A DNA stretch of 62,969 nt, filler included, from Asterionella formosa (GCA_002256025.1; 26 parts of 26 records of this genome joined end to end with filler, not necessarily neighbours in it); one strand, 5' to 3'. Numbered from the whole stretch's first letter, positions 1-62,969 are shown. A program made the numbers and translations. Notes: generated by a model not told the origin, from the letters alone.

Positions 1-246
1 AAATCAATTGATGTTAATATATCCTTAGAAGTAAAACAAGAAACCGGAATTGGTCCCTGATATGTATGTGGAACATCATGTCCATCAATACAGTTATATA
101 TATCCCGCGTTACATTAACAGCGGTATCCATAGTGTATTCAACCTGTAAATAAACAATATTATTCAGGTGATGACTAACGTGAGATATACTCAACGAGTC
201 ATTATAAATAGCATCGCTATTATCGCACATACCTCTGTAATGGCGA

Positions 247-1077
247 TCAGCAATCTGCTGTTGTGTAGTAGGGACAAAAGTCACTAGCTGACCAGCAGGA
301 GGGTTCGTGACCACTGAAATTTCCTGGGCAGATGTATTCTCGGTAGGATCGGCACGTGGCACGGTACCCCAATGGAACAGGCACAGGGTTAGCAGTGTCA
401 GTATGATAGCTTTCCGTAGGATTGCTGTGTACACCGCCTCCACGACCACCAAAATGTCCTCGTCTACCGAAACTGGAACGGCCATATCCATTATGACGAC
501 CAGCCATACGACCTGCTCGACCACCTTGAGTACGAGGATTTTGGAAACAATTGCCCCAAGTATGTACACTTTCAGGATGTACCGGGCAAGGACCACGATA
601 ATCATGGTATGTACGACTGGCTTGTAGAGCTTGATGACGAACAGTTGCCTGACGATCCCATGCGCGTCCGGCTGCATTGACAATAGCACGCGCTCTTCCA
701 AGACCACTTGGAGTAAAATTATCCTTGTAGAATTGACGTCCGACACGCTCGTTTTCTTGATGCATCACACGATTGCCTTCAGCAATGCGAAGACGGTTCT
801 GTGTGATTGTTTGAAAACTGTTCTTGGGAAGATGCTTGTTTCGATCCTTAAACGATTGTTGACTCTCGAAGTAAGCGAGAACCGAGCGAATCGATTGGTC
901 TGAAGTCTTTGCATGATTTAATTCAAACTCTTGTTGCCACTCATCGGGCATAGAACGGATAATGATAATCCGTATATCTTCTTTTGACAATCCAACTTGA
1001 TCTTCTGGATGAGGCATTAGTTGAAGTAGCCTGTTTAAAGTTTTAATACGAGCTCCGTAATCCATTACCAACATGGA
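247..1077 (-). mobile_element. Gag-like ORF of a Gypsy-type LTR retrotransposon, C-terminal part (continues in contig 51327-52400)
   Basis: Motifs YGARIKTLNRLLQLMP and SMPDEWQQEF, knuckle CPVHPESVHTWGNC, and an RG-rich tail. Bases 1011-1077 are identical to 51327-51393. Confidence 0.65.
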
Positions 1078-1177
1078 NNNNNNNNNNNNNNNNNNNNNNN
1101 NNNNNNNNNNNNNNNNNNNNNTTAATTAATTAANNNNNNNNNNNNNNNNNNNNNNNNNNNNNNNNNNNNNNNNNNNN
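1078..1177. other. Artificial contig linker N44-TTAATTAATTAA-N44 (first of 25 in the window)
   Basis: The same 100-bp spacer with stops in all six frames recurs at 2254, 3430, 20874, 22050, 23226, 24402, 25578, 26754, 27930, 45355 and onward. Sequence on either side is unrelated. Confidence 0.98.
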
Positions 1178-2179
1178 AACATTTGATTGATATTCTGTTT
1201 TACAGTGCCTGCAATTCACAAACTATAACATCAAAGATACATGATGTTCATGGCGAAAATTCTTGGTCTTGAAAATAAAACTCACAACATTCGTGACAAT
1301 TGATTGTTCAATTTTAGCTAAGCGGGAACGACATTCTGATAATGCTGCTGACATAGAAGAATCTTGATAACCACGTATGGACGAGTTTTGAACCGAATTA
1401 TGACCTTTGCAGTGATTAAGTTCATTGACCAATTGATAATATCCTTTGGCAAGTGCAAAGTGTTTTCCCTCAGCTTGTCATGTACTCCTTGTTGGTCCAT
1501 ACATTAGAAAATTTATGATATGGAACCATATCATATATCTGTATCCGGGAGTTATTAAGGTATTATCGACAGGAGTCATTTTTCTTGTAGCAACAACTGA
1601 AGAAGAAACGTCATCGTCGCTTTCAGTATCAATGAGGGGATCCTGTGTAGCTGATGGTGTCACCGGCCGTGTATGATTGGGTAGTACCCCCACCAACTCC
1701 CTGTTGCCAATTGGGTTACTTTGAATAATTACCGATTCGCTTTTTCGTTGCGAACTCATTTTGGAACTTGCTTCTTTGTTCCATACCGGCAGTATTTGCC
1801 ACATGTTGCTTGTTTCCATGAACCTCTTTATGGTTTTTTGCAGACATTCTTGTAGGTAACTATTGTCGTTTTCAAAAGTTCGATGATCTTAAAATCATGT
1901 GTTGTTACATTGAAATGAATCATTAGGCACTACATCTAATATTTTACGCTTTATTGATACAATACCATAAGACCAACAGTGCTATTTATGTCAATTAAAT
2001 TTATAGTACATTAAAGCTATCCAATAATTGCACTCGGGCCCACCAAATAGATGGACACAATTAGTACCAGTTTTATTTGTCCATATGGTACAACGGGACC
2101 TGTCTAGACCAACAGTGCTATTTACATTATCATATACAACACCAGAACCGAGTTTGAGTAATAGCATATCTTGCTCTCA

Positions 2180-2253
2180 ATTTTACGATCATACAATCCT
2201 GAAAGTATGATGATTTACTGTCCCGCTGCAGTATCAACAGTCCTGAATATATG
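2180..2253 (+). repeat. Single copy of the ~92-bp repeat unit that is tandemly arrayed at 26000-26460
   Basis: ttttacgatcatacaatcctgaaagtatgatgatttactgtcccgctgcagtatcaacagtcctgaatatatg aligns to 26385-26455. Confidence 0.85.
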
Positions 2254-3018
2254 NNNNNNNNNNNNNNNNNNNNNNNNNNNNNNNNNNNNNNNNNNNNTTA
2301 ATTAATTAANNNNNNNNNNNNNNNNNNNNNNNNNNNNNNNNNNNNNNNNNNNNAAGAGTGTGAAACCATTGGTCATGTAGGCGTGGATCTCTGTGCACAA
2401 CACAAAATGTTCATATATAAAGCAAATTGTGTTATCCCATGCCGCTTCCGGTGTTTAATGATAGTAGCGCTACTCATGAAGGAAAGAAAGCTATTTGAAG
2501 CTGCATGGGAGGATGTTCTATTCTTGAGTAAAGCAACAGAATAATAACAACATGGTGGATGTGATTATAACATGCCAATCCAGGCGCAAAATATTATATA
2601 CCATAGGTTTAGGGTTTATGCTAATACTAGTCCTACAGGGTCTACCCGGTGGCCCCAAAAATTGCATCCAGCCATACAAGTTAATTCTATATGCTCACTG
2701 TCTTTGTAGCTACCAATAGAGTTGAATCTATCTACCAACATTCTCCTAAATTCACTGTGATCCTTCGATCCACTGGCTAGCACCTCTGTTGCTGAGTAGA
2801 TAGTATATCGAGATATACTACTTTTCAATAAGTCGAACTCCTTTCAGGTTAATCCACAACTTCCCTTTCAAGTCCATTGTAAACCTTTTCAAAGGATGCC
2901 TTCCACAAATGCTCCAGAACCTAGGTTTCTTTCCAATTCCTCTCACAGGGTCTGTATCTTTCTCCAACCTGTCTCCCTTAAATCCAATGGCCCAGTATGT
3001 TTAGAATGCCCTTCATAA

Positions 3019-3429
3019 GCAGATTGTCTCCGACAAATGATTTATAACAGAGCTTTGATAAAGAAAAATCGGAACCTATCCTTGAAAAAACTTAGCAATT
3101 CCTCCAAGGCACCAATCAACCACTTGTTTGGCTGCCATGACTATGCATCTCAAAGCACAAAAAGTATGCAAATGATGTGGAATGGAAATGTCAACAAACC
3201 AAATCATTCTGGAGGCAAAGGAGAAGCAATGAAAAGTTGATGCACAATACAAGTCACAATTTAAGAAGGAAAAGAAAAAACATGGTGCAAATGTTGAAAG
3301 TGTGAAACAAGAAAGGCATGACAATAAAATGGGTAAGACTTACAGACAATCTGGTGTGGCATTAGAAACAGATGCTTCCTCCCAGTATAATAATCAGCAA
3401 CACAAATTGACAATGCAAACATTGCGGCC
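3019..3429 (+). pseudogene. Degenerate DDE transposase remnant (Kolobok/Mutator-like type)
   Basis: ADCLRQ..IKKNR..KAPINHLFGCHDY resembles the H-x3/4-H-C signature of these transposases. YRQSGVALE and a CKHCG knuckle start follow. Several stops and frameshifts. Confidence 0.5.
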
Positions 3430-3529
3430 NNNNNNNNNNNNNNNNNNNNNNNNNNNNNNNNNNNNNNNNNNNNTTAATTAATTAANNNNNNNNNNNNNNN
3501 NNNNNNNNNNNNNNNNNNNNNNNNNNNNN

Positions 3530-4310
3530 TATAAATGTGATCTCCTGAACATCGTCGCAGTTCCGAATGCCGTAACAAGGCCGCAGCATCCGCTTCACCC
3601 ATCATGCGAGCAAAAATTCTCGAGTGGAGAGAAAGACGTGATGCTTCCTTGGCCAGTTCATCGCCACATAGTGACAGATTGAGAACCGACGATTTGGTCA
3701 ACACAACCCCTGCGTTCCGAGACTTGCAGTGGAAACTGGAAGCCAATCGTTCGAGTCCTCGACGTGAGTGTGCATGTGTGCACCAATGGGTGAGACCCTG
3801 GAATAGTTAGATTTGTGGGAAATAAAAGTGAGAAAGAGTCGTGACGTATGAATCTATGAATGAATTCAAGCTGTGACCAAGCAATGGACTCACCTGATCG
3901 TGCGGCACTAGTTGTAGTTTGCCATCATATTCAGTCTGTTTACTGCTCCGAACAGCCTTGCGCAACGCTTCATCTAGTCCAGACGTTAGACTTGGACAAC
4001 GACGCACTTCTTTGCAAATATTGCGAGCAGTATCTGAAAAGACTTCATAATCACTCAGACTCCACCACAAGGAACGCTTCTGATCTTCGTCTAGATCCCT
4101 GAGAGCTGCCACCTCGGCCACAATAGTGGGAGGGGCTGTATCAAAGCGAACTGTCCGTCTCGTCGTCGACTCTGCGTCGGCGATAATGACATGCGGATTC
4201 GTGTCATGTTCATCACTCTGACAAGTCAGCAGTTGTTGAGGTTTCTGCTCTCCTTCTCGCTGCTGAGAGGAGCACATTCTAGCCTCTTCGGAGTTCTCGA
4301 CGCTTCGCAT
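3530..4310 (-). CDS. Diatom-type hypothetical protein of the VRF...W[WY]...RGLE family; 2 exons (4310-3894, 3797-3530), 3' end at scaffold edge
   Basis: Exon 1 has RRTVRFD...SLWWSLSDY. Removing the GT-AG intron 3798-3893 gives an open frame GLTHWCTHAHSRRGLERLAS...FARMMGEADA. Confidence 0.8.
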
Positions 4311-7300
4311 AGTGATGTGAAAGAGGCAATGAGGCAGGAAAGCAGCCAGAGGGATCAATGCGCTTTGCAAATGATTGTGGGAATTATCTTGTTATCTTGT
4401 TGTATGGTTCTCTTCAGAACTTCTCAACTTGCAGCAGAAGAAATCACATAATTCATTGTTCGCAAACTGTATATCCCGGTAGTTACATACCGGTAATTTT
4501 ACCTGGTACTCCGAGTACCCTGGTATTAATAAAGAAAGGGCAGTCCCATCCAGGTCGTCGTCCATTGTTCGCATAAACTACCTATATAGGTTTACAAGTA
4601 CGCATGATTGTCTCAGGTCAAATTTTTTATGGTGACCGTTCTTTTGACGCTCGAAGGAACAGAGAATTTGACCTGCATAAATGATTTTCAGGGCAATAAT
4701 AGATGGGAACACACCGACCTTTGGATGGCGCAATTAAATATGGTCCGATTCAATAAGTAATTTCCATGAGCATGAGATTACTACCAGTATACCCACAATT
4801 TTAGTGATTTAAACCTGCACAAAACATATGCTGATTCGCGATTACCGGTACTCGATGACTCATTTTACTATGGACGCTACATATTTAGCTCGAGGAATGT
4901 ACATACTTATTGAAACGTAATAGATTATTGTTGTTCATCTATGTTGCATATGAATATTGTGTATTTTACTTATAAATGAGTACCGGTATATATATGAAGA
5001 ACAGCCTAACATTTACCAGTGTAGGTAAATAGGGCAGGCCTTCTGTTGAACGGAACAAATATATACGGCGGTAACAACTTCCACATCAGTGAATGAGCAC
5101 GCGATGCATAAATACCATTGAAGCAGTGGAGTCTTCTACAAACATCTCTGATTTTGCTTTATCAGTAAATACTGGCCTTCAGGGGAAGCCTACGATAGGA
5201 GCTATTTTTGCACACAATACCATCATACCAGTATGTACAGGCATATACGTAGCTATACGCACCGGTTGTATCTTTTTGGAAAATATCATTCACAGCAGTT
5301 TTTATTTCCGAATAGTGCTGAATACAAGACGACTGCGGTGCGACAGATGCTCCGAAGTTCCTTTTGCTGTGACAGGTGATTTGAAGTTTCGCCACGATAG
5401 AAACACAATAAGTGATTTGCTATTTTTTAGGTAGAGTTCGTTTTGCTGGAGCAAATTGGCACAACGCAAATAACAAATAAAGAGTTGGTGCAGGGATATA
5501 TAGATGTCGCTTACCTTAATTTCAATCGTATAAAACGCACGATGTTCTATTCATCAAGCAGTGGGATGGTGACAGCAAGTAAGGAAGTTGTCGTGGGTGT
5601 GTGGTGGGGGTGTGATTGGTGTGTTTTTCGAGACAAGAAGGATTGCCTTCTGGTAATAGCATTCTAGGCAATTTATCAAAATATCCTATATATACCGGTA
5701 ACCTATAGGTGCCACAATAACGATGGACGGAGTGTTCGGAAATGAAGTTGATGCACCGGTATTCTACTATACCGATAAGTTTGATGTGACCAATACATAA
5801 TATGATAAAGCCTTCATCTCCCAGTACAGTACATATACCAGTACCATTAGTCTACATACACTGCCAGAAACTTATGCACATCTACATTTCATCGTTTTCA
5901 CATGTAGAACTTAACAAGGCCGCAAGTAGGATCTAATTCGAGCAGATTGGCTGTGGACAGAAAAGTATGTTATGACTTCCAAACAAGCTTGTATGGCATT
6001 CAACTGTTGAGTCATTTACCACCATAGAGTTGGAAAAATTGAAGGAAATTCCCATCCTCCAGCAGCTACTCCTCCTTCTTAGCTAAACTGAATAGAACCC
6101 ATGGAGAATAGCATGAAGAAGAAGAAAAATGAAATTGCTGGTGCAGTTCTGGTTAAACAAGAACAGACCATGAACTTTCTAGAATGAATGAGAGCAGTGC
6201 CAAGGTGCTTTGCTAGAGTAAGCAGTCATAGGTATCATGGAATGAATCCATTGAATCAAAGAATCGCCATAACATATCATCGGAAAAGATTTATTGAGTC
6301 CTGATAGCTGATGGTGCTGGTGGGAGGAGCCACTTGGAGTATGTATTTGCATATTTCCATACAATATAAAGTAATAATAAAGTTTTCGCTAAATTGGAAA
6401 GGAAATTTCATGCTCGTGCACCCATAAACTACAGGTTTAAGTATTTCAAATGGTATGATTGGGATTCATATTCACTAGCAAAGGAATATTGGAGCACACC
6501 TCTGGTATCATCATTCAATGGTGAACAGGAACAGTAGTATGGTGATGAGTGACACAAATGACCAACATGTATGTGTGTGGCCAAACTTGAGTGAATTGAT
6601 TTATGGGAGGCTGCCAAGAACTGCTACCAGCAGCAGTATGTAAAGTTAGTATGTTTTATAGCCCATTCATAATCCCCTCTTTCAAGGCAAGTATTTCATT
6701 GTGCTACCTGCTGACAAGACCAGTGCTTCCCTAGTTTTGTTAGCATTGGTGAGTCCCCAACCACCTTTTGCGAAAGGTGATCATCTTAGCCGCAGCATTG
6801 TTAGGCAGGGGAAACTCCGACTGCCAAGGAAGGCGGCACCAGCTGCTTGTAGGAGGGCAACCCACTATTTCTTGCACACCAGGCAAGACCGTGCAGGACG
6901 GTAAGGAGTGTGTGAGTCGAACCCAACAGTTGCTTCTCAAAAAATTGTGGGAATCAAACCTCACAACCTCAGATCAAAGGCAACATGCTAAACCACTAAG
7001 CCATTCCCTTACCAGCAGTATGTATTTCCGACAGGGCACACAGTAGTAGAAGTAAACAATTGGTATAACTGCATTTCTCTGTGTATGGCGGCATATGCTT
7101 TCGTCGTGGTATGTTCAGCACTTATTTATATTTTGCTTATTATTTACCAGTGACATATTCCTGGTTCCAAAACCAATTTCACAACAACGCTAGCAATTTC
7201 TTACTCCAAACTAGGGTTTAGCATGAACAACAAACTTAATTCATTAATACAACATTATTGTTCATAGACAAATATATTAGATGTCAGGGACTAGCTTATT

Positions 7301-7797
7301 TGGTTACCTCACCTTTTGATGTGGCGGGTTTGATTGCCGCATTCTCTACCGGCTTTGTTTATGTATACAAGAATGTCATTACAGTCCGATACCACACTAC
7401 TAGCCTACCTCGTAGAAGGAAGGAGGTAGGAGAAACCACCACTTGACCAAGGAATCAATGTATCAATGCCGATTGGACCACAGAATAACTCTTTGTTGCA
7501 ATACACACCACCCGCAGCACCTAGATACTATCACTACCCAGAATACTACTCTGCCCTCTGGTTAGTAGTGATGAGAGAATGGCAGCTTAAGTTATTGCTG
7601 TATCCACAGCCCCCACCAATGGACAAAACGAGAAGTGAGCTAGCAATGATTGTAACAGGTACTCAAGGTTAGACTTCCTATTTAGTATAGTACTGGTATT
7701 ATTTTCCCACAAACAAAGGTAAGTCCCATCCTTTTTCTAACTCACTTACTATATAGATATGTACTAAGTTTGTACTGATTGTTTAAAACTACCCCAC

Positions 7798-9859
7798 TCA
7801 TCGTTTGTTTGGTGTTGCTACCCACTGCCACACATCACGTGGTTTGCCCTGTAACAGCTGATTTGTCTTATGGACACGATTGTCAAGACGAACGTCGGCC
7901 ACAACACGAGGCCAGACTTTGAGAATCAAGTAACTGCGTTCAGATTTAGATGTTGGATACAGATCCAAGGCGACTTCGTCTCGAAGGTGCAAAACAACAT
8001 GTTCCAGAGAATCGGCCATTAGTTTTTGGTATGCCAAATGACGGACATTGGCCACATCGGCCAAGAGTACTTGATATTCTGCTTTGCGTTGGCGATATCT
8101 GCGAAGGGCCAAAAGCACAATAAGACAGACCAATGAGACCCAAGGATACGNNNNNNNNNNNNNNNNNNNNNNNNNNNNNNNNNNNNNNNNNNNNNNNNNN
8201 NNNNNNNNNNNNNNNNNNNNNNNNNNNNNNNNNNNNNNNNNNNNNNNNNNNNNNNNNNNNNNNNNNNNNNNNNNNNNNNNNNNNNNNNNNNNNNNNNNNN
8301 NNNNNNNNNNNNNNNNNNNNNNNNNNNNNNNNNNNNNNNNNNNNNNNNNNNNNNNNNNNNNNNNNNNNNNNNNNNNNNNNNNNNNNNNNNNNNNNNNNNN
8401 NNNNNNNNNNNNNNNNNNNNNNNNNNNNNNNNNNNNNNNNNNNNNNNNNNNNNNNNNNNNNNNNNNNNNNNNNNNNNNNNNNNNNNNNNNNNNNNNNNNN
8501 NNNNNNNNNNNNNNNNNNNNNNNNNNNNNNNNNNNNNNNNNNNNNNNNNNNNNNNNCTAACTCACATCCCTGCAAGCCACACATGTCCTGAATAGTCCAG
8601 TTGAGCAACGTCGTCTGTACTTGTTGAAGTGTGATATTGGCCTCGTCAGTCAAGACACAGGCATCTCCTGAGGCAGCCACAATGTGAAATGAATCCAAAC
8701 ATGACCGAAGGGCCCCATCCGAGCACAACGCGTTGGCTGGACATTCCACCTGTTCCATGGATGCATCGCATGTGACGAGATCTTGAGTTGGTGGCTCCAT
8801 GTCGTGATTGGATCTGAAACAAGGCGGAATTTTCGTAGCTCCCGTGAGTGGCCCAACGTCAGCACCGATGTTTTTGTTAGAAATGGTGAATATTACTCCC
8901 AAGGCAACGGCGGTAATACCAACCAAGACGGAAAGGCAAATGGTCAAGAAAGGACGTTTCTTTCTTCCCTCTAAAGGAGTAAATGGTGGCAGTGGTTGTT
9001 CAAAGTGTGGTTGTGGCCGAGGAAGCAATGGCTCGTGAAAAATCGCTGCTGGCCGTCTACTGGGAGGCGGCATCTTTTGTGGTAAGACCAGTTGCTGCTG
9101 CGGTACATTGGTGATTCTGTATGCATTCGCTAGTACTTGTTGCTGCACTTTTCGCTCCAGCTCCGATTGTTCCTTGGCAATGTTAACTGTTGCTGCGTAG
9201 ACAGATGCTGCAATGGGATTCAATGACTCCGCAAAAGTCTCAGCAGGTATGATCTTCTTCTGTGCCCCAATGACTTCTTGAAAAATGGCTTCCTCGGCAG
9301 CATCTTGCATTTCCTCGTCATTAAATATTTCATCAGCGGTAGCAGTAGCAGTAACAGGGGGCTTGCTGTTGCGATGCTGAGAAGTGGGTACAGTAGTAGG
9401 AAACTTTATGCTACCTGGAAGTGACTGGTGCGCTTTAGTAGTACTAGCAATTGTCGGAACTTCCGACTTGATGGGTGACAGCTTGGTCTCTTCAGCCCAT
9501 TTCTTGGCTCGAAGTCTGGCTTCGAGGAGTTCTGCTTTCGGTTTCGGCTTTGTCAAAGTTGCAGCGTCCGCCGGAGCCAACTTGCGTCGCTTCGTGGGAG
9601 ATTTCAGGCGTTCCTCGATGGGATTCACCGCAGTGATTGCTGCTGCCTTGGTAGCTGTTGCTTTCGTCTTCGTCTTGTCCAGTTCGGCCCAAGCTCTTGC
9701 TCTTGCCCTGGCTTCATCACGAAGTTGCTTTTTGGATGCTTTTGTAGGTTTCTGTTTCTCGTCGTCATTGTTCAATAGCACATGTTTCACTACCTCTCCA
9801 CTGCCTCTTTCTTCTTCGTCTGGAGCCTTGCGTTTCCGTTGGTGTGCTGGAGATGGCAT
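7798..9859 (-). CDS. Man1/Src1 (LEM2/Heh-like) inner nuclear membrane protein, spanning the N gap 8151-8556
   Basis: Basic low-complexity N-terminus, TM helix, Cys-rich luminal segment (CPANALC), second TM after the gap, then an MSC/winged-helix-like tail HLRDEV..VWPRVVADVRLDNRV..VWQW. Confidence 0.75.
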
Positions 9860-10456
9860 GCTGGTAATAAGTAAGTTGATGGTTGGATACTTGTAGTATA
9901 GTCTACCGGTATAATCAGTCCATCAGATGGATGGCTGAAGCATTCTCGATTTTGTCGTTTGAAATTTCCAAGTTTGGCTTAGGCTTGTTGCTTTCAACCG
10001 TTACGTATCATTTGCATCTCAATATATGGAGTACTATCTGTATGTACATTTATGATACCTGTATGTATGTAGGTATTCTGCATTGCTGGTACAACTGTGT
10101 CGGGCTGGCTGTGGTACAGAACACATACACGAACACATACTCCGGCATATCAATTAAAGTCTCGAATATTTTAGTCTATCTAGTATGAAGGTACATCTCG
10201 GTGTAACATCCACCACACATTTCTTTTAAAACATATGAATTTACATACATCAATTCATATACACTTTTTGTTAAAAATCCGCTCATGTATATAAATGTGT
10301 TTCAAAAGATATAAGTGTATGAATGAATATATATATATTTCTTACACTAATAAATAGTTGTGCCTACGGTATTGATCATACATATACCGATATGACAATC
10401 TGTCGGTATGACTCCACCATTTCTTCGGATAGAATCAAGATTATGATCTTTTAGAC

Positions 10457-11002
10457 ATGACGATGACACTGCCCCGTTGCTCTTTTCTCCTACCGGTACT
10501 TTTACTGCTACTAGTAGTTTCTTCATCATCGTTTGTTTTTCAGGTTTATGCATGGGCACCACACACGAGGACAAAGACATTCCATCGTCGTGAACATGAA
10601 CTTAAACTTGTTGACACCACCTTGATGACTGCTGAAGCTGCCGACTCTTGGAGACAATACGTTCCTCTTGTTGTATCTGCTGCTGTTATTATGGACATTC
10701 TTTTGGGATCTCCAATGGCTAATGCTGTCATGGCACCTCTTCGTCCAAAAGATACAGTCGGTACCAACAACAAAGCATCGACTACCGGTACTACCAATCC
10801 CAAAGAACGAGTAGATACCTTGGCATTAGCGAATGCAGCTGTTGAACGAGCCAAGAATACATTGGAATTAAGAAGATATTTAGATGAGAATAAAACGGAT
10901 TGGCAAAAAATGGAAGATATTAAGAAGAAAATGGATACTGAAATGACAATCATTGATGCCACTTTGGAAAAACAAAAAAAGGAATTGGAGAAATTTGAGT
11001 AA
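10457..11002 (+). CDS. Hypothetical protein with signal peptide and probable plastid-targeting motif, one TM segment and a coiled-coil C-terminus
   Basis: 181-aa ORF with a hydrophobic N-terminus ending VYA-WAP (ASAFAP-like with W at +1), TM YVPLVVSAAVIMDILLG and a K/E-rich tail. Confidence 0.75.
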   Translation: MTMTLPRCSFLLPVLLLLLVVSSSSFVFQVYAWAPHTRTKTFHRREHELKLVDTTLMTAEAADSWRQYVPLVVSAAVIMDILLGSPMANAVMAPLRPKDTVGTNNKASTTGTTNPKERVDTLALANAAVERAKNTLELRRYLDENKTDWQKMEDIKKKMDTEMTIIDATLEKQKKELEKFE

Positions 11003-11551
11003 TAGGCAATACATGTAAGAATTTCATTTTAATAATAAATGGATTTAACATTAATTACGTGTTTGCAGGTATGCTATTCATAAGGCAACGTTAAGTATTA
11101 GACTTGTTATTGCCATGCCAGGTTTCAAAGGTAAACACAGAATTGTAATCATATTTTGCAAACAACTATATCAATAGACTAAATGGCTAGGTTTTCGAAC
11201 ATTATGTCTTGTTACCTGCTTTTTGAAGAAGCAAAATATCATTGATGCGCACCGACGACGGCACATCAAAATAATAGTCTGGTCTCGTGGAACCATCGGG
11301 GACACGGAGTATGGATCACAGAGGTGCTTCTTTCCCACTGCAAGCAATGCACCACGAGATTCTGCAGTCAAGGGATAATCATGGTCTCCATTTGAAAGCA
11401 ATGAGGACCTATAATATCTTATCGCTATTCGTATACGCGGCTGACATTCACACGGAAGGCGAAGAAATATTTGCCAACAATTTTTTTCCATGAAAGGAGA
11501 ATTTTCAGTGCCTGCTCCGTTGTAATGATGACTGTGTCAATCACCACAGTT

Positions 11552-14500
11552 TTATTTGTCATCGTCATCTTTCTTTTCTGGGCTGTACGCAGGGCTTGCG
11601 GGCGAGTACGCGGGGGATGTTGGGCTATAGGCAGGGGAAGTGGGGGAATACGCTGGTGACGTTGGGCTGTAAGCGGGGGATGTGGGGCTGTATGCAGGGC
11701 TGGTTGGAGAATACGCTGGGGACGTGGGACTGTAAGCCGGGCTTGTTGGACTGTATGCAGGCGATGTTGGAGAATACGCAGGAGAAGTTGGACTGTAGGC
11801 AGGACTTGTCGGAGAGTATGCCGGGGATGTTGGGGAATAAGCAGGGGAGGTCGGACTATAGGCTGGACTCGTTGGGCTGTACGCAGGCGACGTGGGCGAG
11901 TAAGCTGGTGAAGTTGGACTGTATGCTGGACTGGTAGGACTATAGGCAGGGCTAGTCGGGCTATATGCCGGGGACGTAGGCGAGTAGGCAGGTGAGGTCG
12001 GACTATATGCTGGACTTGTGGGGCTATATGCTGGGCTGGTTGGGGAATAACTTGGGCTTGCAGGAGAATACGAACTGGAAAGATAAATGAGAAACATTAG
12101 AGACGCCGAAATAAATCACGACATGTAGCTGACAACACTTACGGGCTTGAGGAACCGCCATTGCTTCCATAACTTCCACTAGCAAATCCAGACCCATAGC
12201 TGCCACTAGCTGGACTATAGGCAGGGGAGAAACTAGATCCACTAACCATTGGACTGAACCCAGCCGACCCATCCACAAACGGGGACATGTCTCCACCTCC
12301 AACCATAGGACTTGATGCAAATGGAGTTGAAGCATAGGGAGTGGATGAAGCACCACCCATTGCGCCACTTCCCGTCATTCCGAGATCGGTTCCATCACCA
12401 AACTCGTTGGAAACCACTTCCACGGCATCGCGCATAACTCTCTTTTCGTCCAATAGTAATTCCATGTCACCAGTACCAACACGAGCAAGCTGCCCGAGCA
12501 TGATATTTTCGGTGACGCCCCTGAGGACTTCTTCCTCGGCAAAGGTAGCGGCATCCATAAGCATGTCCACGGTCTCTTCGAACGAACAGCGCAACAGTGG
12601 ACCAGATTCAACTCGGTTAATACCATGCCGATCAATAGCCATCAAATGACCCTGCATCGTCATGACATCGACAAGGCAAGCCAGGTGACGATAGTTGACA
12701 TAAGAACCATCGAAACTGATAACATTTCGAAGCTCACTAAGAATGGCTCCACGGACTCCCTCGATACCGAGAACAAGGAAAACTTCGACAATGTCATTAC
12801 AGATGGTTCGGGTAGCGTCAACATAGTCGACACCCATGACAGCCATCAAATTGGTTCCATCAGTTTCAAGAACCCACTCGTCCTTGATTCCAAACCCAAT
12901 GTCATCATCCCATGTTGATCGTTTTGCTCCTCCACGCATAAACACCTTCTTAACATGATCAACACCCCGGAGTTTTAAGCTCGACAACATACTCTTTTCC
13001 AATCTCTTCAAAAAGACATCGTCTTCTTGGCCCATGGCAACTTCTTCCTCTTCATTAACGATGAGATTTCCGTCTTCGTCGAGTTGCCCGGAGCTGGAGG
13101 AAACGTCATTGACAATTCGGACACGAACAACCAAGTCGTCTGCATTATCATCCGTCACCAAAACATTGAGATCGTTTCCATACTCGTTGTTGATTTCCCG
13201 AACTATCTCATTCATTTTCATCTTCTTGTCGAAAAAGACTGTTTGGTTCAATTCAATGCGAAGAACCCAAGGACTCAAGCGACGCAGGTCCTCGTCAGAT
13301 GCGTCGCTAAGATCGTAGTAGTCTTTGACAAATTCACGATCCTTTTCAACAATAGTGTTCTTGATATCATGATCATAATAAATTTCAGTTAGTTTGACAA
13401 CATCACCCAAGACAGTAAACTCCAACATAGAATGTACAAGCTTGGCGATGTCAGCATCCCCGCTGACTTCTTCTTGAAGGTAAATAGTGAGGCCAGGGGT
13501 TTTCGGCGTCTTGGCGACATTGATAATTTCCTTCAAGCGAGGCACTCCGAGTGTCACGTTTTTGGCGGACACTCCAGCGTAGTGGAATGTATTCAATGTC
13601 ATTTGAGTAGCGGGTTCTCCGATACTTTGAGCGGCTAGCACACCCGCCATCTCTCCAGGATTCACTTTGGCATGATAGAAACGAGTCTCAATTTCTCCAA
13701 GGACCCAGGTTAGTGCCGCATCGCTCAGGCGCCAATCCTTGAGGACGCGCTTGCTAGCCAGCAAACCTCGGACCAAAATGCAATAGTTGGTAGTAGCATT
13801 TGTCTGGGCTTCAACACTTAGTGGATCGTCACCCACGACAACAATCAATCGATCCAAAAGTGCTTGCACCTTCTGAATGACTGTGCGAGGATGTAAGTCC
13901 GAAGGTTGAGACTTGTCGATACGGAATTGACGATTGGCATTCTGTAGAGTGCGACGAATATTTCCGGGAGCGTACGAAGATTCATCACCCTCACGACCAG
14001 CTTCACGACATGACATGACGATGCGCAGCATTCGCTGGTCCTCACGAAGCGTTTCAATCTCGCGATCCAACAAGAGCTGAACCTCTGGATCGTTACGGCA
14101 GTCATCCAATACATCAGGTTCAAGGAATGGTATGTTCTGTTCATCGTATCCAAAGTCGGCGTCGTTCACGTTCATAACAAATCGCTTTTCAAACTCAGCC
14201 TTGGCCAATGTCAATGTATCAAAGTCTTGACGCTCAATCCAAACAGCATCCATACCGTCCTCGCCATACAAGAACTGGACAATTTGACCTCCTGATGTAC
14301 GCAAGGTACCATCGTAGCGTGCCATGACAGTCTCCATAGCTTTGACTAGACGACGCTGAATGTATCCTGTTTCGGCGGTCTTGCAAGCGGTATCAATCAA
14401 CCCTTCACGACCTCCCATGGCGTGAAAGAAAAACTCTTGTGGGGACAAACCACGCAAATACGAATTTTCAACAAATCCCCGAGATTCTGGGCCTAAATCG

Positions 14501-16878
14501 TCTTTGGAAAAATGAGGCAATGTGCGTCGCTTGAATCCATAAGGGATACGCTTGCCTTCCACGTTTTGCTGTCCGACACAGGCGATAATTTGAGAAATGT
14601 TAATAAATGAACCTTTGGAACCTGCGGTCACCATGGCCTTGACACTGTTCGTCTCATCAAGCGACGCCTGAGCCGACTTTCCAGCATGATCACGAGCAGT
14701 ATTCAACACCTTATTAACGTATTGTTCAAAAGATTCAATCATAGTCCGACCCGGTTGGGCTTCCATCTCTCCACGCTGTCCCTGACGGACCAGATCCAAC
14801 ACTTGCATTTTGGCCTTGTTGATAGTTGCTTCAATCTGACGCATGGTAGCAACATCGGCAACCGCATCCGTCACTCCAATTGAGAAGGACGACTGCAAGA
14901 CCCAATGATTGACCAATTGCTGGACTTGACTCATAAAACGAGCATTATCTTCCCAACCAACGTCAAGCCAAGCCGTGTGAATTAATCCTCCCATGGATTT
15001 ACCAATGGTATTCTTGTCGATTACCCCTTCCAAGAGTTCACCTTCTTGAACAGTGACAACATTATCATAAGCATTGAAGGTGTTAGACATTGTTTTTCCG
15101 GATTGATCCTTGGACGGCCCATTGTTGGCACGGGCTTTTAAGTTAATTTTGGGCATAATGAGAGTCAATAGCTGCTTCCCAGTCCATAGCTCCTTCGGTT
15201 TCAAAATGGCAGGAATTGGAATATTCCCGTCCCACTGAGGAATCCACATAAGCATATTGAAAACCAAGTCTTTGGCAATGAAGACATCTCGCTTGGTCAT
15301 TTTCTGAACAGCAATAAGACTGTCCTGGACAATTCCCATGACAGGGCGGTTGGACTGTCCACTGACCACCACTCGCGGACACAACATCATGAGTTCGGCT
15401 TCGGCTCGAGCCGGTAGCGATTGTGGCACATGCAAGTTCATTTCATCGCCATCAAAGTCTGCATTGTATGGGGATGTACATGATAGATTCAATCGAAAGG
15501 ACGACCAGTCCAAGACTTTGACCAAATGGCCCATGATACTCATCTTATGCAAAGACGGCTGACGGTTGAACAAAATGACATCCCCATCTCTCAGCTGCCG
15601 TTCAACAATCCATCCATGATTGAGCATCAATTCACTTTTGTTTTTGACATAGCGCAAGTCAATTCTGGTTCCATCCGTACGAATAATGTGCTTTGCTCCT
15701 GGATGCTTCGTTGGTCCATTCGCGACTAGTTGTGACAACTCGTTCCGATTGTAAATCGTAACGCGTTCCGGGACAGTTAGATTCATGGCAATAGAACGTG
15801 GCACGCCTACTTGATTGATCCCAAGGTTTGGATCCGCTGTAATGACGGTCCGAGCAGAAAAGTCCACACGCTTGCCCATTAGATTTCCTCGAATTCTTCC
15901 TTCCTTTCCCTTGAGACGGGCTTGAATGGTCTTCAAGGGTCTGCCAGAACGTTGCGTAACTTGTGGCATGCCACGAATTTCGTTGTCCATAAAGGCAGCG
16001 ACGTGATGTTGTAGGGCAATTTCGAATTGTTCTAGAATAATGTTGGGCTCGCCGTTGGTAATGGCAGTGGATAGCGCGATGTTACTCTTAATGACATTGA
16101 CCAATTGGTGCGTGAGGTCATCTTCCGATGTGGCCCCACCTGCTTGTACGGAAGGTCGCACATGTAGCGGTGGCACAGGCAATACCTGTACGAGGAACCA
16201 CTCAGGCCTAGCGTGCGTAACATCCAGGCCCAATGCCTTCATGTCGTCTTCCTTCATTCTCCTAAACAATTCCACCACCCGTTGACCGGACAGGAATTGT
16301 TTAGAGTCTCCGCCGACGTGATCTTCCCCATACTCCGCTTCTAGATGAAGACCGACTTTGGTGAATTTTGGCTGTGATCCTTGGCAATGATCACATTTTT
16401 TCTTGCCTCTCAACAAATTATGAAAAGCATCCAGTCGTCGCTTGCGCGATCGGATGGACTTGCATTTCTGGAACTTGAACTCGTCTTCTTGCATGACGAG
16501 TCTCGAGCAATGAAAGCAGATGCATCTCAACGTCTTGAGCATGGGATTGAAGAATCCCTGGTGATACACACTCTTGGCCAGCTCCAAATGGCCAAAGTAT
16601 CCCGGATCCGACTTGTCGTGCAGATTTCCCAGCCGCGGATCATTCGCACCTCCATAGACTGGCTGCCCATTGACTTGGGTTTCATACCGCGTCACACCCG
16701 CCGGAATAGGCCGGCCGTTGATGTTCATGGCCTGCGTGACGCTGTACTGCCGCAGCTCGTGGGGATTGACAATGCCGAATTGCAACTTCTTGACGCGGCG
16801 AAGGCGGACATGAGAGAAGCCAAAGTTCTCCGATCCCATGCCCAAACTAGCTGCGCCTCCAGCATTTTGGGGAGCCAT
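11552..16878 (-). CDS. RPB1: RNA polymerase II largest subunit; 2 exons (16878-12143, 12074-11552)
   Basis: [16 protein letters not shown], catalytic NADFDGD, bridge helix [11 protein letters not shown], trigger loop TQMTLNTFH. The spliced second exon encodes the heptad CTD. Confidence 0.99.
11585..12070 (-). repeat. CTD heptad array: YSPASPS + 21x YSPTSPA + YSPASPA
   Basis: Translation of ORF 11552-12097; 21-bp period with heavy synonymous variation. Confidence 0.97.
12075..12142 (-). other. 68-nt spliceosomal intron in RPB1 just before the CTD
   Basis: GTAAGT donor and pyrimidine-rich TTTCCAG acceptor. Splicing joins CC+T (Pro) and keeps the frame [12 protein letters not shown]. Confidence 0.95.
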
Positions 16879-17599
16879 GTTGATTTTCTATGTAGATTGG
16901 TTGTTGATTGTTTGGCTGGGTGCTTTCAGGTAGAGTGTAGAGAATGGAGCAGATGAAGATCAGATCAGATCTGATCGGATGTTGAAATCACAGTCAGGCA
17001 GCAACGATTGAAGCTGCGATGCTTTGTCTTGTGTCAGAGACACTCAATTATGCGCGTTATCCTTTCTTGAGTGCGTAACGTTATTGATATGTATGCTTAG
17101 ACAAGGGTTGAGTGGTGGAAAAAGACGAGCTACACCAATAGCAGCAGCAGCAGCTCCTTAGAATCGAAGATTATGATATTTACGATAAATATCACTATAT
17201 TTGTATGTCCTGCGGGTCAGCAGTGCAAATAAATCATGATTCAAGGAGAGCACAGGAGCTACCAGAACATAAGTAGGGGGGAAGCACACAGCAGCAGCAT
17301 AGTACCAGGGTACCTGGTACATGGTACAAGCGTGGGTTGTCATCAGCCGCACATCATTCAAGGAGTCCTATGTTTTATGTATTCTTACCGGCATATCAGA
17401 ATGGAAGTCCATCCAGGTACAGGTAATACGTAGGTACTTATACCATTAGATAAGCAACAGACGAGGAAGAAATTTAGCTTATTCTTTTCTTTAGTGCAAA
17501 ACGTGTTTTACAGGACCTTCCAAGGCAAAGTTGTTGATTAATAAATTTTACATGCATCTATATGGCATGTACAGACACAGCATTACCTTGGGCCTTTAA

Positions 17600-19138
17600 G
17601 TTCCTGCATTTGAACCCCTAGGCAAAAATTAAAATATTGCTTAGGGTTGCCGAAATTCTCTGGAACTGAGAATATTTATGAGTTAATTTTAAATGACGTG
17701 ATTCCATTTGAAATATTTAAATCACTGGAAATTTGTGCATACATACATAAATACATAGATTCCTTTTCGAATTCAATAAATATATACATAAACATTCTCC
17801 ATCACTCAATGTTTATATTCCCTATCATACAATCAACATGGCTGTATGTATCAGACGAGCTGGCAGCATGGCAAATATTGTGATGACTACCGGTAAGAAA
17901 TGAAAAAGCAACAATCAGGCATGAGCGAAATTACACATTACAATGATGAAAATGGTCATGACGAATTAAATATAGTCATGATAGGAGTTGTCCTACCTGT
18001 CAAGACTGGTTTTGATTGTAGAGTCATATATGGAGGGATGTGAGGATCGCATCTTCTGCAAATGCTGCGTTTTTTTCTGGAGGCCTTCAATATCGAGTGG
18101 CTTCGGTTGCTGGGCAACACACACAAGGAGCAACACAATGCACAAGGAATATATACAAGCAATGTGAAATGCAGATGTCAGCACTGCAAGAATCCTTCTG
18201 GAGACAAAAGAAAAGCGAAAAAGTGACGATGGAGCCTATAAAGCACAATTCAAACAAAAGAGGAAACGAAGCGAAAAAAAGCATGCAGCCAGATTTGAAA
18301 CAGTCAAACAGGAAAGTCAAGACAGCAAATCAGGTAAGACTTACGGTTCTGGTGTTGCGCTCAGCCAGAAGGGAACATCAGGAAACAAGAAGGAAAGGAA
18401 CAAATGTCTGCCATCATTGTGGCCACAATGATCATCAAAGGAAAAGCAGTGCACTCTGGTGTCCATTCAATGTACCGGTAGGCAAAGTGCCTGATCATAC
18501 TGATATGCATATGATCAATGATTATCAGATAGTAGTACCTACTGTGGATATTGTACCGGCCAACACCCAAGAAAATGTTATATCATATGCATGCAGTGTG
18601 GCCAGCTTGAGTTTGCAAGACCGCGCAAACCAGGCCAATCAATAGTTGGTAAGTAATTGAACTTGACCAATCAAAATATTTAGAGTGAAGCATGCACTAC
18701 AATGGAATTTTTTGTACAGGCGATTGTAGGAGGACGAAAAATTGAATCACAAGACTCCTATTCCGATGATGACATTTCGGCAATTAGTGATTCTGATTCC
18801 GACATTTTGGTGACCGTTGAAAAGGTCGATATTGTCGAATTTTCGAGCGATGATAGCTCAACGTTGGCAGGGTTTGATGAAGAGTTAGGTAAATAGGTAA
18901 TCTTCATATAGCCCCAGAAGTTAACTTTCGGCGAGAAACTGCAGAAAGGAACNNNNNNNNNNNNNNNNNNNNNNNNNNNNNNNNNNNNNNNNNNNNNNNN
19001 NNNNNNNNNNNNNNNNNNNNNNNNNNNNNNNNNNNNNNNNNNNNNNNNNNNNNNNNNNNNNNNNNNNNNNNNNNNNNNNNNNNNNNNNNNNNCTAGGCCA
19101 AATAAACAAGTTGGCCCAGTAAAATCCATTGTTTTCAG
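17600..19138 (+). mobile_element. Degenerate Kolobok-like (TTAA-inserting) DNA transposon carrying a transposase C-terminal remnant
   Basis: Starts after TTAA with (G)GTTCCTGCATTTGAACCCCTAGG, the same end as the copies at 53447 and 54621. 18555-19138 is homologous to 52515-52960 (reverse). The internal ORF has FSGGLQYRVASVAGQHTQG and CHHCGHNDHQRKSSALWCPFN. Confidence 0.7.
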
Positions 19139-20099
19139 AAATAACTCCACATGACCCTCCGCATCATACTAAGTCGCTCCACATTGGGGGTTCAGCCAAT
19201 AATAATAGGAGACGCACATTTTTTGCTTCATCTACCTCTGCCGGTTCTTCTCCAAGAAAGACCATACAAAAGAATAAGCAAAAGCATTTTTCCTTCCACT
19301 AAACTGCTGGCAAAGGAGGGAAAAGTTATAATTCACTGTCTTTCAGTACCGAAATCAATCCAACCAAGACGACAAGAACAAAAGATCACATAGTAGGAGT
19401 GACATTACACATGGTCAGTAGGGATGCTTATGGAAAATAGCACAGTATCTGACAAAACAAGGAAAATTTCAAAGCAATTGCCTTTTCTTCTCCCAAAAAG
19501 TTGTGGGAGAAAGCATTCTGGTTAAGAAATTCTTTTTTATATGCTTTTTTTGTTTGTGATTGAGTATCCGGACAACAAGTATCACCATGCATGGATGTTG
19601 GGTTGATCCTTGACGAAAATGTTACCAGGGGGTATCATGCGAACTATGCCATCTCCGTAGTGTAGATTTTAAGAAGCCTAAAAATGATGCATACATTTTG
19701 CGCTGATTTTATGCACAGCTGTCTCAATTGAATATCATTATAATTGTTATATTATCCAGCAGCAGCTTAAGTGTTCTTGACTTCCACTCATTAGTACGTT
19801 CAAACTGGAGCTACATTCATATGGCATTGATATCAATTTAAATAACTATTGGCCATGCCATGAGGAAATTGTTTTTGCTCCTATTGCCTTGTCATTTGTT
19901 CTGTGATCATAATACGAGATGATAATTTTGTGATTTTATGAATAAAATGAGAAATACAAACTATATTTAAATGAGATATTCCTATTATTTAAATAACAAA
20001 TATACTATATTGCATGCATGATGCATGAATGGATTATGGATGATGTGGCAGCATATATATAGAACATGTAAATGAAGAAAAAGCCACAAGAGGGAAGAT

Positions 20100-20873
20100 T
20101 CACCCTTCGATCATTATGTTGAGCAATTGATTGCCAGCATTATTGATTCCAATATGATTTGAATGATTCTGCATTGCAGAAATGATCACATCGATGATTT
20201 CACCTGTATCAACAATTTTCACTTGATGGCTTATGTCATTATTATTTGTGTTGATGAGTAAGAACCTCAGAATTACTAGACAACCTTGCTCTTGAACACC
20301 TGCATGGTCCCAGTGCTTCTGCATCGAAGTAAGGATCAAGTTCATGACATCTGCATTTACGATTTTCATATGGTTGTCAGTATTGGCAACTAAATTCTTC
20401 AGAGCCCAACAACCCTTCTCTTGAACACTAGGTTGATCAGGATGATTCTTCATGGCAGCACTAATCATATGTATACCACCTTCTGCGGCTATTTTGGCTT
20501 GGTTTTCTGAATTGACAGACAATGAAATCAGCGCCCCGCATCCTTTCATTTGAACACCAGCGTGAGTTGAGTGCTTCCACATGGCTGAAAGTATCACAGC
20601 TATGCCACCAGCCATGGCAATTTTTACTTTGTTCTCTTTGTTTGTAGCCAAATTACCTAATGCATGACAGCCATACTCTTGAATCCTAATATTTTGAGGG
20701 TGATTCTGCATTGCAGAGCAAATCGTGTCTATACCACCGACTGAGGCAATGATCACTTGGTTGTCCTTGTTGGTGGCGAAAGAGATCATCGCCCTACAAG
20801 AATGCTCTTGAATCTCTGGTCGATCGGAGCGCTCTCGCATCTCAGCAAGAACCGCGCTTATTTCTCTTGTGGC
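20100..20873 (-). CDS. Armadillo-repeat protein, 5' end cut by scaffold edge
   Basis: About six ~44-aa repeats of the type H..VQE.GC.AL.NLA...EN...I...GGI..I..AM. Confidence 0.85.
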   Translation of the reverse strand, partial: ATREISAVLAEMRERSDRPEIQEHSCRAMISFATNKDNQVIIASVGGIDTICSAMQNHPQNIRIQEYGCHALGNLATNKENKVKIAMAGGIAVILSAMWKHSTHAGVQMKGCGALISLSVNSENQAKIAAEGGIHMISAAMKNHPDQPSVQEKGCWALKNLVANTDNHMKIVNADVMNLILTSMQKHWDHAGVQEQGCLVILRFLLINTNNNDISHQVKIVDTGEIIDVIISAMQNHSNHIGINNAGNQLLNIMIEG

Positions 20874-21003
20874 NNNNNNNNNNNNNNNNNNNNNNNNNNN
20901 NNNNNNNNNNNNNNNNNTTAATTAATTAANNNNNNNNNNNNNNNNNNNNNNNNNNNNNNNNNNNNNNNNNNNNACATAGGCGAGAAGTGTGACATTGCGT
21001 TGT

Positions 21004-21944
21004 TTATTCTTGAAGCGTATCACAACCCGTATTAATAGTATGAATGTGTTGTGGTTGAGGCCATGGAATAGCATCATCTTCATTCGCAATGATGGGTGCC
21101 GAATGTCGCTTCTTCAAACGCACATATTCTGGGGCATTGTCCACTGCCACCAACTTGGCAACGGACGCTGCTGCCTTGTCTGCTTGGACCATCATGTCTT
21201 CATACTTCTTGGAGGGTCGTTTTTGAAACGTGACGGTTCGAATAATCTTGCGTCGTGCCGACTCCAAAGCAGTATCAAACTTTTCAAATCCCAAAGTTTC
21301 AATTGTACGACGACGTTGGGTTTTGGTCTTCATATTTTCCCGAATAGCACGAGCACACTGATGAGGAGGAGTGTTCCATTCCTTCACCAACATGTCTTGG
21401 CGTTTGGCACGGGGGATGAGCATTTCGAATTGAGAACGGCGAGGAGGTCGAAAGGATTCGAATTTGTCCAATGAAACCGTCGTGCATTCTTGGTACTTCC
21501 AACCGAGACTAAATACCGGTAGTTAGTTCAGTGTAGCAGTGTGAGTGAGTAAGTGAGTGTGTGCAGCAAACCAACTAACTTTACCATCCAACTCTAAGAA
21601 TTAAAAGCAACGTACCTAATGGGAGGACCCGTGGAACAGGACGGATTGTCGCCCAGGGATCGCTCGTACTCGCGGATTCTGATTGCATCAAAGATGACGT
21701 TGCGGGAGTCGGTTTCTTTCAGAGTGGGAAGCACCTCCACCGAGGAATTCACTCTACCACCTCTCGATCGACTTATATCAAAGTTGTGGAGTGATTCATC
21801 GAGGCTAGCCACACGCATAATGGAGCGAAGCTTCATAACAGTGGGACAGGAGTTGCTGCGTTTGAGTGCAACGTAGTTGGCTCGATGATGCTGCTGTCCT
21901 TCGTGCAAAGAAGCAGAGCGGATCTTGACACGATTTTCGGGCAT
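21004..21944 (-). CDS. Diatom-type hypothetical protein of the IREY..GDNPS..GPP.SLGW family; 2 exons (21944-21616, 21508-21004)
   Basis: Removing the GT-AG intron 21509-21615 yields IRIREYERSLGDNPSCSTGPPISLGWKY...RQDMLVKEW. Confidence 0.85.
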
Positions 21945-23793
21945 TTCTGTTCGGGTGCTGTGGAAAGGGACAGTGGCTCCTGAAGCGAGGAAGCAATGGA
22001 GGGACGATTAGGAATACAAACCAGCGAATGTTGAAATTATGGGACTTTGNNNNNNNNNNNNNNNNNNNNNNNNNNNNNNNNNNNNNNNNNNNNTTAATTA
22101 ATTAANNNNNNNNNNNNNNNNNNNNNNNNNNNNNNNNNNNNNNNNNNNNACCTGGTACCGAAGGTCAGCAACAAGTCCTCTCCTCCTGAGGACGCACTGA
22201 AGCAATGATGGCAGTGATGGTGCTGAGCATTGTACCATGGCTGAGCAAGTTGGTTTGTTTCCGCTCACCCCCTTCAAAGGCCAACAACATACTACAGCAG
22301 CCAGGAGGAGGGAATATACCAGTACTCCTGTGGGCGAGACATGATATTTGTCATGTGCTGAGCAATAAATCTGCTTTGCTTACTTATGTTTAAATACCGG
22401 TACCAATAGTTGACATGATTCCAAATGCTCCCTCTGTTCAACTACACATAGTTGCAACCAAACTTTAGGTCATTGCCTCTCATGAAGCACAAGCTCCAAT
22501 AATTCTCCAGCTAATACTTACGAAAAATTACTCTGATGGTGAGTGTAATAGAAGTTCTATGCATATTCCATGCATGTATATTGTATGTATTACAATCACA
22601 GTAATAAAGAATGTATTCAGCTGCACAGGAGCCATTTAGTACCCAATTTGGATTCCAAATTGGTACTTCGAGGGATTTTCGGTGTTTCTCTTAGCTATGT
22701 CCAAAATACAAATTGGTGTCACATCCAAATTGGATAGGGACTTGATTTGGTAACAATATATGTGTGGCTAAACCTAATGTAGATATTTCAATTCAGGTTT
22801 CTAAATTGGGTACTTCTCAGCACTTGTGTACTAAGCTCTTACTGTTAAAAGGGCAAGCGCCCCTTCCCATGGGTGGGCGGCACGTATTGTCTCAATATGT
22901 ATTTGCATCAAGCAAATGCATAAAATGTGCCCTTTCATGAAGAAAAAGCTCCAATAATCTTCCGGCTAACTGTCACTTCATTTAAAATTTACTCCTAATC
23001 AAATCTTGCATAAATTACATGGTCGAAATGTTCCTTAAGAGCTCCAATTTCAAATTCCAACTTACCCTGTCCCTGTGACTGCAATAGGCACAAGAAGTAG
23101 AAGTTGACAAAAGAACAATGTCTCAAACTTTGTCGATTGGTTGCTTTGCAATCTAAAAAGGGAGGCTGATGGGACTGACAAAATGAGCAGCCAGCTTGTC
23201 ATGAATCTTGTCGTATTGCTTTATTNNNNNNNNNNNNNNNNNNNNNNNNNNNNNNNNNNNNNNNNNNNNTTAATTAATTAANNNNNNNNNNNNNNNNNNN
23301 NNNNNNNNNNNNNNNNNNNNNNNNNTTGGACTCTAGAAGACGATCAGACCTAGAGGCCAAATCAATAAATGATTGACTAGACAATTACAGATATGTCCGC
23401 AACATCAAGGAACATTAAAGAAGCAAACTAGATATGATCTAGTTATGATTAACAGGATCATTCTGTAAGCAGTCTTCGATCAAACAGCATCTGGCCTAAG
23501 TTGAGACAGGCCAAGATTAAGACAAATGTGTATTTAGGAAGAGGATGTAGTTTATTCTCAGTTCAAGTTGGGAACACAAATGAACCTCGCCTCCGAAGAT
23601 CACCTCTATTTTGAAACATGCATGAGCTTGGAAGTTTCAAAATTATACATTCAAATTTACATTTACATTAAGCTCACTCTTTTATAAAAACAATCATTAG
23701 CAAACAAAGTAAAACAAACAAATTGTGTAGAAACATTTTTCTAGCAAATTTTACTGCGTGAGAGCTACAGATACGTAGCATCTACCAACTTAA

Positions 23794-24401
23794 GAGCATC
23801 GCCACCGCATCGACCAAATACCAAAGCCAATTGCAGTTGAAAATATCAATACACGTCACTTGGTTGAGAATTTTTTTATCAATAGTCGAATTTTTCATAT
23901 TTTTTCCCACCGCATCGACCAAATCCTAGAATAGTCAAATCTCGCGCCGAAACTTTTAGCGAATAGAAATAGCACTAGAATTTTATTACATGTGTATCGT
24001 TATTTTAATAAACCCGATTACTACCAATAAGGAAACGATGGGACGCACTGCGTGGTTTGTGGTAGCATACCAGGGTACTCATCCATATGTATCTGCCTGA
24101 TGAAATCAGCAAAGATAGCGACTCATCAGATGACGACCGCTCCTACACTTCCGTACATACCAGTGAAACATATACAGGAAGAAAACGAGAAAGGCAACCG
24201 AAGGAGGATCAAAGGAAGTGGCTTAGCTACCGGTAGTCTGTACCTGTAGTTTTTTGAATAATTGTAGCACCACGTTTCCTGCAAATTCCTTATTCTTACG
24301 CAGCTAGTACTACGCCTATCTAAACTGCCCATCAAAAACTAATATGACTATGCATTTGTATATTGGTATTCTAGAATAGAAAAACCTTCCGTTTTTCCAA
24401 T
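23794..24401 (+). mobile_element. PIF/Harbinger-like element, one end (family A)
   Basis: TAA then GAGCATCGCCACCGCATCGACCAAATACC, with subterminal repeat CCACCGCATCGACCAAAT at ~23907. The same end appears inverted at 28560-28603. Confidence 0.7.
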
Positions 24402-24501
24402 NNNNNNNNNNNNNNNNNNNNNNNNNNNNNNNNNNNNNNNNNNNNTTAATTAATTAANNNNNNNNNNNNNNNNNNNNNNNNNNNNNNNNNNNNNNNNNNN
24501 N

Positions 24502-25577
24502 CCCTGAGTAAGTAAGAGCTACGCCGGATGTTGCTGAGCATGTCGGCGTTCTTGAACACGGAGATTGTCGACTGCGAGTCGAGAAGGATCCACTTAGGAT
24601 CAATCCCAGGGTCGCCGGTCTGTGCAAGCATGTATGCATACTGCGTCAATGTAGTGCCCGAGGTCGTCGATCCCTGCCTGTCAGGGCAGTCTCCCGCATA
24701 GTGTCCTTGGCTTTGGCAGTTGTAACAGATGATGCCATCATGTAACACTCCATTACTGCCTGCGATTTCGCCACGTTGTGTAAACGTCATTGCACTGGCC
24801 TCAGGGCTTCCAGTCGGCTGGGGGCGTGGTGTATCTGTCCTGATGCTGGTGTTCGTTGGAGTTCTGTAGTTGACGAGAAGGCTTTGGGCTGACAACAAAT
24901 TGGTGGGGTACTGGTCAATTCCCATTGCATACTGGTTTGACAGGTCAGTGATGAGGGTGCCATACCTGGTGGGGTCAGCACTTCGAATCAGAGCGATTGC
25001 AAGGGTGCGTTCATGTGCGATCTCCTTTCGCTCTTCAGTGCTACGCCCATTCCCGTCCTGATCCTGGAAGGGTACCAGTTTGTAATTTGCTGCCACAGTG
25101 CCGCCATGGTACTCGATGGTCTCAGCCCATCCTCGCAAACACTCGACGTAGTCTTCTGCGGACTGTCCTTGTAACTGACGACAATTGAGGAAACTGGTCT
25201 GGGCGTCCAAAAGTGCAATGAAACCATTCCTGCTCTGATCGAACTGTAAAGTAATCGACTTGATCTGTTTTAGAAGCCAAAAACAATCATTGTTGGCAGT
25301 CTTGTCCTTGTAGTCATCGTGTGTTTTGACCTTTGCCTTCATGTCATCACTACACTGGCCCCAAATCACCGCATACACTGTTGCTAGGTTGCTCTTTAGG
25401 GTATGATTGCGCTTGACATACGTTTTTACTTCTTCTGCGAAAATCATTTTCATGGTCATTCCTGCATCGTCATCTAGGTCATCTGGCATGTCTACCATGG
25501 GAACCGCCATGGTGTCGGCAAACAAAGGGGCAAGGTCTTCAGAGTACTTCAGTGTTTTCCTCACATATCCGTCTAGA
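24502..25577 (-). mobile_element. Copia/CoDi-like LTR retrotransposon gag-protease fragment
   Basis: Open frame across the contig with IWGQCS, CCHC knuckle CYNCQSQGHYAGDC and protease motif WILLDSQST. Confidence 0.9.
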
Positions 25578-25677
25578 NNNNNNNNNNNNNNNNNNNNNNN
25601 NNNNNNNNNNNNNNNNNNNNNTTAATTAATTAANNNNNNNNNNNNNNNNNNNNNNNNNNNNNNNNNNNNNNNNNNNN

Positions 25678-25976
25678 TTGCCTTCCAGTGGCATACCGGT
25701 AGTAGGACTGAAGCGCGTCCAGAAAGATACGCTCCTTTTCGGCTACTGTGAGACGAATGAGTTCCCCACTTTCCGGATCGACGACACAGTATTCCTCGTC
25801 AGGAATGCATTCTTCTTCCTGCAAGTTACCGGTAGTCTCAAAGAATCGTCCAGACTTGGCGTCGTAAGCGATTTCTCTCGTTCCGCTCGTAATGGTGATC
25901 TTTTCGTCGCTTCCTTCTTCGGCCATTAAAAGTGGACCAGCAACGGCCACACGACCAGCTGTTGTCGTTGTCTTCC
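25678..25976 (-). pseudogene. PGRL1: PGRL1-like (PGR5-like protein 1) gene fragment, 5'-truncated at a repeat junction, with two apparent in-frame 6-bp insertions
   Basis: CIPDEEYCVVD..LIRLTVAEKERIFLDALQSYY resembles the PGRL1 N-terminal region. TACCGGTA at 25694 and 25827. No signal peptide upstream of the TTAA at 25977. Confidence 0.65.
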
Positions 25977-25999
25977 TTAAAGTTCGATGATCTTAAATT

Positions 26000-26460
26000 C
26001 ATTTACCGGTACCGGTACCGGTACTGTCCCGCTGTAGTAGCAGCAGTCATAGACATACCGGTATGGTGTTCTATTGCTTGCTTATTACCGGTACCGCTTT
26101 TCAGTTTCACGATCATACAATCCTAAAACTAGCTACCGTATGATGATTTACTATGGTGTGATATTGCTTGCTTATTACTCCGACTACCACTTTTCAGATT
26201 TACGATCATACGATCCTAAAACTATGATGATTTAATGTCCCACTAAATTTGCAACAGTCATGAAAATATGGTATTTTATTTGTTTTTAGTTTTTCGATCA
26301 TACGATCCTAAAACTATGATGATTTACTGTCCCACTAAATTTGCAACAGTCATGAAAATATGGTGTTTTATTTGTTTTTAGTTTTTCGATCATACGATCC
26401 TAAAACTATGATGATTTACTGTCCCACTGCAGTAGCAACAGTCCTGAACATATGGTGTTC
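26000..26460 (+). repeat. Tandem repeat, ~92-bp unit, about 5 copies (first two degenerate)
   Basis: gatcatac(g/a)atcctaaaact recurs at 26111, 26204, 26296 and 26388. Confidence 0.9.
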
Positions 26461-26461
26461 T

Positions 26462-26652
26462 GTACCTGGTACCTGGTACCAGTAAAGTACCTGGTACCTG
26501 GTACCAGTAAATTACCTGGTACCTGGTACCTGGTACCCGAATACCGGTTGCGTACCTGTAGGTAAAACCGTCCTTCCCCGGTTAGCCAACCCAGCAGCTG
26601 CAGCAGCAGCAGCTGCAGTACCAGGTACCAGGTACCAGGTACCAGGTACCAG
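26462..26652. repeat. (TACCTGG)n and inverted (TACCAGG)n heptamer arrays flanking a CAG run
   Basis: Read directly at 26462-26537 and 26618-26652. Confidence 0.9.
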
Positions 26653-26855
26653 CAGCAGACAATGGTGGACTCGGAGTACCGGTAAGTTGTTGGTCGTCAA
26701 GGGACGAATTCCCCTGAATTCGCTCTTAACTCTTTTTTGCACAACATTCGCACNNNNNNNNNNNNNNNNNNNNNNNNNNNNNNNNNNNNNNNNNNNNTTA
26801 ATTAATTAANNNNNNNNNNNNNNNNNNNNNNNNNNNNNNNNNNNNNNNNNNNNGC

Positions 26856-27137
26856 CTTCACATTGAAGGAACCAAGAAAGAAGTTACCAATCAAAAGAAG
26901 GAAGATATTGATCGTTTCGGACCTGCAAAGTGGGACAAATATGCTGACTTTGGAGATGAATTCGATGGAGGTGATGGCCATTTGGGTGTGGCTGGAGATG
27001 GTAAGAAAGGTCTCGAGAAGTTTGGAAGTGACGTGTCCCCTTCCTTCGCGAAGTCCAAGACGATGAGTGCCAAGAACGCATGGGGTACCTCGACGGGATA
27101 CGCTTCTAACTTGATTGAAAAAGGAGTAGAAGTAGCG
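26856..27137 (+). pseudogene. Fragment of a protein-coding gene (DFGDEFDGGDGHLGVAGDG...NAWGTSTGYA) abutting a retrotransposon 3' region
   Basis: Open frame from the contig start with protein-like composition. It appears to pass into unrelated sequence near 27137. Confidence 0.45.
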
Positions 27138-27696
27138 ACTAATTCTCCTATCAAACAGGCGATGGGGAGAATACTGAACCTAATGTTGCAATTAGCGCTA
27201 TCGAAGGGTACCACATAAAAGAAGTAATCACAAAGCAATATCCAACATAACTTGTTGGATGGGAAAAACTCGACATATTCCAGACAAGGATTACCCACTC
27301 AAGGATGACCAAAATACACGCTGGTCCTACAGGCCGCTAGTACCAGGCGCCTGCATGTCACAAGACAGACCTCGCAGGAATACACCTAACGGTTTCCCCG
27401 TTGAGCATACGCTTGAGACACCCTGACGTATACCCAGAATTTACCAGTCCCCCCACGGTGGTAACCATGCCAGATGCCACCGTGAAAACGCTTCTCCATT
27501 GCAACAATAACGACCGGTTCTGCCAGTGATCTTCATCACTCAGTCCATTTTGGGCTGTACCATGTATTCCGATTCGCAACCCACTGTCTTCCTATTCCGT
27601 TTTGGAAAAGAACAGTAGTCATTGAACCTTGTTCTGTATCAAACATCACTTAATATCGCTCTCAAGCAATGTCCTAATAGATATAACAGAAACAAT

Positions 27697-27929
27697 TTAA
27701 TATAAAACACTCCTGGCAAAATGATAAAACGGCACCCCAGTGAGTATTTTCGTTAGACCATCAGAGCAGTTAGCCTTACCAGGTTCATGTGCAACACGCG
27801 CTGATCCGCATGCACAAGCCTCACGACACTTGTGATAAGCAATCGCATTATGCCTTTTATTTAACGTTGACTCAGGCCTAGTCACATTCTTTACCACACT
27901 TGCGTTGTCTCCAAACACATTTGCGGCAC
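27697..27929 (-). mobile_element. Copia/CoDi-like pol C-terminus (RNase H end), probably followed by a PPT and 3' LTR toward ~27140
   Basis: FGDNASVV..PESTLNKRHNAIAYHKCREACA..NCSDGLTK. Confidence 0.9.
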
Positions 27930-28029
27930 NNNNNNNNNNNNNNNNNNNNNNNNNNNNNNNNNNNNNNNNNNNNTTAATTAATTAANNNNNNNNNNNNNNN
28001 NNNNNNNNNNNNNNNNNNNNNNNNNNNNN

Positions 28030-28603
28030 TAATTTAAATATCTCCCTGGCTTCTTCAAGGTAATTGTTGTCTGTCCATCCTGACTTAGCAATGGACGTAA
28101 CCTGTGAATAGAGGGCGCAAAACTTTGTCACATCTTGATTGATTGTTCCCCATCGAGCAGTGCACACTGTTGAGGTGTGATCCTTCCCATCTGGGATAAG
28201 CTCAACATAAATCTCGAATACCCTGCTCCAAAACTTGCTTGCTTTCTGACCAGTCCCAGTGATTGCATCTTCACTTGCAGTTACCCAGGCCCGAGAGAGT
28301 GCTTCGTCGCCTTCCTTCTCCCACATGACACCGGAACCCATCCTGACAATGATGATTGCTGTTTTATGACATTGACTCAATATGATCATGTACACACCGC
28401 ACCAAGATCACATTGGCCTATAGAGTTCTACATGAAGAGACTATAGTGAATATACATCCTCGATCAAGACTAAAGCATATTTGGTCTTGGTTGATGCGGT
28501 GGCTAAAATATTTTTGCTTTTTCGACCAACAAAACGCATCATGACGTGTAATGACCCGCAACTTCAATTGGCTTGGTATTTGGTCGATGCGGTGGTGATG
28601 CTC
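28030..28603 (-). mobile_element. PIF/Harbinger-like element (family A) with Myb/SANT-like ORF2
   Basis: End at 28603 followed by TAA, homologous to 23794. The ORF WEKEGDEALSRAWVTASEDAITGTGQKASKFWSRV..RWGTINQDVTKF..SGW is typical of Harbinger Myb-like proteins. Confidence 0.85.
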
Positions 28604-28716
28604 TAATACTAGTACCTGGTACCCTGGTACCAGGAAGTCAGGGCACATAGAGAAAAATTGTAACAATTTAATTTTAATATGTTCAATTACATCTATAAAA
28701 CTGATTCACTTTACAC

Positions 28717-31449
28717 CTAGAACGGCGAGAGACCTTTGGATCCCGAGGTACGATCCTTAAACTCAAGCTTAGATACTCTGTCACTTTCCGCTCGAATGCA
28801 ACGAAATAGCTTCACAGCACGCTCATCCGCATCTCTCTTGCCTTCGAAAAATGTCGTTTTGATCTGAACTGTATTCATGCGCATGATAGTCCGCCCATCG
28901 ACACGACAAGGAAAAACAAAATCCTCGTCAATACATTTCTTCTTCTTCAGGAAATCGGCAACCTGTTTTCGATCCCATTGCTTGGGAGCGCATAAACCTT
29001 TCACTGGTGCTTTTGATGGGACGACAATAGCATGCTTCAATTCTGTGCTACCATCTGCTCCAACAAACCCTGCCAAGGTTTTAAGCGTTTCCAAGGTGTG
29101 TTCTGTATCAGTAGCATTAGGGGCAACTGTGGCAATTACACACAATTGAGAATTTTCGCTCTCAAATGGAATACGAAGGATGCGAGTCAAATTACTGGAA
29201 CGGTATGGTATGTGAACAGCCGCAGTGCCACTGCCGGATGCTCGAGCGCGAATGCACTCTTTTAATGCCCAGAGACTGGCGTTGATCTCTGAGCTCTCCA
29301 GTTGCCGTTCACGAGAGTGATATAGACTATCATTCTTTCGTTCACTTCCAGCAAGATCCAGCAAGGTCAACATTCCAACTAATGAGTTGATATGAATTGA
29401 GATTTGGCAAACAGCATGTGAGCGACTAGAAACTCCATTGCGATCCGTTGCTTCAGTCGTGCGTCGTTGCTTGCCTCTGGCAATGAGCTGCGAGAGTTCC
29501 GCTGGGTTTGAAACATAAACAGTTGCAGCATTAACAAGACGTATTGATCCATCCACTTGATCCACCACCTTGACCTGTCCTTCCTCCAACAAATCGGAGC
29601 ATAGCTTTCCTTTCAACTCTATAAATTGAACCGACACTTCCGCCCTTGCTGGTATGCTTTGAAATAGATCATTGCAGACACGCTCTTCAATTCCAGTCAT
29701 GGTGAAGCTTTTGCCTGACCCAGTCTGACCGTACATTAGGATGGTAGCATCACCTCCCTGTGCTGCACGATTTACTAAAGGTCGTGCAACAAGATGATAC
29801 AATTCTTCATTAGAGCATTCTTCGTCAAAGGCAGCTGAACAAGGAAACGATACTGATTGGATCTGCTGCTGATGCATATCTGCGTGCATTTGACAAACGT
29901 GAACAACCACTATGTCGTGGTCCTCCTTGGCTTCCGGAAACAATACATCAAAATCACCACGATCCAACTCGTAATCAAAAATAGGACGCTTTCTTACAAA
30001 AATTGACACTCCGTTCTTTCCAAAACCACCACGCAGGTGCAGATTCTCATTCAAGTAATGATTGGGCCTAGACGAAGCATGCTGAATGCGGCTTGAAGCT
30101 ATACTAGCTTTGAAGTCATCTGCATGCTGTAATCGGGCAGTTTTCTTGTCCAAGTTTCGTCGCGTGTTGGTATTATCGCTGGCTGCGCTGGAGGAGGCCC
30201 GCTGCTCTAGCTCTCTCTCTATAGCAAGGGGAGTTTCAAAAGTTCTTGTAATTCGAGAAGGATTTTTCACCTGATTGGGGGAAGACCATCTACGTTCTAT
30301 CGGTGTCGTGATTTGCGGGGATGAAAGTGGAGCTGGTGGGACAGGTTCAATTGCTTCTGGAGGTGTTTGCTGCACCACTGTCTTCACAAGGGGCTTTTTC
30401 AATGCCGACAACAATTCCGTTCCTGGGCTACCAAAAGGATTCTTTCTAAAGGCTGGAACTGAAGTTGTTGTTTCTTCCGACTCTACCTTCAAAGTTTCAC
30501 CCTTGATATTGGGAGCATCAGGACTGATCATGCCAACAAGCATGGCGACGCCGCGACTATTTTCTCGCAGCTTTGCATTGCGAAACGACATTGCTTTGCT
30601 TGCCGTTTTGTTAGGTTTTGGTGCGTCTTGCTTCGGTTTGGTCTCCCAACTGTATTTTCTGGCGACGGAAGCAGCAAGTTCTAGCTTCTTTTGTTCTGCC
30701 TCCTCAACCGTTTTCTGTTCCAACGCTTCAATGTTTTTTAGTTTGATATTCGACCTGACTAATTTAATTTTTGAAAGACTGGTATTCGAGATGACGGTAG
30801 AAATTGGAATAAAGTCCTTCTTTGATGTAGTTAGTTCTGTCGTGGCCACCAGAGGTTCTTCTGACTTCTGGTTTCCCTCATGAAAATGGTTATCCACTAA
30901 TGTAGTTGGTTTCATCATGGCTGCCGAGGACAGTTCTGGTGTCTGGCATTCACCTGGCAAAATCATCTCCATTAGTTTGGAAGGCTTCCTTTCAACTGTT
31001 GGGTTGGTGAGAGGTTCCCCAGATGGACTCAAGGCATATTTGGAAGGCTTCTTTTCAAATGTTGCGTTGTTTGGAGTTCCACCTGATGGACTGAAGGCAT
31101 ATGCAGATCCTCGATTTCCCAGTAAGTGTCCTTTCTTGGCCAGATATTCACGTCGGCCCCCTGGAGATGGAGTTGATAAGGGTTTCGGGGTCGTCGCCAA
31201 CGGGGTCCCAACATTAATGCCTGTTATTGCTCGTAAATTCGTCCTACTAGTTACACGCAAGATTGTGCTGTCACCAGTGGGTCTCTTTCCTTGTTGCTTC
31301 CCCTTCTTCAGGATAGAAGCAGCATGGCACGATTGCAACTCCTTCCATGTCATTTCCTTCTTTGGCGTGTTTCCGCTGGTTGCCCCATTCGTTGGCGTGC
31401 CGAGCTCGGCATTTTCCGAAGGTCCCTCAAACCTTTCCTGCTGCATCAT
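28717..31449 (-). CDS. Kinesin-13-like motor protein with long disordered N-terminus and a SAM-like C-terminal domain
   Basis: VRKRPI, P-loop YGQTGSGKSFT, switch I NGVSSRSH, switch II DLAGSER, EINASLWALKECIRA, HIPYRSSNLT. Start taken at MMQQ. Confidence 0.92.
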   Translation of the reverse strand: MMQQERFEGPSENAELGTPTNGATSGNTPKKEMTWKELQSCHAASILKKGKQQGKRPTGDSTILRVTSRTNLRAITGINVGTPLATTPKPLSTPSPGGRREYLAKKGHLLGNRGSAYAFSPSGGTPNNATFEKKPSKYALSPSGEPLTNPTVERKPSKLMEMILPGECQTPELSSAAMMKPTTLVDNHFHEGNQKSEEPLVATTELTTSKKDFIPISTVISNTSLSKIKLVRSNIKLKNIEALEQKTVEEAEQKKLELAASVARKYSWETKPKQDAPKPNKTASKAMSFRNAKLRENSRGVAMLVGMISPDAPNIKGETLKVESEETTTSVPAFRKNPFGSPGTELLSALKKPLVKTVVQQTPPEAIEPVPPAPLSSPQITTPIERRWSSPNQVKNPSRITRTFETPLAIERELEQRASSSAASDNTNTRRNLDKKTARLQHADDFKASIASSRIQHASSRPNHYLNENLHLRGGFGKNGVSIFVRKRPIFDYELDRGDFDVLFPEAKEDHDIVVVHVCQMHADMHQQQIQSVSFPCSAAFDEECSNEELYHLVARPLVNRAAQGGDATILMYGQTGSGKSFTMTGIEERVCNDLFQSIPARAEVSVQFIELKGKLCSDLLEEGQVKVVDQVDGSIRLVNAATVYVSNPAELSQLIARGKQRRTTEATDRNGVSSRSHAVCQISIHINSLVGMLTLLDLAGSERKNDSLYHSRERQLESSEINASLWALKECIRARASGSGTAAVHIPYRSSNLTRILRIPFESENSQLCVIATVAPNATDTEHTLETLKTLAGFVGADGSTELKHAIVVPSKAPVKGLCAPKQWDRKQVADFLKKKKCIDEDFVFPCRVDGRTIMRMNTVQIKTTFFEGKRDADERAVKLFRCIRAESDRVSKLEFKDRTSGSKGLSPF

Positions 31450-32090
31450 GATGGATTTACCAAAAAGAATCGCGATCGAACAAATGAAAGAGGGACATAT
31501 AATGTGGTAATGCACAACGGATATCCGTTCTTTGTTTTGTTTTTGTGGGTGACTGTTGGTTCAATGATATTTTTCGCCAACAACGACAGCTCGGCTTCCT
31601 CGTGTTCGTCATGAACCGAAAAATGTACAGGCAAGCCTGGCGAGGGTCAAGAATTTGAACGGGGAACTTAACCTTCCATGAGCATACGTATGATGGTTTT
31701 GCATGATCTATATAGCTAACGCGCAAACCATGGCCGATAGACACAAGCGATGGTAGATTACCGGTATGTACAAGAATTATTTTATGTATGCGCATGAGTG
31801 GATGAGCGATGTACGTATATATGTATATATAATGCCGGTGCTTTCCGTTAGGATAGAGCGACGATGACCGCGCCATCATTTGTCTTGGCTCGTTTGAACG
31901 GTCTGTTTACAGCCAACCAGGTTACCGGGTACTGGTACTGGTACCAGTAAAAAACCGCTGGTACCATGTAGACTTTGAAGGAACATAGGGAAACCTTCTG
32001 TTGGTTGGTCGATACAGTCTTTGCATCCTTGAAGTGCATTGATTTTGCCGGTAAACTCTTGTGCCTCAAGTGGGAGGACATGCTGGTGAT

Positions 32091-32288
32091 GCTTTTTCTT
32101 TCTTGCTTGCAGGCCTCCTTTTTCTTCACATTCTTTTTGACTACTAGCAGTAGGTCAAGGTCAAGCACAGATCTGGTTGGGTTTCTAATGTTGTTCATTA
32201 CATTCCAAGTACTAGCGAGGCATAATGGCATGAAATAGGACAATGCCTTCTTGTAACATTCAAATGAAGAGGAACTCCGTTTGGCCAT
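32091..32288 (-). pseudogene. Crypton-like tyrosine recombinase remnant
   Basis: RSSSSFECYKKALSYFMP..WN....NPTRS....VKKKE..KQ resembles the N-terminal region of stramenopile Crypton recombinases. No catalytic domain remains. Confidence 0.55.
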
Positions 32289-32447
32289 ACATCTTCACAG
32301 CCATACATTTGTATGTATCTTCAGACTTGATATCTGCAAGCTACTGTAGACTTATCGCATTGTTCTTATCATATTCTATCACATCTTTGTAGGCCATCAT
32401 GGCAAATATAAGCCTCCTGTATCAAGCGCATTGCAAAGGTTGGTCTT

Positions 32448-32593
32448 GTGTTAGAAAATTGACACCGCTCAAGCTTGGTTTCTTGATGTATCACATGATT
32501 GCCTTCAACTATAAAAAGACAATCTTGGCTGTGTTAGAAAATTGACACCACTCACACTTGGTTTCTTGAGGATGCATCACATGATTGCCTTCA
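32448..32593 (+). repeat. Imperfect ~60-bp direct duplication
   Basis: tgtgttagaaaattgacacc..cttggtttcttga..atcacatgattgccttca occurs twice. Confidence 0.8.
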
Positions 32594-32950
32594 GCGAACA
32601 CTATCTTGTTTTATGGTTGAAAACTCAGCATGCTTGGGAATGTTCTTGAGACAATCCTTGAATGATTATTGACTGTCGAAGTAAATCATAACCAAGTGAA
32701 GGGATTGGTCAGCATCTTTCATTATGTGATTCAATTCAAACATTTGCTGCCAGTCACTAAGCTATACAATGCAGAACTTCGGATGGTATGCGGAGTCTAT
32801 TGGGACATCATTTAGTTTCTCCTGACTTTGTCACTTCTGCAAATTAACTATTGTCCCTTTAATTTATAACACTTTGTACAAGTCATGACTACGACATACC
32901 AGTATGCTTTTTGCACTGTGTTGACCATTAGCAGGAGTTATCTTCATATC

Positions 32951-34219
32951 CTATTGATGCAAGGTATAATTTCCTAGAAAAAATTTTGACACAAATGCTG
33001 CAGAGCCTGGGTTAGAAAGTAATGTACCTCCAAATTCGCTAAAAGAGCTTCCTTGGGTTTTCACTGTGGAGTTGGCTCGAGCAAGGAGGAAGATATCAAC
33101 CCACACATTCAGAATACCTTCCAGATCATTCGATGATATTCTAGATACATCAGTATGAACAATTTTTGTGTTGGCGTATTTGACAAATGGATCCATGGCA
33201 GATGCAGCAAGGCGAATGTTGTCTTTGTCTGTTATCAATACAACAGGAGTTGATTGTGTAAACCATAGTTTTTTCATCTTGTTGGCACAGGATAAAAATT
33301 CCTGTATTTCTCCACGAAAATAATTATTTGTATTATTTTGTCCACGAAATTGCCCATCTCCTGTCCGAATATGCACTGCAACGAAAGTGCTATCCCATGA
33401 AAGAGAAAGCTGCTCACTCACTTCCGACATGCGAGTGACGAGAATCTTAGTAGGCTTGTACAATGCAAAAAACAACCACTTGTAAATATCATGTTGGAAA
33501 TTCTTTTGAGTAATGTTGTATTTGGACATAAACATTTGCATTTCGTCTTTCCTCCAAAGACCCTTAAAGTTTGGTGGACTATTTGCTTTGATATAAAGGA
33601 GTTGACTGGAGATGTTGGGCATGAATCGAGAAGGAAAGTTTAGCACAGGTGGTTTTATATTGCGAACATCCATAAATGATAACTTCATTCGTAATTTATT
33701 TAGCTTCAAAGACTTCTGGTCAGGAATAGCGTAGTTCCATTCCAGTAAGTGCGGGCTGAGGATTTTATCGAGGCGTACAGGACGGTCAATGTCAATGAGA
33801 AAGACGCGCCTGGTCAGAATGGACACCATTAGAGCTGCAAGGATCGCTCGTTGCTGGTTTGCTGTGCCGGAACAATTTGACCTGTCCCGTGATTTGCAAT
33901 AAAAAACCATGTAGTTGTTCTTATCCTTAACATTGCTGCCTTTGGCTTTCCTTGCTTGTGCGAGTGAGTTCCTATGAAATGAGATGTATTCTTCCAACCA
34001 TTTCGGCACCTCGGTGTCAATACTCGGTGCAACAACGCGCCACGGATGCGAAAGATCTTCAATTTCTGCCGCAGCTTGATTGTCCACAACCGGGGATTCA
34101 TATTTTGGCATTCGGAGAGCTAGCAAAACGTTTCCCGTCGCGAGACAGAACGAGGCGACACTTATTACTTTTAGTAATGGCAATATGCGAAGACAGTGCT
34201 TTCGCTTGTTTGTTGTCAT
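32951..34219 (-). CDS. Fucosyltransferase-like glycosyltransferase (GT-B fold, type II membrane)
   Basis: N-terminal TM, motif I VAVHIRTGD, motif II LITD, motif III DIFLLARA..SSFS. Start uncertain (34219 or 34282). Confidence 0.7.
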   Translation of the reverse strand: MTTNKRKHCLRILPLLKVISVASFCLATGNVLLALRMPKYESPVVDNQAAAEIEDLSHPWRVVAPSIDTEVPKWLEEYISFHRNSLAQARKAKGSNVKDKNNYMVFYCKSRDRSNCSGTANQQRAILAALMVSILTRRVFLIDIDRPVRLDKILSPHLLEWNYAIPDQKSLKLNKLRMKLSFMDVRNIKPPVLNFPSRFMPNISSQLLYIKANSPPNFKGLWRKDEMQMFMSKYNITQKNFQHDIYKWLFFALYKPTKILVTRMSEVSEQLSLSWDSTFVAVHIRTGDGQFRGQNNTNNYFRGEIQEFLSCANKMKKLWFTQSTPVVLITDKDNIRLAASAMDPFVKYANTKIVHTDVSRISSNDLEGILNVWVDIFLLARANSTVKTQGSSFSEFGGTLLSNPGSAAFVSKFFLGNYTLHQ

Positions 34220-34825
34220 AATCAATCCCAAGGAAAAGAGAAAGACTGAGAGTGAAGCTTGATTCAGAGAAAGGACAAGCATCGGTGGAAGTGTACATTG
34301 ATATATTACTCACTCCGTTTTCAAATTTTGTTTGATCTTCGCAGAGGCATGAAAGATTACCATGTTACCGGTACATGCATACCGGTATCATTTCTTTTTG
34401 TCATACATTTATGTGTATGGATGTGGCTGTGTGGTATCATATGATGTGCGTCTGCATCCACGACACGGTCGTCTTTGATTGAAAGTACCTGGTACCAGGG
34501 TACCAGGGTAACGGTATGAACTTCGAACTATGAAATATATATGAAAGAAACGTGCTACCGGTAGCCTAAAGGTAGACTAGATAGTACCAAGGGGTACCAG
34601 GTACAGTAATGAGCAATAACAGTGCATCGTGCATAGATCAGAACCTACATAGACAACATCTACATACCGGTAGTTTTGGGAGTAAATTATATTGTCGTAC
34701 GGACCGCACATCATTTGAAAAATTGTACTCCCACGTACGACCGTCAGCGAATCAATCATACATGCCTTCTGGCTTTCATTGAATGTCAAATTGAAAACAT
34801 ACATTGCGCTGCAGTAACCAAGGTT

Positions 34826-36334
34826 ATGACTTATGCAGTAGCACCACGTAGCTGCTTCATCATGTGGATGGGCACACTAATGGTCTTGACGAGCCGACAG
34901 GTTGCAGCCTTTGCGCCGTCTCGATTCTCCTCGATGCGCCCATCGATAATGGCTTCCTTCTCAGCTACCACGGAAGATTTGGAAGCGAGTATCAAGGCCA
35001 AGGGGGATGAAATTCGTCTCCTAAAGGAAGGAGGGGCTGATAAGTCAGCGGTTGCCCCGTTGGTGGCGGAACTGTTGGCCTTGAAGTCGCAATTGGACCC
35101 ATCCGTCAAAATACAGCCAACGCAGAAGGTAACCCAAAACGAACAGCCACTACCGGTCAAGGGGAAACCCGACAGCGATGACGACGATGAAGAATCGGAT
35201 TCTGATTTCATTACATCTAGAGAAGAAAACTACTCCAAATGGTACAATGATATTATTCGTGTCACTGGCCTAGCCGAAACCTCCCCTGTCCGGGGTTGCA
35301 TGGTTATTAAACCATGGGGCATGTCCATCTGGGACCGCATTCGTACCAATCTAGACGCAACGATTCAAGACCATGGAGCTGAAAATGCATATTTTCCGCT
35401 TCTCATCCCAAAGTCGTTTCTCTCAAAAGAGGCTGAACACGTAGATGGATTCGCAAAGGAATGTGCCGTTGTGACCCATCACAGATTGACGGCGGGTGAA
35501 GGTGGATTGATTGCTGATCCCGAAGCTGAATTGGAAGATCCTCTAATCATTAGGCCAACTTCTGAGACTATGATTTGGTATATGTTTCGGAAGTGGATTA
35601 ATAGTTACCGGTGAGTTGAATTTTAGGTGATGTTTGGTTTTTTCTTTTACTTGCCAACAACTAAACGATCCTTACAAAACGCCATTATGTTATTTTTCCC
35701 AGGGATCTACCATTGAAGGTTAACCAGTGGGCCAACGTTATGCGATGGGAGCTTCGAACGCGTCCTTTCCTGCGAACATCTGAATTTCTTTGGCAGGAGG
35801 GTCACACGGCTCATGCTACCGCAGAAGGAGCGATAGATGATGCGCGCACAATGATGGAAAATTATGCCCTCTTGTGTGAAAATCTTTTAGCCATGCCTGT
35901 CGTCAGGGGTTGCAAGTCACCGTCAGAACGATTTGCTGGCGCCGAGGAGACGTATACTATTGAAGCATTGATGCAAAATGGATGGGCATTACAAAGTGGA
36001 ACTTCTCATTTCCTCGGACAGTCCTTCGGAAAGGCCTTTGAAGTCACCTTTCAGGATGAACAGAACAAGCTGCAAGATGTTTGGGGAACATCGTGGGGCG
36101 TCTCAACTCGCTTGATTGGGGCTTTGATAATGACACATTCTGACGATGCTGGTTTGGTGTTGCCACCCCGTGTGGCACCAGTGCAAGTGGTGATCGTTAC
36201 TATTGATCCCAAGAAGAACGACGAGGCTGGTAAGGCTGCAATGAAAGAGGCTCTTGATACTTTGGTAGATGGTCTCAAAAAGCAAGGTCTTCGCGTGAAA
36301 GTGGATGACAGAGAGTACGTAAGAAATGGAGCGA
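34826..36334 (+). CDS. proS: Prolyl-tRNA synthetase (organellar, eukaryote/archaea-type) with plastid presequence and WHEP domain; intron 35611-35702; 3' end in gap
   Basis: ENYSKWY, IRPTSET, spliced [58 protein letters not shown] at 34901. Confidence 0.95.
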
Positions 36335-37261
36335 NNNNNNNNNNNNNNNNNNNNNNNNNNNNNNNNNNNNNNNNNNNNNNNNNNNNNNNNNNNNNNNNNN
36401 NNNNNNNNNNNNNNNNNNNNNNNNNNNNNNNNNNNNNNNNNNNNNNNNNNNNNNNNNNNNNNNNNNNNNNNNNNNNNNNNNNNNNNNNNNNNNNNNNNNN
36501 NNNNNNNNNNNNNNNNNNNNNNNNNNNNNNNNNNNNNNNNNNNNNNNNNNNNNNNNNNNNNNNNNNNNNNNNNNNNNNNNNNNNNNNNNNNNNNNNNNNN
36601 NNNNNNNNNNNNNNNNNNNNNNNNNNNNNNNNNNNNNNNNNNNNNNNNNNNNNNNNNNNNNNNNNNNNNNNNNNNNNNNNNNNNNNNNNNNNNNNNNNNN
36701 NNNNNNNNNNNNNNNNNNNNNNNNNNNNNNNNNNNNNNNNNNNNNNNNNNNNNNNNNNNNNNNNNNNNNNNNNNNNNNNNNNNNNNNNNNNNNNNNNNNN
36801 NNNNNNNNNNNNNNNNNNNNNNNNNNNNNNNNNNNNNNNNNNNNNNNNNNNNNNNNNNNNNNNNNNNNNNNNNNNNNNNNNNNNNNNNNNNNNNNNNNNN
36901 NNNNNNNNNNNNNNNNNNNNNNNNNNNNNNNNNNNNNNNNNNNNNNNNNNNNNNNNNNNNNNNNNNNNNNNNNNNNNNNNNNNNNNNNNNNNNNNNNNNN
37001 NNNNNNNNNNNNNNNNNNNNNNNNNNNNNNNNNNNNNNNNNNNNNNNNNNNNNNNNNNNNNNNNNNNNNNNNNNNNNNNNNNNNNNNNNNNNNNNNNNNN
37101 NNNNNNNNNNNNNNNNNNNNNNNNNNNNNNNNNNNNNNNNNNNNNNNNNNNNNNNNNNNNNNNNNNNNNNNNNNNNNNNNNNNNNNNNNNNNNNNNNNNN
37201 NNNNNNNNNNNNNNNNNNNNNNNNNNNNNNNNNNNNNNNNNNNNNNNNNNNNNNNNNNNNN

Positions 37262-37913
37262 TTCTTGAAGGGTGGTCATCACAGCTGGGTCGGTTGAACG
37301 GAGTCCATACTGGTTGCCCCTGAAATAAGCGCATGGCATGAACGATATTATCCATGTCACAAGTGAAGCGATGATAAATCCCTTCTGGTAAAGTCATGAG
37401 ATCGCCCTTTTTGACATGAATGCGAATCCAGTTGTCTTCTTTGTCGCGAACATCGAAGAAGCCAGATCCACCGACGATGTAACGAATCTCTTCAGCATCA
37501 TGAATATGCTCTTCAAAGAAAGATTTAAGTTTCAATTCATATTCCGGCAAGTGATCCGGGTGCACTGTAATGATATCAGCATAGCTGTAACCACGATCAT
37601 CACGGAGCTGTTGTAGCTTTGGATCCATTGCATCTTTGGGATCCCAAGGAACGGCCTTGATGGGGTACGTGTAACTTTCAGCGTCCATTTTCCAATATGC
37701 GATACCAATGTCCCGCAGTTGCGCGACGGAAATCGGGACGTTGGGCTCAAGCCTGTTGTCTGCCTTTTGATCTTCAATGTCGCCTTGGACCATCATCCAT
37801 GCTTCAGGCCATTCCTCGTCGGGGGCTTCAGCCAGAACCATCTTTTGCTTCTTTATGACCGGGAGTTCTTGGTTAGAAGGAGTCTTGTTATCACAAACCT
37901 CGTCAATGCTCAT
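37262..37913 (-). CDS. ADI1: Acireductone dioxygenase (methionine salvage); 3' end in gap
   Basis: RGYSYADI, FFEEHIHDAEEIRY, GSGFFDVRD, LPEGIYHRF, AMRLFQGQPVWTPFNR. Confidence 0.95.
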
Positions 37914-38586
37914 ATTGACAAACCAGGTAATAGATTTGTGGCGAAGCGGAGGATGTAGGAAACGGCACCGCCCTGTCAAAAACTGCTCAAGACCAACTTG
38001 AATTGCCAAGACCTTTGCCTACCGGTACATACGACATTACGGGGAAACCTTCCGCCAGCTGCTTGAGTCTACGTAGGTACCTGGTACTCATCCAGTGTAC
38101 GTATGAGTCTGAATTTGTCTCAATCTGTATGACAAGAATCAGAGCCTACAGGTACGCATGTTTCAGGAGGAGCCTTCCTATCATACCTCCAGGTTGGCTC
38201 TACGTACGTACCGGTACTCAGTCCTAGTCAGTCTGTGATGCACAGTAGATGACGTTGCTTATTATCGGATTCTTTCCGACTAGGCTGATTTCAGTCTAAT
38301 AGACTGGATTCAGTCTGGGTTTTCATTCCCTTGCCCCTAGATCAATTCATTGGATATTTCATTTCTGAAAAGTTAATCTAAATCTAAAGAACTGCAGGTT
38401 TCTGGAGGTATGCATGCCAATAAGCTTATAGGGTCAAAAAAATTCAGATGCATGAGAAGCCTACCAGCCAAAAAAATCTCAAAAATGTTTATGTGGCGCC
38501 TGGGATGGCGCGAAAACAAAAATTGACCATGGGTATCAGTTACTCCATACACTAGAGGGTCCGCCAATAGCTTAATATTTTCCTAA

Positions 38587-41035
38587 GGGCTGTTCTTATC
38601 ATTATGTCATTGGTCGTCATTGGTGTATCATCTCCAAAAATATGAAACAAAAATGGCAGTTTGGACATTTTTGTGTATCACCAACGGGTTTTTTTGACTG
38701 CTCACCAGTGTATCATGGGTGTGTCACTGATACAGTTTTTGGACCCCTGACCAATGCTGTATCAATGATACAGCCGGTTTTTGCTGTGTATCACGTCTGT
38801 TGTCACTGACAAAATAACTGTAAATACGCGAGCACAACACTATTAAATATTGCATCAACTAATTTTTTTGTTATATATATACTCTGTATAGCTACACTAC
38901 CTTTCAGCTTTGTCAGTCAATCAAGAATCAGTAGTGTGCTCATCTCTATACCTGTCTTCCAACATTGACTATATCTCGATTAATTGGTGCAATGAGCAGC
39001 AAAGTAGTGGATATAGCTGAAACTTTGCTCTGATGCTGCCAATATTCCCATTTCGGAAAAGAATCAATGCCATATAGCTGATGAGGACGTCGAAGATATT
39101 GTTAAGTCGTCTACTGATGTTCCAACTAACATTGACAAGATGGGTCTTGTTGAAAAGAGTAAACCTCCAACTGCTGGCTGGTACACTTGACATTGACGAG
39201 ATGGGTCCACCTGAAAATAAAATACCTCCAACTGCTGGTAGCTACACTTCTTGACATTGAAGAGATGGGTCCATCTGAAAATATAATACCTCCAACTGGT
39301 GTTAGCTACACTTGACGTTGACGAGATTGGTCCATCTGAAAAGAAAATACATCCAAGTGCTGGTTCACTTCTTGACATTGACAAGATGGGTCCATCTGAA
39401 AATAAAATACCTCCAACTGCTGGTACACTTGCTTGACATTGACGAGATTGGTCCATCTGAAAATAAAATACCTCCAACTGCTGGTACAATTGACATTGAC
39501 GAGATGGATCCAACTGAAAATAAAATACCTCCAACTGCTGGTACACTTGACATTGACAAGATGGGTCCCCCTGAAAAGAGGAAACCCTTCATTCCTGGTT
39601 GTCTAAACAATATTGATGAGTTCGTCAACTCGCTCATAGTACCAGATGACTTTATTCTGGATGAAGCTGGGCTGGTATTGATTCATTTCATAGGAATTGA
39701 CATAAAACACATATCTGTCAAGGTCCTTCGAAAAATTTGCGTGAGATTTAAAGTGTCAGGGTACAGGAAGAATGGCAAGAAGGACTGCACTATTTCCTTA
39801 ATTATTTGTTTACTGAAAAGAGAGTGGCTGGTTGGTCAACTATACCCTCCTAGTATGATCAACTAAAATAAAGTGATTGACATCCACAACATCCACAACA
39901 ACAACATCAACGGCAATAAAAAAGAATCTATTATTGAAGAGGAAGATAAGAGTCGTGGCAATGTTGATATGGACTCTAATTCACAGAAATAGAAGCCAGA
40001 TGAACCAGACAAAGACCCTGACTATGTTCTTAATTCGAATACTAGCAGTGATGACGATGACAAATCATTGTCTCCTCCTCCTGTTGCAAATTAGGCAGGA
40101 AAAAAGAGGCTACAGTAGTAGCAAAATCAACTCCTCCAAGCAGTGTCACTTGTGCCAACACATATTTTCGTGTCATCAATGTGTACATGTGTAAGTAACA
40201 CAGAAGTGATGCGTTGATGCTTGGTCAGCCTCCAACTATGGCTGAAGTGGATACAAGGAATTCAGACACAAATACATTTTCGATAGACTCATAACTACAT
40301 TCCTTGATGATGACAATGAGCGATGACAGCAATAATCTTGCTTTTTCACAAGATCCTTATTGGGAACAAATAGGGATAGACAGTTGTTACCAAAAGACAT
40401 ATGATGCTCTGTCCTCTGTCAAATTTTTTATGGCAATGGGGCACATTAACTATCATTACCTAATTGCATACAGGAACAACAAAATTCTCGAAAGCAATCT
40501 TGTGATGCATTGAGTTTCTCGACATGTGATTGCCAGGAGATTCTTTCATGGTGCCTCTTGTGCCTTCCTTGTCGTCATTTTTCTGATTAGTTATGCTGCC
40601 GTTTACAGCATCGCCTTCGTAGTTTGGATGAATATGTTCTTTTTCCTCTGCTCCTTCCATAGCTAAATGACAGAGGAAGAAGAAATCAAGGTCACTGCTG
40701 TCATCATCCTTATCATCAAGAAACTCAAAAGGCGACAGCATGATTCATGCAATGGTTTGTTTTTATTATAAAATAGTTTAATTATATTCTACTATGTTGC
40801 TTGCTTGATATCAAGACCATCATTATATTCTGGAGGGATATACACATGATCTTTGCCAGCCTGTTGCTGTTGAAGATCCATGTTACTCCATGATACAATG
40901 TGATCACAAATTAGTGATAGCTACAGTGTCACTTTTGGAATGAATGAAATTCAGTTCAAATCGAATTACCATTGCTGATACATTTTAAAAAATATATAAA
41001 TTCCGTGATACACGAAAAAATGATAAGAACAGCCC
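38587..41035. mobile_element. Complete non-autonomous PIF/Harbinger-like element (family B), 2449 bp
   Basis: 17-bp TIR GGGCTGTTCTTATCATT / AATGATAAGAACAGCCC with flanks TAA and TAC, subterminal GTGTATCA repeats and a decayed internal ORF. The same end preceded by TAA is at 62005. Confidence 0.85.
39129..39590 (+). repeat. Tandem repeat, 8 copies of a 57-bp core unit (19-aa DIDEMGPPENKIPPTAGTL) inside the Harbinger-like element
   Basis: Unit starts at about 39129, 39190, 39254, 39315, 39375, 39436, 39493 and 39550. Longer units carry 3-7 bp insertions. Confidence 0.92.
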
Positions 41036-41240
41036 TACCCAGTAAGTAAAAACGTGTTTTACGGGGGTAACCAGCAAGTTGCGGTCATTTTGCTGAAATA
41101 AACATTTTAATCTAGGATTAAAAAGCGCTAAATCTCCAGTTTCAGCATACCGGTACTTACGACGGCAACTTTCAGGTACTGGCACTGTACTCCCATTACT
41201 CAGTACCTACGACACATTGCTGTTTGCTCGTGGGGTCTAC

Positions 41241-41338
41241 GACCGGCAAGTTCCGGTAATTTTGCTGAATCTAAAAGTTTAGCTATCTTTATCCCATATT
41301 AAATTGTTAGTTGAGCAAAATTACCGCAACGTGCGGTC
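41241..41338. repeat. ~98-bp fold-back mini-element with ~28-bp imperfect inverted ends; relatives at 41071-41177, 54622-54683 and ~56185-56213
   Basis: gaccggcaagttccggtaattttgctgaa versus ttgagcaaaattaccgcaacgtgcggtc. The core gcaaaattaccgc recurs on three contigs. Confidence 0.7.
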
Positions 41339-42057
41339 TTCATGTACCGTTGGGTGGAAATGCAGGGTGTGTACCAGGTACCAGGTACTGGTAGTATGCT
41401 CCGAGTTTATGATTACCGGTACCAGGTACTGACGTACGCGCATACGCGTATACCCGAAAATGTCTCGATCTGACGGAACAACAAGTTAACTGATATTGAT
41501 CCGCCAGCAGGCGGCGGGTGAGAAATAGGGACAATAATATTCTTCTGGCAGCGGTGTAATGGAGATGGAAGTCGGGTTTACTACAAAATTGCACTCCTAA
41601 AGCATATTTACTATTTATGCAGTATATTCAGAGGTAAAAACTGATGCTTCATCCTTGACTAAGTAAAATGTATGAAGGGGAGGAACAATGGGTAAACAGG
41701 TGTACCGGTAGTGAAACGAAGTGGTGACCAAATTATGGGATGAAGGAATTTTCGGCAAGAATTACCACTTTTCCGGGCGACCATCAAACCTATCTGTAGT
41801 TTTTCACACTACCTCGAGAACTAATTGAAAATGATATTCGAATAAATAGTGCGTCTACATTTGAAGTGTCTTTATTAGTGGAGATGAATAAATCTTCAGC
41901 AATCAACGAAAGTTCCTGAACCAACTTAAAACAACTATTTAACAGGTTTTCGTATACTCGAAATCGAATAAATAGTGCGTCTATATGTGATTTGTGTTCA
42001 TGATTAGTGTCGACCTCCGTTTGACGTTGAGACCCTCCCGCAAGGCTGTGTGATGCA

Positions 42058-43542
42058 TTACAATTGCATAGGTTCCGATCGATCGGTCAAAAATGAGATC
42101 CCGACTCCACGAGCACCATCTTTAGCCTTTTGCAGGGCAGATGGATCCAAATTAGAAGCCAGCCACGGGTGAGTGAGGGCCTGTTCGGCCGTATAACGAT
42201 ACTCTGTGTTATAGCTCAGAAGTGTAGAGACAAAAGCCATGGCTTCGTCCGAGACATCCCGGAATAGTTCATGTGGAAACGTGTATTCGCCCTGGACAAT
42301 CGAGGCCTTGATGGCTTCATCATTCTTTCCGTAAAAAGGTGGAGCCCCAGAGAGGAGCATGTAGACAATGACTCCAAGTGACCAGAGATCACAAGCTTCC
42401 GTGTATGATTTTTTCAACACTTCCGGGGCCACGTAGTATGAGGATCCTACTACTCTTGATAGACGCTGCCCTGGAGTGAAGTGAGTCGACAAGCCAAAGT
42501 CAATCAATTTTAATGAAGACCAGACATCTTTACCGGACTCGAGGACCCAATTCTCCAACTTCAAATCGCGGTGACAAATGGAGCGAGAGTGCAAAAATGC
42601 AACAGCCGAGAGCATTTCTGCAACAGTCTTGGCGGCGTAGGATTCCGTCACACCATGCTTGGGGTGAGTTGTGAGCAAGTGAAACAAATCACCACCACGC
42701 CCCAGCTCAGTTATTATAAATAGTTCGTTGTCGACACAAAAGACATCATACAGACGAATGACATTATGATGCCCACGCAGTTCTCGCAAGACATTTACTT
42801 CTTCTTGCAGTTTTGCAATATACTTCGGGTCATTTCGAAGCATGACACACTTGCAAGCAAACTTCTTACGCTTGCCGGCACGGTGACCTTCGGGTTCACC
42901 TCGTGAAGCAATGCACACTTGTCCGTAGGAGCCCTTGCCAATTACCAGGTCTCGATGTAAGAGATAGGCAGGTCGACGGGGTTGAGCCGAGGGTGGGGAT
43001 TCCGATGTAACTGCTGGTGGTGGAAAGGTTGGCTCTGGAGAGGACGATTTGTACACCGGAGGGTAGGCAGCAGCGGCGGCATTCGTTGGCGCTGGTCGTT
43101 GCTGTTGGAAGACTGCTTGGTTAAATGGCGGCACAGTTCCATTCTGTAGTGGCTGTGGTGGTTGATTCGACTGGTTGGAGTTGGATCCCCTGGAAGACGA
43201 TCTATTGGAACGTGATCGATTATCTTGAAGAGTGGTTTCACCATTCTCTTGCCTTGATCTGCGATACAATGAGCTAACCTTGGCTTGGTTTGGTGCTGCC
43301 CCAAATGGGAATTTCGGTCGATTATCACTATCCACGTCCATTCCAACGCCTGCCGTTGCTTGAGGCGCAACTGATGCAGACGCGTGATACCCAAGCATGG
43401 GTTGCTGTGAAGCAGCAGGGGGTCGACTTGCGTGGTGTGTTGTCTGCGCAGGTGTTCCAAACGTTGTGGTCATTCCGGAAGCAGCAGGAACAGAATTCGG
43501 TAAAGTATTGGTATGAGATCCACGAGGATTCCAAGTGCTCAT
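42058..43542 (-). CDS. CAMK/CDPK-like Ser/Thr protein kinase without EF-hands
   Basis: GKGSYG, ACK, HRDLKLEN, DFG, GSSYYVAPE, DLWSLGV. Q/P/S-rich N-terminus; ends shortly after the kinase domain. Confidence 0.93.
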   Translation of the reverse strand: MSTWNPRGSHTNTLPNSVPAASGMTTTFGTPAQTTHHASRPPAASQQPMLGYHASASVAPQATAGVGMDVDSDNRPKFPFGAAPNQAKVSSLYRRSRQENGETTLQDNRSRSNRSSSRGSNSNQSNQPPQPLQNGTVPPFNQAVFQQQRPAPTNAAAAAYPPVYKSSSPEPTFPPPAVTSESPPSAQPRRPAYLLHRDLVIGKGSYGQVCIASRGEPEGHRAGKRKKFACKCVMLRNDPKYIAKLQEEVNVLRELRGHHNVIRLYDVFCVDNELFIITELGRGGDLFHLLTTHPKHGVTESYAAKTVAEMLSAVAFLHSRSICHRDLKLENWVLESGKDVWSSLKLIDFGLSTHFTPGQRLSRVVGSSYYVAPEVLKKSYTEACDLWSLGVIVYMLLSGAPPFYGKNDEAIKASIVQGEYTFPHELFRDVSDEAMAFVSTLLSYNTEYRYTAEQALTHPWLASNLDPSALQKAKDGARGVGISFLTDRSEPMQL

Positions 43543-45066
43543 GTTCGGCCTCGTCAATGAGGCTGAAATAACAATCTACAGGAGCAAATGAGAGGCTCCA
43601 ATCAGATGTGACGGATGACAGCCAATCAATCGATTAGATTGGATGAATCAACGTTATGGCCGTTTCAGGCGAGAAACAAACCTTTACTTCCTTCTCGGAC
43701 GAAAGAAGGTATTATCTGCCCAGTGTCTGGTGATGTGATATGATGAACTGACGTCTCCTTTGGTTTCACTTTGAAATAAGTCTCCAAAGTTTGATCTCGT
43801 GGGATGAAAAGCTCCCGTATTCGTCACACGTAGATTCCACACAAAAATATGGAAAAATGACGGGATGCAAATTTCAATCTCAACGATTCAATCCTGCAGT
43901 AATCACAACAATGATCAGAAGGATCAAATGAAATAGATACAATGGCGTCGATGAGTGCAATATCAATTGTAAGTCAATCAATATGATTGCAATGGAGTAT
44001 AGGAAACGGTGAACAAACGGTACTTTTCACTTCCGAAACTGTGTGCTTCGTACCATCTGCGAGAAGTTGACGTTAAATTACGGGTGAGATCAAATATGTC
44101 TTGAGCGTTGTATATATAATATATACAAACTATATATAGATAGTAAAAAACGGCGAGCCTCGACAAAAACATGTCGGGTTTCAGCGAACCAAATACCCCG
44201 AAAGCGTCCGAGTTTGCCCGTATAAACGGGAGTATAACGGTTTGAAATGGGCTCCCGTTTTTCGCATTCAGCCATGGCGTTTCACTGATCAGCTGAAATG
44301 CACATGATTGCCTCCGTTTATAAACCATTGGATGGTTAACAATTCTGATCGGGGATATCCGATTGTCGACTATTGGCTCGGGAGAAAACTCAACGAGTAA
44401 AAGAACTTCTGAAAACAAGCCATCAACGAACAATGCTTACCAAGCGACTTAAAAGCGAATCCAAACCTCAAAAATGCGGAAATACAAGCACTTCGTTGGC
44501 GTAAGTGATGAAATCGATAGAAAGCGAATTCTATCAAGGATAATGGCAAAGAATGATTGAATGCAATTAGCGTTCCTCCAAGCAAATGTGTTGACTTAAA
44601 ACAATGATCGAATCACACGAAGGAAGGAAAATTACGGGCTCGGATCAAGCCAAATAAATGCTATAGTAACAGTTTCACTATCCTCATTATTGAATATGTC
44701 AATAAACCAGTGACATGCTCGACCAAGGGAACTGAAAAAGGCTCCGCCTCAAAACATGCATTATATGATTGGCTTTTGGAGGCGCGCCAAAATAAAATCG
44801 GGACTATTACATAAGAATCATAGGAACCGGTGTATCATAGGTATATTTCTTGGTGTAACAACAATAAAAAATACCCTTCGAGAGTCCTAGGACATAGATG
44901 TAAATTCGGCTTTGGGTCGGAGGACTACATGAATCATTGTAAATCAACTGCTTTTGCTCGTTGAACCAATCGAACGCTTCTTTTCTCTTTTCTTCCTTCT
45001 GGCCTCTATTAACCATACTTCCGCTCTCTTCTCCGTTGACCGATTGCATAAAACTCAAATAACACA

Positions 45067-45354
45067 ATGATTCTCCAACTAGACAACTGGCACCTTGGCT
45101 ACGCTCAAATTCTGACCGACTGCCGTCAAGGAGGGTCCGTGTGGATCTTTTGTGGGGCTGATGCAGACGCCATGGCAGCTGCTCGCATCGTGAGTTATAT
45201 GCTCCGATCAGACGGGATATCCTACCAACTTCGCCCTTGTTGGACCTACAGCAGTTTGGAGAGAATGCTCGAGGAGGCAGATGATTGCAAGGCAATCTTG
45301 TTGTTGAATCTTGGTGCATCTCGTAACTTGACCAAGCTTTTTAGACCAAGACTG
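45067..45354 (+). CDS. CDC45: DNA replication factor CDC45, N-terminal part (cut by scaffold end)
   Basis: VWIFCGADADAMAAARIVSYMLRSDGISYQLRP..ILLLNLGA, the DHH-like Cdc45 N-terminus. Confidence 0.85.
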
Positions 45355-45790
45355 NNNNNNNNNNNNNNNNNNNNNNNNNNNNNNNNNNNNNNNNNNNNTT
45401 AATTAATTAANNNNNNNNNNNNNNNNNNNNNNNNNNNNNNNNNNNNNNNNNNNNGGAGTATAGTCTACATGGAACCAGTAGCTTTGAGCATGCGACTGTT
45501 TGCCCTAATTGACAGAAATTCATATACCTTACGACATCGAATGTAGTTTTATATGAAGTATTTGACAGCATTTTCTAAGAAAAGCTTTTATGAATAGCCG
45601 AATCCAGGAAAGGACCATTCCCGCTTGGGTTTTTTCGCTAGAATTTCAGTGAAGACAAATATGACGTGCTCCACATTCACATGATGTTAAAGACTTCTTT
45701 GCGATGCAAAATACAACAGAAAAGCTCAAAGCAAAGCCTGATATATTGGCAGGACTCATCATCGTCACAGCCGTCAAATCAATAAAATAA

Positions 45791-46529
45791 ATGACGAATA
45801 TAATGAATATCTTTTCGAAAAAAGGATTGCGCAACAATATTAACTCGATATTCGATCGGTGCAAGTCCATGAAGATATTGCAAAACCACTTTCCGACAAG
45901 GCTATGTAGAACTACAAGGCCTTCGAATGGTGCAAGTCACATCAGTAGCATCAATCGGAAACAATACCGAGATGAAAAACTATCAGGACCTCTTGCATAT
46001 AAGACAGAGGACACAGCCCTTCATGTGGCTATTTTGACCTGGTACTTGCTCTTCGGGGCGTTGCATGAGTTCTCCCATGTCCTCGCTGCTGCGGCCATTG
46101 GAATCGGAAACGAAGTCTCTGTCAAAGATATCCTTCTCGCTGTCCTTGCACGAGGAGTCATCATTCCTGGACTCTACAATGCTGATCCTGTCTCGGTGAT
46201 GATCATTCGTCATAGCGGATGGATATCAAGTATCCTGGTGGGTCTCGTTGTTCATTTGATCCATTCAAGGACACACAGTGCAACCAATAAGTGGATCAAC
46301 TCCGCTCGCTCTGCTGCTTGGATTACAACAGTCGAGGCGATAAGTACCGATCTTCTTGGCTTTGGCCTGTATGGCACCTTGAGCTCGTCCACTTTCCTTT
46401 GCGGCAACTTTGGAATTATCCTCATCAACCCACTCTGGACTGAAAGCTCCCAAAGTAGTAAACAGGTCCTTGATTTACTTGCCAAGATGATTAGTGTCAC
46501 CATGATGCGAGGTGCACAGACTGGTGGAG
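45791..46529 (+). CDS. Partial protein: membrane HExxH (M50-like) region fused to the start of a class II glutamine amidotransferase (Ntn) domain
   Basis: LHEFSHV in a hydrophobic helix (46064-46078), further TM segments, then CGNFG (46400) and MMRGAQTGG. Start uncertain; 3' end truncated. Confidence 0.7.
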
Positions 46530-47465
46530 NNNNNNNNNNNNNNNNNNNNNNNNNNNNNNNNNNNNNNNNNNNNTTAATTAATTAANNNNNNNNNNNNNNN
46601 NNNNNNNNNNNNNNNNNNNNNNNNNNNNNTTTTAATCTTTTTATATATATAATATATACATGATTCTGCAGCTTAGAACAAGCCGCACAATAGGGCAATC
46701 GAGCCGGAGAAAATCGTAGGACTCAAAATGGCCCCGGATAAATTTGAATTATCGATGCAACTGTTACTAGACACCTGGTAGGTACCTCGTACCAGCTACC
46801 GGCATGTTGAGCTACCAGGCACCTGGTACCTATGCGCTGCCCTGAAAATGCTAAGACAGCCAAGTTAGAAGAAGTGCTCATCATAATATAATTGCAAATG
46901 AGAAAAAACCGAGAAGGGAGTCACCACCAGTTAAGTTATCAATCTGAATTTGGTCAACCATTTTGGCCATGCTGGTACGAAAAGCATCACGAGTAAACTT
47001 GGCTGCCCATCCATCCTGCGAGGTCCTGATATTCTCGAAATTGAATGGATGACTGGGATCATGAAACTGAGAGGCGTCAAATGTACCATCATGGAAGCAT
47101 TGCATGATTTCAGAATATTCTGGATTGCCTTTTTGTAGTCCTTGTCCCCTCTCTATCATGGCGATTATATCAGAATCGTTGGATATGCACAACAAGTAAT
47201 TATTATATTATTTTGTAAATATAATTCTGTGCAGTAAAAATTTTGGGTTACAATGCATTTGAAACCATACCAGACGGTTCTACATTTCGAATCTTTGGTT
47301 CAGGCAAAGGATCGTCCCAATACTAAATATCGAAAAACGATCAAGGTGGGCAAGTGATAGGCTAAGATTCCTTTCAGATAGATTCCTCTTTTCCATGATG
47401 ACGTGATTTCAGCACCTTTTTTCAGGACTCAACATTAAAAAATAACCAGAGGTTACCACTTAAAA

Positions 47466-47672
47466 ACTGTAAGCCACCGCTATTTTACTCTATCTTTCGA
47501 CTAAAAATATTTATGTAATTCAACGATCAAAACTTGACGCAAGTACAAAGCTTATGTTAGACAATGCTCTCTGCTATACTATTAAGGAATCAGTTTTGAT
47601 TCAGTGTATCTAGCCATGAAGAAATAATTTTTCCAAAGTCACTAAGATTATTGCATAGCGGTGGCTTACAGT
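47466..47672. mobile_element. MITE-like element with 18-bp perfect terminal inverted repeats
   Basis: ACTGTAAGCCACCGCTAT (47466-47483) and ATAGCGGTGGCTTACAGT (47655-47672) around an AT-rich interior. No clear TSD. Confidence 0.7.
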
Positions 47673-47806
47673 GCATATTTTTCTATCTGTACATGTATAT
47701 ATTTNNNNNNNNNNNNNNNNNNNNNNNNNNNNNNNNNNNNNNNNNNNNTTAATTAATTAANNNNNNNNNNNNNNNNNNNNNNNNNNNNNNNNNNNNNNNN
47801 NNNNTT

Positions 47807-48529
47807 ACAGAAGCAGATCGGCTTGGAAAACGTAAGGGTCTCCCCCCTGGCTTTGTCGGGCTTGCGTGTCGACATTGCTTTGGAGGTTATGGATCCGGTC
47901 GCTTCTTCCCCTCCAGTATCAAGACCCTGTCAGATACTAGCAAAACTCTAAATGTACTGTACAATCACATGATGCGTTGCCGTAAGTGTCCTTCAGACGT
48001 GCGTGATTGCCTTGAAAAACTTCGTAACCATCATGACGATGAGCGTGCCAAGATGAAGTTCGGTTCCCAGAAAGCCTTCTTTGCCAAGATTTGGGGCCGT
48101 CTTCATGATGGCATTAATACTCCGCAAGCGCCGCCGACTGCTGGCATGAAGCGCAAAATGGCCTCGTATGAACCGCCCCTAAGTAAGAGGGCGTCCTTCG
48201 AGCCTCCGAACGTGTCCCATGCGCAGGGGTTTTCACCGGCCAGGATGCAGCAAATGATGAATAGTGTGGCTGCTCAGCAGCAAGAGCATTTTCATCACCA
48301 ACATCAGGCGCAAATGCAGCAAAATCAAATAATGCATCATCATGAACAACAACACCATCAGCAACTTCAAATGTACAATCACAGTAGCAGCATGCAACAA
48401 CACATGCCTCCTCAACTGCCACCAAACCTGGCTCATTTACAACAGCAAATGATGGGAGGCGGTTTGGATGTCTTGTCGCGACAAGCAACAGAGAATGACA
48501 TGAAGTACCACCATCGTAGTCACATGTAA
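47807..48529 (+). CDS. Diatom-type Cys/His domain protein with Q/H-rich tail (possible transcriptional regulator), 5'-partial
   Basis: Open from the contig edge: GFVGLACRHC..GRFFPSS..NHMMRCRKCP..FFAKIWGRLH, then a Q/H/M-rich region. Confidence 0.8.
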   Translation, partial: TEADRLGKRKGLPPGFVGLACRHCFGGYGSGRFFPSSIKTLSDTSKTLNVLYNHMMRCRKCPSDVRDCLEKLRNHHDDERAKMKFGSQKAFFAKIWGRLHDGINTPQAPPTAGMKRKMASYEPPLSKRASFEPPNVSHAQGFSPARMQQMMNSVAAQQQEHFHHQHQAQMQQNQIMHHHEQQHHQQLQMYNHSSSMQQHMPPQLPPNLAHLQQQMMGGGLDVLSRQATENDMKYHHRSHM

Positions 48530-49149
48530 CGCTGGTGGAATGAAATTTTGGGACTGTAATTTTTGTACATATTTTTAGGGCTTGCATGGCATCTCGACTT
48601 TTCTCTGATTTGCTACTTTATCGCTAGCGCAGACTACAGACGACGTCATAAATAGCTGGAAGTTTTAGCATCGCACACTTCGTTGCATGAATACGCTTAA
48701 TTGCAAGTTGTTATCAATAATATGTAGTGGGGTCCACCGATTCGAGCAGAGGTAGCAGGTTTCTGACTAAATTCATGAATACCTTGTATTCGAATTTATC
48801 CAAATGAAATTCTGGATTGTAGCGACGAAATGGCAATGGCAAAGGCCTGGACAGGACTAAGTGGGAATTGGAAGTCCANNNNNNNNNNNNNNNNNNNNNN
48901 NNNNNNNNNNNNNNNNNNNNNNTTAATTAATTAANNNNNNNNNNNNNNNNNNNNNNNNNNNNNNNNNNNNNNNNNNNNGCTGAGTGAGTCGATCCTTGAG
49001 ATTTATTTACAACAGTTGGTGCATTTTTTGCATTTATAGATAATACGTAATTCCGTACCATTCATCAGGTCCTTTGTGAAATGTTGTTGTGTTTGAATTT
49101 TTAAAATTTTTTAAAATTATTATTATTCTGGCTTTGCAATGTTAATCTT

Positions 49150-49574
49150 CGCAACTGGTTGCCAGGGGCTGCACATTTATGTGTTGATTGAGCTCGAGTA
49201 TTGATGCTAGACTCATATCAATGGTTGGTTCATTGTTGAGAGCATTGTTGAGATTGGAGATTGAACCACATCCTGGTCTAGAAATGCTTCATATTGCTGT
49301 TCGATGGACAGCTTTTGTTTCCTATTTGATGTAAACAACTTTTGCAATACAAATTTTCCTGCAGCAATTTCGACAATATATTAGTATAGTCGATTACATG
49401 ATTGATATTCAGTTGAGAGTATGTTTCAATTGTTGATGTGATTGTTGTAGGTTCAAGAAAAGGCATTTTAGAGGACCACCAATTCTGATTTTCATCGGCG
49501 ACTATATTTCGTCCTCCTTTACCACCAACTCCAATTTCGGAAATGAGAGGGCCACCACTAGTGGAACGCGGCAT
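49150..49574 (-). pseudogene. Possible N-terminal remnant of a Kolobok/Mutator-like transposase
   Basis: HVID..LLQENLYCKSC followed out of frame by SLASILELN; degraded. Confidence 0.3.
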
Positions 49575-50152
49575 GAGTTTGGTTGTTGTTTTTGTGCTTG
49601 ATTTGGTAGAACGAGTAAAAATAAGATTCTGTTTGTTATTTCATGCTACCTCACTTGTGTACTGGTAGGTGGATTGAAGTTGAAACTAATGAAATAAATG
49701 AAAATGGTGGTAAAGTCAATAATCACTACTAGATTAAGAACATTTAGAACGTTTGGGATTTGGTTTGAAACCAGTGTACTCTTCGTTTGGGTTCTTGTTT
49801 TTCAAAAGGGATCAAATCCCCTTCAAACAACAGTCAGGAAGTTCCTGCCAAACACCTTTTCCTAATGGTCCACAAAAAGTTCTGATCAAAAAACTTGTAG
49901 ACAAGATAACGTGCTCTTGATGGCGTGATGTCTTCATCTTTCATTCTTGTGAGAATGAAATCATCTTCCAAAAACTTCTCCATCAACTATTTGACTTCAT
50001 CCCATCGACACTGACATTCAGGGCAACCAAAATCGCAGCATTCACAGAAGATNNNNNNNNNNNNNNNNNNNNNNNNNNNNNNNNNNNNNNNNNNNNTTAA
50101 TTAATTAANNNNNNNNNNNNNNNNNNNNNNNNNNNNNNNNNNNNNNNNNNNN

Positions 50153-51226
50153 TACTCCTTGCATCTGTCGTTGACCTCGCTAGTTGTCAGTTCAAGGTGA
50201 GTGATACGCTGCACTGTAGTGCGTGAGATAACGCGACAAGCAATGGTTAGAATCCAATACGACATTAGGTTACCGACTCGGTGAGACACACCAAGCCAGC
50301 GCCGGAACATGTTTTCGCCAACCCCTGCATTATCCTTGTACCACACCCAATCGTAGAACCCGAAATCCAAGTATTCGGATATGTCGGGTGTCTCGCCTGT
50401 GATTTGTTCTATAGGAGTCCGACCTTCCAGCGCAAATGATGAGTTAGCAGTGAGAGACATTGTTTCACACACCCACACAATTCCGTAATCCCACAAACGC
50501 TTCGGAACCCGACGCTTCATCATTTGTCGAAACCATCGCTTCTTCACTTCACGAATGACTGACTCCGCTCGATTCTGTCGATGCTGTTTAGTTTCGCTCA
50601 CGTGATGTTCAATCCCATACTTCCTTACGTTCTTAATGAATTCCGTTTTCGGTCCAGTCTGTTCGGACGCCCCATCAGACGTGAGGTACTCAGGTGCTCC
50701 GTAATCACGAATGAATTGTCGGAGCGCCAAACCCGCGCCAGACTTCTTCTCCATCGGGTACGCTTTTACGAAATACGCTTCATTTGCAAAGATTTGAGCA
50801 CATGTGTTGTTAGTCAGTGATTTACATTTCCCGAAAATGGTGTCAGTGTAGAACCGTTGGTTCCGTAACTTCTGCTGGCCATACATCCTATCTGTTTGGT
50901 ACCGCCTGCTCAATGGGAGTATTGCTGACCGAATGCCCTTCTGAGTGGTTACCTCTAGGGTCTGTTTCGCTTGAATCAATCCGATATTCCACCTTTCGCT
51001 GAGTGTCTCATAATTCACTTGAGCATACCGGTCTGACGAAACAAAAGTCCTGGTGGCCGGTACGTCCACTTGGGTTGATTTAATGTATCGAACATGTCTT
51101 AGAGCCTCCGCGATCTCCTTAAAGCAGTAGATGGAGGATATTTGGGACAAGAAAGGCTCGACGCCGATCATGTCCTCCGCCTCCACAGATTGTATGAGGG
51201 AAAGGTTGACAGTCTGTGGATTCCAT
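50153..51226 (-). mobile_element. Copia/CoDi-like integrase fragment
   Basis: FYTDTIF, LTSDGASEQ, QNRAESVIREVK (DDE), LWDYG, TGETPDISEYLDFGFYDWVWY. Confidence 0.92.
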
Positions 51227-51326
51227 NNNNNNNNNNNNNNNNNNNNNNNNNNNNNNNNNNNNNNNNNNNNTTAATTAATTAANNNNNNNNNNNNNNNNNN
51301 NNNNNNNNNNNNNNNNNNNNNNNNNN

Positions 51327-51798
51327 GAGGCATTAGTTGAAGTAGCCTGTTTAAAGTTTTAATACGAGCTCCGTAATCCATTACCAACATGGAAAAGGGT
51401 TTAGATAAATAATGTAGCATCCATTGTCGTTGATGTTGAAAACTCTCATTTGGTAAACGATCGTCTAACCATAAAGCCATCGCTTCTTCGAAACTATCGT
51501 AAGATTGATCTTCTGGGTGTACTTCCACATTCAACCAATCCGAAAAGGCAATGTCTGTCAAACACCTTTTAAAATAGGAAAAGGTATCTGCAGGGCTAAA
51601 GTCACATGTGTTAGCCATGTCACGAAATTGACTCACTCCAATTAACAATGCTTCCACTGAGTTTCCATCGATCATATCTTGATCAAACGATTCAAACCTT
51701 CCACCGGTTAAAGCAACTCTGAACGTTTTTGTTTTGATAGTCAATACATTGTAGTCTTTGATCAAAGGAATCACAGGAACCCTTGAATACATTGCCAT
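51327..51798 (-). mobile_element. Gag-like ORF of a Gypsy-type retrotransposon, N-terminal part (joins contig 1-1077)
   Basis: ATG at 51798; FKRCL..W..QRQWM..LSKPFSM; 67-bp identical overlap with 1011-1077. Confidence 0.65.
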
Positions 51799-52269
51799 GT
51801 TTGTTGTCTTCTAATTCGACTCTTTTTGAATTCAAAGTGAAGTATCTAACTAGAAGTAGTAGTATTTGTTGAATATATGAGTTTATTAATTAATCCTTAT
51901 GTACAACTCATTTCCTGAACTGACATCAAAGTATAGAATGGGTGTTAGTCGAGTTCTCTCATTATACAATTCCGATATATTTGATATAACCCTAACCCTA
52001 AATACATCTGTATCGATGTGCAGGATTGCTCACAGGGTACTCACTCATCACTGTCTGCGAGGAATGTCTGATTTGTTTCTGGACATTTCTATTCACTTTC
52101 TCCTACTGCCGGTACCTGGTATGATTATTTACCCACACCGCCCATCCTCATCCTCTCTCCCAAGCAACCACTTACTTTACACAGTACTTACATTAGATTC
52201 CCTCATCGCATGAGAGGAATCAACCTTGTAGCTCCCACCATGTTACCTTACCTTACTTGATTGAGACTT

Positions 52270-52400
52270 TCTCCAGACCACGCCCATGATCAGAAAACGA
52301 GACGCTCTATTACTGGGATGATTGCCTTTATAGGATCTACCCCAGTAACATGGGCATCGAAGCGTCAAGGGGCCATAGCAACTAGCACTTACACTGCAGA
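52270..52400 (+). mobile_element. Copia/CoDi-like RNase H N-terminal fragment
   Basis: DHAHDQKTRRSITG..W.SKRQ.AIATSTY.AE. Confidence 0.85.
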
Positions 52401-52500
52401 NNNNNNNNNNNNNNNNNNNNNNNNNNNNNNNNNNNNNNNNNNNNTTAATTAATTAANNNNNNNNNNNNNNNNNNNNNNNNNNNNNNNNNNNNNNNNNNNN

Positions 52501-53447
52501 GGTTTTTTAACTATGCTGAAAATAGTGGATTTTACCGGGCTAACTCGTTTATTTGGCCTAGTAAAAAAACCGAAGTTCCTTTCTGCAGTTTCTCGCCGAA
52601 AGTTAACTTCTGGGGCTATATGAAGATTACCTATGTACTTAACTCTTCTTCAAACCCTGCCAACGTTGAGCTATCGTCGTCCAAAAATTCGACAATATCG
52701 GCCTTTTCAACGGTCACCCAAACGTCGGAATCAGAATCACTAATCGCCGAAACGTCATCATCGGAATGGTAGTCTTGTGCTAAAATTTTTAGTCGTAAAA
52801 TCTCGTGTACAAAAAGTTCCAATGTAATTGCCCGCTGTAATAATCATATTCTGATTGGTTATCCTTACATCCGTTCGATTGGCACGGTTTGCGAGGTCGT
52901 GCAATCCCACGCCGGCCACACTGGATACACATGAAGCATTTTCTTGGGTGTTGGCCGATCCTACCCGTATACCGGTATCCGTACGAAGTGGGAATATCGA
53001 GTACCGGGTAGGTTTACCCGTATACCGGAATCCGTACGGAGTAGGAATACCGAGAACCGGGTAGACCTACCGGTTCCAGGTAACTGATCATCATTCGTCA
53101 TAGTAAATGGTAGTGCACGCTAACCAGTACCTTAGTACCGATAGTTTGCACATTCAAATATATTTTGCAGCCGCCGGGTCGTGCATGTGAAACATATTTA
53201 TGATACGAGTAGGTATACTATCGGTAGAGTAGCAATATAAAACACTCAGCGATGAAGAATCTATCTTTACATATTTTATGCATTTGAAATGGAATCTATA
53301 TACGTACGCTCAAATTTCCACTCATTTGAATTTTTCAAACGGAATCATTGATATTCAAATTAGCACATAAAAGTTCTTAGTTCCAGGGAATTTCGGCAAC
53401 CCTAAGCAATTTTTTAATTTTTGCCTAGGGGTTCAAATGCAGGAACC
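52501..53447 (-). mobile_element. Non-autonomous Kolobok-like element, copy 1 (ends AGGAACC then TTAA)
   Basis: Near-identical to 53675-54621 up to TTAA (53448-53451), then a unique flank. Internal 53-bp duplication at 52962-53067. Confidence 0.8.
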
Positions 53448-53674
53448 TTAATAGAACAACCCATCACCATCATTAGCCGATCGGTAAATTCGTCGGTAAA
53501 TTATATACGGGTATATATATATATATAATTGTATGGGGGAATAGCGTACGTCTATACTGGTATAGTTGGTTTTTNNNNNNNNNNNNNNNNNNNNNNNNNN
53601 NNNNNNNNNNNNNNNNNNTTAATTAATTAANNNNNNNNNNNNNNNNNNNNNNNNNNNNNNNNNNNNNNNNNNNN

Positions 53675-54621
53675 GGTTTTTTAACTATGCTGAAAATAGT
53701 GGATTTTACCGGGCTAACTCGTTTATTTGGCCTAGTAAAAAAACCGAAGTTCCTTTCTGCAGTTTCTCGCCGAAAGTTAACTTCTGGGGCTATATGAAGA
53801 TTACCTATGTACTTAACTCTTCTTCAAACCCTGCCAACGTTGAGCTATCGTCGTCCAAAAATTCGACAATATCGGCCTTTTCAACGGTCACCCAAACGTC
53901 GGAATCAGAATCACTAATCGCCGAAACGTCATCATCGGAATGGTAGTCTTGTGCTAAAATTTGTAGTCGTAAAATCTCGTGTACAAAAAGTTCCAATGTA
54001 ATTGCCCGCTGTAATAATCATATTCTGATTGGTTATCCTTACATCCGTTCGATTGGCACGGTTTGCGAGGTCGTGCAATCCCACGCCGGCCACACTGGAT
54101 ACACATGAAGCACTTTCTTGGGTGTTGGCCGATCCTACCCGTATACCGGTATCCGTACGGAGTAGGAATATCGAGTACCGGGTAGGTTTACCCGTATACC
54201 GGAATCCGTACGGAGTAGGAATACCGAGTACCGGGTAGACCTACCGGTTCCAGGTAACTGATCATCATTCGTCATAGTAAATGGTAGTGCACGCTAACCA
54301 GTACCTTAGTACCGATAGTTTGCACATTCAAATATATTTTGCAGCCGCCGGGTCGTGCATGTGAAACATATTTATGATACGAGTAGGTATACTATCGGTA
54401 GAGTAGCAATATAAAACATTCATCGATGGAGAATCTATCTTTACATATTTTATGCATTTGAAATGGAATCTATATACGTACGCGCAAATTTCCACTCATT
54501 TGAATTTTTCAAACGGAATCATTGATATTCAAATTAGCACATAAAAGTTCTTAGTTCCAGGGAATTTCGGCAACCCTAAGCAATATTTTAATTTTTGCCT
54601 AGGGGTTCAAATGCAGGAACC
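53675..54621 (-). mobile_element. Non-autonomous Kolobok-like element, copy 2
   Basis: As copy 1. TTAA at 54622-54625; the flank matches the fold-back mini-element at 41107-41177. Confidence 0.8.
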
Positions 54622-55095
54622 TTAATCTAGAGGGTAAAGATAGCCAAATCTTTAGTTTCAGCAAAATTACCGCCACTTCCAGGTACTGGTTGGTACCAGG
54701 TACCAGGTACCTTTATATTGACAGCCATGCGGATCATTGTGGAGGAATNNNNNNNNNNNNNNNNNNNNNNNNNNNNNNNNNNNNNNNNNNNNTTAATTAA
54801 TTAANNNNNNNNNNNNNNNNNNNNNNNNNNNNNNNNNNNNNNNNNNNNCCACTCTACACTCAATTACACCTTGACAGGCGATTGACAAGGTGTTCCCACA
54901 ACCACCATCATCCCCGCTTGACAGCACTAGAAGTCAATACATATGTTATATTGATATCAGGAGGGTTAGAATTTTTAAAATCCAGGCTGTGCACGTCAGC
55001 AACTGCCACGCAAGCTGCCCTATCTCCAATAGAGTAGCTAAAAGGCGCTGAGAAAGTGAAGTTACTATATATTATATTTGTGGTGTCAATATCAT

Positions 55096-55346
55096 CCAAT
55101 ACAAGGTATCCCTGTATTGAGCTTTGTCATGTTCATTTCCCAATATAATTGGGTGACATTTGCAATTCAAAATCGCCCCTGTATCGTATTTGGATGTACT
55201 ACGTCATGTCCCAATACAAGGGCATAAGTTCCAATACAAGGAAGAAGGTTGTCCCTGTATTGGATTCTGGCAGTACTACATCATGTCCCAATACAAGGTG
55301 ACAATATTGACAATATTTTGCAAATCAAGGTCAACCCTGTATTGGT
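55096..55346. repeat. Cluster of CCAATACA(A/G)GG motifs in both orientations
   Basis: About 7 copies: ccaatacaagg at ~55096, 55211, 55231 and 55288; ccctgtattg at ~55110, 55254 and 55335. Confidence 0.7.
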
Positions 55347-57242
55347 CTGTTATGCTTGTAAAGTGTACATACAATATGATCAGCATACAGTAATGTATAC
55401 TCTCAAAATTTTGGCTGCGTCTGAAATGCATTTTGATCAAAACATATCAAACTGTCATTTTTGTTTCATGTGATGATACCACAGTAATGTATACTTTCAA
55501 AATTTTTCAATATGTCTAGTTGGCATATATCTTGTTGCTCAAGTTATTCTGCAGTGATGAGTGGCTGTGTATAGCATACATACCGGCACATCACTGAGCC
55601 AACGTTATTTACGTCTACCATAAATTTTACTACAATGATGTGCTGCAACCATTTTCTCACTGTTCTACTCATCCCTGGCTGAACAAGAAATGCGCACAAT
55701 CATAGAAACAAAGGTGCCGTGTTTAAGGAATTGAAATTGTTTCACGCCATAGTATGCAGGTCCTGCCACTTTCTTCGACTTAACAAAACATCACCTGCGC
55801 ATTATTTCTCACCTATCATCGTGATACAGTTCATTTCAGGAGTGCTTCAGAAACACCATCTCCGTCCAAATCAAGGGTGACCTTGTACGGGCGTGTGAAA
55901 AACAGGGTATCCCTTGAATTGNNNNNNNNNNNNNNNNNNNNNNNNNNNNNNNNNNNNNNNNNNNNTTAATTAATTAANNNNNNNNNNNNNNNNNNNNNNN
56001 NNNNNNNNNNNNNNNNNNNNNTTGTAGGCTAAATCAGATTAAAGTTACAGACAATTCCAAACAACCAGGTGGTCAGGTGGTTTATTAAATGAAAAATCAA
56101 AAGAGATACACATGAATCAATTTGGAATTGGAATCACTATTGCCAGCATGATGACGTATGTAGCACTAAAGTTTGGATACTGCTCGTTAAGCAAAATTAC
56201 CGCAACTTGCCGGTATGCTGAGTACCCTGATACCAGGTACCTGGTACCGGTACCACCATCTTGCTTCATGTGCATATTTTTATGCATCATCACGCACATC
56301 CCGGACTTTCTACGACTAATCAGAGTTGATTTTTCAACCAAAAAGGGAGTACAAAATCAACTGTCAATGCAACGGGGTTGATTTTTTCTTTGTTGTACAA
56401 TACTGTATTTTCTCGTGATCTAGTACGGAAAAATACCGTCAAGGTATTTTACCATCCGCAGTAGAACGATACTTGAGGCCTACAGAAAAATACAACCTGG
56501 GTTGATTTTTACAAGTAATACCGGGATACTGGTACCTGTATTTTCATTCAGTGCGTTCAATTTATACCACAGGAAGAAGTGCATACAATTATTGTAACAT
56601 ATATAATGTACGTACATGGTGCCATCCATGTGTGTACATTATGTCCATGACAGAATTATAAGGGCACCCTGGTACGAAAAGTGTAAAATCACTCTGTTCC
56701 AGTGTAAATGCAACACATTCAGCAACTATAACCCAACTCAATCCACATCCTTTAATAAAGCCCTCTGTAGAAGCAAAAAGCAATATGCATTTTCTATGCA
56801 AGACCATGCAGGCAACAGGTACATCAGTTAGATTAGTATATTTAGGCAAGTATTATAGCAATATTGATTTTACTTGTATTTTGCTAGCCAGCATAATTGT
56901 TTTGCTCTACATGCGAGTATCTCTACCTCCACATTTCCACATTTAGCCTTCATGAATGCCATTGCAAATTTTTCCTCGCTCTCCATTTATTCTAATTGAA
57001 TACATAACAACTCCTGTCTCTGCAATTCATTTTCCCCATATGTGGAATCTTGGAATTGTTTCTGCTGTGGCATGATGAAATTTCTTCCAATTAANNNNNN
57101 NNNNNNNNNNNNNNNNNNNNNNNNNNNNNNNNNNNNNNTTAATTAATTAANNNNNNNNNNNNNNNNNNNNNNNNNNNNNNNNNNNNNNNNNNNNGTTTTT
57201 CGACTGAAGTCTGAACTTCAGTTCATTCCCATTTAATTGTCA

Positions 57243-57839
57243 TATGGCTGGGTGCAAATTTTGGGGCCATGAAGTAGGCCCCATGTTAGGCCTAGTTTTA
57301 GCAAAACCCCTAACTCTATGTCCATGTTGGTATTATTCTGTTGGTTTACTCAACAATTTTACAACCTCCCGCACTGCTTGATTTATTAACATAACCGACA
57401 TGATCAGCGCTATCAGTAAACGCATCAAGCGGTGCGGGAGCAAACGGTTTCGTTTATATATGACCTATTTAGTGTTTAGCATGGCAAATCCACGCCTACA
57501 TGACCAACCAATTCACGTGCAGAAGCTCTTCAGCTATCTGGAGTTGAAACTGTAGAGGAATGCCTCAAATACGGTCCTATAGCAGTTATGATTACGCCAC
57601 TACAACGATTTCACAACCATCGCTGTGTAATCATGGACTTCGATTTCAAGTTATCCTTAATGAATTCAACCATGACAACAACGAGATCGGATGAAAAAAT
57701 ATTTAGATGGATACACAAAATTTAAACATATGTATGTTATGTATGTACAAAATTTTACTTCAGCTAAAATTATGTTGTACTGGTAGCTACGTTGTTGGCT
57801 ACCTCACCATGTAGTAGCTTCAGGATGCACCCAGCCATA
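57243..57839. mobile_element. MITE-like element with 14-bp perfect inverted ends
   Basis: TATGGCTGGGTGCA (57243-57256) and TGCACCCAGCCATA (57826-57839); no ORF inside. Confidence 0.6.
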
Positions 57840-59544
57840 ATGTAAATGAACCATCCACGAGAACAGGAGCTTAGTTGAACTTTGAAATGAATTATTTGAA
57901 GCATCAACTCGTAATTCAGTCTTGCATGCAAAGTTCATCGTGAAAACTTCATGTGAAGGCAGTAACGACTGAACTTTCAATGAAAAAATTCAAAGTAACC
58001 TTATTTACCGGAAATGTTACATTAATGTTTGTGAAGTAACACCTATTTAGCACTCCTACATGGATGAAATTTCGAAAAGTGGTGCATTTTGCAGCTTAGA
58101 TGTAATCCTAGCTACTGGACATTAATTTTGGTAGCCCTCCTGTGATCATTTCCATATTCTATATACAGGAACATGAATGATGACGCAATCATCACATGTG
58201 TGTACTCATGTGATGATAAGCCTACTATGGAACATATAGTTTTGGTAGACCAGTGACTATTTCCGTANNNNNNNNNNNNNNNNNNNNNNNNNNNNNNNNN
58301 NNNNNNNNNNNTTAATTAATTAANNNNNNNNNNNNNNNNNNNNNNNNNNNNNNNNNNNNNNNNNNNNATTACTTAAGAAATTACTTAGAGCCTAAAAATT
58401 ACTTAGAAGTACCCGAATGGCAAGACGATAGCTGGAGCGGGAATTGCTCAAACAATTCAAGCAATGTGGAGTTTTCCGTGAAAGGAATCTTTAGTCATCA
58501 CGCCCTTGTGGACATGACGCCTGATATTTTTGGTATACAGTAATCTAAATATGGAATTCATCCATTTTTCTGGGCGATTGGAGGTGGTGTTTTGTTAAAG
58601 TGAGCTCATCTACGTAGTTAGGACTCGGAGTCAATCGAGTCAAACGATTCGAATGAGTCCACTTTGATGTACCAAGCTCTCATCAACCACACATTATACC
58701 TTGTTACTCCGACTATAATGAGCCGGACAATATAAGCTATTTCGGAAGACCGATAGTTTGAAATGAATGATCACGGTTAAAAACCTATGATCAGTAGCTA
58801 AGTGTGAGATAGACATGGGTCTATCTATGATTGTATGTTTCTAGAAATGCAAACAGCATTTGGAGAATAGTTCGTTTGTTTGTTCAAACAGAACAACCTA
58901 AACTAGATTAGTAAACTCACAATAAGAATATAGAAACGGAAAGAGAAACGAGCGTCTCTATCTATAGTCTTCTTTGTCTAACGATATAGATCTATCAAAA
59001 AAGGTAAGACTTTAACAGTGTTTCAGGTAGAGAAGGTTCATATATAACTGCTTCTGGTGCTGCTTTTAAGATTGCCTTTATTGTCGAGCAGATAATGGCC
59101 ATGATTGAGGTGTCACTATTTGACTTATCCGTTCGACTGTGTGTCCGGTCGTACTGTTGGAAAAATGCGAGCTGACTGCCACAGGACAGGCGTGAAGGGT
59201 ATAGTAGACACGAGAGAGAACAGTACAACAGTTAAAACCGTACAGCCGCTACCAAGATTTACCTGGGATGACGTGGTAAAAGGCACAACGCAAGGAAAAG
59301 CAATCAGAGGTCAAGAAAAAAATGTTAAAATGCAATGTGAGTAATAAGAGTGTTTCGAGACCATTATCTCGAAACAATCCAGTTAGTAAAGTGAAAGTTT
59401 AAGTTTGACAACTTCCTCGTTGCTATCAATTTCATCAACTGTATNNNNNNNNNNNNNNNNNNNNNNNNNNNNNNNNNNNNNNNNNNNNTTAATTAATTAA
59501 NNNNNNNNNNNNNNNNNNNNNNNNNNNNNNNNNNNNNNNNNNNN

Positions 59545-60617
59545 GCCAAGGTATGGGAAATGACCTCAGTTGATTGGAATCCTAGGTATGGTCTGAGGGC
59601 ATCAATGTTTGGATTGACTATGCGAGTAGTAAGGAGAGCATGGCACATTTTGTTAGGTTTCTCAGCTGCAAGATTTGGGTTTAATACCAAGCCCAAAGGG
59701 TTCTTGTATGTATCGAGGGTAGAGTCCAAGAGTACATATGGTGAGGTGCAGAGTTTATCGTCTTTCATGTGTACAATGTTATGTACCTGGACTGATATAT
59801 CTTGCTGTAATGGCAGCAATGATAAGCATTGGTCACTGTAGTGTGAGTTAGGATCCCAAGGGAAGTCTGCTGTGATATCGATAGGTGGCAATGATGTTAA
59901 TTCTTGTTCTGTTGGTAACCGGTGTCTGAATGTCATAAGACCTCCATTAATGATAAAAGGGATGTAGACATGAGGACGGGGAAGAAAACACTGTCCTCCT
60001 TTCCTGCCTGGTATGCTTGTTGGGTGCTTAGTGGAAATAGAATCAACAATGCAGTCATGTTCTCGTAACTGAAACTCTGAGAGGAGGGTGGTAGGACTGC
60101 CTTGATTATACACAGCTTCATGTACACGGAGAAGGTATTTATTCCCTTGTGTCTCCACTACTGTTACCGCACTGACAATGGGCATTCCAGTTTTACGGGA
60201 AGATTTTGCATCAAACCCGACAAGGTTGGCTTTTCGTGAAGTGTATGACTCAATATGCCATCCGTCTCCAATAACACAAGTATCTGCTCCATTGTCTGCT
60301 ATACTTAGAAAAGTATGTTCGTTCAGTAATGATAGTAAACATCTGCGGTTGCATATGGTGGTATCCATTGTAATGTCTCGAGTATGCACTGTATAGATGG
60401 AGCGAATACCATCATTTAGTTTTTCCTCGTGCTTTAACACCTCAGTTAGTAAGGAAATAAGCTGTTCTGCATCCGGGTCATCTGAGGTATCTTGATTTTG
60501 CTGCGTTTCAATTTGGTGGGTTGATTGCATTGACATATTTGCTGCTCGTTCTTCAGGATTGCGTTCTGCCGGATTGGAATATTGTTTGGGGACGATCGGG
60601 GGGTTGCTAAGCATTGA
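59545..60617 (-). mobile_element. Copia/CoDi-like protease region fragment
   Basis: ADNGADTCVIG (protease D-x-GA), HEAVY..TLLSEFQLRE, LPT..EL..DIT...WDP. Confidence 0.85.
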
Positions 60618-60717
60618 NNNNNNNNNNNNNNNNNNNNNNNNNNNNNNNNNNNNNNNNNNNNTTAATTAATTAANNNNNNNNNNNNNNNNNNNNNNNNNNN
60701 NNNNNNNNNNNNNNNNN

Positions 60718-61701
60718 AAAACTGAGACGCTAGATTTCAAACGTGATCATTCAGATGTTTTGTACTATTTCCAAGGAACTCGTGGAATTTACCCAGGTGG
60801 GAGTGATATCTTATCTGCAGAGGTCATCACAACGAAATTGACCAGTATGGACATTAATGAAGCTCACGCTAAATACGGACATATTGGGGAAGCGGCATTG
60901 CGGGCTACTATGAAATCGCTTGGTATCAAAATGACAGGTGTGATGTATACATGTGAAGGATGTGCGCTAGCTAAGGCTAAAGCAAAAAGTGTTCCTAAAA
61001 TCACTATGAGCAAGGCTACTCAACCGGGCGAACGTTTGTGCACAGATATCAGCGGTCCATATAAAAAGTCGATTTTAGGAAATGACTATTGGATCCTTGT
61101 TGTTGATGATTACACCGGAAAATCTTGGAGTTTCTTTGTTAAGAAGAAGTCACAGCTTGCTTCAAAGATTGAAGATTTGTTGACTAAACTAAAAACGGCT
61201 GAGTATGTTACCAAGTTTCTCCGTTGTGACAATGCGGGTGAAAACGTCTCAGGTTTGACAAAACTATGCGAGAAATTCAATATTCAAATCGAATTTACGG
61301 CACCCTACACACCACAACAGAATGGAATTGTGGAGCGAAAGTTTGTAACCATTCGTCAACGAGCATGTGCAGCAATGTTTGCTGCAAAATTTAATGATGA
61401 ATTTCAAGGTTTACTTTGGGCAGAGGCCATCAACACCAACACACGAATCACGAACATTGTGGCCACATCTAATGATGTAAAAAGTGCAGATGAGAAGTTT
61501 TACAAAAAGGTTCCAATGATTTACGATCATCTAATGCATTTTGGCAGGATCGGATGGGTGAAAATTGGTGCTAAGAAAACAAATAAACTCGAAGAAAAGG
61601 CCATTAAATGTGTGATGGTTGGTTATTCTCATGATCATGCTGGATACACTTACCTTATGTACACACTAATTGTCATGGTTCATATATCTATGGAATCTTG
61701 A
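60718..61701 (+). mobile_element. Canonical Ty1/Copia integrase fragment, truncated
   Basis: HAKYGH..CEGC (HHCC), TDISGP, VVDDYT, LRCDNAGE, TPQQNGIVER, KLEEKA.KC.MVGY. Confidence 0.93.
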
Positions 61702-62004
61702 TAAGGTCACTTGACACCTTACTATAGACAAACTTTCAGCCTTTCAACGAGTGGGGCGAACATATTGACAAAGTTATCTGTTGACAACTCNNNNNNNNNN
61801 NNNNNNNNNNNNNNNNNNNNNNNNNNNNNNNNNNTTAATTAATTAANNNNNNNNNNNNNNNNNNNNNNNNNNNNNNNNNNNNNNNNNNNNCTGTATTTGT
61901 ATGATTACTTTGTGGTTACCATTATGAGTCAATATGGATCAATATTAGAACCATATGATCAAATATTATAAGTATAAACATGCTTATCAAATATTCATAT
62001 ATAA

Positions 62005-62104
62005 GGGCCGTTCTTATCATTTTTTTTCGTGTATCACGGAATTTGAATTTTTTTGAAAATGTATCAGCAACGGTAACTCGATTTGAACTGAATTTCATTC
62101 ATTC
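62005..62104 (+). mobile_element. End of another family-B Harbinger-like element (extent beyond 62104 unknown)
   Basis: TAA then GGGCCGTTCTTATCATTTTTTTTCGTGTATCACGGAATTT; about 100 bp match the reverse complement of 40935-41035. Confidence 0.8.
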
Positions 62105-62969
62105 TAAATCGGGCTTGCAATAGGCAATGTTCGTCTTTCTTTGATCCCATAGTCTGCTGCTTTTTATGCTAGTTGAAGCGGATTGGTGAGTACAACAGTG
62201 AAACACTGAATGTGGATTGTAGATCGTATTTATTGGGCCGACTTTCCGATTTGATTGCTTCCGTGGTTTGTTTTGATTGCTTCCATCGTTGTTTGTTGTT
62301 ACGCACTGTCGTTTTGTTTCAATTGTACATATCTACATAAGAACCAATGCATTTATCAATGACTACTCATTGAAGATGTGGTATTGTGCCGTTGTTGATC
62401 GTATTTGTTGATTTGAATAGTCATTGACAATCATGTCAATATTGCCACCAAGCAATGCTTTTCTTGTACTAACACGCTTTGCTACATTTCTACTACAAGT
62501 TCGTATCAGAAGCTACATGAATACTCAGCTAGAGAGAGTCAATAGTGCTGGAGCAGCGTGGCGATCATGCTTCTTGCTCAGAATGGAATGATCAGGGTTG
62601 CTTGTTTGGTGGGCAGAGAGGAATGACTGTGGCGGAAATACTGCTACTGGTGTCAGGCTGCTACTAGCTAGAGCGATGCGCATGGTTGCAGCAACCCGAA
62701 AATTTACGCTAGATAACGATGCAGGTCTAAATTGGGTTCAGCTTTTTTTATTCTTCTTTCGGTCTTCGATTTTGTGTTGATGGAAAGTCAATGTGGCCTG
62801 TGTAAGTACTACAATGATTCACAATGCATACTTCTCCATTGGAACTCTTATTTTTTAATTTCATTTCTAACCCAAAACAATTTTTTCTATTTCTCATTTG
62901 ATGCTACTTATTACATCGCATTTCATACTTTGGTTGCTCCAAACATCATGTTCAATTTTCATTGATGTT

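Follow-up and report, generated by a model that had tools for sequence, protein, structure and literature searches.

Short TA-bounded insertions in the DNA of a diatom as probable excision scars of a TA-targeting transposon

Introduction

A tandem repeat on the plus strand of the Asterionella formosa DNA presented here (26098..26462; four copies of about 92 bp, period 92, 2.9 copies, 93% matches) offers clean copies that serve as an internal reference for degenerate copies of the same unit, in which short groups of letters have been added at TA dinucleotides, each group ending in a duplicated TA. The locus thus raises the question of what writes such additions, where they occur and whether they are still being made. 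The initial annotation, drawn from the sequence alone, proposed that they are footprints left throughout the genome by one or more very active TA-specific elements with CC../..GG ends. We address this question using the whole stretch of 62,969 bases in which the repeat lies, referred to below as the window, together with related loci from public metagenome assemblies.

That the excision of a transposon can leave a footprint is textbook knowledge. In the available part of the Tc1/mariner account, the non-transferred strand is described as cut a few nucleotides inside the element, and the resulting 3' overhangs of the tips give rise to end-joined footprints (PMC8151067). Footprints of the form TA + 2-4 bp + 1-2 bp + TA, as well as re-insertion beside an old footprint, are reported in the accessible text on a Stowaway MITE from a single locus in the Triticeae (PMC1925063). 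A comparison of Asian with African rice, as far as its available sections go, recovered 94 DNA-transposon excisions across 63% of the two genomes. Only 8 of them were 'perfect'; the majority were accompanied by filler DNA (mean 13 bp) or by deletions of the flanks (mean 18 bp), and the authors saw in excision an important force of mutation (PMC4423477).

Materials and Methods

The window comprises 58,996 called bases in 29 contigs, 25 of them of about 1.07 kb. Its contig joins consist of artificial N44-TTAATTAATTAA-N44 linkers and a few plain runs of N. The commonest raw 8-mers are TTAATTAA (51 copies) and its shifted forms; their top raw count is due to the stitching linkers and is an artefact only. 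Expected k-mer counts were calculated from an order-2 Markov model of the window's 58,996 called bases only. The five repeat copies (25955-26462) were aligned with MAFFT, copies c2-c4 (26191-26462) being taken as the clean reference.

Contigs of public runs were compared with the window over positions 28030-45354, where runs X7 and X10 give scattered low-depth cover only. A 20-nt MITE end used as query retrieved 18 metagenome loci, some of them orthologous to one another or to the window, corresponding to 13 non-redundant related loci beyond the window; 24 non-redundant MITE ends were retained after orthologous duplicates had been dropped.

Results and Discussion

Insertions in the 92-bp repeat and in the adjoining arrays

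Alignment with the clean copies confirms insertions at TA that end in a duplicated TA at the three places where they had initially been noted. At 26004..26023 three units stand at one TA of a degenerate copy, giving TA(CCGGTA)x3 in the context cattTA-ctgtccc, where the clean copies read gatttactgtccc. At 26056..26063 a lone unit CCGGTA at the TA of gacaTA-tggtg produces TACCGGTA (copy c4 reads acatatggtg), and at 26130..26140 the TA of aaaacTA-tgatg carries TA+GCTA+CCGTA, an atypical double insertion in which CCGTA would fit a one-sided CCG remnant. TACCGGTA is also found in copy c0 at 26086..26093, aligned with TACTCCGACTA in copy c1; here either state is possibly the ancestral one. The initial description of insertions only at TA holds for the three TA insertions and not for the other differences between the copies, which include a 36-nt deletion in c1 and about 23 extra nucleotides at the ends of c0 and c1. 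Similarly, the CC..GG pattern describes the CCGGTA units and not the GCTA unit; GCTA and TGTA, a unit met elsewhere, both lie outside the proposed CC..GG scheme.

The right part of the same contig can be compared with a more diverged orthologue (L003), and three of the four gaps in this comparison are units or arrays of units. At 26463..26537 TACCTGG, TACCAG and related units form an array whose higher-order period is 25 bp; it is partly conserved in the orthologue, a (TACCTGG)x3 array being common to both. The unit CCTGTA in TACCTGTA (26553..26560) is not present in the orthologue, and neither is any part of the (TACCAGG)x5 array at 26619..26652. The unit CCGGTA in TACCGGTA at 26677..26684 is also missing there, the orthologue reading ggaGTAagt. 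This last unit lies within the TA of GTAAGT, after a short ATG-started frame (atggtggactcggaGTAagt in L003), and duplicates GTA, so that GTAAGT persists 6 nt further on; if GTAAGT is a 5' splice site, the insertion adds two codons or shifts the donor.

Enrichment and distribution of the units

TACCGGTA occurs 33 times in the window against 0.69 expected and ranks first by observed/expected ratio among all 8-mers with at least six occurrences; its recurrence at 4488, 4843, 4981, 5693, 9904 and 21514, as given by the initial annotation, was verified. TACCWGGTA is observed 25 times against 0.6 expected (TACCTGGTA, 14 against 0.30; TACCAGGTA, 11 against 0.30), TACCAGTA and TACTGGTA 8 times each against 1.26 and 1.21 (together 16 against 2.5), and TACCAGGGTA and TACCCTGGTA 4 and 2 times against 0.06 and 0.05 (together 6 against 0.1). 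The units related to TACCGGTA are thus enriched 6- to 70-fold in the window. Control palindromes that are likewise bounded by TA show no such enrichment: the counts in the window are 2 against 1.83 for TACATGTA, 1 against 0.33 for TAGGCCTA, 1 against 0.32 for TACGCGTA and 0 against 0.13 for TACCATGGTA. A chance origin of the motif enrichment is excluded.

Counting eight unit types, the window contains 84 units at 53 places, i.e. about 1.4 per kb, and 40 of these 53 loci are lone units at unrelated TAs. Units are borne by 14 of the 29 contigs, including all four long ones, which is fewer than the 'most contigs' first reported. The related MITE-bearing loci reach 4.0 units per kb, a figure biased upward since these loci were picked by their MITE end. 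The letters follow a common scheme, TA followed by CCGG, CCWGG, CCAG, CTGG or CCTG and a second TA, and most arrays are mixtures of unlike units (CCGG, CCAGG, CCTGG, CCAG, CCCTGG). The fourth unit letter is specifically G: TACCAGTA is counted 31 times against 0-8 for the other three bases at this position, and in the same count TACCTGTA reaches 9 against 1-4 and TACCGGTA 46 against 2-8.

The flanks of the target TA (n=73) show G at -3 in 0.40 of the sites against 0.19 in the background (p 4e-5) and C at +3 in 0.34 against 0.19 (p 0.002), a weak symmetric preference of the kind expected from a dimeric integrase-type enzyme on its target. Only one of the 84 units lies inside a Pfam-supported ORF, where about 22 would be expected, such ORFs making up 26% of the bases; this sole unit is situated 28 nt inside the upstream end of the open frame, well before the recognized domain. 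Such avoidance fits insertions that are neutral to harmful.

The units are reproduced in independent data. Logan contigs of run X1 match unique stretches of the window with 0-1 differences, and a contig of run X2, which stems from another study and year, spans 34259-34845 with one substitution, no gap and eight units (34366, 34380, 34486-34501, 34556, 34595 and 34665). In the array region 41285-41501 the sequence of run X2 differs from the window by 13 gap letters. The unit motifs are also present in separate JGI/ENA metagenome contigs, and the contig with the 92-bp repeat occurs in public runs labelled as algae, freshwater, lake, river, waste-water and drinking-water metagenomes.

A MITE family whose tips carry the letters of the units

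Within 28030-45354 the joints of Logan contigs at highly repeated stretches fall at motif arrays, and this led to the recognition of a MITE end. One such array, TACCTGGTACCCTGGTACCAGG at 28613..28635, stands just past the edge of a highly repeated stretch, with contig joints at 28606, 28633 and 28636. The MITE is about 90 bp long and its ends read CC-N-GCAAGTTGCGG...CCGCAACTTGC-N-GG, the termini being CC(G/A/T)GCAAGTT... and ...AACTTGC(C/T/A)GG; they belong to inverted repeats of about 25 nt with the core GCAAGTTGCGGT(C/A)ATTTTGC. Five ends are found in the window at no more than 3 mismatches, against 0.02 expected, and 23 exact occurrences in the 18 loci. Complete copies of about 90 bp are present in L001, L002, L007 and L008, at the locus seen in the three versions L005, L009 and L018, and at 41243-41336 of the window.

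The window copies, all on the plus strand, illustrate the proximity of element ends and units. At 41071..41093 a left end consists of CCA+GCAAGTTGCGGTCATTTTGC with TA-A before it. The complete copy at 41243..41336, about 94 bp long, reads CCG+GCAAGTTCCGG ... CCGCAACGTGC+GG and is not flanked by TA; on the plus strand it is bordered by GA...TC, so that TC stands outward of both ends, which looks like a part of the inverted repeat and not like a duplication. About 35 nt past its right end follow the mixed arrays of 41372..41428 (CCAGG, CCAGG, CTGG ... CCGG, CCAGG), in the region where run X2 has its 13 gap letters. At 54661..54709 the end ...CCGCCACTTCC+AGG is followed by TA and by the units CTGG.., CCAGG and CCAGG, and at 56191..56253 the end ...CCGCAACTTGC+CGG is followed by TA and by the array CCCTGA, CCAGG, CCTGG, CCGG; the orthologous locus L010, compared over 56022-57094, has an equal number of array units with other centres.

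Among the 24 non-redundant ends, 21 have the form ...AACTTGC + 0-3 letters + GG. TA follows directly after the end in 11 of 24 cases against 2.2% by chance (binomial p ~1e-12), and a complete unit lies within 40 nt outward in 12 of 24 against 4.6% by chance (p ~1e-10). In 17 of the 21 ends with GG the next letter is T, and several ends read GGTC. TA on both sides is seen only for the L005 copy, four other complete copies having it on one side or on neither. The number of letters between CC/GG and the MITE core varies from 0 to 3 even within one subfamily, which is odd for the part that a transposase should constrain most. The tips CCT and TGG occur together on the L008 and L001 copies. Units are also found inside MITE copies, for example TACCAGTACCTGGTACCGGTA in L003 (396-560) and TACTGGTACCGGTA in L005 (560-600), which makes the elements targets as well as sources.

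Several candidates were discarded. The match in L011, on a 1.7-Mb contig, is taken to be due to chance, having neither an ending of the type xGG-TA nor a unit, and the same view is taken of L019 and L020, two matches in bacterial MAGs that came from the search of genome contigs with the MITE end and hold no unit. Viral contigs gave no match to the MITE end; the matches of three of them to the array pattern, which have plain flanks and 2-4 units in 6 kb of sequence, are regarded as chance ones. A search for further inverted repeats of the CC...GG type flanked by TA returned nothing beyond the arrays themselves. Pfam detected no transposase domain in the 73 window ORFs of at least 100 aa nor in the 18 ORFs of the related loci (59 kb and about 27 kb, respectively), and a PDB sequence search with three contig-filling ORFs that lacked an explanation gave nothing useful.

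Gain of units between natural haplotypes

Three of the retrieved loci (L005, L018 and L009) are versions of one locus. Over 1282 aligned bases L005 and L009 differ by 18 mismatches and 12 gaps, and TA-bounded units account for 10 of the 12 gaps: CCGGTA, CCGGTA+CCTGGTA, CTGGTA, CCGCTA, TGTA, and whole array units added or missing. Of the other two gaps, one reflects a tandem duplication of 5 nt and one, at the alignment end, is unreliable. In gacaaaTAaaTAtgc the unit CCGGTA is found at the first TA in one haplotype and at the second, neighbouring TA in the other, and two of the unit events sit within the MITE itself. A second pair (L006 and L016) shows 14 mismatches in 1221 bp and six gaps, none of which is a unit, indicating that the process is patchy.

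These comparisons indicate that the units are gains at formerly plain TAs, a polarity read from three clean paralogues against one with units, from the alternative TAs in two haplotypes and from the absence of units in L003, rather than from a formal outgroup. Because closely related natural haplotypes differ by many units, the writing of units is recent and recurrent and still seems to be running. In the small sample formed by L005/L009/L018, L006/L016, L010 with the window and L003 with the contig of the 92-bp repeat, no site filled in one haplotype was found opposite a scar or a virgin TA in another.

Excision scars as the most probable origin of the units

The reading that we favour, with a probability of roughly 70%, is that TA-CCGG-TA, TA-CCWGG-TA, TA-CCAG/CTGG-TA and TA-CCAGGG/CCCTGG-TA are excision scars of a TA-targeting cut-and-paste transposon with the ends CC-N-GCAAGTTGCGG...CCGCAACTTGC-N-GG, and that re-insertion builds the arrays. 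The scar letters, bracketed by two copies of TA, match the tips CC-N-G.../...C-N-GG of the resident MITE, as is demanded of an excision footprint. Moreover, the fourth unit letter G is the first letter of the conserved MITE core, so that the unit letters agree with the element tips. The main expectations of the initial annotation were borne out: enrichment over a Markov background is strong, the indels that separate paralogues as well as orthologous haplotypes cluster at TA and duplicate it, the motifs are present in run X2 and in the JGI/ENA assemblies, and an element with the predicted ends exists, its tips being CC(T/A/G)G... and ...C(A/T/C)GG. The footprint interpretation is thereby supported, none of these points having turned out against it; its 'genome-wide' extent is extrapolated from 59 kb and 13 non-redundant related loci.

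The proposed course of events is as follows. A MITE of about 90 bp would integrate at a TA and duplicate it, as is partly observed. In analogy with Tc1/mariner chemistry, a transposase would then excise it, leaving 2-4 terminal letters, CC(N) and (N)GG, and end joining would fuse the flanks to TA+CC(N)GG+TA, the product that is seen. CC and GG together would give CCGG; CCW and GG, or CC and WGG, would give CCWGG; and one-sided four-letter remnants would account for CCAG, CTGG, CCTG and also CCGG. Tips CCG and CGG could anneal by two bases to yield CCGG, and tips CCT and TGG by one base to yield CCTGG. Each scar would provide two new TAs, and elements landing there again or hopping locally in and out would generate mixed arrays of the (GGTACC-N) type, which slippage or duplication could then lengthen. 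The association of arrays with element ends is an observation, to which this model would add the order of events: unlike units stacked beside element ends suggest re-entry into scars or local in-and-out hops, and mixed arrays fit separate events. One feature constrains the model, since CCGG is the commonest scar and yet C precedes GG in only 3 of the 21 ends, so that mostly 2-letter remnants, or trimming, are needed.

The variable 0-3 nt between CC/GG and the MITE core, which look more like a junction than a transposon tip, would find a ready explanation if a TA-specific process (a nuclease or a domesticated transposase) wrote CC(N)GG between duplicated TAs and the MITE landed separately in the centres of the palindromes. 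This alternative, which we judge unlikely, would also agree with the finding of neither a transposase nor a filled-to-scar series in the window and the related loci, and with the ratio of 84 units to 5 recognizable MITE ends in the window. However, it requires two unexplained processes where one suffices, and we know of no mechanism that puts a fixed CC on both ends of a break. Furthermore, GG is kept at 21 of 24 ends and TA at 11 of 24, the reverse of what is expected for a pre-existing TACC-GGTA target, and the one-sided units CCAG, CTGG and CCTG bear the first letter of the MITE core. A related version, in our opinion quite unlikely, holds that most sites were never occupied by an element, a TA-specific enzyme (a lone or domesticated transposase) breaking the TA, repair writing CC(N)GG and the MITE homing to the palindromes. 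If true, it would amount to a sequence-writing mutator that locally works at a rate comparable with that of point mutation, about 10 unit events standing beside 18 substitutions in 1.3 kb.

The arrays could also be regarded as an ordinary micro- or minisatellite of GGTACC-type units, shaped by slippage and unequal exchange, to which the MITE is only incidentally near. Arrays that differ by whole units between haplotypes agree with this, and the homogeneous arrays, (TACCGG)x3.5 at 26004 and (GTACCAG)x5 at 26619, together with the 25-bp higher-order period, indicate that slippage or duplication also contributes; it may be a secondary influence on these two homogeneous arrays. As a general origin it is very doubtful. 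Slippage requires a pre-existing repeat and therefore cannot create lone units at unrelated TAs, which represent 40 of the 53 loci; nor does it accommodate independent single insertions at two neighbouring TAs in two haplotypes, the mixing of unlike units in most arrays, the association with MITE ends (p ~1e-10) or the paralogue and orthologue comparisons, which already point to de novo units at virgin TAs. We attach a similarly small probability to the idea that TACCGGTA and TACCWGGTA are selected functional sites, bound by a dimeric protein or related to methylation, that were retained and multiplied in non-coding DNA. They are indeed perfect palindromes containing CCGG and CCWGG, keep to non-coding DNA (ORFs hold 1 of 84) and often lie near gene ends, but coding avoidance is equally expected for any insertion of 6-8 bp, and clean TA-duplicating insertions of 6-8 letters, occurrence in MITE copies and satellite repeats, and different TAs in neighbouring haplotypes would be left unexplained. 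Finally, the stitching of the window from short contigs with N44-TTAATTAATTAA-N44 linkers might raise the suspicion of a sequencing, linker or assembly artefact, whose probability is close to nil: the units lie inside contigs and not at joins, recur letter for letter in contigs of run X2 and in separate JGI/ENA assemblies, vary in a structured manner between sources and avoid ORFs.

Comparison with known systems

The scars resemble the footprints of Tc1/mariner elements (Sleeping Beauty, Tc1/Tc3, Mos1) in that a duplicated TA surrounds tip letters, which here match the tips of the resident MITE. Those footprints were obtained experimentally with a known transposase, whereas the diatom units are known from sequence and have variable letters beside CC/GG; the available part of the Tc1/mariner account mentions neither a density such as that of the diatom, with 84 units in 59 kb and one unit as the top 8-mer, nor scars stacked in tandem (PMC8151067). 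In the intron of the Triticeae beta-amylase gene, according to the portion of that study at hand, a Stowaway MITE, likewise a small non-autonomous TA-flanked element, left putative footprints in which two TAs enclose 2-4 bp from the 5' end and 1-2 bp from the 3' end of the element; repeated independent losses and gains at one site and elements within older footprints were described, which is the same logic as that of diatom scars beside MITE ends (PMC1925063). The Triticeae example concerns one locus over millions of years in a plant tribe (PMC1925063), whereas in the diatom 59 kb hold dozens of loci, haplotypes about 1.4% apart are polymorphic for units, and an array can comprise as many as about 10 of them.

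The rice study, in the sections available, also compared close genomes in order to catalogue the residues of excision (PMC4423477); unlike the rice products reported there, those of the diatom are uniform units of 6-8 bp with no flanking loss, and they are far denser (PMC4423477). With mariner-derived MITEs such as human MADE1/Hsmar1 the diatom MITE shares a short palindromic organization of about 80-90 bp with two inverted ends and, at some of its ends, the TA flank. The 19-nt end core of Hsmar1, as given in the accessible part of its description, has GCAA and TTGCGG blocks in common with the diatom MITE end (PMC8327481), but the spacing of the blocks differs by 5 nt and the remainder is unalignable, so that the likeness is a weak lead and no evidence of kinship (PMC8327481). 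Our literature search, which extended to sources other than subscription journals, returned no description of such scars in diatoms or elsewhere, and the papers containing TACCGGTA or array strings were, among the matches listed, only those with primers or barcodes. With respect to the known cases, the scale and uniformity of the scars, the building of arrays and the ongoing activity are unusual.

If the excision-scar reading is true, the diatom carries a very active TA-targeting cut-and-paste system in which each jump leaves a standard mark of 6-8 letters, and such marks would make transposition countable in natural populations of an algal group of ecological importance. The transposon would be a major source of short insertions, scar events amounting to about half of the point differences in one haplotype pair, and would provide a birth route for the (GGTACC-N) repeat class and for many new CCGG and CCWGG sites. 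The element might be turned into a tool for insertional mutagenesis in diatoms. The uniformity of the scars, set against the untidy excision products reported in the available sections of the rice study (PMC4423477), bears on double-strand break repair in these cells. The system should be of interest to both transposon and diatom genomics.

Other repeats and gene content of the window

A second, unrelated element of about 2.45 kb occupies 38586-41041. It has inverted ends GGGCTGTTCTTATCAT, TAA as its left flank and TAC as its right one, contains tandem repeats of about 60 bp at ~39100-39570, has no Pfam hit and is covered to a very high summed depth by runs X1 and X2; its TAA flank and end sequence are reminiscent of PIF/Harbinger elements. 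Another highly repeated stretch is found at a contig start (28030-28607) and contains an open frame on the minus strand (28030-28407), whose tryptophan-spaced N-terminus looks by eye like a Myb/SANT-type DNA-binding domain; Pfam gave no hit for this frame even at E=10. The stretch is followed by a degenerate copy of the MITE end, aatgacccgcaacttca, and by the scar array mentioned above. The contigs 52501-53574 and 53675-54748 share 98.95% identity over 952 bp, and the similarity breaks off abruptly where one of the two enters half a MITE and a scar array; a third copy, about 81% identical, is present at 18557-18952. The three are probably copies of a larger repeat whose edge attracted the MITE; they are uninformative with regard to the units, around which the copies are too diverged.

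The DNA of the window is eukaryotic and intron-poor, and its ORFs comprise, according to Pfam, a kinesin, a protein kinase, an acireductone dioxygenase and pieces of copia-type gag and integrase. A protein search with the dioxygenase returned, as named relatives, diatoms alone, at identities of no more than 79%, which places the DNA among the diatoms with no close named relative in the hits. Two whole 1-kb contigs, 24503-25576 and 60718-61698, are retrotransposon pieces and hold no scar unit; they include a gag-like ORF with a CCHC zinc knuckle and a copia-type integrase (rve and a retroviral SH3-like domain). The RPB1 gene, which is likewise free of scar units, is represented by a single exon of 1579 aa on the minus strand (12142-16887), and the heptads of its CTD, 11 Pfam repeats, lie in a second frame or exon just downstream (11555-12115, minus strand), which implies a short intron or a frame change between the two.
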